Made by a program: the position numbers and the translations under genes
The notes under the pieces: model-generated
What the model saw: the letters and a program-made list of their open reading frames with translations, nothing else
Told to the model about the DNA's origin: nothing
Databases searched by the model: none
Shown: positions 1-64,000 of the stretch, one piece after another
Layout of the letters: the number at the start of each line of letters is the position of its first letter
Numbering within the stretch: position 1 is the first letter of the stretch
Origin: an uncultured Gammaproteobacteria bacterium
GTDB taxonomy: Bacteria; Pseudomonadota; Gammaproteobacteria; UBA9214
DNA length: 64,000 nt
Assembly: GCA_963748215.1 (NCBI GenBank)
Contig: CAVVHS010000006.1
Coordinates: 576,001 to 640,000 of the forward strand
Direction of reading: 5' to 3'

Positions 1-96
1 CTGCCTTTCGAGGTGGCGCTCGGGCAGGTCTATGACGGCACCATCCGCGATGCCAAGACCATGCTCGGACTGACGCTGTGTGCCAACCGGCTGTAA
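1..96 (+). CDS. C-terminal fragment of a NUDIX hydrolase (ADP-ribose pyrophosphatase-like), truncated by the window edge
   Basis: Frame 1 reads LPFEVALGQVYDGTIRDAKTMLGL...*; the G.I.DAKT motif is typical of NudF-like C-termini. Confidence 0.6.
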   Translation: MPFEVALGQVYDGTIRDAKTMLGLTLCANRL

Positions 97-130
97 ACAG
101 CGTGCAGACAATCTTGCACACACACCCGGC

Positions 131-722
131 ATGAACCACGCACTGCGGGAACAGCTCCTGGCATTGCAGCAACGCGATACCGATACCCGCAGCCGGCTCC
201 TCGCCGAGGGTCGCCTGTATGGCGACTATGCGGAGGACATGCAGCAGGTCCATCGCGACAATGCCGAAGCGCTGGAGTGCATCATCGCTCAATACGGCTG
301 GCCCGGGGTGTACCCTGGTCGGCACAGACGGCGCAGGTGCGGCCTGGCTCATCGCTCAGCACGCCATCTGCATCCCGGCGCTGCAGCGCGGCTTTCTCGC
401 GCACCTCGAGTCGGCCGTTGCGCACGGCGAGGCCCCGCCGCGACAGCTTGCCTATCTGACCGACCGCATCCGCTTCAACGAGGAACGTCCGCAACGCTAC
501 GGCCTGGTGCTGGACTGGGACGCCGACGGTCAGCTGAACTGCACCGTGGAAGACCCGGAGCATCTCCATGCACGCCGCGCCGCCATCGGCCTGCCCCCGT
601 TTGCAGAGGACCTGGCCCGGGATCGAGCGGCGGTCGCCGCGGAAGGCGGACACTGCCCGGAAGATGTTGCGGCCTACCAGGCCCGGCGCCGCGCCTGGGC
701 GCACCGTGTCGGTTGGATCTAG
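131..722 (+). CDS. DUF6624-like protein with an apparent +1 frameshift near 305
   Basis: MNHALREQLL...IIAQYGWPG (ORF 80..766) continues as LVGTDGAGAAWLIAQHA...AYLTDRI...QRYG (ORF 219..722); extra G in ccgggg. Confidence 0.65.
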
Positions 723-845
723 CCGCATGGGGCCCCGCTGTTCCCTGGCCACACGAAAAGCCGTAGAGTGGCGTCATGCCGGCAGGCACCCCCGTGACGG
801 CCTGATGCATCGGGCCGGCATACCGACTCCTGCTGTAAGGATCAC

Positions 846-1817
846 ATGACATACGCCTTTCGCACTCTCCTGCTCGTGGCTGCGCTGGCGCTGGCAGGCT
901 GCCAGCCCAGCCCGTCCTTTGAAGTCGTCGGCACGCTGGAATGGGACCGCATCGAGCTCACCGCCGATGCGGCCGAGCCCATCGTGACCATCGCGGTACA
1001 CGAGGGCGAGACCGTCACGGCCGGTCAACTCATCCTCAGCCAGGATGCGCGGCGCGTGCAGGCGCAACTGGACCAGGCTAACGCCCTGCTCGCCCAGCAG
1101 GAGGCACGGCTGGCGGAACTGCAACGCGGGCCGCGTGTCGAGCTGATCACGCAGGCACGGGCGCAGCTCGCCGGTGCCGAAGGCACGCTTGCCAGCGCCC
1201 GGCACGAGCTCGAGCGGGTCCGGCCGTTGGTCGCGAAGCAGCTGCTGAGCCCGCAGGACCTCGACCAGGCACAGGCAGCGTACGATACCGCGCTCGCCGC
1301 GCGCGATGCGGCACGTGCCGCACTGGCACAGCTCGAAGCGGGCAGCACGCGGGAAGAACTGGACCAGGCACGTGCTGCAAGTGCGGCCGCGGCCGCGGCC
1401 GTACGCGTGCTGGAGGTGAGCCTGGGACGTCTCGCGGTACACGCCCCTGCGAACGGGGTCATCGATGACCTGCCGCTGGAACCGGGCGAACGACCGCAGG
1501 CCGGTGCCGTGGTCGCGGTGCTGCTGGCAGGCCAGGCCCCGCATGCCCGCATCTACCTGCCGGAACCCCTGCGCACACAGGTACAGGTCGGCAGCAAGGC
1601 AACGGTGCTGGTCGACGGCATCGAACAACCGTTCCGCGGTCACGTACGCCGCGTCAGCGCCGATCCCGTCTTCACGCCCTATTATTCACTCACCGCTCAC
1701 GACCGCTCCCGGCTCAGCTACCTGGCCGAGGTCGAGCTCGACGACGCGCAAGCCCGGCAACTGCCCGGTGGCGTTCCCCTGCAGGTCACCTTCGATGCCC
1801 AGCCCGCCGGACAGTGA
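846..1817 (+). CDS. HlyD-family periplasmic adaptor (YbhG-like), lipoprotein signal
   Basis: LALAGC lipobox, V.EG..V..GQ and AP.NGVI lipoyl halves, coiled-coil hairpin; lies before ABC genes. Confidence 0.9.
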   Translation: MTYAFRTLLLVAALALAGCQPSPSFEVVGTLEWDRIELTADAAEPIVTIAVHEGETVTAGQLILSQDARRVQAQLDQANALLAQQEARLAELQRGPRVELITQARAQLAGAEGTLASARHELERVRPLVAKQLLSPQDLDQAQAAYDTALAARDAARAALAQLEAGSTREELDQARAASAAAAAAVRVLEVSLGRLAVHAPANGVIDDLPLEPGERPQAGAVVAVLLAGQAPHARIYLPEPLRTQVQVGSKATVLVDGIEQPFRGHVRRVSADPVFTPYYSLTAHDRSRLSYLAEVELDDAQARQLPGGVPLQVTFDAQPAGQ

Positions 1818-2772
1818 ACCGGTTGGCACGGATGCAGCCGTCGTCACACGCGGCCTGACGCGCCGCTTCGGCACCCTCACCGCCGTCGACCACGTCGACC
1901 TCGACATCCCGCGCAATGCCATCTACGGCTTTCTTGGCCCGAACGGTTCCGGCAAGTCGACCACCATTCGCATGTTCTGCGGCCTGCTCACGCCCAGCAG
2001 CGGCACGGCAACAGTGCTGGGTCTGCAGATGCCGGACGAGGCCGAGGCGCTCAAGCACAGGATCGGTTACATGACCCAGCGCTTCTCGCTGTACGAAGAC
2101 CTGACGGTACGGGAGAACCTCGATTTCGTTGCGCGCATCTACTGCCTGCCTGCCGCGCGCCGCCATGCGCGCATCGGGGAATTGCTGACCGACTACCACC
2201 TGGAAGACATGGCCGGCCAGCGCGCCGGCACCCTGAGCGGCGGCGAGAAACAGCGCCTGTCGCTGGCTGCAGCGACCCTGCATGAACCGGAACTGCTGTT
2301 CCTGGACGAGCCGACCAGCGCGGTCGATCCGCAGAGCCGGCGTGATTTCTGGGAAAACCTGTTCCGGCTGGTCGATGCCGGCACCACCATCCTGGTGTCG
2401 ACACACTACATGGACGAGGCCGAGCGCTGTCACCGCCTCGCCATCCTCGACCACGGCGTGGTGCGTGCCGAAGGCACGCCGCAGCGGCTGATGGCAGACA
2501 TGGCGGCGACCGTCGTCGAGGTGCAGGCAGAGGACTACCGGCAGATACGTGCGGCGCTGCGCGCGCTGCCCGAGGTGCTCAGCGTTGCGCAGATCGGTGA
2601 GCGGCTGCGGGTATTGCTGTACCGCGAGACTGTGGCGCCGGACAGCGTGGTGCGCGACGCCCTGCAGCAGGCCGGTGTGGTGGCAGACGTCGGTATCGTC
2701 GAGCCCAGCCTGGAGGACGTGTTCGTGACCGCCACGCAGGCGGCCAGGCAGACAGGCGGTGCCGCGGCATGA
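1795..2772 (+). CDS. ABC transporter ATP-binding protein
   Basis: GPNGSGKST, LSGGEKQR, FLDEPT, STHYMDE; in-frame ATG at 1795. Confidence 0.92.
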   Translation: MPSPPDSEPVGTDAAVVTRGLTRRFGTLTAVDHVDLDIPRNAIYGFLGPNGSGKSTTIRMFCGLLTPSSGTATVLGLQMPDEAEALKHRIGYMTQRFSLYEDLTVRENLDFVARIYCLPAARRHARIGELLTDYHLEDMAGQRAGTLSGGEKQRLSLAAATLHEPELLFLDEPTSAVDPQSRRDFWENLFRLVDAGTTILVSTHYMDEAERCHRLAILDHGVVRAEGTPQRLMADMAATVVEVQAEDYRQIRAALRALPEVLSVAQIGERLRVLLYRETVAPDSVVRDALQQAGVVADVGIVEPSLEDVFVTATQAARQTGGAAA

Positions 2773-3884
2773 CCCGCTGTTACATGCGCCTGTTCGCGAT
2801 TATGCGCAAGGAGGTGCAGCAGCTGGCGCGCGACCGCCTGACACTGGGCATGATCGTCGGCATACCCATGATGCAGATGATCCTGTTCGGCTACGCCATC
2901 AATACCGATGTCCGGCATCTGCACGGGGCAGTGGCCGACGCGGCGCAGACGCAGCTGTCGCGGCAGCTGGTGGCCGATGTCCAGGCCTCGCAGGTGATCG
3001 ATGTGATTCATGTTGTGCAGACCGGTGCACAGGTGCAGGCGCTGCTCGATCGCGGCACGATCGCCGTCGGCATCGTCATTCCACGCGATTTCGAAAGGCG
3101 CCTGCAGGAACGCCGGCGCCGTAATGGGCGTCCGGCCGCGCAGTTGCTGGTGGATGGCAGCGACCCGATCGTGCTGGGCGCCGCACGCGGTCTGACGGGC
3201 CTGCAGCTGCAGCAGGATACCGACCGGCACGAACCGCCCGTCGTGCCGCTGTTCGAGGTGCGCAATTTCTACAATCCGGAGCGACGCTCGGCCGTGTTCG
3301 TGGTACCCGGACTGATCGGTGTGATCCTGACCATGACCATGGCGATGTTCACGGCGGTGGCCATCGTACGCGAGCGCGAACGCGGCAACCTGGAGATGCT
3401 GATCAACACCCCGGTCAGCTCGCTGGAGCTGATGATCGGCAAGGTACTGCCGTTTGTGGCGATCGGTCTGGTGCAGGTGACGCTCATCATGCTGGTAGGC
3501 ATGTGGCTGTTCGATGTGCCCATCACGGGACAGGTGCGCGATGTCTACCTCGCCGCGCTGCTGTTCATCGCCGCCAACCTCACGCTCGGGCTGCTGATCT
3601 CGACGCTGGTACAGACCCAGTTCCAGGCCATGCAGATGACCATGTTCTTTTTTCTGCCCTCGATCCTGCTGTCCGGTTTCATGTTCCCGTTCGACGGCAT
3701 GCCGCGCGCGGCGCAGTACATCGCCGAGCTGCTGCCGCTCACGCATTTCGTGCGCCTGATCCGCGGCATCATGCTGCGCGGCGCGGAGCTGGGCATGATG
3801 ACCGGCGAACTCTATGCCCTGGCGGCCTTCCTGCTGGTGACCATGGGGATCGCGGTGCTGCGCTTCAGCAAGCGACTGGACTGA
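2769..3884 (+). CDS. ABC-2 type permease (YbhR/YbhS-like)
   Basis: YNPE...VPGLIG, RERERGNLE, LSGFMFP motifs; ATGA overlap with the ATPase gene. Confidence 0.92.
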   Translation: MTRCYMRLFAIMRKEVQQLARDRLTLGMIVGIPMMQMILFGYAINTDVRHLHGAVADAAQTQLSRQLVADVQASQVIDVIHVVQTGAQVQALLDRGTIAVGIVIPRDFERRLQERRRRNGRPAAQLLVDGSDPIVLGAARGLTGLQLQQDTDRHEPPVVPLFEVRNFYNPERRSAVFVVPGLIGVILTMTMAMFTAVAIVRERERGNLEMLINTPVSSLELMIGKVLPFVAIGLVQVTLIMLVGMWLFDVPITGQVRDVYLAALLFIAANLTLGLLISTLVQTQFQAMQMTMFFFLPSILLSGFMFPFDGMPRAAQYIAELLPLTHFVRLIRGIMLRGAELGMMTGELYALAAFLLVTMGIAVLRFSKRLD

Positions 3885-3936
3885 TGGCGGCCGGCCGTCG
3901 CAGAATCAGCGCGGGTTGCCACCGGGAGGTACCCTA

Positions 3937-4584
3937 ATGCCCCCGCGTATGGTGTTGCTGCTGGTCGGGCTCGCACTGCTGACCGTGCTGATCCAGATCA
4001 ACCTGCTGGCGATCGCCTTCGACAAGCTGGGGCTGTCGCCGCACGCCGCCATGACCCTGGTGCTGTTTGCGCTGTTCGGCAGCGCCATCAACCTGCCGCT
4101 GGCGCGGATCACGGCCGAGGCGCCGGCGGAACCCCCGCCGCCCCTGCCCGCCTGGCTGCAACCGCTGCAGATTCCGTTCGAGGGCACGACCCTGATCGCG
4201 GTCAACCTCGGCGGCTGCATCATCCCGGTGGCTTTCTCGGCCTACCTGATGGCGCACAATCCGCTGCCATTCATCGAGGTACTGTCGGCCATCGCCATTG
4301 TCAGCCTCGTCAGCAACCGGCTCAGCCGCCCCATACCGCGACTGGGTATCGCCATGCCGGTACTGGTCGCGCCGTTCACCGCCGCCCTCACCGCCCTGCT
4401 GATCAATGCCGAACACGCCGCCCCGCTGGCCTACATCAGCGGCACCCTCGGCGTGCTGATCGGTGCCGACCTCCTGCGTCTCGGCGATATACGCAAAATG
4501 GGTACACCCCTCGCATCCATCGGCGGCGCCGGCACCTTCGACGGCATTTTCATTACGGGGATCGTGGCGGCGCTGCTGGCCTGA
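3937..4584 (+). CDS. DUF1614-family membrane protein
   Basis: GSAINLP, AVNLGGCIIP, GVLIGADL, SIGGAGTFDGIF motifs. Confidence 0.85.
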   Translation: MPPRMVLLLVGLALLTVLIQINLLAIAFDKLGLSPHAAMTLVLFALFGSAINLPLARITAEAPAEPPPPLPAWLQPLQIPFEGTTLIAVNLGGCIIPVAFSAYLMAHNPLPFIEVLSAIAIVSLVSNRLSRPIPRLGIAMPVLVAPFTAALTALLINAEHAAPLAYISGTLGVLIGADLLRLGDIRKMGTPLASIGGAGTFDGIFITGIVAALLA

Positions 4585-4593
4585 TCATCTATT

Positions 4594-4648
4594 GAAAGAT
4601 CCGGATGCATGCCGCGTAAAACGCGTAAACTGTATCCGGCCCCTCTCT
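4594..4648. repeat. Variant hairpin R0 (CCGGATGCA...TGTATCCGGCCCC)
   Basis: Inverted arms around cgcgtaaaacgcg; the right arm tgtatccggcc recurs at ~11238. Confidence 0.55.
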
Positions 4649-4652
4649 GGGG

Positions 4653-4714
4653 GAAATCGGGGTCAGAGCACAATATTCGCTAATATTAGGAACAATTGTG
4701 ATCTGACCCCAGTT
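4653..4714. repeat. GGGGTCAGA-type hairpin R1 (subfamily A)
   Basis: gaaatcggggtcagagcacaat...attgtgatctgaccccagtt. Confidence 0.9.
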
Positions 4715-4823
4715 GCTCCAGTTGCCATGCCGTTCTAGATTCTTGCAGGAATGACCACTTTGGGTCGCCTTCCGGCTACAAGACAATTCTTTTAGAGAGC
4801 AGTCTACGGATGTGTTCCTGTTG

Positions 4824-5360
4824 CTAGTCCAGTGACAGCGCAGCTATTTTCTGCAATCCCTGGCGGATGTTGTCTTGTGCGGCTCCCTCAACTGCAAGTC
4901 GGATTCGCGTTACGGCAGCGAATGCTTCGCCAGCGGTTGCTGTATGAGAAGACTTTACAGATTCTCTCATGACGGCATTGCCAGTTCTCGTATTCACCAG
5001 TGACCATGCCATTTCCATATCGATCGTGAAAGAAAATCCGAACATGGGTTTTGACATGCTGATCAGTGACACGCTCAGCATGTAATCCGCACCATCGCCC
5101 TTGATCACGCTGGAAAACAGACCGGACGTCTTAATGGATTCCTCGATAGCGGCGGCCAGATCCTCGTTGGATATGTTTGTATAGTCCATGGCGCCGGTTT
5201 CGCCACCACCACTTGTTCTGATGCTGACTGAATACGGATGCCTGGCACCGAACGACGTGTCATCGACCACGAGTGCTTGCTTGCTTGCCGGCGATGCGCA
5301 GCCGGAGAGCCACACAACGATGGAGCATGCCAGTACCTGACGGATAAGATTAATTGGCAT
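4824..5360 (-). CDS. Hypothetical lipoprotein
   Basis: WLSGC lipobox; AT-richer than flanks. Confidence 0.75.
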   Translation of the reverse strand: MPINLIRQVLACSIVVWLSGCASPASKQALVVDDTSFGARHPYSVSIRTSGGGETGAMDYTNISNEDLAAAIEESIKTSGLFSSVIKGDGADYMLSVSLISMSKPMFGFSFTIDMEMAWSLVNTRTGNAVMRESVKSSHTATAGEAFAAVTRIRLAVEGAAQDNIRQGLQKIAALSLD

Positions 5361-5805
5361 TGTCGGCTCCTTGCTTCTGCTTACTGAAGAAGATGTTGGT
5401 GAGTACCTCGTCCACCATTCCCTCCTGCGATTTTCTTGTCATGGATGTATGAAATGAGTTCCCGGTAGCAAGCGGGAAATCTGTTTTTGGCTCTCTCAGA
5501 GTTACGGTCAGTTCGAGCATGTACATCGTGATATCCCAGAACCATTTATCTACGTAGGTGACGATTGCATCGACATCGGCTTCGGTCTCTGACACCTGAA
5601 AGCCCATTTCCAAAAGTTTTCTCTTTATCACGAGATTGGTATCCCTCGTGTCATCGCTGTATTTTTTCACATAGAATAGCTTGAGACTGGACAGGTCTGT
5701 CGTCTGGTCAACGGTTGCCGTCGCCCGGTTTATAGCGCAGCCATGCAGTAAGGCAAGCACCATCAGCAACACAACGATAAATTCCGTTTTTTCCTTTTGT
5801 AGCAT
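5350..5805 (-). CDS. Hypothetical lipoprotein
   Basis: LLHGC lipobox; Y.DKW.WDITMY motif; overlaps the next gene. Confidence 0.75.
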   Translation of the reverse strand: MLQKEKTEFIVVLLMVLALLHGCAINRATATVDQTTDLSSLKLFYVKKYSDDTRDTNLVIKRKLLEMGFQVSETEADVDAIVTYVDKWFWDITMYMLELTVTLREPKTDFPLATGNSFHTSMTRKSQEGMVDEVLTNIFFSKQKQGADNAN

Positions 5806-5851
5806 GGCTTGCTCCTTGTTTTATGTCTTTACCCGGTTGTGCAGCAATATG

Positions 5852-6373
5852 TTACTCAAACGCGTCGTCACTTCCAGAAAATGTTTTATCCTGTCCGGCA
5901 GATACCGATTCCTGTATGTACGCGCGCTTTTCTTCTTCCCATTGTATTTTCGAATTTTCGTCGAGCCAAACTTCAGGTTCCATCCAGATTACTACCTTGT
6001 CCGGGTAGCGCTGGGCAGCTCCGGACGATGCGTCGAATAGAATCCCTATTCCACCACCGAGGATTACATTACCCATGGTTGCGCCGGCAATCGCCTCATC
6101 GAGCTTCAGGGTGGCAGGCTTGTAGCCGGGCTTTGTGCAAGTAACTATTAGCGGGGCATTCCCCCTGGTCATATAAGTCGTTCCGGGTGTGCGGGGTATG
6201 AATGACCGGTTGCCCTTGCTGTCAACCAAAGTACAGCTTGCGCCGGTTACATTCTTTTCAGTAACGACCCGGATGCCCTGGTCCGTACCAGAAGTGATAG
6301 TGGCGCAACTTGATATTGCACAGCCAGCGAATGCCGCGATGCAAATGCATTTTAATTTCCACAAAACTTCCAT
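5852..6373 (-). CDS. Hypothetical lipoprotein with glycine-rich GNVILGGGIG motif
   Basis: Start MEVLWK at 6373; ISSCATI lipobox; C-K-GY and GNVILGGGIG..DA.SGA pattern. Confidence 0.75.
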   Translation of the reverse strand: MEVLWKLKCICIAAFAGCAISSCATITSGTDQGIRVVTEKNVTGASCTLVDSKGNRSFIPRTPGTTYMTRGNAPLIVTCTKPGYKPATLKLDEAIAGATMGNVILGGGIGILFDASSGAAQRYPDKVVIWMEPEVWLDENSKIQWEEEKRAYIQESVSAGQDKTFSGSDDAFE

Positions 6374-6527
6374 GTTGCTCTGCCGTCGCAAGTTATATCC
6401 CGTCCAATCGCTAATACATGAAACCGGTAATAAACAAGCGCTCCGGGTACTGATCCTTGTCAGTTTGGGTGGTAATAATATGCAATACAGGGGACAGCGC
6501 CTACCTCTGGAGTGGAATGACGAGGGT

Positions 6528-6588
6528 AAATCGGGCTCAGAGCACAATATTCGCCAATATCAGGAACAATTGTGCTCTGAGCCCAGTT
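6528..6588. repeat. GGGGTCAGA-type hairpin R2 (subfamily A)
   Basis: Near-identical to R1; the core change GGGCTCAGA/TCTGAGCCC is compensatory. Confidence 0.9.
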
Positions 6589-6597
6589 GTTTTCGCT

Positions 6598-6679
6598 ACC
6601 GGCTAAGCCGCCCCATACCGCGACTGGGTATCGCCATGCCGGTACTGGTCGCGCCGTTCACCGCCGCCATCACCGCCCT
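6598..6679 (+). repeat. 82-bp copy of an internal part of the DUF1614 gene (source 4316-4397)
   Basis: Direct comparison gives 80/82 identical. Confidence 0.92.
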
Positions 6680-7269
6680 TTGAATACTGCCTTGAGTATG
6701 AAATGGGTCGGCATGAATATGAGTAAGGGGTACGCACACATCAGCAACGCCAGATACAGAGGACCGGAGACCCATGTCTGGGGCGGGTTGCCGATACCAA
6801 AGACCCAGTTGAGGTTTCTTTCCGGATCGGTGGCCAGGTAACAGACCGGAAGCAGAACCCAGATCAACACTGTCTGCGCATAAACGGCACGCCTGTCGTA
6901 GCCCAGACGATGGATCATCCAGAGCAGTAGCACGGGCAGGACGACATGGAACAGGGAAAAGAACCTGAACAATAGCGTGTGACGGGATTCAAACATGTAC
7001 CCGGTCGCGTTGAGGCCGATCACATCGAAACCTGCAATCAGGCGCAGAAAATAATCCAGGTTCCAGGCCAGCTCCGGCAGCAGCACGCCAACCGCCATCA
7101 TACTGGTGAGAAACCGGTTCTCCATCCAGAGCGCCGGCACAACAGACAGCAGCGCGATATCCGATAACCAGAGAAAATTCGCCGGCCCCCGCTCCATCCA
7201 GTAAACAGGCACAAGGATACAGACAAAGAGCGTACAGGCTATCTTCAGCCACAGGGAAAGCATCATCAC
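6670..7269 (-). CDS. Hypothetical integral membrane protein
   Basis: Multiple TM segments; NFLWLSDI, SLFH, N.NWVFG motifs. Confidence 0.8.
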   Translation of the reverse strand: MMMLSLWLKIACTLFVCILVPVYWMERGPANFLWLSDIALLSVVPALWMENRFLTSMMAVGVLLPELAWNLDYFLRLIAGFDVIGLNATGYMFESRHTLLFRFFSLFHVVLPVLLLWMIHRLGYDRRAVYAQTVLIWVLLPVCYLATDPERNLNWVFGIGNPPQTWVSGPLYLALLMCAYPLLIFMPTHFILKAVFKGR

Positions 7270-7360
7270 GACAGGTATCCAGTGTCTATGCGGGCCTGTT
7301 TATCATTTGTCAAACGACAAACCGTTCGCGTTTTATATCATTGAAATGCCGGCTTGCCAG

Positions 7361-7380
7361 CAGATCAATCGAGTCTGACA
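7361..7380. repeat. Isolated right arm of a subfamily C hairpin
   Basis: cagatcaatcgagtctgac is identical to 14271-14289. Confidence 0.75.
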
Positions 7381-7399
7381 CACTACTGTCCCTCATAAC

Positions 7400-7486
7400 C
7401 GTCATTCCCGCGAAGGCGGGAATCCAGGAATTTTTGTGCCCCTGCTAATCAGTGACTGGCTGGATACCCGCCTTCGCGGGTATGAC
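7400..7486. repeat. CGTCATTCCCGCG-type REP-like palindrome pair
   Basis: cgtcattcccgcgaaggcgggaatccag ... ctggatacccgccttcgcgggtatgac. Confidence 0.8.
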
Positions 7487-7535
7487 ATCATTGTTGTTCT
7501 GGAACTTCATGTCCAGGTACAGCCCAACACAATCC

Positions 7536-7650
7536 AAGGAACCTCTGATTAATTCACTCACCGTCATCCCGGCGCATGCCGGGATCCAGTGTTATTAATG
7601 GCCTGGATGCCGGCTATCGCCGGCATGACGAATCAATCGGAGATTCCCTT
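7536..7650. mobile_element. Inner MITE-like element enclosing a second CGTCAT-type palindrome pair
   Basis: aaggaacctctgattaattc ... gaatcaatcggagattccctt imperfect TIRs; inner pair at 7562-7630. Confidence 0.6.
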
Positions 7651-7728
7651 ATCACTGGATCAGCCACATTCAATAAATTTCCAAATGATTATGAGGGACA
7701 GCAGGGAATCTGATCCCCATTGATCCTG

Positions 7729-9267
7729 CTATTGCTCTACCCCCGCAAACGCGATCCCGCTCAACTGCGCCAGTTCCGGCTTGCAGGTCGCAAGATCGTC
7801 CCGGCTGAACGCGTTCAGGTGCGCATGGCCGCAGGCCCTGGCCATCACCTGCATCAGCTCGACGGAGGCGCCGAGAAATCTCGCCAGCTTCAGCGCGGAC
7901 GCGTCGACGTCCAGGCGCCGGCGCAGTTCGGGTTGCTGGGTGGCGATACCGGAGGGGCAGTTGTTGGTGTTACAGATGCGTGCCGCGATACAGCCGATGG
8001 CCTGGATGGCACTGTTTGCAATGGCGATGCCGTCCGCGCCGAGCGCCAGCGCCTTGATGAAATCCGCCGGCACCCGCAGGCCGCCGGTAATGATCAGCGT
8101 GACCCGCCCGCTGGCGCCTGCCTGGTCGAGGCAGCGCCGGGCGCGCGCCAGTGCCGGGATAGTGGGTACGCTGATGTGATCGCGGAACAGCAGCGGGGCC
8201 GCGCCGGTGCCGCCACCGCGCCCGTCCAGGATGATGTAATCCGCGCCGGCCTGCAGGGCGAACTCGATGTCGCGTTCGATGTGGTTCGCGCTCAGCTTGA
8301 AGCCGACCGGGATGCCGCCGCTCACTTCGCGCACCCGGTCGGCGAAACGCCTGAAGTCCGCCGGGTTCTCCAGGTCGGCGAAGCGCGGCGGTGAGACCGC
8401 CGCCTGTCCCGCCGGGATGCCGCGCACCTCGGCGATCCTGTCCGAGACCTTCGCCGCGGGCAGGTGTCCGCCGGTGCCCGTCTTGGCGGCCTGGCCGCCC
8501 TTGAAGTGGAACGCCTGCACCTGCCGCAGCAGTTCCTCGCGATAACCGAACTTCGCACTCGCCAGCTCGTAGAAGTAACGGCTGTTGGCCGCCTGCTCCT
8601 CCGGCAGCATGCCGCCCTCCCCCGAGCAGATACCGGTACCCGCCAGTTCGGCGCCCTGCGCCAGCGCGACCTTCGCCTCCTGCGACAGCGAGCCGAAGCT
8701 CATGTCCGAGACGAACAGCGGCATCTCCAGGCGCAGCGGCCGGCGCGCTTCCGGGCCGATGACGAGGTCCGTTCCCACTGCCGCGTCCTCCGCGAGTGGC
8801 CTGTGGGCGAGCTGCGCGACCATTAGCTGGATGTCGTCCCAGTGTGGCAGGCGGTCGCGCGGCACCCCCATCGCCGCCATCGGCCCGTGATGCCCGAACA
8901 CCGCCAGGCCGTCGCCGGCCAGCGCATGGATGAACTCCACCGTCGGCTCCTCGGCCGTGGGGTGTACCGGCGGTACGGGGCCCTCATCGCCCGCGACCCC
9001 CGGTCCCTCCTTGCCCACCTGCTCCGCCGTGAACTGCTTGTGGCTACCGTCGCAGTACGGCGCGTTGCGGGTGTGCTTGCAGGCGCACAGATAGGCCTCG
9101 CTGTCCTCGTCGGCGACGATGACCTTCGGCGCAAACGGGGTGTTGACGTGCGAACCGTCGCAAAACGGCTGGCTGCGCGAGCGGCCGCAGGTGCAGAAAT
9201 GGTATTCGTGCCCCTTTTTCAGGTTGACCCTGACGGGCTTGTTGTCGGCGACAATCGGGTGCTTCAT
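7729..9267 (-). CDS. FMN-binding glutamate-synthase-family protein with two N-terminal CDGSH Fe-S domains
   Basis: CTCGRS..QPFCDGSH and CACKHT..PYCDGSH; MSFGSLS, SGEGG, GQAAKTGTGGHLP, C..ARIC.TNNCPSG. Confidence 0.9.
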   Translation of the reverse strand: MKHPIVADNKPVRVNLKKGHEYHFCTCGRSRSQPFCDGSHVNTPFAPKVIVADEDSEAYLCACKHTRNAPYCDGSHKQFTAEQVGKEGPGVAGDEGPVPPVHPTAEEPTVEFIHALAGDGLAVFGHHGPMAAMGVPRDRLPHWDDIQLMVAQLAHRPLAEDAAVGTDLVIGPEARRPLRLEMPLFVSDMSFGSLSQEAKVALAQGAELAGTGICSGEGGMLPEEQAANSRYFYELASAKFGYREELLRQVQAFHFKGGQAAKTGTGGHLPAAKVSDRIAEVRGIPAGQAAVSPPRFADLENPADFRRFADRVREVSGGIPVGFKLSANHIERDIEFALQAGADYIILDGRGGGTGAAPLLFRDHISVPTIPALARARRCLDQAGASGRVTLIITGGLRVPADFIKALALGADGIAIANSAIQAIGCIAARICNTNNCPSGIATQQPELRRRLDVDASALKLARFLGASVELMQVMARACGHAHLNAFSRDDLATCKPELAQLSGIAFAGVEQ

Positions 9268-9392
9268 GGTGGCTCCTGTGCATGCGCAAAGGTTATCCGG
9301 AACCTGCACAGGGTACCGGCCGACACCGCTCATGAAAAGCCGGCAGCCGCAGGGGGCTTCAGTGTCACCCGGCAGGAACCGATGTAATCTTC

Positions 9393-9447
9393 AGGGTCAG
9401 ACGCCAATAATTGCCGGACACCCGAAGATCGATGGCCTCTGACCCCG
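9393..9447. repeat. GGGTCAGA-type hairpin R3 (divergent)
   Basis: agggtcagacgcca...tggcctctgaccccg. Confidence 0.7.
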
Positions 9448-9501
9448 TGTAGCGTTTGCTATACTTGTTTTCAGTTGCTGACATAGGAGGGTGTGGCAGT
9501 G

Positions 9502-9810
9502 ATGGAAGATTCAGGCAAGCCCCGCGAGGTGCTGTCAATCACCGAAAGTGCCGGCGATGTACCGGACTGGATCATGTCGCTCGCCCCGGTCGGGGTGGCA
9601 TTCGTCTGTTACGTCAGCATCATCCTGGCCGCGGGCATTGATCCGAAAGAGAAAATCATCGCCTACGGCGCGGCGGCAGCTTTCATCGGCCTGGAATGCT
9701 ACTGGATACTCCGCGGCCTGCAAAACAATCATTTCGGCACGATGGTGACGGGGTTCCTCGGCGCGGCAATGGCAGTACTCGTCCTCGACCTGTACCTGTC
9801 ACTGCTATGA
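9502..9810 (+). CDS. Small hypothetical membrane protein (gene X, source of two duplicated fragments)
   Basis: AGGAGG RBS upstream; three hydrophobic segments; start could be GTG 9493. Confidence 0.7.
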   Translation: MEDSGKPREVLSITESAGDVPDWIMSLAPVGVAFVCYVSIILAAGIDPKEKIIAYGAAAAFIGLECYWILRGLQNNHFGTMVTGFLGAAMAVLVLDLYLSLL

Positions 9811-9843
9811 TGGCCGTGAAGCCGGGGGCGCTGCAAATGCAGC

Positions 9844-9905
9844 AAAGGTACCAGAGCGCAATTGCCGCGAATATTCGGGAAACGTGTGCCCTGACACCAA
9901 CGGTT
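9844..9905. repeat. Degenerate subfamily A hairpin R4
   Basis: ggtaccagagcgcaatt...gcgaatattcggg...gtgtgccctgacacc. Confidence 0.65.
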
Positions 9906-10400
9906 CTATTGCTTGACCGGTGAGGCGGCGGGTGGCGAATTCGCCTCTTTCGCACCCATGTAGGCAGTCAGTGACTTGAATCCGCCTTTCAGCACGTACA
10001 CATTCTCAAAACCGATATGACGCAGCGCGGTCCCGGCCGCAGCGGCCCGTGTACCGGACGCGCACACGATCACCACGGTCTTGTCTGTCGGTATGCGATC
10101 CAGGCCGGCCTCGGTAAACAACTCGTTAAACGGAATGACCTGTGAATCCGGCAGCGTCATGCTGTAGACAGCGGCCTCGGCGGGTGTCCTGATATCGATC
10201 ACCGCCAGCGGTTCCTTTGACTTCACCTTCTCTACGAACACATCCGGTGGCATCAGGTGCAAGGCCTTGCCGGCATCGGCACCCTGCACTGGCGCGAACA
10301 ACTTCGCATAGCTTTCCGCCAACGCCTTGTCATAGGACCAGGCCGACGTCGCAAAGGTCATGACAACCATCAGCAGAAGCGTTTCAGGCAGGTGTTTCAT
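9906..10400 (-). CDS. Exported rhodanese-like domain protein
   Basis: Signal peptide MKHLPETLLL...SAWS; IDIRTPAE, VCASGTRA, LKGG. Confidence 0.85.
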   Translation of the reverse strand: MKHLPETLLLMVVMTFATSAWSYDKALAESYAKLFAPVQGADAGKALHLMPPDVFVEKVKSKEPLAVIDIRTPAEAAVYSMTLPDSQVIPFNELFTEAGLDRIPTDKTVVIVCASGTRAAAAGTALRHIGFENVYVLKGGFKSLTAYMGAKEANSPPAASPVKQ

Positions 10401-10425
10401 AACAGCAGTTCTCCATTGATGAATC

Positions 10426-10490
10426 GAAACCGGAGTCAGATACGAGTTTTCGATTATATAAGGGAAAACCGGGATCTGACCCCGGTTTTC
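10426..10490. repeat. Hairpin R5 (subfamily B)
   Basis: gaaaccggagtcagat...gggatctgaccccggttttc. Confidence 0.9.
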
Positions 10491-10498
10491 TAATATTG

Positions 10499-10584
10499 AT
10501 TTCGGCACAACGGTGACGGGGTTCCTCGGCGCGGCACTGGCAGTACTTGTCCTCGACAGGTACCTGTCGCTGGCCTGAAGGCCG
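10499..10584 (+). repeat. 86-bp diverged copy of the 3' end of gene X (source 9731-9816)
   Basis: Ungapped alignment gives 75/86 identical; includes the TGA stop. Confidence 0.9.
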
Positions 10585-10598
10585 ATCCGTCAGGCACG

Positions 10599-10660
10599 GA
10601 AATCGGGGTCAGAGCAGAATTGTTTCTGATATTCGCGAATATTGTGCGCTGACCCCGATT
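10599..10660. repeat. Hairpin R6 (subfamily A, loop inverted relative to R1/R2)
   Basis: gaaatcggggtcagagcagaatt...attgtgcgctgaccccgatt. Confidence 0.9.
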
Positions 10661-10685
10661 ATTCGATTATTTCTATTTCCGCAGA

Positions 10686-11123
10686 TTACCTGTCGCGTAG
10701 TGCTTTTATGTCGCCAGGTGTAAACGTGGTGTAGGTCCTTGACCATTTGATTTTACCTGTATTGTTCTTCTTTTCTTGTTTGTAGTGATCGCCCTCCTTG
10801 TATATCGGGACGCAATTCTCCTTCGTGTTATTCCAGTTAATGCACAGGCCCTCTTCAGTCGCGCGCCAGACGCCAGTTTTATTGGTCTTGCCCTTAACCG
10901 AATACACTTCCCCATCATCGGCGAAGTAATTAATGAAAGGCTCTGAGTAAAAACTACTCATGCCCTGACTGCGGCCCTCCACGTAATCACCTTCGACAGT
11001 GTTGCCTGAAAACAGGGATCGAATCTCATCCGCGGACAAATTGTCGGATGCAGATGACGGGATTGTTGCAAGCAGAATGATTGCCGAGAAGAAAGCCCTG
11101 ATGAATGCCTGGTGCGTGTACAT
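10686..11123 (-). CDS. Exported hypothetical protein (DUF995-like)
   Basis: Signal peptide; LSADEIRSLFSGNTVEG, G.W....GLC..W....NC; AT-rich. Confidence 0.7.
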   Translation of the reverse strand: MYTHQAFIRAFFSAIILLATIPSSASDNLSADEIRSLFSGNTVEGDYVEGRSQGMSSFYSEPFINYFADDGEVYSVKGKTNKTGVWRATEEGLCINWNNTKENCVPIYKEGDHYKQEKKNNTGKIKWSRTYTTFTPGDIKALRDR

Positions 11124-11197
11124 ATGCGTGCCTCATTATTTGGACGGTTATTACTGTTAAATTGAAGTGTAGACGACTCAAGCATAAAACCTCAATT

Positions 11198-11256
11198 GAA
11201 ATCGGGGTCAGAGCACAATTGTTTCTTCTGTGGAAAATGTATCCGGCCACTTTTTC
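11198..11256. repeat. Hybrid hairpin R7 (A-type left arm, R0-type right arm)
   Basis: gaaatcggggtcagagcacaatt...aaatgtatccggccactttttc. Confidence 0.75.
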
Positions 11257-11260
11257 CGGT

Positions 11261-11324
11261 CCGGTCGGGGTGGCATTCGTCTGTTACGTCGGCATCATCC
11301 TGGCTGCCGGCATTGAACCGAAAG
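11261..11324 (+). repeat. 64-bp copy of an internal part of gene X (source 9586-9649)
   Basis: Ungapped alignment gives 60/64 identical. Confidence 0.9.
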
Positions 11325-11328
11325 GTGC

Positions 11329-11393
11329 GAAACCGGAGTCAGATACGAGTTTCCGATAATATAAGGGAAAACCGGGATCTGACCCCGGTTTTC
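11329..11393. repeat. Hairpin R8 (subfamily B)
   Basis: Near-identical to R5. Confidence 0.9.
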
Positions 11394-11638
11394 TATTGTT
11401 GTAAAGCGTAAAGCATCACCGCAACACCCACTGAGGTCAGGATAAGCGAAATGATATTCTTTGTTTTATTTGTTTTGATTGCTGTGTATGCCATACCGAT
11501 ATTCATACTGGATAGCGGACCATGTCGTTCGTTATCTTTTTTGTATGATGCGGGACCAAGCCGAACAAACATGAGGCCGATTCCCGCAACAATCAGAATC
11601 AATCCGTAAAATGCAAAGATCAAACCGTCAGCGCTCAT
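11393..11638 (-). CDS. Small hypothetical 2-TM protein
   Basis: 81-aa AT-rich ORF with hydrophobic ends; stop overlaps R8; purine-rich RBS-like stretch upstream. Confidence 0.6.
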   Translation of the reverse strand: MSADGLIFAFYGLILIVAGIGLMFVRLGPASYKKDNERHGPLSSMNIGMAYTAIKTNKTKNIISLILTSVGVAVMLYALQQ

Positions 11639-11836
11639 ATATTATCTTCTTGTAGCCTAACTACCATTGGGCCAACCAATGAAAGCATCAAGACGACTGC
11701 TGATTCGCATAACATTTATATTATCTCGATAAGACCTGTCACTTTCCCAGCTTACAGGCATGATATACGGATTGAAACAGACCCGAAAATCGAACCCTGA
11801 ATTCGCTCAACCCGCCCCTCCCGTCTAATACAACAC

Positions 11837-11915
11837 GAAACCGGGGTCACGAAACCGGGGTCAGAACCGAGTACCCGATAATATAAGGGGAAGCCGGGAT
11901 CTGACCCCGGTTTTC
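11837..11915. repeat. Hairpin R9 (subfamily B) with tandemly duplicated left arm
   Basis: gaaaccggggtcac gaaaccggggtcag ... gggatctgaccccggttttc. Confidence 0.9.
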
Positions 11916-11940
11916 TCATCGGGAACCGGCCCGGGATTTT

Positions 11941-13167
11941 TCAATCAGCGGCCTGCCTGCGGCAGGACACATACCACAGCAGCAGCGCGATCGACAGCAA
12001 CAACGCCTGCCCGATGACGAAATGGTGCCGCTGTGTGTGCAGGGCCGGCACGGCGATGCCGGCAACCGCCGCGTTGATCGCCATCTGGAAGAAACCCTGC
12101 ATCGACGCCGCCGTGCCGCGGTGATGCGGGAAACAGTCGAGGGCGAGAATGGTGATCGCGGGCATGAGCATGGCGGTGCCTACGGCATAGATCACGAGCG
12201 GTCCGATGGTGAACACGACGGTGGCCTCGAACAGCCCCACCTGGACGAGGTTGAGCACGACAGCAAGGACAAGGACACCGAATCCGGTACTGACAATGCG
12301 CAGCGGCGACAGGTATCGCGACAGTCGGCCGGAGGCGAAAGCGCCCAGCATCAGGCCGGCGACCATCGGGATGAACTGGACACCGAAATCATCGGTGCCC
12401 AGGCCGAGGAAGTCGTAGATGACCGTCGGCGCACCGGCGATGTAAAGAAAGAGTCCGCCGAAGCTGAAACCCAGGCTCAGGATCATCAGCGGGAACTGGC
12501 GGTGCTGCAAGGTCCGGGTGTAGACACTTGCCACGACCGAGGGCCGTACCGACTGGCGCTGGGCCTCGGGCAGGGTCTCGCGGATAACCGCCGTCAGACC
12601 GATCAGCAGCGCCCCGAGCAGGCACAGAAACCAGAACACGCTGCGCCAGCCGTAGTGATCATGCAGCCACGCACCCAGTACCGGCGCGATGGCCGGCGCC
12701 AGCGCGAACACCAGCATCACCTGGGACATCGCCCGGTGCGCGCTTGTCGTATCGTGCGCATCGCGGATCATCGCCCGCCCGGCGATCAGGCCGCCGCTGG
12801 CCGCGAAACCCTGCAGCGTGCGCCACACGAGGAAGGCCGTGGCATCAGCGGCCAGCGCGCAGCCTATGGACGCCAGGACATACAGCGACAGGCTGCCCAT
12901 GATCACCCGCCGGCGCCCGAAGCGGTCGGCCAGCGGCCCCCACAGCAGCGTCGAGGCCGCAAAGGCCGCCAGGTACACCGACAGGCTCTGACTCAGCAGC
13001 GCGCGACTGATACCGAACGTCGCCTCGATGTCCGGGAACGATGGCAGGTAGGCATCGATGGAGAACGGCCCCACCATCGACAGCAGCGCGACGATGAAGG
13101 TCAGGCGCGTGTGTACGCCTGGACGGATAACGGCGTTTTCGGAAGGAGGAAATGGTGGCTGGCTCAT
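11941..13167 (-). CDS. Bcr/CflA-family multidrug efflux MFS transporter
   Basis: PFSIDAYLPSFP, GPLADRFGRR, APAIAP.LG; ~12 TM segments. Confidence 0.92.
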   Translation of the reverse strand: MSQPPFPPSENAVIRPGVHTRLTFIVALLSMVGPFSIDAYLPSFPDIEATFGISRALLSQSLSVYLAAFAASTLLWGPLADRFGRRRVIMGSLSLYVLASIGCALAADATAFLVWRTLQGFAASGGLIAGRAMIRDAHDTTSAHRAMSQVMLVFALAPAIAPVLGAWLHDHYGWRSVFWFLCLLGALLIGLTAVIRETLPEAQRQSVRPSVVASVYTRTLQHRQFPLMILSLGFSFGGLFLYIAGAPTVIYDFLGLGTDDFGVQFIPMVAGLMLGAFASGRLSRYLSPLRIVSTGFGVLVLAVVLNLVQVGLFEATVVFTIGPLVIYAVGTAMLMPAITILALDCFPHHRGTAASMQGFFQMAINAAVAGIAVPALHTQRHHFVIGQALLLSIALLLWYVSCRRQAAD

Positions 13168-13248
13168 AGATCGCAGAGCCTAGCGATTCTTAAGCGCTTT
13201 TTCTACGACAGCTTATCTTGATAGTTAATTGTATTCACCCCTTTATTC

Positions 13249-13947
13249 TCAGGCTGTATTTAGACGTAATTGATCTCTGTCTACTGTTGTGCCTTCGGTA
13301 TCTCCAGCCAGACAGTCGAACAGCTCGGCCCAGGTCTCGCTGTCGCCCCGCACGTCACGGTTGTTCAGCTCGTGGATGCCGAGCCCCTGCTCCACGGCAC
13401 TGACATAATGCAGGGTGTCGCGCAGGCGTGCGGCGACCGGAATGTCGAGCTTGTTGAGAAAGCGTTCCAGCTTGTCGACGGCCCGCGTGCGGATGCGCGT
13501 CCGGTTCGTGACGATAGCAAGGCGCGTGTTGTGCACCCTGGCCTTGCCCACCAGCAACAGGTCCCTGATGAAGTCAGCCGTGGAATGGATATCGATCGAG
13601 GAAGGCAGCACCGGGATGAGAATGATGTCGGCCTCGGCAACCCGGTCTTCGAGATCGATCGCGGCACAACCAGCCGGCGTGTCGGTAATGATATAGCGGG
13701 TATCCTGCGGGACACGCATCTGCCAGGCACGCGTGACGCCCGCCGCCGGCGGTTCGTAGGCGGCCACACAATGAATCGGCGGGCTGCCGGCGGGCCGCGT
13801 CGTTGCCCAGCGGCTGGTGGAAGCCTGGCGGTCATAATCGAACAGCGCGGTTACACAACCGCGAGACGCGCAATAACTGGCCAGATTGGTGGCGATCGTG
13901 GTTTTACCGCAGCCACCCTTGCTGTTCATCACGCTGATCCTGAGCAT
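13249..13947 (-). CDS. ParA-family ATPase (orphan)
   Basis: NSKGGCGKTT deviant Walker A, D.D.Q, DTPAG, PVLPS.ID. Confidence 0.9.
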   Translation of the reverse strand: MLRISVMNSKGGCGKTTIATNLASYCASRGCVTALFDYDRQASTSRWATTRPAGSPPIHCVAAYEPPAAGVTRAWQMRVPQDTRYIITDTPAGCAAIDLEDRVAEADIILIPVLPSSIDIHSTADFIRDLLLVGKARVHNTRLAIVTNRTRIRTRAVDKLERFLNKLDIPVAARLRDTLHYVSAVEQGLGIHELNNRDVRGDSETWAELFDCLAGDTEGTTVDRDQLRLNTA

Positions 13948-14229
13948 GTTTGATCCAGCCCCCGTGCTTGAGTACGTAGTTGCAATGCGATCCGTTTATT
14001 TTACCAGCATTGCCAGCTGTATCCAGCGATCAGCCAGAGACTTGATCAAAAGAAAAAATGCGCGTCGTGAACCTGAGCCTTGTTCGCAGCGGCAAGTCTG
14101 CTTTTTCAGGGGGTTCGTCGATAATCCTCTCGCACAACAGGATAAAGATGATGTAATTGTCTGGAAAGTCTACTTCGTTGGTCGGCCACTCGAACATGCG
14201 GTCGAGGAAGATGTAAATGGTGTCAGGAC

Positions 14230-14299
14230 AATCAATAGGGTCAGACACCATTGATTCGTCAAGACATCGTCAGATCAATCGAGTCTGACCCCATTGATT
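14230..14299. repeat. Hairpin R10 (subfamily C)
   Basis: aatcaatagggtcagac ... gtctgaccccattgatt. Confidence 0.85.
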
Positions 14300-14538
14300 C
14301 AATTTTCTGTGGGTTTAGAAACGCCCGTGAACTTGAAAATGAGTTTGCTTAGGTACCTTTCAGTCGGACGAAAAACATACGCTGCACCAGCAGGCATTAT
14401 TGTGAAGAAAAACCTCTCTTCATTGTCCTCTGCGGCAAATAGTACCAATACAGCGATAAGGGCAATCGTGATCAGCGCATACATTGCCCAAGCTCTTTTA
14501 AGGTAGGATTGATATTTACCGTTTTGAATGTTTGTCAT
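14299..14538 (-). CDS. Small hypothetical membrane protein
   Basis: AT-rich ORF MTNIQNGKY...; two hydrophobic segments; stop overlaps R10. Confidence 0.6.
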   Translation of the reverse strand: MTNIQNGKYQSYLKRAWAMYALITIALIAVLVLFAAEDNEERFFFTIMPAGAAYVFRPTERYLSKLIFKFTGVSKPTEN

Positions 14539-15076
14539 AATGTGAAATACATAGTGCCGCTTATCGGTAATTTGTCTGTACAAAATACGATGGCTTTAAT
14601 AACCTTTTAGTTGCCTAACAGTATAATCGAAGTAATCTTTAGTATTACTACTTCTGCGTAACCGTTCTTTTGTGCGAATAAGCGATTCCGCATAGCATCA
14701 ACGGCAATGTAACGCATCAAGGCTTTCATTAAGACGGAAAACGGCCGCAGGATCAATACCCTGTCACTGGATCTACCCACTTCAACCGCGAAACCGCCCT
14801 CCATTAACAAGCGAGAGAGCGCCAGAACGGCCAGGATGACTGGCGTTTTCGCCACCTGTTTCGATGCGTTACGGATTCTGCGTTACGACCGGCTGCAGAC
14901 GCCTGCGGGATGGAAGGTGGATGAGCACTAATCGTAATGGCTCACTGACAACCCGATCAGCCAGTATATATGTACTAATCCAATAATTATATTTCTGCCG
15001 CCAAAATTGACGACCAGGACATTCTGCGCGCCCAGCGTGGCATCGCAATGTGACTATGTAAATTTGGTTTTATTTT

Positions 15077-15245
15077 TCTCTGCGACCTTTGCGTCTCTCG
15101 GCAACTGCTTCCTGCGTTGCCCTCGGTTCTGGTATCCTGCTTCGCCCTACCGAGTCCATCCCTGGACTCGTACCTCCTACATGGCCCAGGCCAGTTTCTC
15201 GACCGCTCTGCGGCCTCACCTTCTCCCTGTAGTCGTGCGCAAGCC
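15077..15245. repeat. Composite intergenic palindromic repeat
   Basis: ctcggcaactgcttcctgcgttgccct, gagtccatccctggactc hairpin, and ccctgtagtcgtgcgc shared with 32671-32686. Confidence 0.55.
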
Positions 15246-15254
15246 AGTTCTTTT

Positions 15255-17598
15255 CTAAACCCGCACCTCAAACCCACTAATCGCAATCTTCAACACCTCG
15301 TCGATCCGCGCCACCGGAATGAAGGTCATCGCCGCCCTCACCTCCTCCGGCAGTTCCTCCAGGTCGGCCTCATTGTCTTTCGGCAGGATCACTCGCTTGA
15401 ACCCGGCACGGTGCGCAGCGAGCATCTTCTCCTTGATGCCGCCGACCGGCAGCACCAGGCCGCTGAGCGTGATCTCGCCGGTCATGGCGATGTCGTCGTG
15501 GATCGAGGCGCCTGTGTAGGCAGAGGCCAGCGCGGTGGCCATGGTCACGCCGGCGGACGGGCCGTCCTTGGGCGTGGCGCCGGCCGGCACGTGGATGTGC
15601 ATGCCGGACTTGCGGATCAGGTCGGGTGCGATACCCAGTTCCTTCGCCTGTGACCAGATATAGCTTTGGGCAGCGCGTGCGGATTCCTGCATCACGCTGC
15701 CGAGCTGGCCGGTCAGGGTGAGGTCCTTGCCTTCCGGCAACATCACAGCCTCGACGTACAGCACCTCGCCGCCGGTCTCGGTCCAGGCCAGGCCGGCCAC
15801 GATGCCCGGGATCAGTTCCGCGCGCTTGCCCTCGCGCGCCATGCGCGGCGGGCCGAGATACTCGGTGATGAGTTCTTCGGTCAGCGTGACCGGCTCGGTG
15901 TGACCCTCGGCGATGCGTGTGGCGACCTTGCGCACGATGCGGCCCAGGGCGCGTTCCAGCGAACGCACGCCGGCCTCACGCGTGTAGTTGCGGATGACGT
16001 AGGCGAGCGAAGTGTCGTCGATGACGAGCTGTTCCTGCTTGACGCCGGCGTTATCCAGGGTACGGCCGAGGATGTAGCGGCGCGCGATCTGCAGCTTTTC
16101 CGCCTCGCTGTAGCCGGACAGGCGCAGCACCTCGATGCGGTCGAGCAGCGGCGCGGGGATGGTGTCGAGCGTGTTGGCGGTCACGACGAAGAACACCCCG
16201 GACAGGTCGAAGGGCTGGTCGAGGTAGTTGTCGCGGAACTCGTTGTTCTGCGCCGGGTCGAGGATCTCCATCAGGGCGGCGGCCGGATCGCCGCGGAAAT
16301 CGCGGCCCAGCTTGTCGATCTCGTCCAGCATCAGCAGCGGGTTGCTGACCCCGGCGCGGCGCACGGCGCGGATGATGCGCCCGGGCATGGCACCGACGTA
16401 GGTGCGGCGGTGGCCGCGCAGTTCCGCCTCGTCGTGCAGGCCGCCCAGGCTCATGCGTTCGAAGGTACGGCCCAGCGCGCGGGCGATGGACTGGCCGAGC
16501 GAGGTCTTGCCGACACCGGGCGGGCCGACGAAGCACAGGATCGGTGCCCGTGCATCGGGATTGAGTTTCATGACCGCCAGGTGCTCGATGATGCGGTCCT
16601 TGACCTCCTTGAGGTCGTAGTGGTCCGTATCCAGCACCTCGCGCGCCTGCACCAGGTCGAGCTTGTCCTCGGTGCGCTTCGTCCACGGCAGGTCCAGCAC
16701 CAGGTCGATGTAGCTGCGCATGGTCTGGTAGTCGGGCGAGTTGGCCGACATGCGTTCCAGCCTCGAGAGCTCCTTGTCGATCTCCTTGCGCACCGCTTCG
16801 GGTAGCTCTGCCGCCTCCAGGCGTTCGCGCAGCCCGGCCACCTCGGCCTGCTCGGGCGAGGATTCCCCGAGCTGCTCCTGGATCTCGCGCAGCTGCTGGC
16901 GCAGCATCATCTCGCGCTGCTCCTTGCTCATTTTCGTCGGTGACCGCGCTGGAGATCTGCTGCTGGATCTCCAGCACCTGGATCTCGTGGTTGAGGTAGT
17001 CGACGATCAGGCGCAGCGCATCGAGCTGGCTGTTGGCGGCCAGCAGCTGGTACTGCTTATCGATACTGATCGAGATCACCGCGGACAGTACGTAGGCCTG
17101 CTCGATCGGCTTGTCCAGGTCGGAGACCAGCTGCTTGAGGTCGATCTGCATCTGCGCGGGCCCGAGTTCCAGCATGCGCGCCGCCTGGTCGAGCATGGTG
17201 CGGTGCAGGGCCTCGAGCTCCGAACCGGTATCCTCCAGTTCGGGCAGATAGGCGGACTGGCATTCGAGGAACGGCGACTCGCTGGTGAGCAGCTCGCGCT
17301 CGATGCGCCGGCCGGCCTGCAGCACCAGGTTGATGGTGCCCTGGGTGCGCTGCATGCGCTTGATCACGCACAGCGTGCCGACCGGGTACAGATCATCCGC
17401 GCCCGGTTCCTCGACGGTGGCGTCGCGCTGCGTGAACACGACGATGCGCTTGTCCTCGGTCGCCAGTGCCGCCTCGACTGCGGCGACCGAACGCGCGCGG
17501 CCGGCGGTCACCGGCATGACCATGTGCGGGAAGATGACGCTGTTCTTGAGCGGGAACACCGGCAGGATCAGGGACGTGGCGTGGGAATCGGTCGTCAT
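15255..17598 (-). CDS. lon: Second Lon (endopeptidase La) with an apparent +1 frameshift near 16932
   Basis: LON N-domain ([15 protein letters not shown]) in ORF 16051..17598; AAA+ GPPGVGKTS and PKDGPSAG in ORF 15255..16931. Confidence 0.88.
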
Positions 17599-17604
17599 GG
17601 TCCG

Positions 17605-17928
17605 TTACTCCGTATCTTGCAGGTAGATCATCAGCATGCCGTCGCGATACTGCATGCGCAGGGCAGCGGGATTGCCGGGCAGTCGAATGACGCGGCGGAA
17701 CCAGTCATAACTGATTTCCATGGACAGGTATTCCCGGGCCTCGGCGAAGCACAGGTCACGGCGCCGGCCCTCGACGAGCAGCTTATCGCCCTGCACCTCG
17801 ACCGTGAGGTCCTCTTCGGCCACCCCGGCCAGCTCGACCTTCACCAGCCAGCCGCCGGCGCAGCGATAGACGTCGGCACGCGGGTACCAGCCATTGCGTT
17901 CGTAGAGCATCATGTCTCGATCCTGCAT
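17605..17928 (-). CDS. Hsp20/alpha-crystallin family protein
   Basis: P.ADVY, VELAGV..EDL, EISY..FRRVIRLP, YRDGML. Confidence 0.85.
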   Translation of the reverse strand: MQDRDMMLYERNGWYPRADVYRCAGGWLVKVELAGVAEEDLTVEVQGDKLLVEGRRRDLCFAEAREYLSMEISYDWFRRVIRLPGNPAALRMQYRDGMLMIYLQDTE

Positions 17929-18116
17929 TCGCCCGTATTGCGCATGGGGTAATCATACCCGAGTGGGCGCAGTTTGCAGCCGGTGCCGCAGCGGGCGTTG
18001 ACATGGCGCAAGAAACGGGCGTGGATTGCCCTCCGCAATGCGATTATCGGGGCGGGAACCCTTCTCAAGCGTGAAGAATTTTTGGCCCTTCCCCAAATCG
18101 AGTGGGCAGATTAGCG

Positions 18117-18145
18117 TTGTAGGGCCGAATTCATTCGGCCTACAA
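18117..18145. repeat. GTAG-type REP palindrome
   Basis: ttgtagggccgaattcattcggcctacaa. Confidence 0.6.
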
Positions 18146-18218
18146 CCATGCCATCAGAAGCAATGCGTCTCGGAGCAATTCGCGGACGCGTTACGCTCCT
18201 GCGGGTTATGATAGCCGC

Positions 18219-18914
18219 ATGGAATCCGAAACCATCCGCTATGTGAAGATCTGGTCCGGCTGGCTACGGCTGGCGCACTGGCTGATCGCCGCCGGCGTGC
18301 TGTTCGAACTCGCCAGCGCCTGGGCGCTGGCGCATGACGGCATCGACCCGATGTTCTGGTACGACTGGCATCTCATGATCGGACAGCTGACCGCGCTGGC
18401 CGTGTTGCTGCGCGTGGCACTGCTGTTCGTGCCCGGCAGCAGTCACTGGCGCGCCCTGCTGCCGAACCGTACCGACCGGCAGGCCATGGTACAGATGCTG
18501 AAGTTCTACCTGAGCCTGGCACGCACCCCGCTGCCGGCCTGGTATGCGCACAATCCGCTCTGGAAACCGCTTTACCTGCTGGTCCTTGCCGTGCTTCTCG
18601 CCTGCGTGGCGACGGGACAGTTCCAGGATGCGCCGTGGCTTGTGTTCGGCCAGGAACCTGACGCGCTGCACAGCTGGCTGGGTGGCGTCCTTGCGCTGTT
18701 TATCCTGTTGCATGTCATCGCGGTGTTTCTGCACGACCTCAAGGGCAAGGGCTCGCTCGTCTCGGCCATGATCAGCGGCTGGCGCTATTTTCATGTTACC
18801 CGTCAGGGCCCGATCGAAGACGCGGTGTTCAACCGGCGCACCCCGGTCGAGGTGAGCATCGACAGCCTTGGCCGGCAGAAGACCATGGACAATAACCGGG
18901 GTATCTCCGAATAA
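18219..18914 (+). CDS. Cytochrome b/b6 domain protein (Ni-hydrogenase cytochrome b-like)
   Basis: RLAHW, WH...G, HNPL, LHSW, LHVIAV heme-ligand pattern. Confidence 0.85.
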   Translation: MESETIRYVKIWSGWLRLAHWLIAAGVLFELASAWALAHDGIDPMFWYDWHLMIGQLTALAVLLRVALLFVPGSSHWRALLPNRTDRQAMVQMLKFYLSLARTPLPAWYAHNPLWKPLYLLVLAVLLACVATGQFQDAPWLVFGQEPDALHSWLGGVLALFILLHVIAVFLHDLKGKGSLVSAMISGWRYFHVTRQGPIEDAVFNRRTPVEVSIDSLGRQKTMDNNRGISE

Positions 18915-18920
18915 AAGCTA

Positions 18921-18941
18921 GCGGACGCGGTCCGCTCCTAC
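18921..18941 (-). repeat. GTAG-type REP palindrome
   Basis: Reverse strand GTAGGAGCGGACCGCGTCCGC; degenerate copy at ~18181-18202. Confidence 0.55.
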
Positions 18942-18989
18942 GGATGAGGGACGGATTACCGGCAAGTTACCGGCGTGTCAATCACGCAC

Positions 18990-19023
18990 AAAAAAACGGC
19001 CCGATGCGCGTGCACCGGGCCGT
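18990..19023 (-). terminator. Rho-independent terminator
   Basis: acggcccg/cgggccgt stem followed by a T7 tract on the minus strand, downstream of 19073..20497. Confidence 0.7.
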
Positions 19024-19072
19024 GTGATCGAGAAACCGCCTGCGCCTATCGTGCGGGCGGTTCCGGTACCGC

Positions 19073-20497
19073 TTAACTGCCGAGCTTGATACCCAGCTTG
19101 TCCAGGGTCTGGATGGTCAGGCCACCAGTCGGCAGGTCGTTCTTGCGCTGGTAAGCGTCGATTGCCGACATGGTTGCACCGCCCAGCACACCATCGGCCG
19201 GACCCGGGTTGTAACCGGCCTTCTGCAGGCCCTGCTGGATCTGCACGACCAGGTCACGCGTGGTATTGGTTTCACACAGCACCTGCTGCCATTCCAGACG
19301 CGCATCCGACACCTTGCTCTGCTTGGTCACCATCTGGTGCTTGGCCGGAATCGGAATGCGTTTCTCGGCGGCGGCCGAGACCAGCTTCTTCATGCGAACG
19401 GTCTTGTAGGTTGCCGGTACGGACACCTTCTTGATGCTGGCCGGTTCCTTGACTACCTGCTTGGTGATGGTCTTGAACTTCGCCGGCACCTCCGCGAGGC
19501 AGTAGGTCCTGCCGGTCGCCTCGCCATCGCCGCTCATGCCGGCCAGGCTCCAGCCGACCTTGGCGTCGGACATCTTCACACGCTTCGAGACGGTCTGGTA
19601 TTCGGCCTCGATCGGCGTGCGGTTTTCGGCCGAGGGCTTGACCAGCTTCTGCACGCGCACGGTATTGTACTCGGCAGGGATCTCGATCTTTTTGATCGTG
19701 GCCGGCGTCTTCAGCACGCGCTTCTCGATGGTGGTGTACTTGGCCGGGATTTCCACCAGGCACATGATCTCGCCGGTGGCATTGTCGATGCGTTCGTTCA
19801 GGCCACGACCTGTTTTCCAGGTGGTATAGGCCGGTGACTCGAGGACCTTTTCGGAGATCACGTCATACTCGGCGGGCACCTCGACGAACTTCTCCGAAGC
19901 CTCCTTCACCAGCACCTTTTCCTCGACCCACTCGAACTGCGGCTCGGACGTGGTGATTTCCTCGGCGGCAGCGGTCTTCAGCAGCTTTTCCGTCTTGGTT
20001 TCGAACTTCGCCGGCTGATAGTACTCGTTGTAGCATTGTCCGGCCTTGGCGGCGGACGGCAGCCCCAGTGCCAGTGCCATGGCAAGATCGCGATCACCGA
20101 CATCCTTCGCCTTGTTGCCGGGGCCGAGACGCCAGACCGTATGTGCGGGCTCGATTTCGATCTTTTCCTCGACCGTTTCGAACTTGGCAGGCACAGCGAT
20201 CAGCTTTTCCGATTCCTGCTGCACGGGCACCTTGACCTCGCTCCATTCATACTTGGCCGGGATGACCTCGATTTTCTCGCTGGCTTCCGCAACCACCACT
20301 TTTTCTTCAACTGTCTTGTACTGTGCCGGCACCATCACCTTGGCATAGCATTCGCCCGCGCGTGCATTGGCCGGCAGCAGACCCGCGCCTGATGCGTTGC
20401 CGTCCTCTGCAGCCTGGATTGGTGCAAACAGCATCGCACCGGTCACCGCGGTCACCGCAACGATGCCTGCAAGTGTCGATAGCTTACGAATTTCCAT
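19073..20497 (-). CDS. Exported repeat protein with C-terminal peptidoglycan-binding domain
   Basis: Signal peptide; many [VI]PA.[YF]..V repeats; IQ..L...GY.PG..DG..G..T..AI..YQ PG-binding motif. Confidence 0.85.
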   Translation of the reverse strand: MEIRKLSTLAGIVAVTAVTGAMLFAPIQAAEDGNASGAGLLPANARAGECYAKVMVPAQYKTVEEKVVVAEASEKIEVIPAKYEWSEVKVPVQQESEKLIAVPAKFETVEEKIEIEPAHTVWRLGPGNKAKDVGDRDLAMALALGLPSAAKAGQCYNEYYQPAKFETKTEKLLKTAAAEEITTSEPQFEWVEEKVLVKEASEKFVEVPAEYDVISEKVLESPAYTTWKTGRGLNERIDNATGEIMCLVEIPAKYTTIEKRVLKTPATIKKIEIPAEYNTVRVQKLVKPSAENRTPIEAEYQTVSKRVKMSDAKVGWSLAGMSGDGEATGRTYCLAEVPAKFKTITKQVVKEPASIKKVSVPATYKTVRMKKLVSAAAEKRIPIPAKHQMVTKQSKVSDARLEWQQVLCETNTTRDLVVQIQQGLQKAGYNPGPADGVLGGATMSAIDAYQRKNDLPTGGLTIQTLDKLGIKLGS

Positions 20498-20617
20498 ACT
20501 CAGGACCTCTCTGGTTTTTCTGGATGAATCGAGTGCGGTCAGCGCTCTGACGTGGCGTCAATCTCTCGCCGGGACAGCACGATGTCTGCTGGCAGACCCA
20601 CTCATTTGTCGGGGCCT

Positions 20618-20646
20618 ACTATACGGACACAGCCCCGCCGAGTCTA
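20618..20646 (-). promoter_or_regulatory. Putative sigma70 promoter
   Basis: Minus strand TAGACT-17 bp-TATAGT, ~120 bp upstream of 20497. Confidence 0.5.
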
Positions 20647-20941
20647 AAGGAAAGGACGCGGATTTCAGGCCTGTCACAAACATTCACAAAGCATGAACTG
20701 CCAGGACAATACACTGAATAATGTGGGGGTAATGGTGAGCTGCCGGCACAACAAATCGGCGTGAGTGAACAGCTTATCTTCATGTGTTTATGCAACACGT
20801 GATGATATTTTGACGAATTACGCGACAAAGTCATGCTGAATGGATGGTTTTGATCTGGCATTCAGTCGTCTGTCAGAACGGCCTGTTGCCCAGGACTCGG
20901 TGAATACTTTCGCGGATGCGATATAGGAAGCGTGCCTTTAC

Positions 20942-22081
20942 CTAGTCGACTGCCACCACCAGCAGGACGGATGACTGGATACGTTCGGCGAGATCAGCCA
21001 GTGGTGTACGCAGACCCTTCGTCGCGGCCTGGCTGCCCTCGCGATCAGGCAAGGCCTGCAGCATGACCTGCAGCATCTCCACCTTCACGGCATAGCTGAT
21101 GTTGGGCATGACCACGGGTTCCGCTGACTCGCTGACAGTACCCAGCATGGACGAGACGATACCGACCACTTCGCCATCCATGTTCAGCAGCGGTCCGCCG
21201 CTGTTGCCCGGCTGAATCTGTACCGAGGTCTGGTAACTGCCCGGGTCGTCCCGGTACCCGTTCACCGAGCTGATGATGCCGTCGGTGAGTTTCGGTGTCC
21301 GGCCCAGGATGTCGACACGCGGAAAGCCCAGCGTAAACACATTACTGCCCAGGCGTTCCGGCCCGTGCGACAGCGGCAGCGCCGGCGGCAGGCTGTCGGC
21401 GTCGTTGACGCTGAGTATCGCCAGGTCATTGACTGTATCGCGGACCGCCACCGTGGCATGCAGCTTGTGTCCGCCGACATCGTACAGGGTCACTGTTTCA
21501 CTGGAAGCCACGACGTGATTGCTGGTGATTGCATAGCCGCCGGCTACTGGCCAGGCGGTACCCGTTGATGTGCCGCTCAGGGAGTCGATGAAGATTTCGT
21601 GATCGCTGTCGGCGGTGCCCGGCACGGCGTGTACGGTCCTGCCGCCACCGTCCACGTCCGGCAGCATCGCCCGCGCCTCCTGCAAACCCTGCCCGGCCGC
21701 CTGTGCCAGCCAGTAACGCGCCTGATCACGGTCGTGTGCCACACCGCGTCCGTCGGCGTACATCATGCCAAGATTATATTGCGCGGCAGCATGTCCGCGT
21801 TCGGCAGACCTGCGATACCAGCTCGCGGCCAGTAACGGATTCACCGGCACACCCTGCCCCGCGTCATAGAGGATGCCGATATTGAGCTGTGCGTCGGCAT
21901 TACCCGCGTCGGCCAGCGGCAGCCACAATTGCAGCGCACCGCGGTAGTGGCCCGACTGGTAGGCGTCCCAGCCCCGGGCGAAGGAATCGTCCGGCAGCTC
22001 GGATGCGACGCCAATACCTGCCACCAGGGCCAGCAATATGAGGCCCTGCCACGCCACCCGGTTACTCCGACTGACTTCCAT
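20942..22081 (-). CDS. Sel1-repeat plus trypsin-like serine protease
   Basis: AQ.N.G..Y..G.GV repeats; TSNHV, DLA, PGNSGGP catalytic triad. Confidence 0.9.
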   Translation of the reverse strand: MEVSRSNRVAWQGLILLALVAGIGVASELPDDSFARGWDAYQSGHYRGALQLWLPLADAGNADAQLNIGILYDAGQGVPVNPLLAASWYRRSAERGHAAAQYNLGMMYADGRGVAHDRDQARYWLAQAAGQGLQEARAMLPDVDGGGRTVHAVPGTADSDHEIFIDSLSGTSTGTAWPVAGGYAITSNHVVASSETVTLYDVGGHKLHATVAVRDTVNDLAILSVNDADSLPPALPLSHGPERLGSNVFTLGFPRVDILGRTPKLTDGIISSVNGYRDDPGSYQTSVQIQPGNSGGPLLNMDGEVVGIVSSMLGTVSESAEPVVMPNISYAVKVEMLQVMLQALPDREGSQAATKGLRTPLADLAERIQSSVLLVVAVD

Positions 22082-22291
22082 GGCTGTCTCCGAACTTGAG
22101 TTCAATAGTACCGCTGTGGATTATCCGCACACTCTCGGTACGTCGATCACACCCGCACAGTATTTAGCGGCAGACCGGCTGGCACCCTTGAGCCGGGCGT
22201 ATTCGCCTCGTCCTGCGGCGCCATCAACCCGACCGTACCACGTACGCGCCGCTCGGCTATACTGGCGCTGTTTTCCTCACCGGGACCGACC

Positions 22292-24112
22292 ATGCCACCA
22301 ATACCCAACCAGCACGCACTGGCCCTTCTCGTATTGACAGCTGTCGCCCTGTTTCTGTTCACGCGTGAGCGCATTCCGCTGGAAACCTCCAGCCTGGTTG
22401 TGCTGGTATTGCTGACCCTCGGTTTCGAATGGTTTCCATACCATGACGGGGCCGTAACCCTGCACACGGTCGATTTTTTCAGTGGCTTCGGCCACGAGGC
22501 ACTGGTTGCGGTCTGCGGGCTGATGATCGTCGGTCACGGCCTGGTGCGGACCGGCGCGCTGGAACCGGTGGGACGCCTGCTGGCCCGCATCTGGTCGCAC
22601 AGTCCGCAGCTGACGCTGCTGCTGACACTGGTGCTGGCCGGCCTGCTGAGCGCCTTCGTCAACAATACCCCTATCGTGGTGTTGCTGCTGCCTATCCTGG
22701 TGAGCGTCTCGCTGCGTGCCGGCACCAGCGCGTCCGGCATCCTGATGCCGATGGGGCTGGCCACACTGGTCGGTGGCATGGCCACCACCATCGGCACCTC
22801 CACCAACCTGCTGGTGGTCAGCGTCGCGGCCGATCTCGGCCTGCGCCGCTTCGGCATGTTCGATTTCTTCGTACCCGCCATCATCGCCGGCAGCCTGGGC
22901 GTACTGTACCTGTGGCTGGTCGCACCGCGCCTGTTGCCGGAACGCCAGACCGCGTTGACCGATACCTCGCCGCGCATCTTCTCCGCGCGACTCAATATCA
23001 CCGAGGAGAGTTTTGCCGTCGGCCGCACACTCACGGAGTTGCTGGAGAAAACCGGCAAGGATATGAAGGTGCAGCGCATCCAGCGCGGCGAGAGCGTGCT
23101 GCTGCCGCTGCCCGATGTCACGCTGCGGGCGGGCGATCAACTGATCCTCGAGGATACGCCGGCGCAACTGAAGGAATACGAGCAGGTGCTGGGTGCCCAG
23201 CTGTTTTCCGACGGCAATGCGGTGGACGAGGAACATCCGCTGGAGGCAAAGGACCAGCAACTGGCGGAGATCGTCGTGGTACAGGGTTCGCCGCTGGTCA
23301 ACCGCACGCTGAACGCCAGCCGTTTCATCGACCGCTACCAGCTCGCCACGCTGGCCCTGGCCCAGGCCGGCCGCAAAGTGCATACGCTCAGCAAGGATAT
23401 CGGCGACATCCCTCTGCAGGTCGGCGACATACTGCTGGTACAGGGCGCGCGTGAACAGCTGGCACAGATCAAGCGCGCTGGCGACCTGCTGGTGCTGGAT
23501 GCGACCGCCGACCTGCCCTCGACGAAGAAGGCGCCGCTGGCCCTGCTGATCATGGGACTGGTGATCGTCAGCGCGGCAACCGGCCTGCTGCCTATTGCGG
23601 TCAGCGCCGTGGCCGGCGCCCTGCTGATGCTGCTGTTCGGTGGACTCGCCTGGCGCGATGTCGGCAATGCGCTGAGCAGCGCAGTTATCATGATCGTGGT
23701 GGTCAGCCTGGCACTGGGCATGGCCCTGACCCGGACCGGCGCGACGGCATGGCTTGCCGATGTCTATCTCGCGCTGACGGCCGGGCTGGCGCCTCACCTG
23801 ATCCTGAGCGGACTGATCCTGCTGATGGCCATCCTGACCAACATCGTGTCCAACAATGCCGCGGCCGTCATCGGTACGCCCGTGGCCATATCGATCGCGA
23901 ACGGTCTGGGCCTGCCGCCCGAGGCCTTCGTGCTGGCGGTGCTGTTCGGCGCCAACATGAGCTATGCCACGCCGATGGCCTACAAGACCAACCTGCTGGT
24001 GATGAATGCCGGCGGTTACACCTTTGGCGATTTCGTGCGCATCGGGCTGCCGCTGACGCTGCTCATGTGGCTGACCCTGAGCTGGCTGTTGCCGCGCCTG
24101 TATGGCTTTTGA
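22292..24112 (+). CDS. SLC13-family permease with TrkA-C domains
   Basis: SAFVNNTP, TIGTSTNL, SNNAAA, ATPMAYKTN; two RCK-C regions. Confidence 0.9.
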   Translation: MPPIPNQHALALLVLTAVALFLFTRERIPLETSSLVVLVLLTLGFEWFPYHDGAVTLHTVDFFSGFGHEALVAVCGLMIVGHGLVRTGALEPVGRLLARIWSHSPQLTLLLTLVLAGLLSAFVNNTPIVVLLLPILVSVSLRAGTSASGILMPMGLATLVGGMATTIGTSTNLLVVSVAADLGLRRFGMFDFFVPAIIAGSLGVLYLWLVAPRLLPERQTALTDTSPRIFSARLNITEESFAVGRTLTELLEKTGKDMKVQRIQRGESVLLPLPDVTLRAGDQLILEDTPAQLKEYEQVLGAQLFSDGNAVDEEHPLEAKDQQLAEIVVVQGSPLVNRTLNASRFIDRYQLATLALAQAGRKVHTLSKDIGDIPLQVGDILLVQGAREQLAQIKRAGDLLVLDATADLPSTKKAPLALLIMGLVIVSAATGLLPIAVSAVAGALLMLLFGGLAWRDVGNALSSAVIMIVVVSLALGMALTRTGATAWLADVYLALTAGLAPHLILSGLILLMAILTNIVSNNAAAVIGTPVAISIANGLGLPPEAFVLAVLFGANMSYATPMAYKTNLLVMNAGGYTFGDFVRIGLPLTLLMWLTLSWLLPRLYGF

Positions 24113-24194
24113 TGGTTCAGGCAGTACTCCCGCGCAGCACACCTGTCCGTGACGAGCTAGAATCGGGTTATACGACGCCGGGGGGCGAACTGCC

Positions 24195-24839
24195 ATGAAA
24201 CTGATAACGCGTGTGATTGCAGCATTGCTGCTGGCCGGTAACGCGGTGAGTGCAGCACCGGCCGGCACTGCCGCCGCCGGCACACTGGAGCCGGCCGCAG
24301 GCCGCTTCCTGGTCGCAAGTCGCGGTCTGTACGGACCGTATTTCAGCAAGAGCGTGATCTACCTGCTGCAGCACAATTCCACGGGTACCGTCGGCCTTAT
24401 CGTCAACCGCCCGCTGGGCAGGAATGTCGCGGAGGTGTTACCGGACGTGACAACCTTCGGGCTGGGCGGCTATCCCGTCTATAACGGCGGCCCGGTCAAT
24501 CCGAACATCATGGTGATGCTGTTCAGGGGCAGCTACAGCACGGAGCTGGCAGTGCACGTCGACGGCGATGTCTATGCCAGCAGCAACAGCGCCATACTTG
24601 AACAGATGATGACTGAGCAAAAACCCGCCCGGGAACTGCGTATGTTCGCCGGCCAGGCCGGCTGGTTACCGGGTCAGCTGGCACGAGAACTCGTGCAAGG
24701 CTCCTGGCATGTTACGGACGGTGACCCGGATACCCTGTTTGCAGGTGGCGGCAACGATCTCTGGATAAAACTGATCGACCGTCTGGATCCGCTGGGTATC
24801 CTGGTTATGGACCAGTTCCTGCCCGCACCCCGACTATAA
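24195..24839 (+). CDS. YqgE/AlgH (DUF179) family protein
   Basis: FLVA, F..SVIY, GLIVNRP, GGPV, GQAGW.PGQL..E...GSW. Confidence 0.85.
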   Translation: MKLITRVIAALLLAGNAVSAAPAGTAAAGTLEPAAGRFLVASRGLYGPYFSKSVIYLLQHNSTGTVGLIVNRPLGRNVAEVLPDVTTFGLGGYPVYNGGPVNPNIMVMLFRGSYSTELAVHVDGDVYASSNSAILEQMMTEQKPARELRMFAGQAGWLPGQLARELVQGSWHVTDGDPDTLFAGGGNDLWIKLIDRLDPLGILVMDQFLPAPRL

Positions 24840-25334
24840 CGGCGCTTCCTGGATCAACACCTGCGTACCGACCGGTACGCGCTCGAACAGCTCGATCACC
24901 TCGGCGTTGCGCATTTTCACGCAGCCGTGCGAGGACGGTACGCCCATGGCATCCTCGTCGGGGCAGCCATGGATGTAGATATAGCGGCGCATGGAATCGA
25001 CAGGGCCGAGCCGGTTGCGACCGCGCTCCAGCCCGCTCAGCCAGAGAATGCGGGTCAGCATCCAGTCACGTCCGGGGCTGGCGGCCTTCAATGCCGGCGT
25101 ATAGATCTCGCCGGTCGGACGCCGGCCGACGAACACGGTACCGTTTGCACAACCGGCGCCGATCTTCGCACGTATGACATGCCAGCCGCGCGGCGTGCAT
25201 TCGCTGTGCTGCACCTCGCCGGGCCCGTTGGCCGCGGTGGCCACGGCGACGTCCATCACGACCTTGCCGTCAGCGAGCAGCTGCAGGCGCTGTTCGTCGA
25301 TGCTGACCTTGATCAGGGAGTCGGACAGTTGCAT
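24834..25334 (-). CDS. L,D-transpeptidase (YkuD) family protein
   Basis: TPRG, IYIHG...SHGCVKM. Confidence 0.9.
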   Translation of the reverse strand: MQLSDSLIKVSIDEQRLQLLADGKVVMDVAVATAANGPGEVQHSECTPRGWHVIRAKIGAGCANGTVFVGRRPTGEIYTPALKAASPGRDWMLTRILWLSGLERGRNRLGPVDSMRRYIYIHGCPDEDAMGVPSSHGCVKMRNAEVIELFERVPVGTQVLIQEAPL

Positions 25335-25397
25335 GGCGGGATTATACGGTATGGAACATACCGGAACAGCGCCTGTCCTGCCGGTGACACTGTCACA

Positions 25398-26933
25398 TCA
25401 TCGCGGCAGGGCAGCCGGGTGCGCACCGGTAACCTGTAACAGGCCATCGTAATTGCCGTCGCTCGCCAGCCGGTAACCCGTGACGGTATTGCGGGCGGCG
25501 TAGACATGGTCCTCGTACCACAGTGGCACGTACGGGAGCTGTTCCAGCAGGTGCGCCTGCACGGCACAGTAGCCCGTACCCTGCTCTGTCAGCGTGGCGC
25601 CCTGCTCCGCCTGCTCGATGAGCCGGTCTATGGCGGCATCGGCAAAACGCCCGCGATTGGCACCCGCAGGCGGCAGCGAACTGCTGTGAAAGGCATAACG
25701 GAAAATATCCGGCGTCTTGATGCCGACCCACATCAGGCTGTACATCTGGAAATTGCCGGCCTTGATGTCACCGAAAAACGTACCCCAGTCGTAGCTGCTC
25801 AGATGCATGCGGATACCGACCTCGGCCAGCTGTTGCTGAATGATGGTGGCAATGCGCAGGCGCACCGGGTCGGTGGAGGTCTTGTAGTCGAGCACCAGTG
25901 GCCGCTCCCCGGTATAGCCGGCCTGCTGCAACAGGCCGCGTGAGCGCTGCGGATCATATTCCAGCGGCTGCAGCTGCGCGTTGCCGGCCCAGTGCTCCGG
26001 CGGCAGCAGCGCCGCGGCCGGTCGCGCCGCCCCGCCCAGCACGTAGCGGACGATGGCATCGCGATCGATGGCATGGGCAACCGCGCGACGGACCGCCAGT
26101 TCGCCGGTCACCGGTGACGCCAGGTTGAAACCGAGGTAGGCGAAATTGCTGCCCGGACCGCGCACCACATCGATGCCCGGCTGTCGTTCCAGGTAACGCT
26201 GCAGCTCGGCCGGCAGGTCGTTCTGCAGCAGGTCGATCTCGCCACGCAGCAATTTCAGGACGCGCACGGTGGGGTCGCCAATGCGCAGGAACTCGAAACG
26301 CTGGCGATCGGTGCGTCGTTCCAGCTGCAGGCGCCCCGGTTCCGGCCAGCCGGTGAAGCGGAATGGGCCGCTGCCGAGCGGGGCCTTGTGGAACGGGGTG
26401 CCGGCGTCGATTCCGCGCGCCGGCAGGATGCCGATCACCAGGTAGCCCGGAAACAGCGGATCGGCGCGATCCAGCAGGAAATCCAGCGTGTCGTCGTCAA
26501 CCACCCGGATGTCGTCGATCAGCTGCAGCGTGCCGGCATGCGGTGACTCGCTGCCCGGAGCCAGTATCGATCGGTAGGTCGCCGCGACGTCGGTTGCCAG
26601 CAACGGCGTGCCGTCGTGGAAGGCATCGCGCCGGGGATCCAGGTGAAAGCGGTAATGGCGCGGGGTGAGTTGCTCCCAGTGTGCGAGCGCGGCGACCGGA
26701 CGCACCTGGTCATCGAAGTCTACCAGGCGCCGGTACAGCAGACGGTTGATGCGCGCCGAGGTCGCGTCGGTGGCATAGCGCGGGTCCAGGTTGGCCGGGC
26801 TACTGGCCAGGCCGAAGCGGATGATGTCATCCGGTGCCGGTGTGCAGCCCACTATCACCAGCAAAACCACCGACAGCATTGCCGACAGTCGCAGCAGCCG
26901 GAGACCCGCTTTCGCCAGACTAGTGCTGATCAT
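25398..26933 (-). CDS. Peptide ABC transporter substrate-binding protein (family 5)
   Basis: LDPR, FHDGTP..A.DV, GSGPF, VRRAVAHAIDR. Confidence 0.88.
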   Translation of the reverse strand: MISTSLAKAGLRLLRLSAMLSVVLLVIVGCTPAPDDIIRFGLASSPANLDPRYATDATSARINRLLYRRLVDFDDQVRPVAALAHWEQLTPRHYRFHLDPRRDAFHDGTPLLATDVAATYRSILAPGSESPHAGTLQLIDDIRVVDDDTLDFLLDRADPLFPGYLVIGILPARGIDAGTPFHKAPLGSGPFRFTGWPEPGRLQLERRTDRQRFEFLRIGDPTVRVLKLLRGEIDLLQNDLPAELQRYLERQPGIDVVRGPGSNFAYLGFNLASPVTGELAVRRAVAHAIDRDAIVRYVLGGAARPAAALLPPEHWAGNAQLQPLEYDPQRSRGLLQQAGYTGERPLVLDYKTSTDPVRLRIATIIQQQLAEVGIRMHLSSYDWGTFFGDIKAGNFQMYSLMWVGIKTPDIFRYAFHSSSLPPAGANRGRFADAAIDRLIEQAEQGATLTEQGTGYCAVQAHLLEQLPYVPLWYEDHVYAARNTVTGYRLASDGNYDGLLQVTGAHPAALPR

Positions 26934-27384
26934 CCGTCCGGGCCAGTTCCATGCGCAGGCGCACCCGCAGGCGCCGAAAGGTCACCGGGTCAAGCATGTC
27001 GGGCAGGATCACCAGCTGTCGGCGCAGGCGGCTGCCCGTGCGGAGTTGCAGGATAACCAGCCACGGCTGCACGAAGGCCTGCCGGCACAGGGTCGCGCGG
27101 CTCACCGCACCGTCCTGCAGTTGCAGGTGACAGGTTCCGTCACCGTCCCAGGTCAGGGAGTGAATGCACCGAGGTGCCGCACGGCTGGCCTGACGCGGCC
27201 AGTGCCAGGCGAGGCTGGCCAGGATGCCGGTTGCGATGAGCAGCATGACCGGAATCGGTAACGTGGTAAACGGCAGCTGCAGGGCGGCTACCGCGTGCAC
27301 CAGCAACAGCCAGGCCGCCATGCGGCGTGAAGCCCCCAGCTCAAGACGCAGCGGCGTTGCGTATTTCCCGGACAAGGTTCGCAA
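26920..27384 (-). CDS. ygfX: YgfX-family membrane protein
   Basis: PD.L....FRRLRV.LR motif; directly downstream of sdhE. Confidence 0.75.
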   Translation of the reverse strand: MRTLSGKYATPLRLELGASRRMAAWLLLVHAVAALQLPFTTLPIPVMLLIATGILASLAWHWPRQASRAAPRCIHSLTWDGDGTCHLQLQDGAVSRATLCRQAFVQPWLVILQLRTGSRLRRQLVILPDMLDPVTFRRLRVRLRMELARTDDQH

Positions 27385-27604
27385 TATCCCGGTCGACCGG
27401 CGTCATGCGCCCCATCAGCAATTCCAGCAGTACGCCATCCGCATAGCCCAGCAGCGTATCGAAGCTACGCCGTTCGTTTGCATCCAGCGCCGCGCAGCGC
27501 GTGACCATGAAGGCGTGCAATAACTCGTCGAGCTCGCGCATGCCGCGGCGGCATTGCCAGGCCAGCCGGTTGTATTCGGCTGTCGTGCAGTCGAGGGTCG
27601 GCAT
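27341..27604 (-). CDS. sdhE: Succinate dehydrogenase assembly factor (FAD assembly)
   Basis: RLAWQCRRGMRELD motif. Confidence 0.88.
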   Translation of the reverse strand: MPTLDCTTAEYNRLAWQCRRGMRELDELLHAFMVTRCAALDANERRSFDTLLGYADGVLLELLMGRMTPVDRDIANLVREIRNAAAS

Positions 27605-28305
27605 CAGGTGGCCCGCCGGATCATCAGTTCCTTGATCCGCCCGATGGCGCGCGTCGGGTTCAGGCCCTTGGGGCAGACCTCGACGCAGTTCATGATGGTG
27701 TGGCAGCGAAACAGCTTGAACGGACCGTCCAGGCTGGCGAGCCGTTCGTCGGTGGCCTGGTCGCGGCTGTCGGCGAGGAAACGCCAGGCCTGCAGCAACG
27801 CCGCCGGACCGAGGAACCTGTCGGGGTTCCACCAGAACGACGGACAGGAGGTGGAACAGCAGCCGCACAGGATGCATTCGTACAGGCCGTCCAGTTGTTC
27901 GCGTTGCTCCGGCGACTGCAGCCGTTCCACTTCCGGCACCGGATCCTTGTTGATCAGGTAGGGATCGACGGCACGGTACTGGTGGTAGAACTGCTGCATG
28001 TCGACGATGAGGTCGCGGATGACCGGCAGGCCCGGCATCGGCCGGATGTCGATCGGTGTGCGCAGCGAGAACAGCGGGGTGATACAGGCCAGCAGGTTGC
28101 GCCCGTTTACGTTCATGCCGTCCGAACCGCACACTCCCTCGCCGCAGGAGCGCCGGAATCCGAGCGTCTCGTCCTGCGTCTTGAGCAGGAGCAGCGCGTC
28201 CAGCAGCATCATGTCGCGGTTGATCTGACTGTCGTCCAGCTCGAAGTCCTGTACGTACGGTTCCCGGTCTGTCTCCGGGTTGTAGCGGTAGATGGTCAGC
28301 TTCAT
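27604..28305 (-). CDS. sdhB: Succinate dehydrogenase Fe-S subunit
   Basis: SCGEGVCGSDG, CILCGCCSTSCP, CHTIMNCVEVCP. Confidence 0.96.
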   Translation of the reverse strand: MKLTIYRYNPETDREPYVQDFELDDSQINRDMMLLDALLLLKTQDETLGFRRSCGEGVCGSDGMNVNGRNLLACITPLFSLRTPIDIRPMPGLPVIRDLIVDMQQFYHQYRAVDPYLINKDPVPEVERLQSPEQREQLDGLYECILCGCCSTSCPSFWWNPDRFLGPAALLQAWRFLADSRDQATDERLASLDGPFKLFRCHTIMNCVEVCPKGLNPTRAIGRIKELMIRRAT

Positions 28306-28318
28306 ATCGTGCGCTCGC

Positions 28319-30083
28319 TCAGTAGGTACGCGGCTTGGGCGGAAACGTGTCGACCGTCAGCGGTTTCATGCGTACCGGCTTGTAGTCGACGACGTTGCCC
28401 CGCTTGTGGTACAGGCTGTGACGCAGCCAGTTGACGTCGTCACGCTCCGGATGGTCGATGCGCGAATGCGCGCCCCGGCTTTCCTTGCGTTGCAACGCAG
28501 ACATGATGGTGGCAATCGCCACATCCATCAGGTTCTCCAGTTCCAGCGCCTCGATGCGCGCGGTATTGAATACCTGGCTGTGATCACGCAGCCGTACGTT
28601 CGGCAGACGCGCCTGCAGCGTCAGCATCTTCTCCACACCTTCACTAAGTACCTGTTCCGTGCGAAACACGCCACAGTGTTCTTCCATGGTGCGTGTCAGT
28701 TCCCTGCGCAAGGTATTGACGGATTCTCCCTCGCCCCGCTGTTCCCAGCGCGCCAGCCTTGCCAGGGCCGGTTCCAGCACCTCGTCCCGAAACGGCCGGT
28801 GATAGCGGTTTTCGCCGAGGTATTCGATGATGCGGTTGCCGGCAGCGCGGCCGAACACGATGATGTCGAGCAGCGAGTTGCCGCCCAGGCGGTTGCCACC
28901 GTGCACGGACACGCAGGCGCATTCACCGGCCGCGTAAAGGCCCGGCAACGGCTCCTCCGGACCGTGGTCGATCGGCGCCACCACCTCGCCGAAACGGTTG
29001 GTCGGGATGCCGCCCATGGTGTAGTGCGCGGTCGGGAACACCGGCACCGGCTCCTCGCACATGTCCACGCCGGCGAAGGTCAGCGCGCTGTCGCGTATTG
29101 CCGGCAGGCGCTTCTTGATCATCTCGCTGTCGAGGTGATGCAGCTTGCAGCAGCACGTGATCCCGGTTCGGGCCACAGCCGCGACCCTCGCGCACCTCGG
29201 TCACGATGGCGCGGCTGACCACGTCGCGGCTGGCCAGGTCCTTTGCGTGCGGGGCATAGCGTTCCATGAAACGCTCGCCTTCGCTGTTGACCAGGTAGCC
29301 GCCCTCGCCGCGCGCGCCCTCGCTGAGCAGCATGCCCTTGCCGGCGATGCCGGTGGGATGAAACTGGAAGAATTCCATGTCCTGCAGCGGCACGCCGGCG
29401 CGCAGCGCCATGGCCATGCCGTCGCCGGTGTTGATAAGGGCATTGGTGTTGGTGCGGAAGATCTGCCCGGCACCGCCGGTGGCAATCAGCGTGGTGCGCG
29501 CCTCGATCACCAGCTTTTCGCCGGTCGCGATATCCAGCACCAGGGCGCCGAGGATGAAACCCTCGTGGTCTGCGATCAGGTCGACGGCGAAGTATTCGTC
29601 GAAGAAATGCGTGCGTGCTCGAATGTTCTGCTGGTACAGGGCCTGCAGGATGGCGTGCCCGGTCCGGTCCGCCGCAGCACAGGTGCGTGCCGCCTGCTCG
29701 CCGCCGAAGTTCATGCTCTGGCCGCCGAACTGGCGCTGGTAGATGGTACCGTTGTCGAGTCGCGAGAACGGCACGCCGAAGTGCTCGAGGTCGTATACCG
29801 CTTGCGGTGCGGTGCGGCACATGTACTCGATGGCGTCCTGGTCGCCCAGGTAGTCGCTGCCCTTGACGGTATCGAACATGTGCCAGTGCCAGTTGTCCGG
29901 CCGCACGTTGGCCAGCGCGGCATTGACGCCACCCTGCGCGGCAACGGTATGCGAACGTGTCGGGAAAACCTTGGAGACCACGGCGACATGCGCATCGGCC
30001 TGTGACAGTTGCAGTGCGGCACGCAGCCCGCCGCCACCGGCACCGATAATCAGGGTATCGAACTGGCGACGCGGAATCGTCAT
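28319..30083 (-). CDS. sdhA: Succinate dehydrogenase flavoprotein with an apparent +1 frameshift near 29148
   Basis: [16 protein letters not shown] in one frame; [23 protein letters not shown] in the next. Confidence 0.93.
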
Positions 30084-30085
30084 GT

Positions 30086-30424
30086 TCAGCTGCTGGTTAC
30101 GATCAGGATGCGCATGGCCCAGAAGCCGCAGCCGATCAGCAGAAAGGCCACCAGGGTCAGTACCACCAGGCGCAGACCCAGGTGGTGGATGTAGTCCAGC
30201 GTCACGTCGCGCAGGCCGACCCAGCCATGGATCAGCAACGCCAGGATAAAACCCGCGCCGGCGATGGACACCACCGGACTGGCGACCCAGCCGTGCCAGG
30301 CTGCGTAGTCCGGATGCGGGTTGAGCCAGAAATGAGCCAGCACGTAGAGCAGGAACACACCCAGGTAGATGGCACTGACACGTTGCAGCAACCAGGTTCG
30401 CAGGCCGTCTGCGCGATGGCTCAC
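30086..30424 (-). CDS. sdhD: Succinate dehydrogenase membrane anchor
   Basis: GTG start; [20 protein letters not shown]. Confidence 0.9.
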
Positions 30425-30801
30425 AGCACCCACCCGAGGTACAGCAGCGTGGCTGCCACGCCGGCGATATTCACCAGCCATGCCGAGGCGCGCGCCTGGC
30501 GCAGGCCGACGCCTGCCTCGATGTCGATGAGCAGGTAGCGCACGCCGGAGAACAGGTGGTGAAACAGCGACCAGGCGATGATGACGGAACCGAGCCTGAA
30601 TCCGGTCGACTGCAGCCAGGCCGTTGCCCGGTTGAAACCGTCGGCATCCCGCAGCGACAGGTCCAGCAGGTACACCAGCAAGGGAAACGAAAGGGTCAGC
30701 AGCACACCGGAGACGCGATGTGCAAACGAGGTCACCGCGCCGACCGGAAAACTTATCCGGAAAAGATTCAGGTAGACTGGAGCAGAGCGCCGTGTGGTCA
30801 T
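30421..30801 (-). CDS. sdhC: Succinate dehydrogenase cytochrome b556 subunit
   Basis: PVYLNL, HRVSG, HH...GVRYL..D. Confidence 0.9.
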
Positions 30802-30937
30802 GTGTCGGGTTCGATGGCCTGCCGGTTTTATACCATTGCAGCGGCTGGAACACCAGCCGGGCCGCGCCTGCCGTGTACTGACAGGCATGCGGGCATGGTC
30901 TAGAATCCAACCCCTGTTACGCTGTTGCGGAGCTGTG

Positions 30938-31993
30938 ATGAAAGCTGAATGGAAAACCTTTCTCGAGGATGCCGGCGCCGAGTTCGACGGCGAACGGGTC
31001 GCTCATTTCGGCAACCCCGAACAGGCGCGGGAAGTCGCACTCAGCGGGCTGGTGTTCGCGGACCTCGAGTACATGGGTGTCATCGCCGTACACGGCAGCG
31101 ATGCCGGAACCTTCCTCCAGTCCCAGCTGAGCAACGATATCCGTGCACTGGATGAAGGTCGCAGCCAGCTGAGCGCATTCTGCACGCCCAAGGGCCGCAT
31201 GCTCGGCCTCATGCGCATCTTCCGTACCGACGACGGTTACTACCTGCGGCTGCCGGCCGATACACTGGACGCCGTGCTGCAACGTCTGCGCATGTACGTG
31301 CTGCGCGCCAATGTCACGCTGGAAGACGCCAGCGACAATTTCCTGCGCATCGGCATCAGCGGCAGGGGCGCCGACAACGAAATTCGCGGCATAACCGCGA
31401 CCTGTCCCGACACGGTCAACGGCGTGGCCCGGGCCGGACCGCTCACCGTCATCCGGGTGCCGGGCACGGAACCGCGCTTCGAGGTGTACGCCACTTCGCT
31501 GCAGGCCGCACAGACGTTATGGGATGCGCTCAACGTCCACGGTGCGCCGGTCGGCGAACCCGTCTGGCGCCTGCTGGAGATCAGGAATGGACTGCCGGTC
31601 GTGTTCAGCGCCACGGCGGAGCTTTTCGTGCCGCAGATGGCCAACCTGCAGCTGGTGGATGGCGTCAGTTTCAAGAAAGGCTGCTACCCCGGACAGGAAA
31701 TCGTTGCACGCATGCAGTATCTGGGCACCCTCAAGCGCCGCATGTATCTGGGCCTGGTCGAGTACGACGACCCGATAGCCCCCGGGGCCGAGCTGTATTC
31801 CGGCAGTGACAGCGAACAGGCGACCGGCCGCATTGTCGATGCCCAGCCCTATCCGGATGGCGGCCAGCTTGCGCTCGCCGTCCTGCAGATCCAGGCGGCC
31901 GATGCTGCGGATGTCTTTCTCGGCAGCCCCGCCGGACCCGCCTTCGATATTCGACCACTCCCTTACCGCTTCCCGGTGGAACAGGCGGATTGA
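30938..31993 (+). CDS. ygfZ: Folate-binding Fe-S repair / tRNA-modifying protein
   Basis: KGCYPGQE signature; divergent from sdhC. Confidence 0.92.
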
Positions 31994-32057
31994 ACCCGGC
32001 CGCCGGCCGGTTGTCCTAATCCGCAGGACGTCAATAACCCAGCGGAGTGAATCCAAA

Positions 32058-32645
32058 ATGAACATGACCGGAATCCTGTCCCTTGCCGGGCTGCTGGCCA
32101 TTTCCGCCTTTGCCGTGGCGCGATACGGCATGACCGCCCCGGCCGACGGCGCGGCATCCGGCGCACCCGACCCGGAACATGCGGAACAGGCAGGCAACTA
32201 CAACAAACCCTCGGACGAGGAGTTGCGCGCCAGGCTGACGCCGCTACAGTACGAGGTCACCCAGCGAGAGGCGACCGAGCGCGCCTTCCAGAATGAATAC
32301 TGGGACAACAAGGCCGCGGGAATTTATGTCGATGTCGTATCCGGTGAGCCACTGTTCAGTTCCACGGACAAATTCAAGTCCGGTACCGGCTGGCCCAGTT
32401 TTACCCGGGCGATTGCCGATGACGCGCTGGTCGAGCATACCGATACGCGTTTTTTCATGAAACGCACCGAACTGAAGAGCCGGCAGGCGGCTTCACATCT
32501 CGGCCACCTGTTCAATGACGGCCCCCAGCCGACCGGCCAGCGCTATTGCATCAACTCCGCCTCGCTGCGTTTCATCCCGAAGGAGAAGCTGGCCGAGGAA
32601 GGCTACGGTGAATACCTGCAGCTGTTCGAGGACGAGCAACCCTGA
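32058..32645 (+). CDS. msrB: Peptide-methionine (R)-S-oxide reductase with N-terminal signal-like segment
   Basis: [23 protein letters not shown]. Confidence 0.92.
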
Positions 32646-32653
32646 AAACCTGT

Positions 32654-32689
32654 CTCGCGCACGACTACATCCCTGTAGTCGTGCGCGAG
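32654..32689. repeat. Perfect 16-bp inverted repeat between convergent genes
   Basis: ctcgcgcacgactaca-tccc-tgtagtcgtgcgcgag. Confidence 0.75.
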
Positions 32690-32737
32690 GTGTTTTCCTG
32701 AGTCCTTTGCGTCTTTGCGCGAGTTTATTCGTTCTGG

Positions 32738-33916
32738 CTAACCGTATACCGCGCGTGCCGCATCGACGGCCACGCCGGACCGGATCGGGGCCTTCATGCC
32801 GGAGAGTACGGCATCCAGCGCGCCCAGGCAGAACAGCACATTGGTCTGGTTGCTGGCGTAGCCCATCAGGCCGACGCGCCAGATCTTGCCGGCCATGGCG
32901 CCGAGTCCCGCGCCGATTTCGAGATTGTATTCGTTGAGCAGGGCACTGCGTACGGCGGCCTCGTTGACGCCCTCGGGAATCGACACCGCGTTCAGCTGCG
33001 GCAGGCGCTGTCCTTCCGGCACGACGAATTTCAGACCCATGGCCTCGAAACCCGCGCGCAGCGCATCATGGTTCTTGCGGTGACGCGCCCAGGAATTTTC
33101 GATGCCCTCTTCCTGCAGGATCACCAGTGCCTCGTGCAGTCCGTACAGCGTGTTGACCGGCGCGGTATGGTGATAGGCGCGCTTGGTGCCGCCGCCCCAG
33201 TAACCGAGGATCAGGTTCAGGTCGAGGAACCAGCTCTGCACCCTGGTCTTGCGCGTGGTGATGGTCTCGACCGCTTGCTTGCTGAAGGTAACCGGCGACA
33301 GGCCGGGCACGCAGGACAGGCACTTCTGGGTGCCGGAATACACGGCATCCAGCTGCCACTCATCGACCAGCAGCGGCGAACCGGCCAGCGAGGTCACGGT
33401 ATCGGCGATCACCAGGCAGCCGTGTTCATGCGCCAGCGCCGACAGCGTCTTGGCATCCGAGATCGCGCCGGTGGAGGTCTCGGCATGCACGAAGGCCATC
33501 ACCTTGGCATCCGGGTTGGCCTTCAGCGCGGCCTCGACCTTTTCCGGATCGACGGCGACACCCCAGCTGTCCTCGACCATCACCGCGGTAGCACCGCAGC
33601 GCTCGACGTTCTCCTTCATGCGGCCGCCGAACACGCCATTCTGGCACACGATTGCCTTGTCGCCCGGTTCGAGCAGGTTGACGAAGCACATTTCCATGCC
33701 CGCCGATCCCGGCGCGGATACCGGCATGGTCAGCTCGTTATTGGTATTGAAGGCGTAACGCAGCATGACCTTCATTTCGTCCATCATGGTGACGAACACC
33801 GGATCCAGGTGCCCCAGGGTCGGGCGCGACATGGCCTCGAGAATGCGCGGGCTGACGTCGGAGGGGCCCGGGCCCATCAGGGTACGGGTCGGTGGATGGA
33901 AGGACGTGATGCTCAT
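32738..33916 (-). CDS. Alanine-glyoxylate / serine-pyruvate aminotransferase (class V PLP)
   Basis: LMGPGPS, HAETSTG, SGTQKCL, YHHT, WRVGLMG. Confidence 0.92.
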   Translation of the reverse strand: MSITSFHPPTRTLMGPGPSDVSPRILEAMSRPTLGHLDPVFVTMMDEMKVMLRYAFNTNNELTMPVSAPGSAGMEMCFVNLLEPGDKAIVCQNGVFGGRMKENVERCGATAVMVEDSWGVAVDPEKVEAALKANPDAKVMAFVHAETSTGAISDAKTLSALAHEHGCLVIADTVTSLAGSPLLVDEWQLDAVYSGTQKCLSCVPGLSPVTFSKQAVETITTRKTRVQSWFLDLNLILGYWGGGTKRAYHHTAPVNTLYGLHEALVILQEEGIENSWARHRKNHDALRAGFEAMGLKFVVPEGQRLPQLNAVSIPEGVNEAAVRSALLNEYNLEIGAGLGAMAGKIWRVGLMGYASNQTNVLFCLGALDAVLSGMKAPIRSGVAVDAARAVYG

Positions 33917-34130
33917 GTCAGGCCTCTGTTTGCTGTTGTGGACAGGGTGAAAAATTCAAAGCGGTGATTCTAGCATCTTCCAGGCATGCCCCGTACAGCC
34001 GCACAAGGCGTGGACAGGGCGCCGGACCCGGGTCCTATGCCAGTTTCCGGTACCTGGTATTTATAGAGTGCATTCAGTGAGTAAGGACTGTTTCATGTTG
34101 TGCTTTCCGCAACCGTGTTGCGTTCCATGG

Positions 34131-36134
34131 TCAGCGGTACAGAAAACAGCGCACCGGGTGGCCGGGCGTGCCGTAGTCATCCGGGTAGGCACTGGCGCAC
34201 TGCGGCATGGCGTCGGGACAGCGCGGGTGAAAATGGCAGCCCGTCGGCGGACGCGCCGGTGACGGCATATCGCCTTCCAGGCGGATGATCTCGCGCCGGG
34301 CATCGGCATCGAGCGTCGGCACGGCCGACAGCAGGGAGCGCGTGTAGGGATGCTGCGGACGTTCCAGCACCTCGTTCACCGGTCCTTCTTCCACGATGCG
34401 GCCGAGGTACATGACCGCGACACGGTCGGCCAGGTACGACACCACCGACAGGTTATGGGTGATGAACAGGTAGGACAGGCCGAGCGAATTCTGCAGTTCC
34501 TTCAGCAGGTTCAGGATCTGCGCCTGCACGGACACATCCAGCGCACTGGTCGGCTCGTCGCAGATCACCAGTTGCGGATCGACCGCCAGGGCGCGCGCGA
34601 TGCAGATGCGCTGGCGCTGGCCACCGGAGAATTCGTGCGGGTAACGCTGCAGGTGCCTGGGCGACAGGCCGACCTGCGCGAACAGCGACGTCACCCGTGC
34701 CTGCCGCTGTGCGCGGGTCTTGCCGATGCCCTGCGCCACCATGCCCTCTTCCACGATATCGCCGACCATCATGCGCGGGTTCATGGAGGAATACGGATCC
34801 TGGAAGATAAACTGGAAATCCGCGCGCCGCTTGCGCAGGGCCTCGCCCCGCAGTTGCGTCAGCTCGACGCCATCGAAGCGCACGCTGCCGCCTGTCGGAC
34901 GGATCAGTTGCAGGATGCCCTTGCCCGCCGTGGTCTTGCCGCAGCCGGATTCGCCGACCAGCGCGAGCGTGCTGCCGCGCGGAATAGCGAACGACACGCC
35001 GTCGACGGCATAGACGTGCCCGGCGACGCGTTTGAAGACGCCTTTGTGAATCGGGAAATGCACCTTGAGATCGCTCACCTCGAGCAGCATGCCGTCGCGC
35101 ACCGCCTGCCTGTCGCTGCTCGCAACGGCTGGCGCGGCAGCAGTCAGTGCCGGCGCATCGATGGCCGGGTCGGCGCGGTGGCAGCGCGCATGCTGCTGTT
35201 CCGATACCGCGTTCCAGGCCGGGACGCGGGTTTTGCAATAGTCCCAGCCGACATCGCAACGGTCGGCAAAGCGGCAGCCGGTGAATTGCCGGTTCAGCGC
35301 CGGCACCGTGCCGCGAATGGTATCGAGCGCCTGCTCGCGCTTGCGCACGTCAGGCAGCGAGTCGAACAGTTTGCGGCTGTAGGGGTGAGCGGCGGCGGCA
35401 TAGAAGCGGTCGCGCCCGGCCTCCTCGACCAGCTGCCCGGCATACATGACGGCCACGCGGTCGGCCATGTCGGCGACGATGCCGAGATCATGGGTAATCA
35501 GCAGGATTGCCATGTGCATCTCCTGCTGCAGTTTCTGCAGCAGTTCCAGCACCTGGGCCTGGATGGTGACATCCAGTGCCGTGGTCGGTTCGTCGGCTAT
35601 CAGCAGGTCGGGCTTGCCGGCCAGTGCGATCGAGATCATCACGCGTTGCTTCATGCCGCCGGACAGCTGGTGCGGGTATTCGTCGATGCGGCGCCCGGCA
35701 TCGGGGATGCCGACCGCGTCCAGCAGTTCCAGCACGCGCTCGCGCGCCGCGCGTCCGCGCATTGCGAAATGCTGGCCAAGCACCTCACCGATCTGGTCGC
35801 CGATGGTCAGTACCGGGTTCAGCGAGGTCATCGGCTCCTGGAAGATCATGGAAATCCGCCGGCCGCGAATCCGCCGCATGCCGGATTCCGGCAGCGCGGT
35901 GAGTTCCTCGTCGCCGAGCCAGACATGGCCAGCGGTGATGCGGCCGATGGGTTGCGGGAGCAGGCGCAGGATAGACAGCGCGGTCATGGACTTGCCGCAG
36001 CCGGACTCGCCGAGCAGTGCGAAGGTCTCGCCGCGCCTGATGGACAGGCTGACACCGTCGACCGGGCGGATGGCATTGCTGCCGCTGCCCAGTTGCACCG
36101 TCAGGTCCTCGATTCTCAGTAACGGTTCGGACAT
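34131..36134 (-). CDS. Fused dipeptide/oligopeptide ABC ATP-binding protein (two NBDs)
   Basis: Two GESGCGK motifs, YPHQLSGG and YPHEFSGG, Cys-rich tails. Confidence 0.92.
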   Translation of the reverse strand: MSEPLLRIEDLTVQLGSGSNAIRPVDGVSLSIRRGETFALLGESGCGKSMTALSILRLLPQPIGRITAGHVWLGDEELTALPESGMRRIRGRRISMIFQEPMTSLNPVLTIGDQIGEVLGQHFAMRGRAARERVLELLDAVGIPDAGRRIDEYPHQLSGGMKQRVMISIALAGKPDLLIADEPTTALDVTIQAQVLELLQKLQQEMHMAILLITHDLGIVADMADRVAVMYAGQLVEEAGRDRFYAAAAHPYSRKLFDSLPDVRKREQALDTIRGTVPALNRQFTGCRFADRCDVGWDYCKTRVPAWNAVSEQQHARCHRADPAIDAPALTAAAPAVASSDRQAVRDGMLLEVSDLKVHFPIHKGVFKRVAGHVYAVDGVSFAIPRGSTLALVGESGCGKTTAGKGILQLIRPTGGSVRFDGVELTQLRGEALRKRRADFQFIFQDPYSSMNPRMMVGDIVEEGMVAQGIGKTRAQRQARVTSLFAQVGLSPRHLQRYPHEFSGGQRQRICIARALAVDPQLVICDEPTSALDVSVQAQILNLLKELQNSLGLSYLFITHNLSVVSYLADRVAVMYLGRIVEEGPVNEVLERPQHPYTRSLLSAVPTLDADARREIIRLEGDMPSPARPPTGCHFHPRCPDAMPQCASAYPDDYGTPGHPVRCFLYR

Positions 36135-36183
36135 CGTCCTGCTTGCTCCTGTCATGCCGGTATCGGTGCGGTGTGAGCTGTCA

Positions 36184-37593
36184 TTACCGGTCACGGGTGT
36201 GCGGGTCGAAGGCGTCGCGCACGGCATCGGAAAAAAGGTTCGCGGCCAGCACCAGCGTAAACATGAACAGGAAGGCGGACAGCAACGACCACCAGACCAC
36301 CGGTTCGCGCGCCATTTCCAGGCGCGCGCTGTTGATCATGTTGCCCCAGCTGTTCATGGTCGAATCCACGCCCACGCCGACGTAGGACAGCACCGCCTCC
36401 GCCAGCACCAGGCCACTGAAGTCCAGCACCACGGTGATCAGCACGATGTGCATGACGTTCGGCAGGATGTGGCGCGTGATGATGCGGCCGTGCGACACAC
36501 CGAACGAGACCGCGGCCTGGATGTACTCTGCCTCGCGCAGCTTGAGCGACTCGCCGCGCAGCAGGCGGCACAGGCCGGTCCAGCTGGTGATGCCGAGGAT
36601 GATGCACAGGAACAGCAGACGGATATCCGCCCGTTCCACCGTGGTTTCGAACATCTCGGGATGATTGGCCATGTAGACCTGCAGCATCAGGATGGCCGCG
36701 GCGATCAGCAGCACGTGCGGGATGGAATTCAGCGTCGTATAGATATACTGCACCACGTCATCGATCCAGCCGCGCGCATAGCCGGCCACGATACCCATGA
36801 AGATGGCGAACGGCAGCATCACCAGCGTGGTCAGCGTGCCGATCAACAGGCCGGTGCGCACGCTCTTCAGCGACTGGTACAGCACGTCCTGGCCGACCTT
36901 GTCCGTCCCGAGCATGTGGTAGACACCGGCCAGGTTGACGACAAGCAGGAAGAACAGCAACAGCAGCGTGACAGTCACCAGGATCGTGCGCCAGGGCATG
37001 TCCGCCTGCCCTGACAGTATCCGGCCGGCCATGTCGCGTACCGTCTGCCCGTTGCGCCGGCCCTGCCATGCCGACAGCAGCCATAGCAGCATGACGCCAC
37101 CCAGCATGGCACCGGCCAGCGCACGCAGGCTGCGCTGCAGGATATCGGTGGCCTTGCTCATCCCGCTCGCAGCGAGGTGCGCCCCGCCGTACTGCAGCGG
37201 CGGGTACGCGCGCACCTCCGAGCCGTCATCCAGTTCCACCGTCTCCCGGGCATACAGATGCGTGGCGAACGGCGCGGAATAGGTCTTTTCCACCTGCGTG
37301 CGCAGCGGTCCGGCCAGCACGTCGAGCACGCTCAGCATCTCGACGGCATAGTGCACCTCGCCGTCCTTGCCGTTACCGTCCAGCGGCAGGCGAAAATGCA
37401 GCGAATCGAGCAGCCCTGTCAGCACGAAGGCCAGCAGCACCACGGCAGACGCCGCCGCGATACGACCGGTGAACACCCGCTTCCAGGGTGTCGCGATATG
37501 CGGCTTGCGGCGCGCGTACAGGATGAAGGCGATGACCACCAGCGTGAGCAGGAACACCAGCGCATCGGTCCACAGGATCGCCGGCCTGATCAT
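36184..37593 (-). CDS. Peptide ABC permease (DppC-like)
   Basis: LGTDKVGQD; EYIQAA..FG......I.RHILPN. Confidence 0.88.
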   Translation of the reverse strand: MIRPAILWTDALVFLLTLVVIAFILYARRKPHIATPWKRVFTGRIAAASAVVLLAFVLTGLLDSLHFRLPLDGNGKDGEVHYAVEMLSVLDVLAGPLRTQVEKTYSAPFATHLYARETVELDDGSEVRAYPPLQYGGAHLAASGMSKATDILQRSLRALAGAMLGGVMLLWLLSAWQGRRNGQTVRDMAGRILSGQADMPWRTILVTVTLLLLFFLLVVNLAGVYHMLGTDKVGQDVLYQSLKSVRTGLLIGTLTTLVMLPFAIFMGIVAGYARGWIDDVVQYIYTTLNSIPHVLLIAAAILMLQVYMANHPEMFETTVERADIRLLFLCIILGITSWTGLCRLLRGESLKLREAEYIQAAVSFGVSHGRIITRHILPNVMHIVLITVVLDFSGLVLAEAVLSYVGVGVDSTMNSWGNMINSARLEMAREPVVWWSLLSAFLFMFTLVLAANLFSDAVRDAFDPHTRDR

Positions 37594-38567
37594 GTCAGGC
37601 GCACCCTGGGGTCGACGATGGTGTAGGTGATATCGACCAGGATCAGGCCGATGATATACAGCACCGAGCCCAGGAACACCATGACGCGCACGATGGCGAA
37701 ATCCTGGTTGTTGATGGCGTCGATGGTGTAGCTGCCGAGCCCGGGGATGGCGAAAAACGACTCGGTGAGCAGGCTGCCCATGAACAGCAGCGGCAGGATA
37801 ACCACCACGCCGGTGACGATGGGGATCAGTGCGTTCCTGAGGATATGCCGGAACAGCACCAGCATTTCCGACAGGCCCTTGGCACGCGCGGTACGGATAT
37901 AGTCCTTGCCGGCCTCTTCCAGGAAAAATGTGCGGTACCAGCGTGCGCCGGAGCCGATGCCGCTGACCACGCCGATGATCACCGGCAGCACGATGAACTT
38001 GAGTGCGTCGATGCCGCCGGCGAAGCCCGAGATCGGCATCAGCCGGAACAGCTTGGCGAGCAGGAACTGGCCACCGATGATGTAGAACATGCCGGAGATG
38101 GACATCAGCACCACGCACAGGATGACGCCGGAGGTATCGAGATAACTGCCGCGGAAGAACGCCATCAGCAGGGCGAAGGTGATATTGACCAGCAAGCCGA
38201 GCAGCAGTGCCGGCAACGCAATGGCAAGACTCGGCAACATGCGCTGGCTGATATCGTAGCTGATATCGCGGCCGTCATCCGAATAGCCGAAATCGAAGGC
38301 AAACAGGCGTACCGACTTTTCGAAGAAGATGGTGTCGGTGACCTGGCCGATGCCGTCGGCCGCGCCGTTCAGCAACAGCGGCTTGTCGTAGCCGTGGCTG
38401 GCCTTCCATTTCTGGACGGCCTCCTCGGTGACGTGCTTCATGCCCAGGTGCATGCGCGCCATGTCATCCGGCGAGTTGACGACGAAAAACAGGTAGAAGG
38501 TGAGCACGTTGACCCCGATCAGGATCGGGACGGCATAGAGCACGCGGCGAATGATGTAGGCGAACAT
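37590..38567 (-). CDS. Peptide ABC permease (DppB-like)
   Basis: YIIRR, DYIRTARAKGL, ESFF.IPGLG. Confidence 0.9.
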   Translation of the reverse strand: MFAYIIRRVLYAVPILIGVNVLTFYLFFVVNSPDDMARMHLGMKHVTEEAVQKWKASHGYDKPLLLNGAADGIGQVTDTIFFEKSVRLFAFDFGYSDDGRDISYDISQRMLPSLAIALPALLLGLLVNITFALLMAFFRGSYLDTSGVILCVVLMSISGMFYIIGGQFLLAKLFRLMPISGFAGGIDALKFIVLPVIIGVVSGIGSGARWYRTFFLEEAGKDYIRTARAKGLSEMLVLFRHILRNALIPIVTGVVVILPLLFMGSLLTESFFAIPGLGSYTIDAINNQDFAIVRVMVFLGSVLYIIGLILVDITYTIVDPRVRLT

Positions 38568-40793
38568 CAGGCCGCATCCTGCCAGGCTGGCTGGTGCTGG
38601 CGGCGCCGGTAACCCAGGTATGCCGGCAGCACGACCAGCAGCAGCAGGCCGCCGAGTGCATACAGCGGCCAGCGTACCGGCCGGTTCCATTCTGCCTGCA
38701 TCCTGGCGCGCAGCGCGGGATCGATGCGCCGGTACTTCAGCGAGTTGTTGGCCATGAGGTTGGGCTTGGCGTTTTTATACCAGGCGTGATGCAGCGAAAA
38801 CTGTTTCGGGAAGTAGCCCCACACCCAGGGTACATCGTGCCGCGCGATATCCATCATGCGCGTGATCAGTTCGGCGCGTTGCGGCGTATTGTCCATGTTC
38901 TTGACCTGGTCGAACAGGCGGTCGAATTCGGCGTTGTTGTAGTTCGCGGCATTCTCGCCGTTCAGGCCGACCTTGCTGTTGGGGCCATACAGCAGGAACA
39001 GGAAATTCTCCGGGTCGGGATAATCCGCGTTCCAGCCCCACTGGAAGATCTGCGCCGTGCCCTTGAGCATCTTGTCCTGGAAACGGTTGTAGTCGGTGCC
39101 GCGGATCACCAGCTGCAGATTGAGCTTGGCGAATTGCTTGGCCAGCCAGTCCAGCCGCGCCTTGGCATCCGGCCCGGTCGAGGCGGTATCGAAATTCAGC
39201 ACCAGTGGTTTGCCGGTGTTGATATCGCGCCCCTCCGGGTAGCCGGCCTCGGCCAGCAACCGGCGCGCGACCTCGATCGGCTTGCGCCGCGGCCCGCCCG
39301 GCGTGACAGTCGTAAACCTGCGTGTCGATGCCCGCGGCACCATCGGTAAAACCGAAGATCCCCGGGGGGATCATGCCATGTGCCGGTATGCCGCGGCCGT
39401 TGAGGAAGATCGAGACATATTCCTCGGTATCGATGGCGATCGCGATCGCCTGGCGCAGCTTGCGCGCTTGCTCGGTGTAACCGCCGACGACCGGGTCCTG
39501 CATGTTGAAGCCGGTGTAGAAAATCGAGGTCGAGACCGAGGTATTGAGCTGGATACCCTGCGCCTGCATGGCCTCGGTGAGATTGACCTCGCCGCCGGCA
39601 CCGACGTTGATCGCCTGGTCGAAACTGTCGGACGAAATGCCCGAGGCATCGTAGTAGCCCTGCAGGAACTTGTTCCAGTAGGGAATATCCTCCTTTTCCA
39701 GGCTGAACACGATCCGGTCGATGAACGGCAGCGGCTTGCCGGCATCATCCAGCATACCGGCCTCGCGATCGCCCGGTTCACCTGCGACGGGATAGGTCTC
39801 GCCGTGAAAGTTCGGATTGCGTTCCATCACCATCTGCCGGTTCGGGTTGTTGACCGTGAGCATGTAGGGGCCGGTGCCGACCGGGTACCAGTCGAGCGTG
39901 ATGTTACGCGCCGAAAGGCCGGGCTGTGCGTAGAAGGCATCGACCTCAGGCGGCACGGGTGCGAAAAACGGCATCGCCAGCCAGTACAGCAGTTGCGGGT
40001 ACTTGCCCTTGATGGTGATCCGGTAACGATAACGGTCCAGCACCTCGGCACCGGCCAGCGGGTACTGCGCCAGGTCGAGCCAGGCCCCTTCGCCCTGCGC
40101 GGCCGCCAGTTCTTCCCAGGCATTCTCCAGCGTCTTTGCGTAATCGCCGAGGCCGTCGATGTAGTCGCTCATCAGGCCGAAGATCGGCGAGTGCAGTTTC
40201 GGATGCGCCAGCCGCTTGATCTGGTAGACATAGTCGGCTGCCACCAGTTCGCGCGTCCCGGTCTGCGTGAAATCGGCCAGCGAGTGTATCTCGTCAAGCT
40301 GCTCGGTGCTCAACTGGTCATACAGCAGTCCGCCCGCACTGTCACGCGCAAACGCCGGATGTGGCTGGTAGTAAATACCGGGCCGGATCTCGATGTCGTA
40401 ATCACTGAAGGCGATCGCCTCGACCGGCGCATCATCGGCCAGGGGCTTGCCGTCCGCATCACGATAATGCGCAACCGGCACCGCCGTGACGGTCAGCGGA
40501 ATCAGTTCATAGGGGCGTTTCAGATAGTGATACTGCAGGGGCGGTTCGTAGATCTGCCCGGTGAAGGTCACCTCGTTGGAGCTGTAGGACTGCGCCGGGT
40601 CGAGGTGATTGGGACGTTCCTGGAACGACGAATAGAGAATGTTGTTGGCGGCATCCGCGGCCGGGTATGGCCGGTTCCACGGCTGTCCGTCACAGGCAGC
40701 GAGGAGCAGCACCGCGCACACCACACCGGCCACACCCGCCGGTAACAGTCTGTTCAGCCATGACCTGCCACTCTGTAGGGGTTCCGCATGCAT
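38567..40793 (-). CDS. Peptide ABC substrate-binding protein with an apparent +1 frameshift near 39300
   Basis: LAAC lipobox, LDPAQ, GTGPY, LRQAI; continues as ARRLLAEAGYP, W.ADYPDPENFL in the next frame. Confidence 0.85.
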
Positions 40794-41201
40794 GGTCGGC
40801 TATTATAGGGATCGCCCTGCCAGGATTCATGCTTTTCGTAGCCCGCCTTTTGCGCCAGCATCCGGGATGCTGGCGCTGGACAGGTGCGGCTGGGCGCTGC
40901 TCTGGAACGAAAGTGGTAGTTGTAGCTACCACTTGAGTGAAGAGCAAGTCCAGGCGTGACTGGACCAGTCAGAGCCCGGATAGGCTGCGGTCCGACGAAA
41001 AACTACCCTTCGGAAATTATCCTGAACATTGACAGGTACACGTTTGTTGTACAGCAGTGTATACGCGGGTCCGCGGCCGGCTGGTGCAAAAGGCGGGCTA
41101 GGCTTCAACTGGCGGACCTTTTCCGGTAACGTATCGGCTCTGCTCGCGGGCGCAACCGGCCCGTGCTTATCCGGACTTCAATTACATATCAGGGAACTGC
41201 C

Positions 41202-41996
41202 ATGGGATTCTTGAGCGGGAAACGTGCACTCATCGTCGGGCTGGCCAGCAACCGGTCGATCGCCTGGGGCATTGCACGGGCCATGCTGCGAGAAGGCGCC
41301 GAACTGGCCTTCAGTTATCCAAACGACAAGATGCGCGAACGGGTCGCCAAGATGGCCACGGAGTGCGGCACTGATATCGTGCTGCCCTGCGATGTCAGCA
41401 GTGATGCGCAGATCGAGGCCCTGTTCGGCGACCTGGGCAAGCGCTGGGACGGTCTGGACATCATCGTGCACTCGGTTGCCTTTGCCCCGGCCGACCAGCT
41501 GGCCGGCGATTTTCTCGACTGCATCTCCCGCGAAGGCTTCGCGATCGCCCACGACATCAGCTCCTATAGCTTCGCGGCGCTGGCCAAGGCCGGCTACCCG
41601 CTGATGAAGGGACGCGGTGGTTCCCTGCTGACCCTCAGCTACCTGGGCGCGGTGCAGACCATCCCGAACTACAACGTCATGGGCCTGGCCAAGGCCAGCC
41701 TGGAAGCCAATGTACGCTACCTGGCACAGAGTCTAGGTCCGAAGGGTATTCGCGTGAACGGCATTTCCGCCGGCCCGATCCGGACCCTGGCCGCCTCGGG
41801 CATCAGCAACTTCCGCAAGCTGCTGGACAACTTCGCCCACACCGCGCCGCTGCGCCGCAACGTCACCATCGATGACGTCGGCAATACCGCCGCGTTCCTG
41901 TGTTCCGATCTCGCTGCCGGCATTACCGGTGAAATCACCTACGTGGACGGCGGCTACAACATCGTCGGCATGGCACCGCTCAGCCAGGACGGCTGA
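41202..41996 (+). CDS. fabI: Enoyl-ACP reductase
   Basis: [28 protein letters not shown]. Confidence 0.96.
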
Positions 41997-43263
41997 GACG
42001 CGGCGCCGACAGGATGCCCGGCTCGCCCTCGAGACGACCGATCAGCACCGCCCCGCAGGAATCACTGAATACGTTCACGCCGGTCCGGCACATGTCGAGA
42101 ATGCGGTCCACGGCCAGGATCAGGCCGACCGCCTCGACCGGCAGACCGATCGCCGTGAGAATGATGGTGATGGCGACCAGGCTGGCTGCCGGAATACCCG
42201 CCACACCGATGGATGTCAGCAGGGCCACCAGCACGACCGTTAACTGGGTGGCGAAGCCAAGCTCTATCCCGTAGGCCTGCGCGATGAACATCGCGGCCAC
42301 GCACTCGTACAGCGCGGTACCGTCCATGTTCACCGTTGCGCCCAGCGGGAGTACGAAACTGCTGGTGCGATTAGACACCCCGGCGCGTTTCTCGACGCAA
42401 TCCATTGTGATCGGCAGGGTCGCCGACGACGAGGCCGTGGAAAATGCCGTCAGCAGGGCCGGCGACATGGCCTGGAATTGCCGCAGGGGATTGACGCGCG
42501 CGACCAGGCGCAGCAGCAGGGGCAGTGTGACCAGGAGGTGCACGGACAGCGCCGCCAGCACGGTGAAAAAGAAGGCCATTAGCGGCGCGAAGGCGGCAAA
42601 CCCGGTGGTGGCCACGACCTTCGCGACCAGCGCGAACACGCCGACCGGTGCGAACAGCATGACCCAGTCGGTGATCTTCATCATCACCGAAAACATGCCG
42701 CGCCAGAAATCACGCAGCACCTGCGCCTGCACGCCATCGATACGGGTCATGAAAAAACCGAACAGCAGGCTGAAGAAGATCATTCCCAGCATCTGTCCCT
42801 CGGCGGCGGCCGCGACGATGTTGGCAGGAATCATGCGCAGGAATATCCCGACCACGTCGCCGGCGCCCTGCCCCTGTACCCGTGCGGCGATGTCCGCCGT
42901 ATCGGTTTCCGACAGCGGGATGATGTCACTCGCAGGCATGCCGTCGACGATCCCCGGTGCCACCAGGTTCACCGCGGTCAGCCCCACCAGCACCGCCAGC
43001 AGGCTGGTGGTCAGGTAATACAGCAGGGTTTTCAGGCCGAGGCGCCGCATGGCGTTGCCACTGCCCATGCCGGCCACGCCGGTAATGATCGAGGAAATGA
43101 TCAGCGGGACGATCAGCATCTTCAGGGCATTCATGAACATGCTGCCGAGGAAGGAATAGATATCGATGAACAGGACGCCGAAGATACTGCCGTCCGCGCC
43201 ACCCAGCCGACCGGCGATCACGGCCAGCGCCAGTGCTATCAGGATTTGCCAGTGCAGCTTCAG
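41980..43263 (-). CDS. Dicarboxylate/amino acid:cation symporter (start codon uncertain)
   Basis: LKLHWQIL N-terminus; [29 protein letters not shown]. Confidence 0.88.
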
Positions 43264-43302
43264 CGTCTCTGTCCTCTAGCTGCCGGTGCTGCGGACAAGG
43301 TG

Positions 43303-43430
43303 CTAGCCCGCATTTCTCACCGGGTTGCAGTTAACCGACATAATGAGCCGAAACCATGAAGCTAATACCCATTCGTCAACCAACAGTGTGTCAGTGGGCG
43401 GTGCCTAACCCGGTGAGAAATGCGTGCTAG
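43303..43430. mobile_element. 128-bp MITE, copy 1
   Basis: TIRs ctagcccgcatttctcaccggg / cccggtgagaaatgcgtgctag; homologous to 56987-57114. Confidence 0.8.
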
Positions 43431-45340
43431 AGTTCGTCTTCCCGCGGGATCCGGATGCTGGCCTGTGACCTGAGCTGGCCCAGCACCAGTTGCAGAGCGT
43501 TGGCACCGTCGATTTCGTTCAGTGATCGCCAGGCCTGCTTGCGTGCGTCCTCGGGCAGGGCATCGTAATCACCCGGCTGCACCTCTTCCAGTGCGATCAG
43601 CGCATAATCGCCGCTGGAAAGCAGCACGCCGGTGTATACGGGCTTGTCCGCTTCCGGCAGCGGCATGGAAAACGCCCGGCCGACCAGTTCCCGCGACGGC
43701 TGCTCCGCATTACGCGGCAGCAGGATGCTGTTTTCAAGCTTCAGCGATTCGGCCGCCGCGACAGAGTCCATGGTGGCCTTGCCGCTGTCGAGTTCCGCGA
43801 GAACGGCGGCGCCCTTCGCCTCGAGCAAGGCCCGGGTCTTGTCCTGGCGCGCGGCCTCGGCCACGCGCTCCCTGACGCTGTCCAGTGTTTGCTGCTCGGC
43901 CGGCTGGTGTTCCAGTATGCGCAGCACGACGACATGGTCATCACCGATCTCTATCGCCTGACTGTTGTTGCCCTGCACGAGCACGTCGTCAGTGAAAATG
44001 GCTTCCCGTACGTCCGGGTTGGCGGCAATGCCGGTGGCGCTGTCACGCTCGATCCAGTCCGATTCGACGATCTTGAGTCCCAGGGCATCGGCCGGGCCCT
44101 GCAGTGAGTCCGGCTGTTCGAACGCCAGGTTGGACAGGGTCTCCGACTGGTCGTAGAACAGTTCACCGCGCTCCTTGTCGAGTAGCTGCGTCACCAGCTG
44201 CTCGCGCACGTCGGCCAGCGGTGTCGCTACCTCTGGCTTGATTTCCAGCAACTCGATGATGTGGAACCCGAACTCGGTCTGCACCGGTGGACTGCGCTCA
44301 CCGACGGCCATGGCGTAAACCGCATTCTCGAATTCCGGAGTCATGAGCCCCCTGGCGAATAATCCCAGGTCGCCGCCTGCGGGAGCCGAGGCAGGATCAT
44401 CCGATTCCGTCCTGGCGAGGGTCTCGAACGACTCACCGGCCTCAAGACGCTGTTCGATGGCCTCCGCCTTCGCCCGGGCTGCCGCTATGTCGTCAGCGGT
44501 CTGGCCCTCGACCTGCACCAGTATATGCCGGGCACGACGCTGTTCCGGTGTGACAAATTTCTCGCGCTGCTCTTCATACAGCGCCTTGATCTGGTCCTCG
44601 TCGACATCGGTAGCGAGGCTGATCCCGTCAGCATTGAGCTCCACGTACGCGATCCTGACGCGTTCCTTGCGCATGAACGCGCCGGGATGCGCCGCGTAGT
44701 AGTCCTCGATCTCCTGGTCCGATACGGCGGCCTTGTCGGCGACCACTGCGGCCGGGATCAGCAGGTAGTTGAAACGGCGCCGTTGCCCCTCCAGGCGGAA
44801 GGCTTCACGCAGGGCCTGCTCGGTACCCGCGGCGGTCAGGGCGATGCCGGACTTCAGCTGGTTGGCCATGATTTCCTGCTTCAGCCGCCATTCGAATTCG
44901 TGCGGGGCAAGCCCCTGGTAGCGCAATACCTGGACATAGCGCTCTTTCGAGAACACGCCATCCTTCTGGAAACTTTCGACAGTCTTGATGCGTTCCGCGA
45001 TCTGGCGCTCGCTGGCCGAAAATCCCTCGGCCTCGGCGGCCTGCAGGACGAGTTCGTCGTTGACGAGCTTGTTGATGGTGCTTTCCCTGATCAGCTTTTC
45101 GTCGAATCTGGCCGGGTCGAAGGCAGCACCCAGGGCCCGCTGCAGGTTCGACATCATCTGGTTATAGGCACTCTGATACTGCCGGGGTGTAATCTCGACA
45201 TCATTGATCTTCGCCACGGCGCTGGTGGCGTTCGACTGCAGGTAGGAGTTCAGACCGAAGAAGGCGAAGGCAACGAACAGGATGCCGAGCACGATCCAGC
45301 CCACGATCCCCATCACCTTTTCACGTATGGCAAGTAGCAT
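43427..45340 (-). CDS. ppiD: Periplasmic folding chaperone (SurA N-domain plus rotamase)
   Basis: N-terminal anchor; RARHIL, S.D..S...GGDLG; conserved position after hupB and tRNAs. Confidence 0.9.
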   Translation of the reverse strand: MLLAIREKVMGIVGWIVLGILFVAFAFFGLNSYLQSNATSAVAKINDVEITPRQYQSAYNQMMSNLQRALGAAFDPARFDEKLIRESTINKLVNDELVLQAAEAEGFSASERQIAERIKTVESFQKDGVFSKERYVQVLRYQGLAPHEFEWRLKQEIMANQLKSGIALTAAGTEQALREAFRLEGQRRRFNYLLIPAAVVADKAAVSDQEIEDYYAAHPGAFMRKERVRIAYVELNADGISLATDVDEDQIKALYEEQREKFVTPEQRRARHILVQVEGQTADDIAAARAKAEAIEQRLEAGESFETLARTESDDPASAPAGGDLGLFARGLMTPEFENAVYAMAVGERSPPVQTEFGFHIIELLEIKPEVATPLADVREQLVTQLLDKERGELFYDQSETLSNLAFEQPDSLQGPADALGLKIVESDWIERDSATGIAANPDVREAIFTDDVLVQGNNSQAIEIGDDHVVVLRILEHQPAEQQTLDSVRERVAEAARQDKTRALLEAKGAAVLAELDSGKATMDSVAAAESLKLENSILLPRNAEQPSRELVGRAFSMPLPEADKPVYTGVLLSSGDYALIALEEVQPGDYDALPEDARKQAWRSLNEIDGANALQLVLGQLRSQASIRIPREDEL

Positions 45341-45386
45341 AATCCGTCTCGGATATTCCGGGTGACCTGATAGTTCAGCGTCTGAC

Positions 45387-45418
45387 AAAGAAAGGGCACC
45401 CGTACGGGCGCCCTTCTC
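45387..45418 (-). terminator. Terminator after tRNA-Asp
   Basis: aagggc...gccctt stem with T-rich tail on the minus strand. Confidence 0.55.
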
Positions 45419-45426
45419 TGGTCATA

Positions 45427-45503
45427 TGGCGGAGTGGACGGGACTCGAACCCGCGACCCCCGGCGTGACAGGCCGGTATTCTAACCAGCTGAACTACCAC
45501 TCC
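45427..45503 (-). tRNA. tRNA-Asp(GTC)
   Basis: GGAGTGGTAGTTCAG...CTGTCAC...GTTCGAG...CCA. Confidence 0.96.
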
Positions 45504-45510
45504 TGATCCT

Positions 45511-45586
45511 TGGTGGGTGCTGAGGGGATCGAACCCCCGACATTCGCCTTGTAAGGGCGACGCTCTCCCAGCTGAGCTAAGCACCC
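45511..45586 (-). tRNA. tRNA-Val(TAC)
   Basis: GGGTGCTTAGCTCAG...CTTACAA...GTTCGAT...CCA. Confidence 0.96.
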
Positions 45587-45596
45587 CGAAGGCGCG

Positions 45597-45870
45597 CTAG
45601 TTTACGGCATCCTTGAGGGCTTTGCCAGCCTTGAAGCCCGGCGACTTTCGAGGCCTTGATCTGGATGGTTTCGCCGGTCTGCGGATTGCGTCCGGTGCGT
45701 GCGGCACGTTCCCGGACCGAGAAGGTGCCAAATCCGGAAATGATGACCTGGTCGCCGCCAGCGAGTGCGCTGACAATGCTGTCCAAAACGGCATCGGTGG
45801 CGCTGGCCGCATCGGTGCGGGACAGGCCGGAGGAACTGGCAACAGCGTCGATCAATTCTGATTTTTTCAT
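45597..45870 (-). CDS. hupB: HU DNA-binding protein with an apparent +1 frameshift near 45645
   Basis: MKKSELID...GFGTF...RTGRNPQTG then PGFKAGKALKDAVN in the next frame; 274 nt. Confidence 0.9.
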
Positions 45871-46048
45871 ATGGGGTTCCCTGGTGTAGTTGTGGTTTAT
45901 CTTGTTTGATACTGCTGGAAAACGTCCTGCCCGGCCGGCAAATGCCGCCACTGGTGGCGAACATTATCAGAACTCGGTTACCGGGTGCAAAATACCGCCG
46001 CTACCCACCAGGTGGTGAATAGCGGCGGTCACTGCTGGCGCATGGCTG

Positions 46049-48457
46049 TCAGTGCGCAGTCAGATTTTTTACCTTTGCCTTCGGCTTCGTGGTCTTGCGG
46101 GGTGCGCTCTTGGTCTCGGTATTCGGCAGCGGAGTCGGCTGGTGCGTGAGCGCGACCTCCAGAACCTCGTCGATCCAGCGCACCGGCCTGATATCCAGCT
46201 TGTCCTTGACGTTGCTGGGGATCTCGGCAAGATCCTTCCGGTTTTCCTCAGGGATCAGCACGATGGAGATCCCGCCACGATGTGCCGCCAGCAGTTTCTC
46301 CTTCAGTCCACCGATCGGCAGCACCTCGCCGCGCAGGGTGATCTCACCCGTCATGGCCACATCGGCCCGCACCGGAATATTGGTCAGCGCCGACACCAGC
46401 GCGGTGCACATGCCGACACCGGCACTCGGCCCGTCCTTCGGGGTGGCCCCTTCCGGCACGTGAATGTGGATATCGTATTTCTGATAAAACTCGGGATCGA
46501 TACCCAGCGATGCCGCGCGACTGCGCACAACGGTCATGGCCGCCTGGATGGACTCCTGCATGACGTCACCCAGCTGCCCGGTGTGGATCATCTTGCCCTT
46601 GCCCGCGACAATAGCCGACTCGATGGTCAGCAGTTCACCACCGACTTCTGTCCAGGCCAGACCGGTGACCTGGCCGACCTGGTCATTCTCTTCCGCGCGT
46701 CCGTAACGGAAGCGCTTGACGCCGAGGTATTTCTCCAGGTTCTTCGGCGTGACGGCAACCTTCTTGCCCTTCTCGTGCAGCACCAGTTCCTTGACCACCT
46801 TGCGGCAGATCTTGGATATTTCGCGCTCGAGATTGCGCACACCCGCCTCGCGTGTGTAGTAGCGCACAATGTCGCGTATCGCATGCTCACTGATGGAGAT
46901 CTCGTTCTCCTTCAGGCCGCTGTTTTCGACCTGTTTCTTGAGCAGGTAGCGCATGGCGATGTTGATCTTCTCGTCCTCGGTATAGCCGGGGATACGAATG
47001 ACTTCCATGCGATCGAGCAACGGTGCGGGAATGTTCAGGGTATTCGCCGTGGCGACGAACATCACGTCGGACAGGTCGAAGTCGACCTCCAGGTAATGAT
47101 CCGCAAATGTGTTGTTCTGCTCGGGATCCAGCACCTCCAGCAGCGCGGACGAGGGATCGCCACGGAAATCCATGGACATCTTGTCCATTTCATCCAGCAG
47201 GAACAGCGGATTCCGCACACCCATCTTGGACAGGTTCTGGATGATCTTGCCGGGCAGTGAACCGATATAGGTACGGCGGTGGCCACGGATCTCGGCCTCG
47301 TCACGCACGCCGCCCAGCGACATGCGCGTGAATTTGCGGTCGGTGGCGCGTGCGATGGAACGTCCCAGCGAGGTCTTGCCGACGCCGGGCGGACCCACCA
47401 GGCACAGGATCGGGCCCTTCAGTTTCTTGACCCGTTGTTGCACGGCCAGGTACTCGAGGATGCGTTCCTTGACCTTTTCCAGGCCGTAGTGATCCTCTTC
47501 CAGTATGCTTTCCGCTGCGGCAAGGTCGTGGCGGATCTTGGAGCGTTTTTTCCAGGGCACACTGACCAGCCAGTCGATATAGTTTCTGACCACCGTCGCC
47601 TCGGCGGACATCGGTGACATCATCTTCAGCTTGTTGAGTTCGGTGGTGGCCTTTTCCTTGGCTTCCTTGCTCATGCCGGCCTTGTCGATTTTCTGCTCCA
47701 GTTCCTCGATCTCGTTCGGCGCATCCTCCATGTCACCGAGTTCTTTCTGAATAGCCTTCATCTGCTCGTTCAGATAGTACTCGCGCTGACTCTTCTCCAT
47801 CTGCTGCTTGACGCGGCCACGGATGCGCTTCTCGATCTGCAGGATGTCGATCTCGCCCTCGATCAGCACCATCAGGCGCTCGAGGCGGGCGCGGTCGTTG
47901 TCGATCTCGAGGATCTTCTGTTTCTCCTCGAGCTTGAGCGACATGTGTGCGGCGATGGTATCCGCCAGGCGTCCTGGTTCCTCGATACCGGACAGCGACG
48001 TGAGTATTTCCGGCGGCACTTTCTTGTTCAGCTTCACGTACTGGTCGAACATGGCCAGCAGCGAACGTGTGAGAATTTCCAGTTCCTTTTCGTCCTCTTC
48101 GGCTTCCGGCTGCATTAACTCGACATGCGCCGTGAAGAACGCATCGGTATTGTCATAGCCGGTAATGCGCACGCGCTCGGCGCCCTCGACCAGCACCTTC
48201 ACGGTGCCGTCTGGCAGCTTGAGCAATTGCAGGATAGTGGAAAGCGTTCCGATTTCGTGGATGTCGGCTATCTCGGGATCGTCGATTTCGGCATTCTTCT
48301 GTGCGACCAGCAGGATCTTCTTGTCTTCCTGCATCGCGGTATCCAGCGCATTGATCGATTTCTCGCGCCCGACAAACAGCGGGATGACCATGTGCGGGTA
48401 TACAACCACATCCCTGAGGGGCAAGACGGGTATCGCTTTCGAAGCCTGGTCTGTCAT
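46049..48457 (-). CDS. lon: ATP-dependent protease La
   Basis: Full-length; [17 protein letters not shown]; clpX-lon-hupB synteny. Confidence 0.97.
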
Positions 48458-48714
48458 AAATGTGTCCGTCCGTTAGTGAATTCGGTGAAATGAGCCAACG
48501 CCGTGCTGGCTGCCTGTCCGTGCATCGCCGGATCAGCAGCCTTCCCCACCAGTACCCGGGTAACGCGCTCCAGCTGCATATGACCCTACTATGGGGTCGA
48601 ACAGCGCAACATCAACCGTTTTTTTGACAGGTAGTTACTATACAGCAAGGAATGTGCCAGCTTTTCCGGAATCCCGGCAATCGGGTAACTCTCTATTTCC
48701 GGTAAAGAAGTTAT

Positions 48715-49986
<1,272 letters not shown>

Positions 49987-50165
49987 GTCTCGCCCTCACG
50001 GTTATCAACATTTATGCTGCACCTTGTTTTTAACACTAAATGTTATTATCGTTCAACTCCTTCGACAGCGTTTTCTTTTATTTTATCTGACAGATAAATA
50101 AGGGTTTTTGCCGACCCGGCCCGCTGGTATCGCCGGACAGTGCATGGACGGCGTGTAGAAATCTG

Positions 50166-50810
50166 CTATTCCTTGTCCTTGCCAGCCACCATGGGCCGGT
50201 GTTCGAGGATCTGGTCGATCAGGCCGTATTCCTTGGCGGCAGTGGCACCCATGAAGTTATCACGATCGGTATCTTTCTGGATCTGCTCGAGTGACTGCCC
50301 CGTGTGCCTGGCAAGAATCTGGTTCAGGCGCTCCCTGATATGCAGTATTTCCCGGGCATGGATGTCGATGTCCGTGGCCTGTCCCTGGAAGCCGCCCAGT
50401 GGCTGGTGGATCATGATGCGCGAGTGCGGCAGGCAGACACGCTTGCCCTGCGCACCGCCAGCCAGCAACAGCGCACCCATGCTGGCAGCCTGCCCGATGC
50501 ACATGGTGCTGACATCCGCCTTGATGAATTGCATGGTGTCGTAGATGGCGAGTCCGGCCGTGACCGAGCCACCCGGCGAGTTGATGTACAGGTGGATGTC
50601 CTTGTCGGGATTCTCCGACTCGAGAAACAGCAACTGCGCGACGATTACGTTCGCCATGTAGTCTTCGACGGGGCCGACCATGAACACCACGCGCTCTTTC
50701 AGCAGGCGCGAGTAGATGTCATAGGAGCGTTCGCCGCGTGCGGTCTGCTCGACGACGATGGGAACCAGGTTCAGCGCCTGTATGTCATTAGCATTATTCA
50801 TGTTTTTCAT
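50166..50810 (-). CDS. clpP: Clp protease proteolytic subunit
   Basis: [28 protein letters not shown]. Confidence 0.97.
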
Positions 50811-50822
50811 ATCGGTCCGGGG

Positions 50823-52115
50823 TTATTTTCCTTGAGTCTGACGGGCTTCTTCGACAAGATCACTGAACGACATGCGTTTATCCTCTACCGTTACCCCGCC
50901 GTGCTCGATGATCCACTCCACAACCTGCTCCTCGATCACGGTGGACTGGACACCGTAGAGCATTTCCTGGTTGCCATAGTACCACTGGATGACTTCTTCC
51001 GGCTTTTCGTAGGACGCCGCAATGGTCTCTACCATTTGCCGCACCCGGTCCGGATCGAGCTGAATCTGGTTCTGCTTGGCGACCTCGGAAACGATCACGC
51101 CGAGCTTGACGCGCTTGCCGGCGAGCGCGTCCAGTTCCGCCAGCGGGCGCTGCCGGTTGCCCTTTTGTGATTTGAGTGTCTCGACCTCTTCGCTGATCAG
51201 TTTCTTTGGTGCATCGACAGGGTTGTGTTCAAGCAGGCTGTCGAACACCTGCTGCTTCAGCTTCGAGGAAATCAGGCCCTTGAGTTCACGCTGCATATTC
51301 CGCTGCACTTCGTTCCTGAGGCCCTCCATGCCGCCTTCTGCGACGCCGAAGGCCCGGGCAAACTCGTCATCGAGTTCGGGCAGCTCCATCTCCGCCACCG
51401 ATTTCAGCTTGACCGAAAAACTCGCGTCCTTGCCCGCCACCCCGGCCGACGGGTAATCAGCCGGGAACGTAATGGCGAGCGTCTTCTCGTCACCGGCCGA
51501 GAGGCCTTCCAGCTGTTCTTCGAAACCCTTGATCATGCTACTCGAGCCCAGCACGACCGGCATGTCATCGGCCTTGTTGCCGGGAAACGGCTGGCCGTCG
51601 ATCGACCCTTCGAAATCGATCACCACCTGGTCGCCGGACCGTGATGCACGATCAACGGTGTTCCAGCTCACCCGTTGTTTTCTCAGGGTATCCAGCATGC
51701 CGTTGATGTCTTCGTCGGTGATTTCAACCACCGGCCTGGACACCGTGAACCCGTAATTCAGCAGTCCCTGCAATTCGGGGAAAACCTCGAACGTGGCGAC
51801 ATATTCAAACGGCGCGCCGGGAGGCATGTCCCTGGTTTCGATACTCGGCGCACCGGCTGGACGGATATTGTTCTGGCTGAACGCCTCCTGCAGGGTGGCA
51901 TTCACCACTTTGTCGACGATCTCCATGCGCACCTGCTTGCCGTATTTCTGCGCGACTACCTTCATCGGCACCTTGCCGGGCCGGAAACCATCCAGACGCA
52001 CGGTCTGCGACATCGATTGCAGGCGTGACTGCACCTCCTGATCGATGCGTTCCGCTGGTACCTGCACCGTCATGCGTCGCGCAAGCCCCCCGGTATTTTC
52101 TACAGAAACTTCCAT
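50823..52115 (-). CDS. tig: Trigger factor
   Basis: GFRPGKVP signature; FKBP domain. Confidence 0.96.
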   Translation of the reverse strand: MEVSVENTGGLARRMTVQVPAERIDQEVQSRLQSMSQTVRLDGFRPGKVPMKVVAQKYGKQVRMEIVDKVVNATLQEAFSQNNIRPAGAPSIETRDMPPGAPFEYVATFEVFPELQGLLNYGFTVSRPVVEITDEDINGMLDTLRKQRVSWNTVDRASRSGDQVVIDFEGSIDGQPFPGNKADDMPVVLGSSSMIKGFEEQLEGLSAGDEKTLAITFPADYPSAGVAGKDASFSVKLKSVAEMELPELDDEFARAFGVAEGGMEGLRNEVQRNMQRELKGLISSKLKQQVFDSLLEHNPVDAPKKLISEEVETLKSQKGNRQRPLAELDALAGKRVKLGVIVSEVAKQNQIQLDPDRVRQMVETIAASYEKPEEVIQWYYGNQEMLYGVQSTVIEEQVVEWIIEHGGVTVEDKRMSFSDLVEEARQTQGK

Positions 52116-52227
52116 TACCTCACCTCATGCTGGGAATTGATGCACTGTCGATTTTGCGATGGCTGCCGTTCCGGACCGGCCGGGTCCGGCCAAGGCATTG
52201 TATATCAGCCAGGTATATCAGCCAGAT

Positions 52228-52312
<85 letters not shown>

Positions 52313-52430
52313 CTTGTTCCCGCCCCCTGGGTCTCACGGCATTTTACCTAAATTTCACTGGAATGATAATGGGTTATAACTCTTTATTCGGCACTGCGGC
52401 TGTCCCGTCAGCGATATGCGCTGCGGTGCA

Positions 52431-52474
52431 GCGGCGGCAAGCGCCGCCTACAAAAAACCCGTGCTGGGCACGGG
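52431..52474 (-). terminator. Terminator after tRNA-Lys with adjacent GTAG-type REP
   Basis: cccgtgc/gcacggg stem plus T6, then GTAGGCGGCGCTTGCCGCCGC on the minus strand. Confidence 0.55.
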
Positions 52475-52480
52475 CATGTC

Positions 52481-52556
52481 TGGTGGGCCGTGTAGGAATC
52501 GAACCTACAACCAATGGATTAAGAGTCCACTGCTCTACCAATTGAGCTAACGGCCC
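52481..52556 (-). tRNA. tRNA-Lys(CTT)
   Basis: GGGCCGTTAGCTCAA...CTCTTAA...CCA. Confidence 0.95.
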
Positions 52557-52624
52557 AAAGAGGCGGTATTGGACCACAGCGTCAGAAGTGGATCAAGCGA
52601 TGGCGGCGGTCTGTCAGGGTTGAA

Positions 52625-52701
52625 TGGGGTGGACGATGGGACTCGAACCCACGACGACTGGAATCACAATCCAGGGCTCTACCAACTGAGCTACGCCCAC
52701 C
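52625..52701 (-). tRNA. tRNA-His(GTG)
   Basis: GGTGGGCGTAGCTCAG...TTGTGAT...CCA. Confidence 0.95.
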
Positions 52702-52741
52702 ATTGACATTCAAATCTGCTGGCACCCGCACCGTTTCGAAC

Positions 52742-52818
52742 TGGCGCGCCCGGCAGGACTCGAACCTGCAACCCTCGGCTTAGAAGGCCGATGCTCTATC
52801 CGGTTGAGCTACGGGCGC
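52742..52818 (-). tRNA. tRNA-Arg(TCT)
   Basis: GCGCCCGTAGCTCAA...CTTCTAA...CCA. Confidence 0.95.
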
Positions 52819-52860
52819 AGTTCAGCAGTCTTGCCGTGATTGCCCGCTCCTCGTACTGTT

Positions 52861-52937
52861 TGGTCGGGGTAGAGAGATTCGAACTCCCGACATCCTGCTC
52901 CCAAAGCAGGCGCGCTACCAGGCTGCGCTATACCCCG
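52861..52937 (-). tRNA. tRNA-Pro(TGG)
   Basis: CGGGGTATAGCGCAG...TTTGGGA...CCA. Confidence 0.95.
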
Positions 52938-53138
52938 ATACAGAAACAGGTTCATGGTCACCCTGCACAGCCAAGCGATGATACGTGCTGCCCCTGCAGG
53001 GGTCAACAATATGCCGGTCTGGAGTGGCCTGCGGCTAATGGCTGTCACGACCGCGGGTACGGCTTGCGCGGCTTGTCCCTGCCATTGGCTGCATGCGAGA
53101 ATCCCGTGCTTATTCCAGATCCTGCAAGCAGCCTTCGA

Positions 53139-53993
53139 ATGACCGCGAAACTGATTGACGGCAAGGCCATTGCCGCCCGTGTGAAAGAGTCCGTCAGGCT
53201 GCGTATCGACGAGCGCCGCCTGAACCGGCAGCGCATCCCGGGGCTGGCGGTCATCCTGGTGGGCACCGACCCGGCATCCGAAGTCTACGTGCGCAACAAG
53301 CGCAAGGCCTGCGATGATGCCGGCCTGCTGTCGCATTCCTACGACCTGCCCCGGGAGACGAGCGAACAGGAGCTGCTGACCCTGATCGACAGGCTGAACG
53401 ACGATCCGAGCATTGACGGCATCCTGGTGCAGTTCCCGTTGCCGGACCATATCAATCCGGACCTGGTGACCGAACGCATCCAGCCGGACAAGGATGTGGA
53501 TGGATTTCATCCCTACAATATCGGGCGCCTGGCATTGCGCCGTCCCGCGCTGCGATCCTGCACGCCGCGCGGTGTCATCACCCTGCTGGAACACACCGGT
53601 GAAGCGTTTTACGGGCGCGAGGCAGTCGTCGTGGGTGCCTCCAACATTGTCGGCCGGCCGATGACCCTGGAACTGCTGCTGGCCGGCTGCACGGTCACGA
53701 CCTGCCATCGCTTCACCCGCGATCTGGACCAGCATGTGGCGCGTGCGGATATCCTGGTCGTCGCCGTCGGCAAGCCCGGCGTGGTAACCGGCGAATGGGT
53801 GAAACCCGGCGCGACCGTCATCGATGTCGGCATCAACCGGCAGGCAGACGGCTCACTGGTCGGCGATATCGGGTTTGATGCCGCGCGTGAACGCGCGGCG
53901 TGGATCACGCCCGTCCCGGGCGGTGTCGGTCCCATGACCGTCGCCACCCTGCTTGAAAACACGCTCTACGCGGCGGAGCACCTGCACGACTGA
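53139..53993 (+). CDS. folD: Methylenetetrahydrofolate dehydrogenase/cyclohydrolase
   Basis: [24 protein letters not shown]. Confidence 0.96.
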
Positions 53994-54006
53994 CTAACGG
54001 GCAGGG

Positions 54007-55441
54007 TCAGCTGCGTCGCCAGCTGGTGATCCCCGATGGATCGTCCTCCAGCACGATACCCTGCCGTGCCAGTTCGTCGCGAATGCGGTCGGCCTCCGCC
54101 CAGTCTTTTTCCTTGCGTGCCTGCAGGCGCTGCTGGATCAGCGTATTAATCCGTTCTTCAGTTAGCCCAGCCGCTGTTGCGGAGTCACCTTGCTCTGAAA
54201 TATTGGCCATCCCACTTATGCCGGATTGGAGATACTGCTCGGGTTCCGCCTGCAGCAACCCCAGCACCCCGGCCAGCTGCTTCAGGCAGCCGGCCAGCAG
54301 GCCGGCCTTGCCGGCGTCAGACTTGCTCACCCGGTTGATTTCGCGCGCCAGCTCGAACAACACGGCCACCGCCTCCGGCGTGTTGAAGTCATCGTCCATG
54401 GCTGCATGGAACTGGTCGACATAGCGCTTGCACGCATCATCCGTCGGTTCAGACAGCGGCTCCAGGCCACGCAGCGCAGTGTACAGGCGGGTTAGCGCCG
54501 CCCTGCTGTTGTCGAGGTTTTCCTGCGAATAATTGAGCGGACTGCGGTAGTGGCTGGCGAGAATGAAGTAACGCACTTCCTCCGCGCGGTAATTTTTGAG
54601 GATCTCGCGCACGGTGAAGAAATTGCCCAGCGACTTGGACATCTTTTCGTCGTCAACGCGGACGAAACCGTTATGCATCCAGTAGTTCACGAACGGCTTG
54701 CCGGTGGCGGCCTCCGACTGGGCAATCTCGTTTTCGTGGTGGGGAAACTTCAGGTCCATGCCGCCGCCGTGGATGTCAAAATGATCGCCCAGGTGATGGG
54801 TGGACATGGCCGAGCACTCGATATGCCAGCCCGGCCGGCCGGGCCCCCACGGCGACTGCCAGCTTGGCTCGCCCGGCTTAGCGCTGTTTCCACAGCACGA
54901 AATCCAGCGGATCACGCTTGGCCTCGTCGACTTCGATGCGCGCACCCGCCTGCAGGTCATCAAGCTGCTTGCCCGACAGCCTGCCGTAGCGGGCGAAGCT
55001 GCTGACGGCATAATAGACATCGCCGTTGCCGCCCTGGTAGGCATGCCCCTTCTCCACCAGCTTCGCAATCATGGTGATGATGTCATCCATCGAATCGGTG
55101 GCCTTCGGCTCGAGGTCCGGACGTGCAACGCCCAGCGCATCCGCATCCTCGTTCATGATATCGATGAAGCGTGCGGTCAGGGCGTGGAAGTCCTCGCCGT
55201 TCTCGTTAGCGCGGCGGATGATCTTGTCGTCGATGTCGGTGATGTTGCGCACGTAGGTCACGGCATAACCCTGCTCCCTGAGGTAACGCGCGACCACGTC
55301 GAATACCACCATGACGCGCGCATGCCCGAGGTGACAGTAGTCGTACACGGTCATGCCGCACACATACATCCTGACCCTGCCTGCGTCGATCGGGACGAAA
55401 ACATCTTTCTGACTGGTCAGGCTGTTGTAGATTCTAAGCAT
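54007..55441 (-). CDS. cysS: Cysteine-tRNA ligase with an apparent +1 frameshift near 54885
   Basis: CGMTVYD..HLGH...DFVLWK, then [10 protein letters not shown] and KMSKS in the next frame. Confidence 0.93.
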
Positions 55442-55629
55442 TCCGGGCTCACGGTGCGGACAGGCGAGGCGTGTATTGCTGTTGTTCCGGACCAGCCAGG
55501 CCGGTGGCCGGCAACAGCATCACATACACAGGCACGGCAACCGGTCCTGCCGGCAAGGCCGTGTGATCGCTCTTGTAATGAGTGCCAGAGCTTATATCAT
55601 TGGCACACCCTCACATCAACCGGAGCACT

Positions 55630-56232
55630 ATGATGAAATACCTGAATGGCCTGCTGCTGGCAGTCAGCATCGGTCTGGCGCCGACCAGCGCCTTCACCCA
55701 GAATAATCAACCAGACACAGAAGGAAACCACATGGTCAAGGTCACGATGGATACCAGCAAGGGCGTCATAAAGCTTGAGCTGGATGCCGACAAGGCGCCG
55801 CTCACGGTCACCAATTTCGTCGAGTATGCGAAGTCCGGTTTTTACGACAACACCATTTTTCACCGCGTCATACCCGGCTTCATGATCCAGGGCGGTGGCT
55901 TTGAGCCCGACATGAAGCAGAAAACCACCCGCGCGCCGGTTAAAAACGAGGCCGGCAACGGCCTGAAGAACCTGGCCGGCAGCATCGCCATGGCGCGCAC
56001 CAGCGACCCACACTCGGCCACCGCGCAGTTCTTCATCAACTGCGTGGATAACGATTTTCTGAACTTCAAGTCGGAGACGCCGCAGGGCTGGGGCTATACC
56101 GTGTTCGGCAAGGTCGTCGAGGGCATGGATACCGTCAAAACGATCGAAAAGGTCCCTACCGGCACCAGCTCCGGCATGGGTGATGTACCCGTCGAGCCAG
56201 TCATTATCAGGGCAGTGACCATCGAGGACTAG
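55630..56232 (+). CDS. Cyclophilin-type peptidyl-prolyl isomerase (PpiA/PpiB)
   Basis: [30 protein letters not shown]; divergent from cysS, before lpxH. Confidence 0.92.
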
Positions 56233-56252
56233 GCCGCGGGCCGCCTGCCGCC

Positions 56253-56990
56253 ATGCCCTGCACCCTGTTCATTTCGGACCTGCACCTGGATCCGGAACGG
56301 CCGGCGATCACCGCCCTGTTTCTCGACTTCCTCGCGGCGCGTGCGGGTCACGCCGATGCGCTGTACATCCTGGGCGACCTGTTCGAGGCATGGATCGGCG
56401 ATGACGATGATTCGGAGCTGAACCGGGGCGTGTGCCACGAACTGGCACGCTGCGCTGCGGCGGGCACCGCCGTTTACGTCATGCACGGCAACCGCGACTT
56501 CCTGCTCGGCGAGCGCTTTGCGAAGCAGTCGCACTGCACGCTGCTCGATGATCCCGCCTGCATCGACCTGTACGGCACGCCCACCCTGCTCATGCACGGT
56601 GATCTGCTGTGCACGGATGATACCGAATACCAGGCCTTTCGGGTCCAGGCGCGCAGCGCGGCATGGCAGGAAGAACTGCTGGCGAAAACTCTGCAGGAAC
56701 GCCGTGCCATCGCCAGCGAAATGCGCCGGGTCAGCCGCGAGAAGACCGGCGGCAAGCCTGAATCCATCATGGATGTCAACGCGACAGCGGTCATCGAGCG
56801 CATGACAAGGCACGCCACGATCCGCTTGATTCACGGTCACACGCACCGCCCGGACATACACGAACTGGTCATCGACGGCAGGCCCGCACAGCGCATCGTG
56901 CTGGGCGACTGGTACGAACAGGGCAGCGTGCTCGAATGTACGCCGAACGGATGCGAGCTGGAGTCACTCGAACCGCGGCGGACTTCCTAG
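56253..56990 (+). CDS. lpxH: UDP-2,3-diacylglucosamine hydrolase
   Basis: SDLH, GDLF, GNRDF, HGD, HGHTH, LGDW. Confidence 0.95.
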   Translation: MPCTLFISDLHLDPERPAITALFLDFLAARAGHADALYILGDLFEAWIGDDDDSELNRGVCHELARCAAAGTAVYVMHGNRDFLLGERFAKQSHCTLLDDPACIDLYGTPTLLMHGDLLCTDDTEYQAFRVQARSAAWQEELLAKTLQERRAIASEMRRVSREKTGGKPESIMDVNATAVIERMTRHATIRLIHGHTHRPDIHELVIDGRPAQRIVLGDWYEQGSVLECTPNGCELESLEPRRTS

Positions 56991-57114
56991 CCCGCATTTC
57001 TCACCGGGCAGCTGTAGACAGACATAATGAATTGAAATCACGAAAGTGATACCCATTCAGCAAACAACAGTGTGTCATCAGGCGGTGCCTATCCCGGTGA
57101 GAAATGCGGGCTAG
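56987..57114. mobile_element. 128-bp MITE, copy 2
   Basis: Perfect 22-bp TIR ctagcccgcatttctcaccggg; interior similar to copy 1. Confidence 0.8.
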
Positions 57115-57845
57115 TCGGTGGCGAGTCGAATGCGCTGATAGTCTTCCGGCAGCGCAAACAGCCCCGGCTCGACCTGCGCACCGGCGCGGAAGTTCACCAG
57201 CGAACGCTGGTAACCGGCACCATCCCACTCCTGGATCGGCAGTCCGTGGCGCAAATACCGGTCCGGCGCATACACGTAGCGGGACAGAAAACACGGCGTC
57301 TGCATCTCGGCCGGGACAGTGTGCAGACTGCCCAGCTGGCGATTGCCTAGCACCCTGGCGTAGTCGGCAAGACCGGCCACGGCATCGTCCAGCAGACCGG
57401 GCACGGCAGCAACCCGGAAGCAGGTCGTGTCGTTGGCCGTGAAGCGGACCAGCAACGGCTGCTTCCCGGCGACAGCCGGCGTCGCGTCATCTTCCTCGAT
57501 CACCTCGTCGAAGTGTAGCGTGTCAGGTACTCGCTGCTCGCGTGTCTGGAATTCGATCACCAGGATATTCCGCTCCTCGTGGTTGACGCTGTACAAGGTG
57601 CGTGTGCCACGATCCAGCAGCACGAAGTCACCGCCGTCGTCATCGTCGTCGAGACGCACGAACCCCGCGCTCACGATAATCCGGACCGGGTAGATATCGG
57701 TGCCTGCCTCCTTCTCCTGGTACCAGAGCATGCTGGCCGTGTGTGGCGCTGCATTTTCCTGCGCGGCTACCGGGCCCGCCACGGCAATCAGCATGCCGGC
57801 AAGACAACCCGCCGCCGCGTTCAGGATGTGTCGTCTGATATTCAC
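57111..57845 (-). CDS. Exported hypothetical protein
   Basis: Signal peptide; C-terminal LF.LP..Y; overlaps the stop of the upstream gene. Confidence 0.65.
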   Translation of the reverse strand: MNIRRHILNAAAGCLAGMLIAVAGPVAAQENAAPHTASMLWYQEKEAGTDIYPVRIIVSAGFVRLDDDDDGGDFVLLDRGTRTLYSVNHEERNILVIEFQTREQRVPDTLHFDEVIEEDDATPAVAGKQPLLVRFTANDTTCFRVAAVPGLLDDAVAGLADYARVLGNRQLGSLHTVPAEMQTPCFLSRYVYAPDRYLRHGLPIQEWDGAGYQRSLVNFRAGAQVEPGLFALPEDYQRIRLATD

Positions 57846-58651
57846 GTCGTCTCACTACCCATCGTTTCCAGCATCTCGATCTCCACGTCGTCGAACCCGG
57901 CCTGTTGCCGTGCCGCGGTATTGAGTGGCTTCCTGACCGGGCCCAGCCGGTATTCGCGCCACAGGTTTCCGAATGTCAGTACCGGGTCCAGTCCGCGCTG
58001 GCGGCACAGATACCGGTACCAGTGCGTACCGATTCTGACATGCCCGATCTCGTCGGCCAGTATCCGCTCCAGAATACGCACACTGCGTGTATCGCCCACC
58101 TGCTCGAGACGCGCGATCATCCCGGGTGTGACGTCCAGTCCGCGCGCCTCCAGCACCCGCGGCACCAGCGCCATGCGTACCAGCACGTCATGCGCGGTTT
58201 TCTCCGCCATCTCCCACAGGCCGTCATGCGCGGGAAAATCACCATAGACATGACCCAGTTCCTGCAGGCGGACGCGAAGCATATCAAAATGCAGGGCCTC
58301 CTCGCCGGCCACCTGGCTCCAGTCGCGGTAGAAACGTTCGGGCAGACCGCGGAACCGGCACACCGCGTCCCAGGCCAGGTTGATGGCATTGAACTCGATA
58401 TGGGCCAGCGCATGCAGGAAGGCCGCACGCCCCGCCGGCGTGCCCAGCTTGCGCGGCGCCAGCCGTGCATGGTGCACCAGCACCGGCCGCGCCGGCCGTC
58501 CCGCCCGCAACGCGGTTGCCGGGACATCGTCAGCCGGCCGTGCCCGGCCGCCGTCAGCCCAGAGGCTGGCCGCTCGCAGGGTCATGGCAACCTTGTCGAC
58601 CGGTTCTTCGGCCGCCAGGCAGTCACGTGCCAGCATCATCAGATTTTCCAT
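57842..58651 (-). CDS. Ferritin-like DUF455 protein
   Basis: HALAHIEFNAINLA, EEALHF, EARGLD, DEIGHV. Confidence 0.88.
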   Translation of the reverse strand: MENLMMLARDCLAAEEPVDKVAMTLRAASLWADGGRARPADDVPATALRAGRPARPVLVHHARLAPRKLGTPAGRAAFLHALAHIEFNAINLAWDAVCRFRGLPERFYRDWSQVAGEEALHFDMLRVRLQELGHVYGDFPAHDGLWEMAEKTAHDVLVRMALVPRVLEARGLDVTPGMIARLEQVGDTRSVRILERILADEIGHVRIGTHWYRYLCRQRGLDPVLTFGNLWREYRLGPVRKPLNTAARQQAGFDDVEIEMLETMGSETT

Positions 58652-58659
58652 GTCGGGTA

Positions 58660-59892
58660 TCAATCGGGCAGTCTCAGGCCAATGACCAGATCCATCACAT
58701 TGGTCCCGGTCGGACCGGTTTGCAGTACGTCGCCGGCCGCCGCCAGGCAGGTGCCGGCATCCGCCCGCCGTAACGCGCTTGCGGCGTCCTGGCCGGCGCT
58801 TGCCGCCCGGCTGACACTCAGGCCATCGACGATGGCGCCTGCCGCCGGAGTGGAACCGTCATTGCCATCGGTGCCGGCGGCCAGCAACAGTATAGTCTGC
58901 TGCCCCTGCAGCACGAGCGCGGCGGCCAGGGCCAGCTGCTGGTTGCGGCCGCCCTGGCCCGGCTGTTCCGGCAGCACCACCGTGGTCTCGCCACCCCAGA
59001 GGTAAATACCCGGTGCGGCGCTGAACAGCTGCTGTGCGATGTGCTGCGCGGCGGACTCGGCCGGACCGGCGAGCGCCTCGGGCATGACCCGCGCCGGGTA
59101 ACCGATGTCAGCGGCGCAGGCCGCGGCGGCCGTCAAAGCGTCCGCGAGACTGGCGACCACGTGATGCGGAAGCGTCTCCGGACAGCGCAGCAGGTCACCG
59201 GCCGCTGGCAGCACCAGCCAGTCCGGCAGCACTGGCAGCTCGCGCGCCGCTAGCGCGTCGGGATACAGCGGCCCGGAACCGATGATGGCCGGATCATCGC
59301 CCGGCACGTCCGAGATCAGCAGCACGCTGGCCGGGCGCTTGCCCAGCCAGGCCGTCAAGCGGCCGCCCTTGATGGCGGACAGTGCCTGCCGCACGCGGTT
59401 CACGGCGCGGATATCCAGACCGCTGCCGATCAGCCAGCGGTTGGCGCGGCGCAGCAGATCGAGGCTGACCCCGTCGGGCAGCACCTCGACCAGGCTGGAC
59501 GCCCCGCCCGACAGGAGGAACAGGACCGGCAGATCCGCCGGCAACCCGGCGAGGAAGCGGAGCAGCCGGGTACCGGCCGCGAGGCTGTATTCGTCGGGCA
59601 GTGGATGCCCGCCCTGCAGGCGAGTGATGCGGTCATCCCGCTCGAGTGAGGCGTCGAAATGACCGGGCTTGGTGATCAGCAAGGCACTGAACAGCTGCAC
59701 CCCCGGCGCCTCACGTGCGCCGGCGAGCATCGCGGCCCCCGCCTTGCCTATGGCGACTACCGCGATCCTGCCGGCCGGCGGCCGATTGCCAAGGAAGCGC
59801 CGCACGACCGTCCGACCGTCGACAGCGGCCAGTGCCGCGCGAAAAATCGTCTCGAGGTGTTGCCGCGCCAGGGCCGGCTCGGTGTGCCTCAT
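58660..59892 (-). CDS. Glycerate kinase type 2 (DUF4147/MOFRL)
   Basis: IGKA, LSGGASSL, KGG.L, GGETTV, GGRNQ, GTDG.DG, TGTNVMD. Confidence 0.9.
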   Translation of the reverse strand: MRHTEPALARQHLETIFRAALAAVDGRTVVRRFLGNRPPAGRIAVVAIGKAGAAMLAGAREAPGVQLFSALLITKPGHFDASLERDDRITRLQGGHPLPDEYSLAAGTRLLRFLAGLPADLPVLFLLSGGASSLVEVLPDGVSLDLLRRANRWLIGSGLDIRAVNRVRQALSAIKGGRLTAWLGKRPASVLLISDVPGDDPAIIGSGPLYPDALAARELPVLPDWLVLPAAGDLLRCPETLPHHVVASLADALTAAAACAADIGYPARVMPEALAGPAESAAQHIAQQLFSAAPGIYLWGGETTVVLPEQPGQGGRNQQLALAAALVLQGQQTILLLAAGTDGNDGSTPAAGAIVDGLSVSRAASAGQDAASALRRADAGTCLAAAGDVLQTGPTGTNVMDLVIGLRLPD

Positions 59893-59928
59893 GTCAGCCG
59901 TGACGGTAGCGCGCCGGGGCCGCGCCGT

Positions 59929-61116
59929 TCAGCCGCCCACGGCGTCGAAGCCACGCTCCAGGTCATCACGCAGGTCATCCACCGCTTCCAGGCCGACGGC
60001 CAGCCGGATCAGGCCGTCCGAGATCCCCGCCTGTGCGCGCTGCCCGGGGTCCAGGCGGCCGTGCGTGGTGGTCGCCGGATGCGTGATAGTGCTCTTGGTA
60101 TCGCCCAGGTTGGCGGTGATCGAGAACAGCCGGGTGGCGTCGATGAAGGCCCAGGCATCGCGCTGCCCGCCCTTGAGTTCAAACGACAGCACACCGCCGA
60201 AGCCCTGCTGTTGCTGTTGCGCCAGTGCGTGTTGCGGGTGCGAGGCAAGACCCGGGTGATGGACGCGCGCCACGGCCGGCTGCTGCTCCAGCCAGCTCGC
60301 CAGTGCCAGCGCGTTTTCGCAATGTGCGCGCATGCGCAGCGCCAGGGTTTCCAGTCCCTTCAGAAACACCCAGGCATTGAACGGGCTCATGGACGGGCCG
60401 GCGGTACGCAGGAAACCGTACACTTCCTTGCCGACCTGTTCGGCGTTGCCGACCACCGCCCCGCCGATGCAGCGCCCCTGCCCGTCGAGATACTTGGTCG
60501 CCGAGTGGATCACGATATCGGCACCGAGTTCCAGTGGCCGCTGCAGGGCCGGTGTGCAGAAACAGTTGTCCACCACCAGCACGCAGTCATGCGCACCGGC
60601 CAGGGTCGCCAGTGCCCGGATATCCGCCAGTTCGGTGAGCGGATTGGACGGCGTCTCCAGGAACAGCAGCCGGGTCTGCGGCCGGATGGCAGCTTCCCAG
60701 GCATGCAGGTCGGCCAGCGCGACAAAGCTCGTCTCGATACCGAAGCGCGCCAGGTAGGTCGTGAACAGCACTGTGGTCGTGCCGAAGATGCTGCGCGAGG
60801 CGACGATGTGATCGCCGGCCTTCAGCAGCCCGGCGCAGGTGGCCAGGATCGCGGCCATGCCGGACGCCGTGGCCACGCAACGCTCACCGCCTTCCAGCGT
60901 CGCCAGCCGCTCCTCGAACGTGCGCACCGTCGGATTGGTGAACCGTGAATAGATATTGCCGGGCGCATCCCCGGCAAAGCGTGCGGCGGCTTCCGCGGCA
61001 CTGGCGAATACGTAACTGGAAGTCGGGAATATCGGTTCGGCATGTTCGCCCTCGGCGGTACGATGCTGACCGCTGCGCACTGCGCGGGTCTCGAACTGGT
61101 ACTCATCGTATGACAT
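59929..61116 (-). CDS. metZ: O-succinylhomoserine sulfhydrylase
   Basis: YSRFTNPT, SATKYLDGQGR, NLGDTKS; downstream of purF; SAM riboswitch upstream. Confidence 0.92.
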   Translation of the reverse strand: MSYDEYQFETRAVRSGQHRTAEGEHAEPIFPTSSYVFASAAEAAARFAGDAPGNIYSRFTNPTVRTFEERLATLEGGERCVATASGMAAILATCAGLLKAGDHIVASRSIFGTTTVLFTTYLARFGIETSFVALADLHAWEAAIRPQTRLLFLETPSNPLTELADIRALATLAGAHDCVLVVDNCFCTPALQRPLELGADIVIHSATKYLDGQGRCIGGAVVGNAEQVGKEVYGFLRTAGPSMSPFNAWVFLKGLETLALRMRAHCENALALASWLEQQPAVARVHHPGLASHPQHALAQQQQQGFGGVLSFELKGGQRDAWAFIDATRLFSITANLGDTKSTITHPATTTHGRLDPGQRAQAGISDGLIRLAVGLEAVDDLRDDLERGFDAVGG

Positions 61117-61161
61117 GATTCATTGTCCTCTCATGTAACACTAACGGCTTGTCGCGGGCAC

Positions 61162-61194
61162 AAAAAAACCTGCTTGCAGTACGCGAAAGCAGGT
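61162..61194 (-). terminator. Intrinsic terminator in the metZ leader
   Basis: Minus strand cacctgctttcgcgtactgcaagcagg-ttttttt. Confidence 0.75.
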
Positions 61195-61199
61195 GCCGT

Positions 61200-61249
61200 C
61201 GCTTTAGCTGCATTTGTCAGGCGCCCGCAAGCTGAAATCAAATCGGCGC
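61200..61249 (-). ncRNA. SAM-II-type riboswitch
   Basis: Minus strand GCGCCGATTTG-ATTTCAG-CTTGCGGGCGC-CTGAC-AAATGCAGCTAAAG matches the SAM-II pseudoknot pattern; upstream of a methionine gene. Confidence 0.8.
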
Positions 61250-61307
61250 AGTTCACGAGGAGCGTAGTTGACGGCCGACGGGCTGTCAACCTGGCCAGTC
61301 GCGGGTT

Positions 61308-62819
61308 TCAGGCGGTGTTGTGCAGGTCGATCACCTCGTCATCCTTGTCGCGACGTCCCTTCTTGGCGGCATCGTTGCGCAGGGTTTGCAGGTCATTGAG
61401 GTAATCGCCGCTGACGTCGCCGGTCACGTATTCGCCGGTGAACACCGAGTCGTCGAAGCGCTTGATCTTGGTGTTGCCCTTGCTGACCGCCTTGATCAGG
61501 TCTTCCATATCCTGGAACACCAACCAGTCGGCGCCGATCGCCGCACCGACCTCGTCTTCGCTGCGCCCCGCGGCGATCAGTTCATCGCTGCTCGGCATAT
61601 CGATTCCGTAGACATTCTGGTAGCGCACCGGCGGCGCTGCCGAGGCAAAATAGACCTTGTTGGCGCCGGCATCGCGCGCCATGTCGATGATCTGCGAGGA
61701 CGTGGTGCCACGCACGATCGAGTCATCTACCAGCAGCACGTTCTTGTCCCGGAATTCCAGTTCGATGGCATTCAGCTTCTGGCGCACGGACTTCTTGCGC
61801 TGTTGCTGGCCGGGCATGATGAAGGTACGGCCAATATAGCGATTCTTGATAAAACCCTCGCGGTACTTGACACCCAGGTTAAAGGCCAGTTGCAGCGCCG
61901 AGGTGCGGCTGGTGTCGGGTATCGGAATGACCACGTCGATATCGTGTTCGGGCCACACCCGGAGGATCTTGTCGGCCAGCTTGTCGCCCATGCGCAGCCG
62001 CGCCTTGTAGACGGAGATCCGGTCGATGATGGAATCCGGCCGTGCCAGGTAGACGTATTCGAAGATGCACGGTGACAATACCGCCTGCTCGGCACACTGC
62101 TTGCGGTGCAACTTGCCGTCCAGCGTGACAACAATCGCCTCGCCCGGGGCCACGTCGTCGATGAGTTCGAAATCGAGTGCGTCCAGCGCGACGCTCTCGG
62201 ACGCCATCATGTAATCGGTGCCCGCCGGGGTCTCGCGCTTGCCATACACCACCGGGCGAATCCCGCAGGGGTCACGAAACGCGACCACACCGTAGCCGGT
62301 GATCATCGCCACCGCCGCGTAGGCGCCACGACAGCGCCGGTGCACACTGGCCACCGCCTTGAAGATATCGTTGACGTCGATCTTGAGCTTGGCGTGCTGT
62401 TGCAGCTCGTGTGCAAATACGTTGAGCAGCACCTCGGAATCGGAGTCTGTGTTGATCTGCCGCAGGTCTTCCTGGAACAGTTCCTGCTTCAGCTTGTTGG
62501 CGTTGATGAGATTGCCGTTATGGGCCAGGCTGACGCCGTAGGGCGAATTGACATAAAACGGCTGCGCCTCTGCCGAACTCGCACAGCCGGCTGTCGGGTA
62601 GCGTACATGGCCGATGCCCATGTTGCCGCGCAGTCGGCGCATGTGACGGGTATGAAAGACATCCCGCACCAGGCCGTTGTCCTTGCGAAGGTTCATCCTG
62701 CCACCCTCGCAGGTCATGATGCCGGCGGCATCCTGGCCGCGATGCTGCAGCACGGTCAGTCCGTCGTAAATGGCCTGGTTGACCGGACTGTGTGCAACTA
62801 TCCCTATGATGCCGCACAT
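61308..62819 (-). CDS. purF: Amidophosphoribosyltransferase
   Basis: [20 protein letters not shown]. Confidence 0.97.
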
Positions 62820-62852
62820 GCTGGTACCTCCAGGACGCCCGCGACCGAACGG

Positions 62853-63350
62853 TCAGGCGTAGTTGATATTGCTGGCAATCTCTTCAGGCAGGAAGCTGCG
62901 CATCCACAGCGCGAACTCTTCGAAATAACTGAGGAACTGCGAGTCCTGCCACCAGGAATCATGCGGGAATGGCGTCAGGCCGGCGAGCAGAACCAGGATC
63001 GCGACGATGACACCGCCGCGTGCGATACCGAATACAATCCCCAGCATCTTGTCCGTACTGGTCAGTCCGGTACGCGAGACCAGCTTGCTGGCGAGGTAGT
63101 TGACCACGGCACCAAGCAGCAGCACACAGACGAACAGCAAGGCAAAGGCGGTGATCTTCTGTGCCGAGGCGAGCGTGATCCATTGTGACAGCCAGGTGGC
63201 AAAAGGCTCGTAAAAGGACATGGCCACCCACAGGGCGATCAGCCAGGTCGCCAGTGCCAGCGCTTCCTTGACGAAGCCGCGAAACAGACTCAGTATCGCT
63301 GACAGCACCACCAGCGCCAGTATCACTATATCAATCCAGGCAATTGCCAT
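62853..63350 (-). CDS. cvpA: Colicin V production family protein
   Basis: RGFVKEA, D..LG..FG.ARG; upstream of purF. Confidence 0.92.
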   Translation of the reverse strand: MAIAWIDIVILALVVLSAILSLFRGFVKEALALATWLIALWVAMSFYEPFATWLSQWITLASAQKITAFALLFVCVLLLGAVVNYLASKLVSRTGLTSTDKMLGIVFGIARGGVIVAILVLLAGLTPFPHDSWWQDSQFLSYFEEFALWMRSFLPEEIASNINYA

Positions 63351-63440
63351 ATCGACCTCGTGCTCCAGAGTACATAGACGGCCCCGAACTGGCCAGGCGG
63401 CCATTTTAGCAGATAAGTGCCGGAAATCACCACGTTCGCG

Positions 63441-64000
63441 TCATTCCGGCGTCGCGGGCAATTCGATGACGATCCCCTTGAGTTGCAGCTCCCTGGCCAG
63501 CTTTTGCAGCAGTTTCTCCGCATTCCCCCGCCCTTTTTCCGGCCCGACCAGAACGCGATAGCTGCTGCCCTTGCCAATGTCGGTTTGCTGCAGGTGCGCC
63601 GGGTAGCCGGCCTTGCCCAGTCGTTCGTGCAACCCGGCGGCATTGTCCTGCTGGCTGAAACTCCCTACCTGGGCATACCAGCCCTCCGCCGGTGCCGCGG
63701 CTGCCGGTGGATTGCGGGTAACCGGCACCTCCGCCACGGGTACCGAGGCCGGTTCGGGCACCGCGGGTAACGACGCAGGCTCCGGCCCCGTATCAGCACC
63801 GTCGGCCTGAACCGGGTCAGCCTGCGTCTGGCCGGGAGGCGCCGCGACCGGACCGGCAGCCGTGGCGCCTTCGGTTTCCGGCAAGGGCAGCTCCATGCTC
63901 GTGCGGAATTCCAGTGGCGGCGGTTGCGGAATGTTCTGGTTGCGCGGCGTCCATTCGTCTCCCGGGCCTTCGAGGATGACGGGAATGAAAATGACGGCCA
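63441..64000 (-). CDS. dedD: SPOR-domain cell division protein (partial, N-terminus beyond the window)
   Basis: WYAQVGSFS...NA, YRVLVGP; AVIFIP.IL near the edge; dedD-cvpA-purF synteny. Confidence 0.82.
   Translation of the reverse strand, partial: AVIFIPVILEGPGDEWTPRNQNIPQPPPLEFRTSMELPLPETEGATAAGPVAAPPGQTQADPVQADGADTGPEPASLPAVPEPASVPVAEVPVTRNPPAAAAPAEGWYAQVGSFSQQDNAAGLHERLGKAGYPAHLQQTDIGKGSSYRVLVGPEKGRGNAEKLLQKLARELQLKGIVIELPATPE

Follow-up and report, generated by a model that had tools for sequence, protein, structure and literature searches.

Candidate REPIN-like hairpins at the seams of a gammaproteobacterial gene mosaic

Introduction
The 64-kb window analysed here (the whole stretch of DNA, 64,000 nucleotides) contains a cluster of hairpins that bracket small genes, and it raises the question of what those hairpins are and whether they recruit genes. 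A preliminary description read them as recombination sites at which foreign genes accumulate as cassettes, served by an enzyme encoded elsewhere. We address in turn the hairpin family, the genes and breakpoints between its members, its relationship to Y1 transposases and the explanations that compete for the locus.

Hairpin inventory and fold
A covariance model (R1), built from six window hairpins and 11 from other genomes and run over all 64 kb with filters off, called ten family hairpins at E < 0.05, all within 4649–14303 (Table 1). These palindromic repeat copies, 66–74 bp long and packed into ~10 kb, lie between genes or at their 3′ ends. A span of 9.65 kb or less was obtained in none of 200,000 trials with ten random sites, and the other 54 kb of the window gave no match below the threshold (runner-up 11 bits, E 0.4), in agreement with the preliminary description, which had seen no hairpins there. 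Its count of about 12 is reduced to these ten sites: R0, at 4594, is a separate hairpin (fold z −4.5) not matched by the model, and the arms at 7361 and 7707 do not form one hairpin, being half units in direct orientation according to repeat search and model R1. The motif GGGGTCAGA, allowing at most one mismatch, occurs 24 times in the window vs 14.1 ± 3.7 in shuffles, with 20 of the 24 matches inside 4659–16352. A separate classical GTAG REP is present in the same genome at 18115–18150.

Folded as single-stranded DNA, each against 200 shuffles, seven of the ten hairpins were more stable than every shuffle (z −4.2 to −7.5); R3, R4 and the half site R7 (z −0.45) were not. An alignment of 17 hairpins showed conserved ends (AAAYCGGGGTCAGA) and centre (TAATATTA), with compensatory changes in six of 18 predicted pairs. 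Among these changes, the G/C swap described earlier in both arms of R2 (GGGCTCAGA/TCTGAGCCC) proved real on sequence check and in the alignment. The arms terminate in GGGGTCAG, which is compatible with the published GGGGWSAS consensus; an exact match to that consensus is found in at least one arm of eight of the ten hairpins, and the array accounts for 13 of the 18 matches in the window. Subtype B arms score as terminator-like sites.

Table 1. Features of the hairpin array and its flanks (window coordinates)
Feature	Position	Strand	Observations
DUF1614 gene, intact, left flank	3916..4584	+	Pfam PF07758 E 7e-55; GC3 0.86; internal piece repeated at 6595-6679
R1, subtype A	4649..4721	+	77.8 bits; z -7.5; between convergent 3′ ends of DUF1614 and orf178
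orf178, orf151, orf174	4824..6376	-	Bounded by R1/R2; GC3 0.53-0.59; lipobox-like N-termini; weak NCBIfam lipoprotein matches
R2, subtype A	6523..6595	+	76.3 bits; compensatory G/C swap in both arms
DUF1614 fragment copy, 85 nt, 96%	6595..6679	+	Corresponds to DUF1614 nt 398-482; starts at R2 edge, ends within orf199 3′ end
orf199, hydrophobic protein	6670..7269	-	GC3 0.71; final codons fall in DUF1614 fragment
Two subtype C half units, 7364-7390 and 7689-7717	7364..7717	.	~300 bp apart; repeats 7401-7427 and 7460-7486 between; reads as a single subtype C unit putatively split by nested insertion
Glutamate-synthase-domain/CDGSH protein	7729..9333	-	Pfam PF01645 E 9e-91; native-like GC3 0.87
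R3, subtype C, weak	9382..9455	.	16 bits, E 0.012; z -2.3
Gene X, 105 aa, hydrophobic	9493..9810	+	Bounded by R3/R4; sole plus-strand gene called in array
R4, degenerate	9836..9908	.	22 bits, E 1.6e-4; z -1.1; between convergent 3′ ends of X and rhodanese gene
Rhodanese-domain protein	9906..10400	-	Signal-like N-terminus; Pfam PF00581; GC3 0.67
R5, subtype B	10422..10494	+	75.4 bits; 95% identity to R8 over 74 nt
X'c, copy (85%) of X nt 232-324	10492..10584	+	X 3′ end incl. stop codon; starts at R5 edge, stops 10 nt short of R6
R6, subtype A	10594..10666	-	70.7 bits; inverted vs R1 and R2
orf145	10686..11123	-	Signal-like N-terminus; GC3 0.59; bounded by like-oriented R6 and half site R7
R7, single subtype A arm	11198..11226 (model match 11193-11261)	-	16 bits; 97% identity to R6's corresponding arm
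X'b, copy (94%) of X nt 94-157	11261..11324	+	Ends 1 nt before R8; right of X'c, hence permuted order
R8, subtype B	11325..11397	+	76.7 bits; end overlaps orf81 stop codon
orf81, small hydrophobic protein	11393..11638	-	GC3 0.44
R9, subtype B	11836..11919 (hairpin 11847-11919)	+	72.5 bits; left end with 14-nt tandem duplication (11836-11863)
Bcr/CflA-type MFS transporter and orphan ParA-family partition ATPase	11941..13947	-	NCBIfam TIGR00710 251 bits, NF041546, Pfam; GC3 0.84/0.74
R10, subtype C	14226..14303	.	28 bits; z -5.6; two 25-nt units, each a palindrome centred on GTCAGAC
orf94, hydrophobic	14299..14583	-	GC3 0.43; stop codon within R10 end
Second lon gene, right flank	15255..17598	-	Read in two frames (tblastn -3, -2); NCBIfam TIGR00763 796 bits; GC3 0.90

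Gene content and rearrangement breakpoints
The array is a 10.7-kb compositional mosaic flanked by two core genes, in which GC3 ranges from 0.43 to 0.87 and shifts at most hairpins. Every called array gene except X lies on the minus strand, as had been noted. The earlier view that the products are mostly exported or membrane proteins is based on inspection of the translations, which suggests lipobox-like cysteines, hydrophobic N-termini and several hydrophobic stretches. Homologues of gene X number 13 at 60–99% identity, including the window's own, the other 12 residing on contigs of 682–14,783 bp.

Of six breakpoints of duplicated gene fragments, three are no more than 6 nt from a hairpin edge (P 2.6e-4), four no more than 12 nt (P 7e-5), and the remaining two are 35 and 84 nt away. 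Between R5 and R8, which are nearly identical, X'c and X'b follow each other in circularly permuted order, and the like-oriented R6 and R7 surround orf145 between the two pieces. At the left breakpoint of its duplicated fragment, DUF1614 reads GCAACCGGCTCAG, which resembles the hairpin arm GAAACCGGGGTCAG. The coincidence of breakpoints with hairpin edges and the permuted fragments support recombination at the hairpins, as the preliminary description had supposed in treating them as recombination sites. If X'b and X'c derived from two X paralogues, as their 94% vs 85% identity to X could indicate, there would be no circular permutation.

Relationship to Y1 transposases
No Y1 gene or remnant was detected in the 64 kb by tblastn or by six-frame profile search (best E 2.2), so any acting enzyme must lie elsewhere; for the same reason, a cognate enzyme is assumed in the source genome. 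An enzyme encoded outside the window, as first suggested, agrees with these searches and with the Pfam annotation. The genome search pattern took any long palindrome containing GGGGTCAGA, so that, for the loci listed, the wide spread across phyla and the frequency of Y1 genes at hairpin loci (3/120) are not unbiased estimates. Among the 120 listed loci and the window, tblastn placed Y1_Tnp genes beside hairpins only at L110, L025 and L082, all from other genomes, where they are flanked by like arms, an arrangement the preliminary description had anticipated. These three genes carry HuH and Y---NP motifs, have REP-associated tyrosine transposase as best NCBIfam match (28–76 bits, cutoff 80) and give weak PDB profile matches (E 0.003–0.006). 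In L110, GGGGTCAGAGTACATTT (1492) stands on one side of the Y1 gene and AAGTACTCTGACCCC (from 2284) on the other; the hairpins at 906–966 and 2461–2522, which score 54 and 49 bits with the window-derived model, are built from these same arms. The hairpins at the three Y1 genes belong to more distant subfamilies (37–54 bits), not the window's own.

Ten loci elsewhere carry hairpins of the same subfamily as the window, with one copy in seven and two or more in three. They are mostly single, intergenic and beside housekeeping genes, and the 71 ORFs of these loci include no gene for a Y1 enzyme or any other recombinase. Two hairpin copies in L103, identical including 7–8 nt of flank, are separated by 6.9 kb and point to recent copying. 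Tandem arm duplications like that at R9 recur in L034, L047, L048 and L066, and the hairpin of L002 is a perfect palindrome. In L110 and L025, hairpin arrays around the Y1 gene bracket units of one to three genes, including a PIN toxin and a glyoxalase-family gene, with uniform GC (0.47–0.58).

Proposed origin of the array
We favour, with a probability of about 0.6, the explanation that the hairpins are gene-less REPIN-like dimers of the terminal inverted repeats (TIRs) of TIRYT genes and that the array arose secondarily, as repeats accumulated and recombination took place around the hairpins. The dimer assignment follows from L110, where the terminal repeats of the Y1 gene are the hairpin arms. 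The hairpins would be head-to-head TIR dimers (RAYT group 1; HUH-Y1 subclass 2.1), non-autonomous and dependent on an enzyme elsewhere. Such a TIRYT, encoded elsewhere in the genome, may cut and rejoin single-stranded DNA at the hairpin foot, in the manner of IS200/IS605 and REP enzymes, and this would lead to local spread of the hairpins. Occasional joining of hairpin to hairpin, or of hairpin to an intragenic TIR-like pseudo-site, would cut out the intervening DNA and re-insert it, and could thereby account for the permuted and truncated gene pieces. Against this reading weigh the failure to find a Y1 gene in the window or at same-subfamily loci, the distant subfamilies of the hairpins at the three Y1 genes, the sub-cutoff or weak profile scores of those genes, and the two breakpoints away from hairpins.

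In IS200/IS605 elements, a Y1 HUH enzyme acts on subterminal single-stranded DNA hairpins and circular single-stranded intermediates are formed. Unlike these elements and their gene-less derivatives, the window units lack a transposase, and both ends form one continuous palindrome instead of distinct left and right hairpins. The pdif modules of Acinetobacter plasmids are non-integron gene modules with short recombination sites and enzymes encoded elsewhere. They resemble the array in having gene units bounded by sites that enzymes elsewhere would serve, whereas their XerC/XerD sites measure 28 bp vs the 70-bp hairpins of the array.

According to the available portions of the literature, the closest relatives are the TIR families of TIRtrons/TIRYTs, equated with RAYT group 1 (Bertels et al. 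2017, PMC5581495; Quentin et al. 2018, PMC6006769) and with subclass 2.1 of the TnpA-Y1 or HUH-Y1 enzymes (PMC6006769), and TIR repeats are found singly, in dimers or in clusters (Di Nocera et al. 2013, PMC3733652). For the inverted repeats on either side of TIRYT genes, the consensus is GGGGWSAS, or GGGG[AT][CG]A[CG] (PMC3733652, PMC6006769), in line with the GGGG(T/A)CAG-type repeats that the preliminary description placed beside some HUH/Y1 transposases. The window hairpins share the outer motif GGGGTCAG, the inverted arms, the occurrence of repeats singly, as dimers and in clusters and the association of like arms with Y1 genes in three loci, and differ by an AAAYC extension and the TAATATTA centre, found in Chromatiales-like Gammaproteobacteria. 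Ten gene-bracketing copies in 10 kb with breakpoints at their edges are undescribed in the portions of the TIRYT literature consulted. Quentin et al., with the approach they used, detected no REP-like repeats in the vicinity of subclass 2.1 genes (PMC6006769), which counts against the assignment. REPINs of RAYT groups 2 and 3, whose mobility is ascribed to a single-copy Y1 enzyme acting in trans, likewise consist of two inverted units forming a hairpin and are non-autonomous and intergenic (Bertels and Rainey 2011, PMC3116915); as far as the accessible text describes them, they differ from the window hairpins, which lack 5′ GT[AG]G and whose A and B arms are not clear palindromes.

Competing explanations
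A non-integron cassette system, in which a Y1/HUH enzyme elsewhere regularly cuts hairpin-bounded units out as circles and integrates these into other hairpins, leading to a build-up of foreign genes at the locus, appears unlikely. It gains from the ten hairpins bracketing one- to three-gene units of differing GC3, a pattern with a counterpart in the arrays near the Y1 genes of L110 and L025, and from the X' pieces, which fit excision at A-type R6/R7 and re-insertion at B-type R5/R8; the TIR-like pseudo-site at the DUF1614 breakpoint is also in keeping with it. However, R6 and R7 point the opposite way to R1 and R2, so that orientation is mixed; the units also differ irregularly in size, and two larger genes are native-like (GC3 0.84–0.87). 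There is no insertion platform or promoter like attI/Pc, and the L110/L025 units are uniform in GC. Same-subfamily hairpins elsewhere, mostly single by housekeeping genes (7/10 single), come near to what the preliminary description itself had held to speak against capture, and its cassette-by-cassette accumulation is not supported.

More doubtful still is the absence of any dedicated enzyme active now, with old REP-like repeats or terminators rearranged by RecA, replication slippage or palindrome breakage. Long palindromes are fragile, the window encodes no enzyme, the degenerate R3 and R4 form poor folds, and the tandem arm duplications in the window and four other loci look like slippage; terminator-like scoring of B-type arms fits as well. 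The identity between R5 and R8 suffices for homologous recombination, and RecA acting on such repeats would yield the same topology as that of the X' pieces. Against host processes alone stand the compensatory changes that keep stems intact across genomes, the suggestion of recent copying in L103, the DUF1614 breakpoint at a TIR-like sequence instead of a repeat, and the association of hairpins with a Y1 gene in other genomes.

An identity with attC sites, whether in a chromosomal integron or in an integrase-less attC cluster (CALIN), is very improbable. The likeness lies in a folded site of ~70 bp at the 3′ ends of small, mostly same-strand, AT-richer and promoter-less-looking genes, with an enzyme possibly elsewhere, and in the AAC...GTT frame of subtype B. 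Subtype A, however, has AAAT...AGTT in place of AAC/GTT, the stems are symmetric and continuous, with neither an unpaired central spacer nor extrahelical bases (L002 being the extreme), and R6 and R7 are inverted. Pfam found no tyrosine recombinase among the 59 ORFs. The attC identity was rejected for want of an integrase, strand asymmetry and conserved AAC/GTT, and for mixed orientation, which bears out the earlier distinction from attC; the enzyme proposed here would be of the HUH-Y1 class, not an IntI-type tyrosine recombinase, and neither attI nor IntI is involved.

Conclusions
The evidence so far does not show dedicated cassette capture or a working gene-capture system, and on the REPIN-like reading a dedicated gene-capture platform is not the favoured view of the array. 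The hairpins probably act, in addition, as terminators or 3′ stabilisers for the preceding genes, and we infer that the array region is partly foreign and permissive.

Clustering and structure of the hairpins

A covariance model combining six window copies with 11 same-subfamily copies from other genomes was searched against the entire window with filters off (E < 0.05), and it matched ten places (R1–R10), all within 4649–14303; the best match outside the array reached 11 bits (E 0.4). In none of 200,000 trials did ten randomly placed sites fit into 9.65 kb, and the clustering reported in the preliminary description is confirmed. With up to one mismatch, GGGGTCAGA occurs 24 times in the window versus 14.1 ± 3.7 times in shuffles, 20 of these occurrences falling in 4659–16352, and a repeat search of the window grouped the hairpin copies into families of 66–74 nt. 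The ten copies comprise eight dimers, one half site and one degenerate copy. Most of the original hairpin list stands, apart from R0, which is a different hairpin, and the supposed arms at 7361 and 7707, which are directly oriented half units. The separate R0 hairpin spans 40 nt directly 3′ of the DUF1614 stop codon (z −4.5), has no match to the model and may be a terminator.

Folded as single-stranded DNA, seven of the ten family hairpins scored z −4.2 to −7.5 and were more stable than any of 200 shuffles; the exceptions were R3, R4 and R7, the half site (z −2.3, −1.1 and −0.45, respectively). The consensus reads AAAYC-GGGGTCAGA-variable stem-TAATATTA-variable stem-TCTGACCCC-GRTTT, and both the folds and the consensus structure show two inverted units making one hairpin, as in a REPIN. 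Hairpin ends and centre are conserved in the 17-sequence alignment, with compensatory changes at 6 of 18 predicted pairs, all within or adjoining the variable stem. Three subtypes were distinguished, the orientation of each assigned from conserved arm asymmetries (Table). The hairpins are intergenic, usually 0–110 nt past a stop codon, and the stop codons of orf81 and orf94 fall inside a hairpin end.

At the left end of R9, 14 nt are present twice in tandem, and loci L034, L047, L048 and L066 from other genomes carry one hairpin arm in two or three tandem copies; these duplications have the appearance of slippage or recurrent cleavage at the arm. An insert bearing a 13-bp inverted repeat (CTGTCCCTCATAA / TTATGAGGGACAG) with TCTGA(C/T) on either side apparently interrupts one subtype C unit. 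The internal repeats of this insert presumably resemble Neisseria dRS3 / CGTC-1.

Table. Coordinates, composition and classification of features in the window and in hairpin-bearing loci of other genomes
Feature	Position (strand)	Description	GC3
R0	4601–4640		
R1, R2		Subtype A, +	
R6		Subtype A, −	
R7		Subtype A, −, single arm	
R5, R8, R9		Subtype B, all +	
R3, R10		Subtype C, each arm a 25-nt palindrome centred on GTCAGAC	
R4		Degenerate	
R9 tandem repeat	11836–11863		
Split-looking subtype C unit	7364–7717	Interrupted by ~310 bp	
Repeats within its insert	7401–7427, 7460–7486	ATTCCC-N8-GGGAAT type	
DUF1614 gene		Intact flank	0.86
DUF1614 fragment		Copy of nt 398–482, 96% identical; begins at R2 edge, stops inside orf199 3′ end	
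Three lipoprotein-like genes			0.53–0.59
orf199			0.71
Glutamate-synthase-domain gene			0.87
X	9493–9810 (+)	Small hydrophobic gene	0.74
Rhodanese gene			0.67
X'c	10492–10584	Copy of X nt 232–324, 85% identical; begins at R5 edge, stops 10 nt short of R6	
orf145			0.59
X'b	11261–11324	Copy of X nt 94–157, 94% identical; begins 35 nt past half site R7, stops 1 nt short of R8	
orf81			0.44
MFS transporter			0.84
ParA-like gene	13249–13947 (−)		0.74
orf94			0.43
Second lon gene	15255–17598 (−)	Flank	0.90
GTAG-type REP	18115–18150	GTAGGGCCGAAT...ATTCGGCCTAC	
L103 hairpins	736–808, 7634–7706		
L077 hairpins	2069–4565	Arthrobacter	
L110 TIRtron (Y1 gene and flanking arms)	1492–2298	Woeseiaceae MAG	
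L110 hairpins	906–966, 2461–2522	54 and 49 bits with the window-derived model	
L025 hairpins and Y1 gene	437–3925	Marinobacter MAG	

Relationship to TIRYT repeats and to other systems

RAYT-like genes lying between long inverted repeats are described as TIRtrons, with TIRYT enzymes, by Di Nocera et al. (2013, PMC3733652), where the common motif of the TIRYT repeats is given as GGGGWSAS, their families as moderately abundant and single, dimeric or clustered, and Neisseria dRS3 / CGTC-1 repeats are also named. Quentin et al. (2018, PMC6006769) quote the same motif, GGGG[AT][CG]A[CG], and assign 20 of the 26 TIRYTs to subclass 2.1, equivalent to RAYT group 1. This is the largest RAYT group in the survey of Bertels et al. 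(2017, PMC5581495), who count ~12 group 1 flanking 16-mers per replicon, some copies being on plasmids. At least one arm matches GGGGWSAS exactly in eight of the ten window hairpins, R2 carrying the compensated variant GGGCTCAG and R4 being degenerate; the window holds 18 matches, 13 of them in 4594–14620. The repeats likewise recur, ten times in the window and 1–2 times in related loci. Because GGGGTCAG is an exact fit to the published motif (PMC3733652, PMC6006769), the link between GGGG(T/A)CAG repeats and HUH/Y1 transposases suggested in the preliminary description proves right. Literature searches by motif matched only primers and unrelated sequences. The window hairpins are best read as TIRYT-type terminal repeats paired head to head without a gene, and would thus belong to an element type already described.

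Integron attC sites were rejected on four features, in agreement with the initial description of the sites as non-integron. No IntI-type recombinase, of the Phage_integrase or another family, was found in the 27 + 32 window ORFs, although a CALIN needs none. The R''...AAC / GTT...R' boxes of attC are confined to subtype B (R5, R8, R9), subtype A having AAAT...AGTT or GATT. Unlike attC, with its strand asymmetry of unpaired central spacer and extrahelical bases, the window hairpins have continuous stems, and the relative L002 is a perfect palindrome. Their orientation is also mixed, R6 and R7 being inverted relative to R1 and R2. An Rfam scan of 3500–16000 returned one sub-threshold chance match, mir-1284 (32.8 versus 80 bits).

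Classical REP/REPIN elements of RAYT groups 2 and 3 differ in their 5′ GT[AG]G tetranucleotide (PMC6006769), whereas 17 of 17 aligned copies have an AAAYC/GRTTT foot. A GTAG-type REP of the classical kind does lie outside the array (Table), 87–93% like L107 4275–4334 and 4645–4698, and so represents a second, canonical REP family in the genome; it has no second copy in the window. MITEs of DDE transposons are distinguished by direct target-site duplications, whereas the hairpin flanks are inverted (AAAYC / GRTTT), and inspection of R5, R8 and R9 revealed no duplication beyond them. Nor does any window ORF belong to the Y1_Tnp or OrfB family expected of IS200/IS605 (tnpA with or without tnpB). 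Tn3-type inverted repeats, suggested by the GGGGTC tip, were set aside on account of the ~26-nt arm, the different continuation of the motif and the inverted rather than direct flanks.

Composition and gene content of the array

GC3 shifts at most hairpins between the two flanking genes (Table). Pfam and NCBIfam scans of 59 (27 + 32) window ORFs revealed no integrase, transposase or Y1 family, and no Y1 remnant was detected by profile search of the six frames of the window or by tblastn of the 64 kb. The ParA-family partition ATPase of the array (NCBIfam NF041546, 117 bits, under the cutoff of 180) is an orphan and adjoins a Bcr/CflA MFS transporter; the pair hints at plasmid or integrative-element ancestry. 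Searched against a plasmid collection, the MFS–ParA segment gave weak MFS matches only, with no close DNA match, and hairpin R5 gave none. Comparison of the cassette proteins with the 120 loci listed (tblastn) revealed no common cargo beyond generic MFS, ParA and GltS similarity. The second lon gene is split over two frames, its N-terminal domain in frame −2 (~16925–17566) and the remainder in frame −3, and therefore contains a frameshift or sequencing error near 16925–16935.

Related hairpins and Y1 genes in other genomes

Scanning genomes with a two-arm pattern yielded at least 120 stretches; any long palindrome containing the motif satisfies this pattern, so the phylum breadth of the loci outside the subfamily, which span many phyla with internal stems of their own, is partly a search artefact. 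The window's subfamily is carried by 10 loci among the at least 120 matches listed, in MAGs of Chromatiales, Ectothiorhodospiraceae, Thiohalobacter and unclassified Gammaproteobacteria, in a Pseudomonadota single-cell genome (L052) and in Thiohalophilus thiocyanatoxydans DSM 16326. A single copy is present at seven of these loci, two or more at the other three; the neighbouring genes are ordinary (peptidase U32, DEAD-box helicase, SelO, PrpF, EF-G etc.), and the 71 ORFs of the ten loci include no recombinase. In these relatives the hairpins therefore behave as dispersed intergenic repeats. None of the 120 listed loci proved syntenic with the window by blastn, and the source genome is therefore absent from them.

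Locus L103 carries two hairpins 6.9 kb apart that are identical including 7–8 nt of flank and that enclose dsrC, csrA and genes for a binding protein and a hybrid histidine kinase; the pair looks like recent copying in that genome. In L077, a CAACGC-GGGGTCAGnT...TCTGACCCC-GCGTTG hairpin occurs three times at a spacing of 1.1–1.4 kb, and hairpins of this kind are shared by at least 11 loci of Arthrobacter/Pseudarthrobacter.

A Pfam scan of multi-hairpin loci detected Y1_Tnp genes in L110 and L025, and tblastn of the 120 listed loci and the window added only the frameshifted gene of L082. Y1 genes flanked by such repeats are thus present in 3 of the 120 loci among the matches listed and absent from the 64-kb window; any counterpart in this genome would lie outside the window. 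The best NCBIfam match of all three genes is REP-associated tyrosine transposase (66, 76 and 28 bits for L110, L025 and L082, versus a cutoff of 80). Their proteins retain HuH (HAH, HTH, HVH), and the full-length L110 and L025 proteins also have YIELNP (Y---NP), which in the L082 fragment is past the frameshift. By phmmer, the L110 protein had no match in PDB; a profile of the three sequences gave weak matches to ISDra2 TnpA and E. coli TnpA-REP (E 0.003–0.006). Comparing the 3019 ORFs of the 120 listed loci with one another by blastp produced large clusters of generic proteins (response regulators, ABC ATPases, dehydrogenases) and a Y1 cluster of three loci.

L110 is a textbook TIRtron, its 231-aa Y1 gene enclosed by GGGGTCAGAGTAC arms in inverted orientation, and has four same-arm hairpin dimers within 8 kb that bracket units of 1–3 genes. 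GGGGTCAGAGTACATTT lies 103 nt upstream of the Y1 gene and AAGTACTCTGACCCC extends across its stop codon; the two tabulated L110 hairpins consist of these flanking arms joined head to head. The L025 Y1 gene has a hairpin 57 nt upstream and a single GGGGTCCGACCCC unit just past its stop codon. Four hairpins around it bracket small units, among whose contents are a glyoxalase-family gene and a PIN-domain toxin paired with a likely antitoxin, genes of a kind often met in integron cassettes.

Duplicated fragments and proposed mechanism

Three pieces of resident genes recur within the array (Table). Of the six fragment breakpoints, three are no more than 6 nt from a hairpin edge (P 2.6e-4) and four no more than 12 nt (P 7e-5). 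What is new at this locus is how densely the hairpins are packed into one compositional mosaic, and that rearrangement breakpoints coincide with hairpin edges. The order is also permuted, the 3′ piece of X standing left of the middle piece in the arrangement R5-X'c-R6-orf145-R7-X'b-R8. This is the expected product of three steps, in which a unit between A-type hairpins would be excised as a circle, the circle would be re-inserted via a B-type hairpin, and orf145 would be inserted afterwards at an A-type site. The scheme presupposes one X copy as the source of both pieces, yet the two are not equally similar to X (85% and 94% identity), and homologous recombination between R5 and R8, which are 95% identical over 74 nt, would yield the same topology. 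At the left breakpoint, the intact DUF1614 gene reads GCAACCGGCTCAG, close to the hairpin arm GAAACCGGGGTCAG, a likeness noticed post hoc that suggests use of a pseudo-site.

We infer that a TIRYT is encoded in this genome, that it cuts the window hairpins and that the rearrangements are its work rather than that of host recombination. We give a probability of about one in five to the reading that TIRYT hairpin dimers are functional attC analogues, with a chromosomal HUH-Y1 enzyme cutting out hairpin-bounded units as circles and inserting these anew at other hairpins or TIR-like pseudo-sites.

The literature searched yielded no experimental account of TIRYT or RAYT group 1 function. The locus bears footprints of hairpins in gene-scale rearrangement, namely edge breakpoints, a possible circular permutation and a pseudo-site within a gene. 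Should this involvement of the hairpins be confirmed, the action of HUH enzymes on single-stranded hairpins would constitute a modular gene-shuffling route beside integrons and Xer/pdif modules; otherwise the locus is an ordinary REP-like repeat cluster in a variable region. Were the attC-analogue reading true, this would be a gene-cassette array built and shuffled without an integron, giving a gene-capture role to RAYT group 1, which is the largest of the RAYT groups and the least understood.

Follow-up and report, generated by a model that had tools for sequence, protein, structure and literature searches.

The DNA downstream of a small membrane protein gene, here called gene X, raises the question of how short, imperfect copies of a gene come to lie beside it among hairpin repeats. 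The original prediction for this stretch of 64,000 nucleotides (the window) was that an 86-bp copy of the gene X 3′ end, stop codon included, and a 64-bp copy of its middle are present in the orientation of gene X without gaps, and that they are either homology anchors left by the entry of modules or captured guide and target pieces. A plus-strand self-BLAST of the window recovers both copies, ungapped and in that orientation, along with a third fragment derived from a different gene and located 5 kb upstream of the gene X pair.

Partial gene copies beside hairpin repeats

The source genes, the copies (hereafter relics) and one adjoining gene are as follows.

3916–4584, plus strand: gene Y, a DUF1614 membrane protein of 222 aa (Pfam PF07758, E 7e-55), containing the source segment 4313–4397
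6595–6679, plus strand: relic Y′, 85 nt, a copy of Y 4313–4397
6670–7269, minus strand: gene Z, a conserved membrane protein that is complete and retains its native C-terminus
9493–9810, plus strand: gene X, a small membrane protein of 105 aa, GC 0.591, containing the source segments 9586–9649 and 9731–9816
10499–10584, plus strand: relic X′, 86 nt, a copy of the 3′ end of X with its stop codon and 6 nt beyond
11261–11324, plus strand: relic X″, 64 nt, a copy of the middle of X, 9586–9649

The self-BLAST returns 10 direct matches at E ≤ 1e-6 across the whole window, which comprise three gene-fragment pairs, four hairpin pairs and three others (a lon paralogue pair, a repeat inside a gene and a 128-nt MITE-like repeat). 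Matches of this strength place the gene-fragment copies far beyond chance. X′ matches X 9731–9816 at 75/86 positions (87% identical, or 13% diverged; E 5.5e-23), X″ matches X at 60/64 (94%; E 8.1e-21) and Y′ matches Y at 82/85 (96%; E 2.7e-33). Apart from the lon paralogue pair, these are the sole gene-fragment repeats in the 64 kb. The original prediction had looked to other hairpin clusters for copies of their own neighbouring genes, and Y′ is such a copy at another cluster.

Both source genes are full length, as judged for Y from its Pfam match and for X from a family alignment. The gene X family is tiny, with 13 homologous clusters found in a search of 5.8 billion proteins. Given this and its GC of 0.591, gene X itself may be an accessory gene rather than a conserved anchor.

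All three relics lie within 34 nt of a hairpin. A hairpin edge is located 0 to 5 nt from the left side of X′, the right side of X″ and the left side of Y′, which begins 5 nt past the hairpin at 6524–6589, and a truncated repeat is found 34 nt from the left side of X″. The copies are 64 to 93 nt long and all direct, with their sources 0.8 to 2.3 kb upstream. Each gene X copy had been described as lying between an A-type and a B-type hairpin. This is the arrangement around X′, whereas the B-type repeat to the left of X″ is present as a left half only and does not fold.

The similarity between X and X′ runs on, with gaps, beyond the stop codon and through the spacer into the B-type hairpin (9724–9898 versus 10492–10656), such that the degenerate repeat at 9838–9903 aligns with the B hairpin located 3′ of X′. 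Because a stop codon, a spacer and a B-type repeat follow X′ just as they follow X, X′ would represent a second haplotype of the gene X 3′ end with its repeat. The gene downstream of X′ differs from that downstream of X. The 13% divergence of X′ stands against 95% identity of its adjoining repeat to another copy over 74 nt. Two codon changes in X′ (CTG to AGG and CTA to GCC) produce residues found in other family members, another change (M to T) affects a nearly invariant residue, and the longest block identical between X′ and X is 25 nt. The similarity of X″ to X may extend leftward, weakly and with gaps, to about position 11237.

Manual counts on the family alignment reveal that five of the six amino-acid differences in X′ and X″ are residues present in other family members. 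X′ agrees with one family member at 22/25 residues and with the local X at 21/25, and X″ agrees with one family member at 20/21 residues and with the local X at 19/21. Judged from sequence alone, X′ behaves like a diverged allele, and the differences in the fragments, which occur at family-variable positions and mostly yield residues used in the family, suit diverged alleles, most clearly for X′. The segment carrying X′ may derive from a diverged strain. The proposal that the copies are foreign alleles is partly supported, in that X′ is allele-like (87% identity, family-used residues and a hairpin of its own), but a foreign origin is not proven by these features. The original prediction also asked whether the mismatches are mostly synonymous, and this is not the case. 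The three pairs together include 6 synonymous and 8 non-synonymous codons, and the pN/pS values of 0.36 to 0.88, based on 3 to 10 changes, are on these counts not the signature of two constrained alleles.

The right end of Y′ coincides with the end of gene Z, wherein the last 10 nt of the relic (6670–6679) constitute the gene Z stop codon, its last two codons and one additional base. This 10-mer, TCACCGCCCT, is present at 4388, at 6670 and at one other site in the window, with 0.2 occurrences expected. Gene Z has 3201 homologues, mostly of 197–198 aa, among which the C-terminal sequence ...VF(K/N)GR is conserved. The 10-nt microhomology between Y′ and Z would be as expected for a short-repeat deletion in a redundant copy. 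Microhomology is not visible at the entry junctions of any of the three relics, and the three junction sites have no target motif in common. Two of the three relics do not continue to the 3′ end of the gene, and a single-crossover origin would therefore need extra deletions.

Hairpin repeats and their link to RAYT-like transposases

The hairpins are palindromes of 62–66 nt, each a doublet of a REP unit of about 30 nt. The copies in the window are listed here without strand.

4650–4715: hairpin H1, B type (fold −20.2 kcal/mol, z −7.3)
6524–6589: hairpin H2, B type (fold −19.8 kcal/mol, z −6.5), 91% identical to H1
9838–9903: degenerate B-type REPIN just 3′ of X, 61% identical to H1, with no significant fold (z 0.49)
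10423–10498: hairpin A1 (fold −17.5 kcal/mol, z −4.9), the range taking in 9 nt of right flank common to A2
10596–10661: hairpin B (fold −18.5 kcal/mol, z −4.8), whose loop has the opposite orientation to those of H1 and H2
11198–11226: truncated B-type REPIN, left half only, 97% identical to 10599–10627, with no fold (z 0.18)
11326–11401: hairpin A2 (fold −16.4 kcal/mol, z −4.5), whose right flank contains the stop codon of the next gene
11834–11915: hairpin A3 (fold −21.8 kcal/mol, z −4.6), with a 14-nt tandem duplicate of its start ahead of it

Six of these eight copies fold, with energies of −16 to −22 kcal/mol and z scores of −4.5 to −7.3. Their stems are nearly perfect, carrying single mismatches only and no bulged bases, and compensatory changes are observed at 6 of 17 stem pairs among 16 copies. 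A1 is 94.6% identical to 11328–11401 over 74 nt, and hairpin B is 89% complementary to H1 and H2. All eight copies in the 64 kb are intergenic or overlap stop codons only. There are 15 occurrences of the core motif, versus 0.64 expected in the window, all of them in two islets, where the hairpins are irregularly spaced (173, 599/730 and 522 nt) with genes in between. The A halves score as terminator-like, as does the right half of A1 on the plus strand. No Rfam family matches the region at gathering score, and a relaxed search produced microRNA-type look-alikes only (23–33 bits versus cut-offs of about 80). A separate 18-nt similarity (16/18) links 4627–4644 with 11234–11251, with a score of 28 versus a shuffle maximum of 24.

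An exact-pattern scan identified at least 134 stretches with this motif in Gamma- and Betaproteobacteria, in records that are mostly MAGs. Full-length hairpins that are 78–87% identical occur in Thiohalophilus, Thiohalobacter, Ectothiorhodospiraceae, Muproteobacteria and Acidiferrobacterales records, and H1 is 78–87% identical over about 60 nt to hairpins at the related loci L005, L071 and L100. Several relatives have multiple hairpin loci, and elsewhere the same hairpins occur singly. At two loci (L058 and L043), inverted hairpin halves are located on either side of a Y1 (IS200-like) transposase gene. In total, a RAYT-like Y1 transposase gene is found near the motif at 4 of 80 loci of at least 1500 nt, the others being L055 and L050. 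The best NCBIfam match of the Y1 protein is the REP-associated tyrosine transposase (REP_Tyr_transpos), at 70.7 bits and below the 80-bit cut-off. The 64-kb window contains no RAYT gene, and among 120 listed of at least 7989 relatives in a protein search, none was on a contig of the same length as that of the window. A tblastx comparison of the islets with the related loci yielded high-GC noise only. These findings suggest that the hairpins are REPIN-like, that is, repeats of a RAYT-like transposase family.

As in REPIN-RAYT systems, two inverted REP units form one hairpin, and the repeats are, within the 64 kb, multi-copy, extragenic, often placed just past stop codons and terminator-like. 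In relatives, an IS200-like Y1 transposase gene is located between their halves, although none is present in the window. Neither the GTAG nor the CGTC tag, which is described in the part of PMC3733652 available to us, is found at the consensus ends of the hairpin alignment. The same part reports that some RAYT genes have long TIRs on either side that bear no relation to GTAG repeats, and it is this ‘long TIR’ class that the window repeats resemble. Also unlike REPIN-RAYT systems, the same core is common to two proteobacterial classes. Moreover, the window REPINs bracket accessory genes and abut neighbour-gene relics, a setting not mentioned in the available portions of PMC3337134 and PMC3733652.

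The two islets have a low GC content and consist of hairpin-bracketed modules of one to three genes for small secreted or membrane proteins. The genes concerned, together with the right border of islet 2, are as follows.

4824–5360, 5350–5805 and 5852–6373, minus strand: the three small ORFs of islet 1, with lipoprotein-like N-termini (read from translations)
9906–10400, minus strand: a rhodanese-domain protein (Pfam PF00581, E 4.6e-13) with a signal-peptide-like N-terminus
10686–11123, minus strand: a 145-aa protein whose N-terminus resembles a signal peptide and which belongs to no known family (module GC 0.46)
11393–11638, minus strand: an 81-aa membrane protein with a weak match, below cut-off, to a CCC-motif membrane protein family
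11941–13167, minus strand: an MFS transporter gene (Pfam PF07690, E 2.8e-45; GC 0.655), the right border of islet 2

The GC content of the modules is 0.45–0.56, versus 0.655–0.687 in the four flanking genes measured, among them Y, the glutamate-synthase-like gene and the MFS gene. The last two of these form the borders of the array. The islet 1 region (4585–6594) has a GC content of 0.497, and its genes yield one weak match to the Sbal_3080 lipoprotein, below cut-off. A Pfam scan of 57 ORFs in the window revealed no Cas protein, integrase, tyrosine recombinase or reverse transcriptase, and a scan of 9300–12000 found no sigma-70 promoter sites.

Possible origins of the relics

We give about an even chance to an origin in which the relics are dead partial copies of neighbouring genes, left at REPIN edges as modules were joined, as single-crossover scars in a REPIN-rich hotspot. 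A resident gene would undergo a single (Campbell-type) crossover with a circularised or duplicated segment, composed of the 3′ part of the left-border gene and a downstream module, whose closure junction is at the outer edge of a REPIN or no more than 34 nt from one. We infer that REPIN ends would make these closure junctions, through RAYT cleavage or hairpin breakage. The crossover would leave the gene intact and displace a 5′-truncated copy downstream. Repeated events would produce the nested order that is observed, in which the first and second left copies are followed by the second and then the first right copy, and short-repeat deletion would later trim the displaced copies. Each relic, taken with the DNA to its left, has the topology that a single crossover would leave. 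Counting against this reading are the 25-nt block in X′, which is short for homologous recombination, the pN/pS values, the M to T change in X′, the two relics that stop before the 3′ end of the gene, a window that lacks a RAYT gene, the lack of further such relics at the 80 related loci and the possibility that X is accessory. Neither an empty site nor a donor allele nor a circular form was seen. The ‘homology anchors left by module entry’ of the original prediction come near to the same view, in that the relics would be dead partial copies of the adjacent gene at module junctions. A more specific version of the crossover origin, which we regard as doubtful, is that RAYT or hairpin processing excises, as circles, the DNA between a REPIN edge and some arbitrary site upstream, and that these circles re-enter chromosomes by recombination in the gene at that site. 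Such circles would carry the 3′ part of the gene with an accessory module. If this were true, REPIN-RAYT systems would be vehicles through which accessory genes flow at hotspots, and successive events could be read from the relics.

The relics might instead have been copied locally, which we consider a tentative but serious possibility. A replication fork stalled at a REPIN hairpin could allow the nascent strand to switch upstream, copy 64–93 nt and return at a microhomology. In a variant of this explanation, a tandem duplication joined at a REPIN was later mostly deleted, and the resident-gene copies have diverged since. Such copying would account for short, direct, hairpin-adjacent relics whose sources are at most 2.3 kb upstream, for the 96% and 94% identities of Y′ and X″, and for pN/pS values near neutral. 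The 10-nt homology at the exit junction of Y′ with Z, the distances of 0.8–2.3 kb and the hairpin at the break also resemble the template-switch and microhomology rearrangements described in the accessible part of PMC1428787, from which the window differs in that its copies are up to 13% diverged and X′ is joined to a different downstream gene. X′ is difficult to explain as a local copy, since its divergence of 13% contrasts with the 95% identity, over 74 nt, between the REPIN that it abuts and another REPIN copy. In addition, X′ has a REPIN of its own and then a downstream gene other than that of X, and it carries 2- and 3-nt codon replacements that give family-typical residues. Furthermore, the three entry junctions are without visible microhomology. 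It is unlikely that a RAYT acting in trans moves the REPIN-gene-REPIN units as composite single-strand transposons, wherein the gene pieces would be either flanking sequence taken along when cleavage occurred at a pseudo-site or the halves of gene copies split by insertion. The outer halves of the REPIN pairs are indeed arranged left and right like the halves around the transposase genes of L058 and L043, the fragments abut the outer ends of the units, and one gene at L001 is likewise bracketed by two REPINs. However, no identical module was seen elsewhere, the window is without a RAYT, the three junctions lack a common target motif, and the available portion of PMC3337134 describes excision of REP doublets only, without cargo. 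Composite transposition would also leave unexplained why every piece comes from the immediate neighbour.

An assembly artefact, in which alternative strain haplotypes were stacked serially in a metagenome-derived contig, is improbable. It would look like stacked alleles with different downstream genes, and related records are mostly MAGs. Nevertheless, no repeat by which an assembler might be misled is common to the breakpoints, the fragments measure only 64–93 nt, there are three separate REPIN-side junctions, the precise microhomology junction leaves gene Z intact, and the contig carrying gene X is about 1.05 Mb long according to the protein search. CRISPR-associated transposons carry self-matching ‘homing’ spacers, and pieces of nearby chromosomal genes between structured repeats are a feature that the window has in common with such spacers and with CRISPR arrays; it differs from both in having no cas or tns genes and in pieces far longer than spacers. 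We consider it very improbable that the relics form an array of guides or spacers, whether CRISPR-like or as REPIN-RAYT ‘bait’, or act as antisense regulators of X in cargo transcripts. In favour of such roles are the location of gene pieces between hairpin repeats, the orientation of the cargo genes, which are antisense to the fragments so that read-through RNA would be complementary to X mRNA, and a suggested CRISPR-like role for REPIN-RAYT mentioned in the part of preprint 10.1101/2024.07.17.603846 available to us. The captured guide or target pieces of the original prediction are not supported, given repeats of REPIN type in two palindromic forms at irregular spacings (173–730 nt), pieces of 64–93 nt that are in frame and in one case include a stop codon, no Cas, integrase or reverse transcriptase among 57 ORFs, no Rfam match, no promoter-like site in 9300–12000, and the occurrence of the same hairpins singly in other genomes. 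A CRISPR array as such was rejected on its two palindromic repeat types in both orientations, irregular spacing, genes between repeats and absence of cas. The attC sites of integrons have asymmetric stems with bulged bases and an R-box consensus. A decayed array of integron-like cassettes, in which the hairpins would be attC sites, would match the small, co-oriented, promoterless ORFs and the imperfect palindrome of about 65 nt after each of them, but it is extremely improbable in view of nearly perfect, unbulged stems, a window without integrase and halves that flank a Y1 transposase gene in relatives. Likewise, an integron array was rejected because IntI is absent from the 57 ORFs and only the innermost AAC...GTT fits the attC consensus. 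A diversity-generating retroelement, in which mismatches would be restricted to adenines of the template copy, was also rejected, since the scanned ORFs include no reverse transcriptase and only 3 of 11 X′/X mismatches involve A in either copy (manual count).

Comparison with islands and insertion-duplications

Genomic islands in the 3′ ends of genes or tRNA genes carry partial copies of their targets as att repeats and accrete in tandem. The islets in the window are similar in that, in all three cases, the insert is bounded by partial copies of the target gene in direct orientation, the gene is whole, and nesting would result if events were serial. Unlike these islands, the modules are without an integrase or other site-specific recombinase and code for nothing beyond a rhodanese and small proteins of secreted or membrane type. 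They also are only 0.6–2 kb in size, the repeats are imperfect throughout their 64–93 nt, the junctions occur at REPIN edges, and two of the three relics stop short of the end of the gene.

REPINs are usually regarded as repeats that are inherited vertically, carry no cargo and have an unclear role. In the window, every junction of the two small islets of accessory genes is marked by REPINs, and relics of the bordering genes are found next to them. If this pattern holds genome-wide, REPIN edges would be preferred joints for building or reshuffling small modules without integrases, and the relics would permit past insertions to be ordered. If it does not hold, the relics would be ordinary recombination scars. 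Either way, this is not a new guide or spacer system.

In Campbell-type insertion-duplication, a circle carrying the 3′ part of a gene generates an intact gene and a 5′-truncated copy that flank the insert, which is the layout of X and X′. The process in the window would differ in being natural and recurrent, with closure junctions at REPIN edges. No further clear hairpin-adjacent gene relics emerged from self-BLAST of the 80 related loci of at least 1500 nt (about 2–4 kb). One of the related loci, L023, has the 5′ mirror image of the Campbell-type pattern, wherein a PIN/MazE pair separates a 233-nt 5′ fragment from the complete PD-(D/E)XK gene of which this fragment is a copy, and the hairpin motif nearest to this partial duplicate is about 480 nt away.

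Gene-fragment copies beside the hairpins

The original prediction held that gene X, which encodes a small membrane protein, has two diverged partial copies downstream of itself, and both are indeed real. Relic X' (10499-10584) matches the 3' end of X (9731-9816) at 75 of 86 positions, ungapped and on the same strand, and takes in the X stop codon plus 6 nt further. Relic X'' (11261-11324) matches the middle of the gene (9586-9649), again ungapped, at 60 of 64 positions. A newly found third pair joins relic Y' (6595-6679) to positions 4313-4397 within the DUF1614 gene Y (82/85 identical). Y' lies beside hairpin H2, so a second hairpin cluster also carries a copy of its neighboring gene. When the whole 64-kb window was compared with itself by plus-strand BLAST, only 10 direct matches were recovered at E<=1e-6, namely the three gene-fragment pairs, four hairpin pairs, one lon paralogue pair, one intragenic repeat, and one 128-nt MITE-like repeat. 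The feature is real and non-random. The genes and modules concerned are listed here.

3916-4584, gene Y (DUF1614)
4824-6373, minus strand, three lipoprotein-like ORFs (a reading from their translations)
6670-7269, minus strand, gene Z (conserved membrane protein), full length
9493-9810, plus strand, gene X (small membrane protein, 105 aa)
9906-10400, minus strand, rhodanese
10686-11123, minus strand, 145-aa protein of no known family
11393-11638, minus strand, 81-aa membrane protein

The window contains eight hairpin copies, confined to two clusters (4650-6589 and 9838-11915), and 15 occurrences of the 14-nt hairpin core where 0.64 are expected. A and B types alike are near-palindromes of ~62 nt with an AT-rich center. 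In single-stranded form, six of the eight copies fold strongly; of the other two, 9838-9903 is degenerate and 11198-11226 comprises just the left half of a hairpin. The right halves of the A-type REPIN copies score as intrinsic-terminator-like. The start of REPIN A3 is duplicated in tandem (exact 14 nt, 11834-11861). A degenerate hairpin-like pair with the GGGTCAGAC/GTCTGAC core of the main hairpins occurs at 14231-14300, among small low-GC ORFs (14030-14855) adjoining a parA-like gene; it has an exact 19-mer in common with 7361-7379, and no gene relic was found near it.

Each relic has a hairpin on one side. The first base of X' comes directly after REPIN A1, whose 9-nt right flank is common to REPIN A2; X'' ends 1-3 nt short of REPIN A2, and Y' starts 5 nt past H2. 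The source and relic copies of X are nested (9586 < 9731 < 10499 < 11261). Because X and X' can be aligned past the stop codon and, with gaps, across the spacer into the B-type REPIN that follows each of them (9724-9898 versus 10492-10656), X' is the tail of a second unit of X 3' end plus REPIN, with a different downstream gene. At its other end, Y' closes with TCACCGCCCT, 10 nt that equal Y 4388-4397 and also form the stop codon, last two codons, and one further base of Z, whose C terminus (...VFKGR) is conserved among 3201 homologues. This 10-mer occurs three times in the window versus 0.2 expected, and the Y'/Z join is a microhomology junction. A 34-nt stretch from the truncated REPIN to X'' includes a 16/18 match (11234-11251) to the spacer after Y (4627-4644), which is marginal against shuffles.

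Hairpins in related genomes

An exact-pattern scan covering one genome per species returned at least 134 stretches, and the matches listed include many from Burkholderiales as well as Gammaproteobacteria. Among the matches listed, full-length hairpins 78-87% identical to those in the window occur in Thiohalophilus (L005), Thiohalobacter (L071), an Ectothiorhodospiraceae MAG (L001/L002, L131-L133), Muproteobacteria (L100), and Acidiferrobacterales (L110). In 16 aligned copies the stem is preserved, and 6 of its 17 pairs show compensatory changes.

Two related loci, L058 and L043, carry a gene of ~235 aa with hairpin halves on either side in inverted orientation. Its product matches Pfam Y1_Tnp, as does the copy in L055, and the best NCBIfam model for the Y1 protein is "REP-associated tyrosine transposase" (RAYT), at 70.7 bits, below the 80-bit cut-off. 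These RAYT-like genes lie beside the motif at L058 821-1708, L043 1174-2022, and L055 1308-2021. By tblastn, a RAYT-like gene is near the motif in 4 of 80 loci of >=1500 nt, and none was found in the window; at least 7989 relatives, mainly on short contigs, belong to the protein family. Inverted halves around a transposase gene are the arrangement that PMC3337134 describes for REPINs and RAYTs, and L058 and L043 show the same arrangement for window-type hairpins. These hairpins are also compatible with the "long TIR" class that, according to PMC3733652, flanks some RAYT genes.

Origin of the relics

The original prediction had favored foreign alleles over fresh local duplication and proposed asking whether the mismatches are mostly synonymous. 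They are not: the codon counts are 3 synonymous changes versus M>T, M>L, L>R (CTG>AGG), and L>A (CTA>GCC) in X' (pS 0.20, pN 0.10), 2 versus S>G and D>E in X'' (pS 0.12, pN 0.04), and 1 versus 2 in Y' (pS 0.04, pN 0.04); the resulting 6 synonymous codons versus 8 non-synonymous changes are too few to decide. X belongs to a tiny family, with only 13 related clusters among the 5.8 billion proteins searched. In its alignment A1 (12 non-self members), five of the six replacements that set X' and X'' apart from X are residues of other members at family-variable positions, and M>T in X' is the sole replacement at a nearly invariant site. By manual count, X' agrees with family member P0009 at 22/25 residues versus 21/25 for local X, and X'' agrees with member P0004 at 20/21 versus 19/21. 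X' has diverged by 13%, whereas the REPIN adjoining it matches a second REPIN copy at 95% over 74 nt. X' is better read as a diverged allele, possibly from a foreign source; X'' and Y' may each have been copied locally.

The most likely reading of the relics is that they are scars left by recombination in the neighboring gene, in a REPIN-rich accessory hotspot. One crossover joining the chromosome to a segment that carries the gene 3' part and a module, and that is either circular or duplicated in tandem, would leave an intact gene followed by the module, a REPIN, a copy of the gene truncated at its 5' end, and then older DNA from downstream; the REPIN/gene junction would mark the closure point of the incoming segment. 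Candidate causes of closure at REPIN edges are RAYT cleavage and hairpin breakage. Serial events would produce the nesting of the X copies, and a short-repeat deletion in the redundant copy would explain why Y' is cut off at Z; for X'', an extra loss has to be assumed. Template switching at a stalled fork, which copies locally, agrees with the short relics, their proximity, and microhomology (PMC1428787), but it fits X' poorly. Transposition of REPIN-gene-REPIN units by a RAYT is possible, although no second unit copy supports it, and a possible stacking of strain haplotypes in the assembly has to contend with breakpoints that lack repeats.

The relics do not constitute a spacer array or a set of guides. 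Those two readings, like the integron and DGR ones, failed on their defining features, and the suggestion of captured guide or target pieces was not borne out. In L023, a Pseudomonadota MAG locus, the full PD-(D/E)XK nuclease gene and a 233-nt copy of its 5' part (251-483 versus 1291-1523, 93% identical) flank a PIN/MazE toxin-antitoxin pair. The layout mirrors that of the window relics, and its junction is without a hairpin; thus, partial duplicates next to inserted modules are not REPIN-specific. A limited search of the literature on REPIN/RAYT systems, REPs at genomic islands, and duplication junctions found no description of such relics at the edges of REPINs, though a search of this scope is no proof that none exists.

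Genomic surroundings

With lon, clpXP, tig, sdh, tRNAs, and an ABC transporter, the window is a piece of ordinary chromosome, and no integrase, transposase, Cas protein, or reverse transcriptase was found among the 57 window ORFs scanned. The hairpins enclose low-GC modules, every one on the minus strand, with GC of 0.45-0.56 versus 0.655-0.687 in the MFS transporter gene, Y, and the glutamate-synthase-like gene. Similar settings are seen in L005, where a hairpin lies amid small low-GC membrane-protein genes with an MFS gene adjacent, and in L001, where two hairpins bracket one gene.

An unrelated second palindromic repeat family occupies the spacer between Z and the glutamate-synthase-like gene, with a 27-nt inverted pair (7401-7427/7460-7486, 93% complementary) and similar units to ~7640; it has a 27-nt identical match in a betaproteobacterial MAG locus (L064). 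The intergenic 128-nt repeat (43303-43430 and 56987-57114, 83% identical), with ~24-nt terminal inverted repeats, looks MITE-like and bears no relation to the hairpins. Besides the canonical lon of the clpXP-lon cluster (46049-48457), a second, shorter Lon-like protease (15255-16931; 558 aa) is without the N-terminal substrate-binding domain, the pair sharing ~66% DNA identity over 1.2 kb. A CptA-like membrane toxin-family protein (Pfam Cpta_toxin, 26920-27384) adjoins the succinate dehydrogenase genes, in what may be an SdhE/CptB-type neighborhood.
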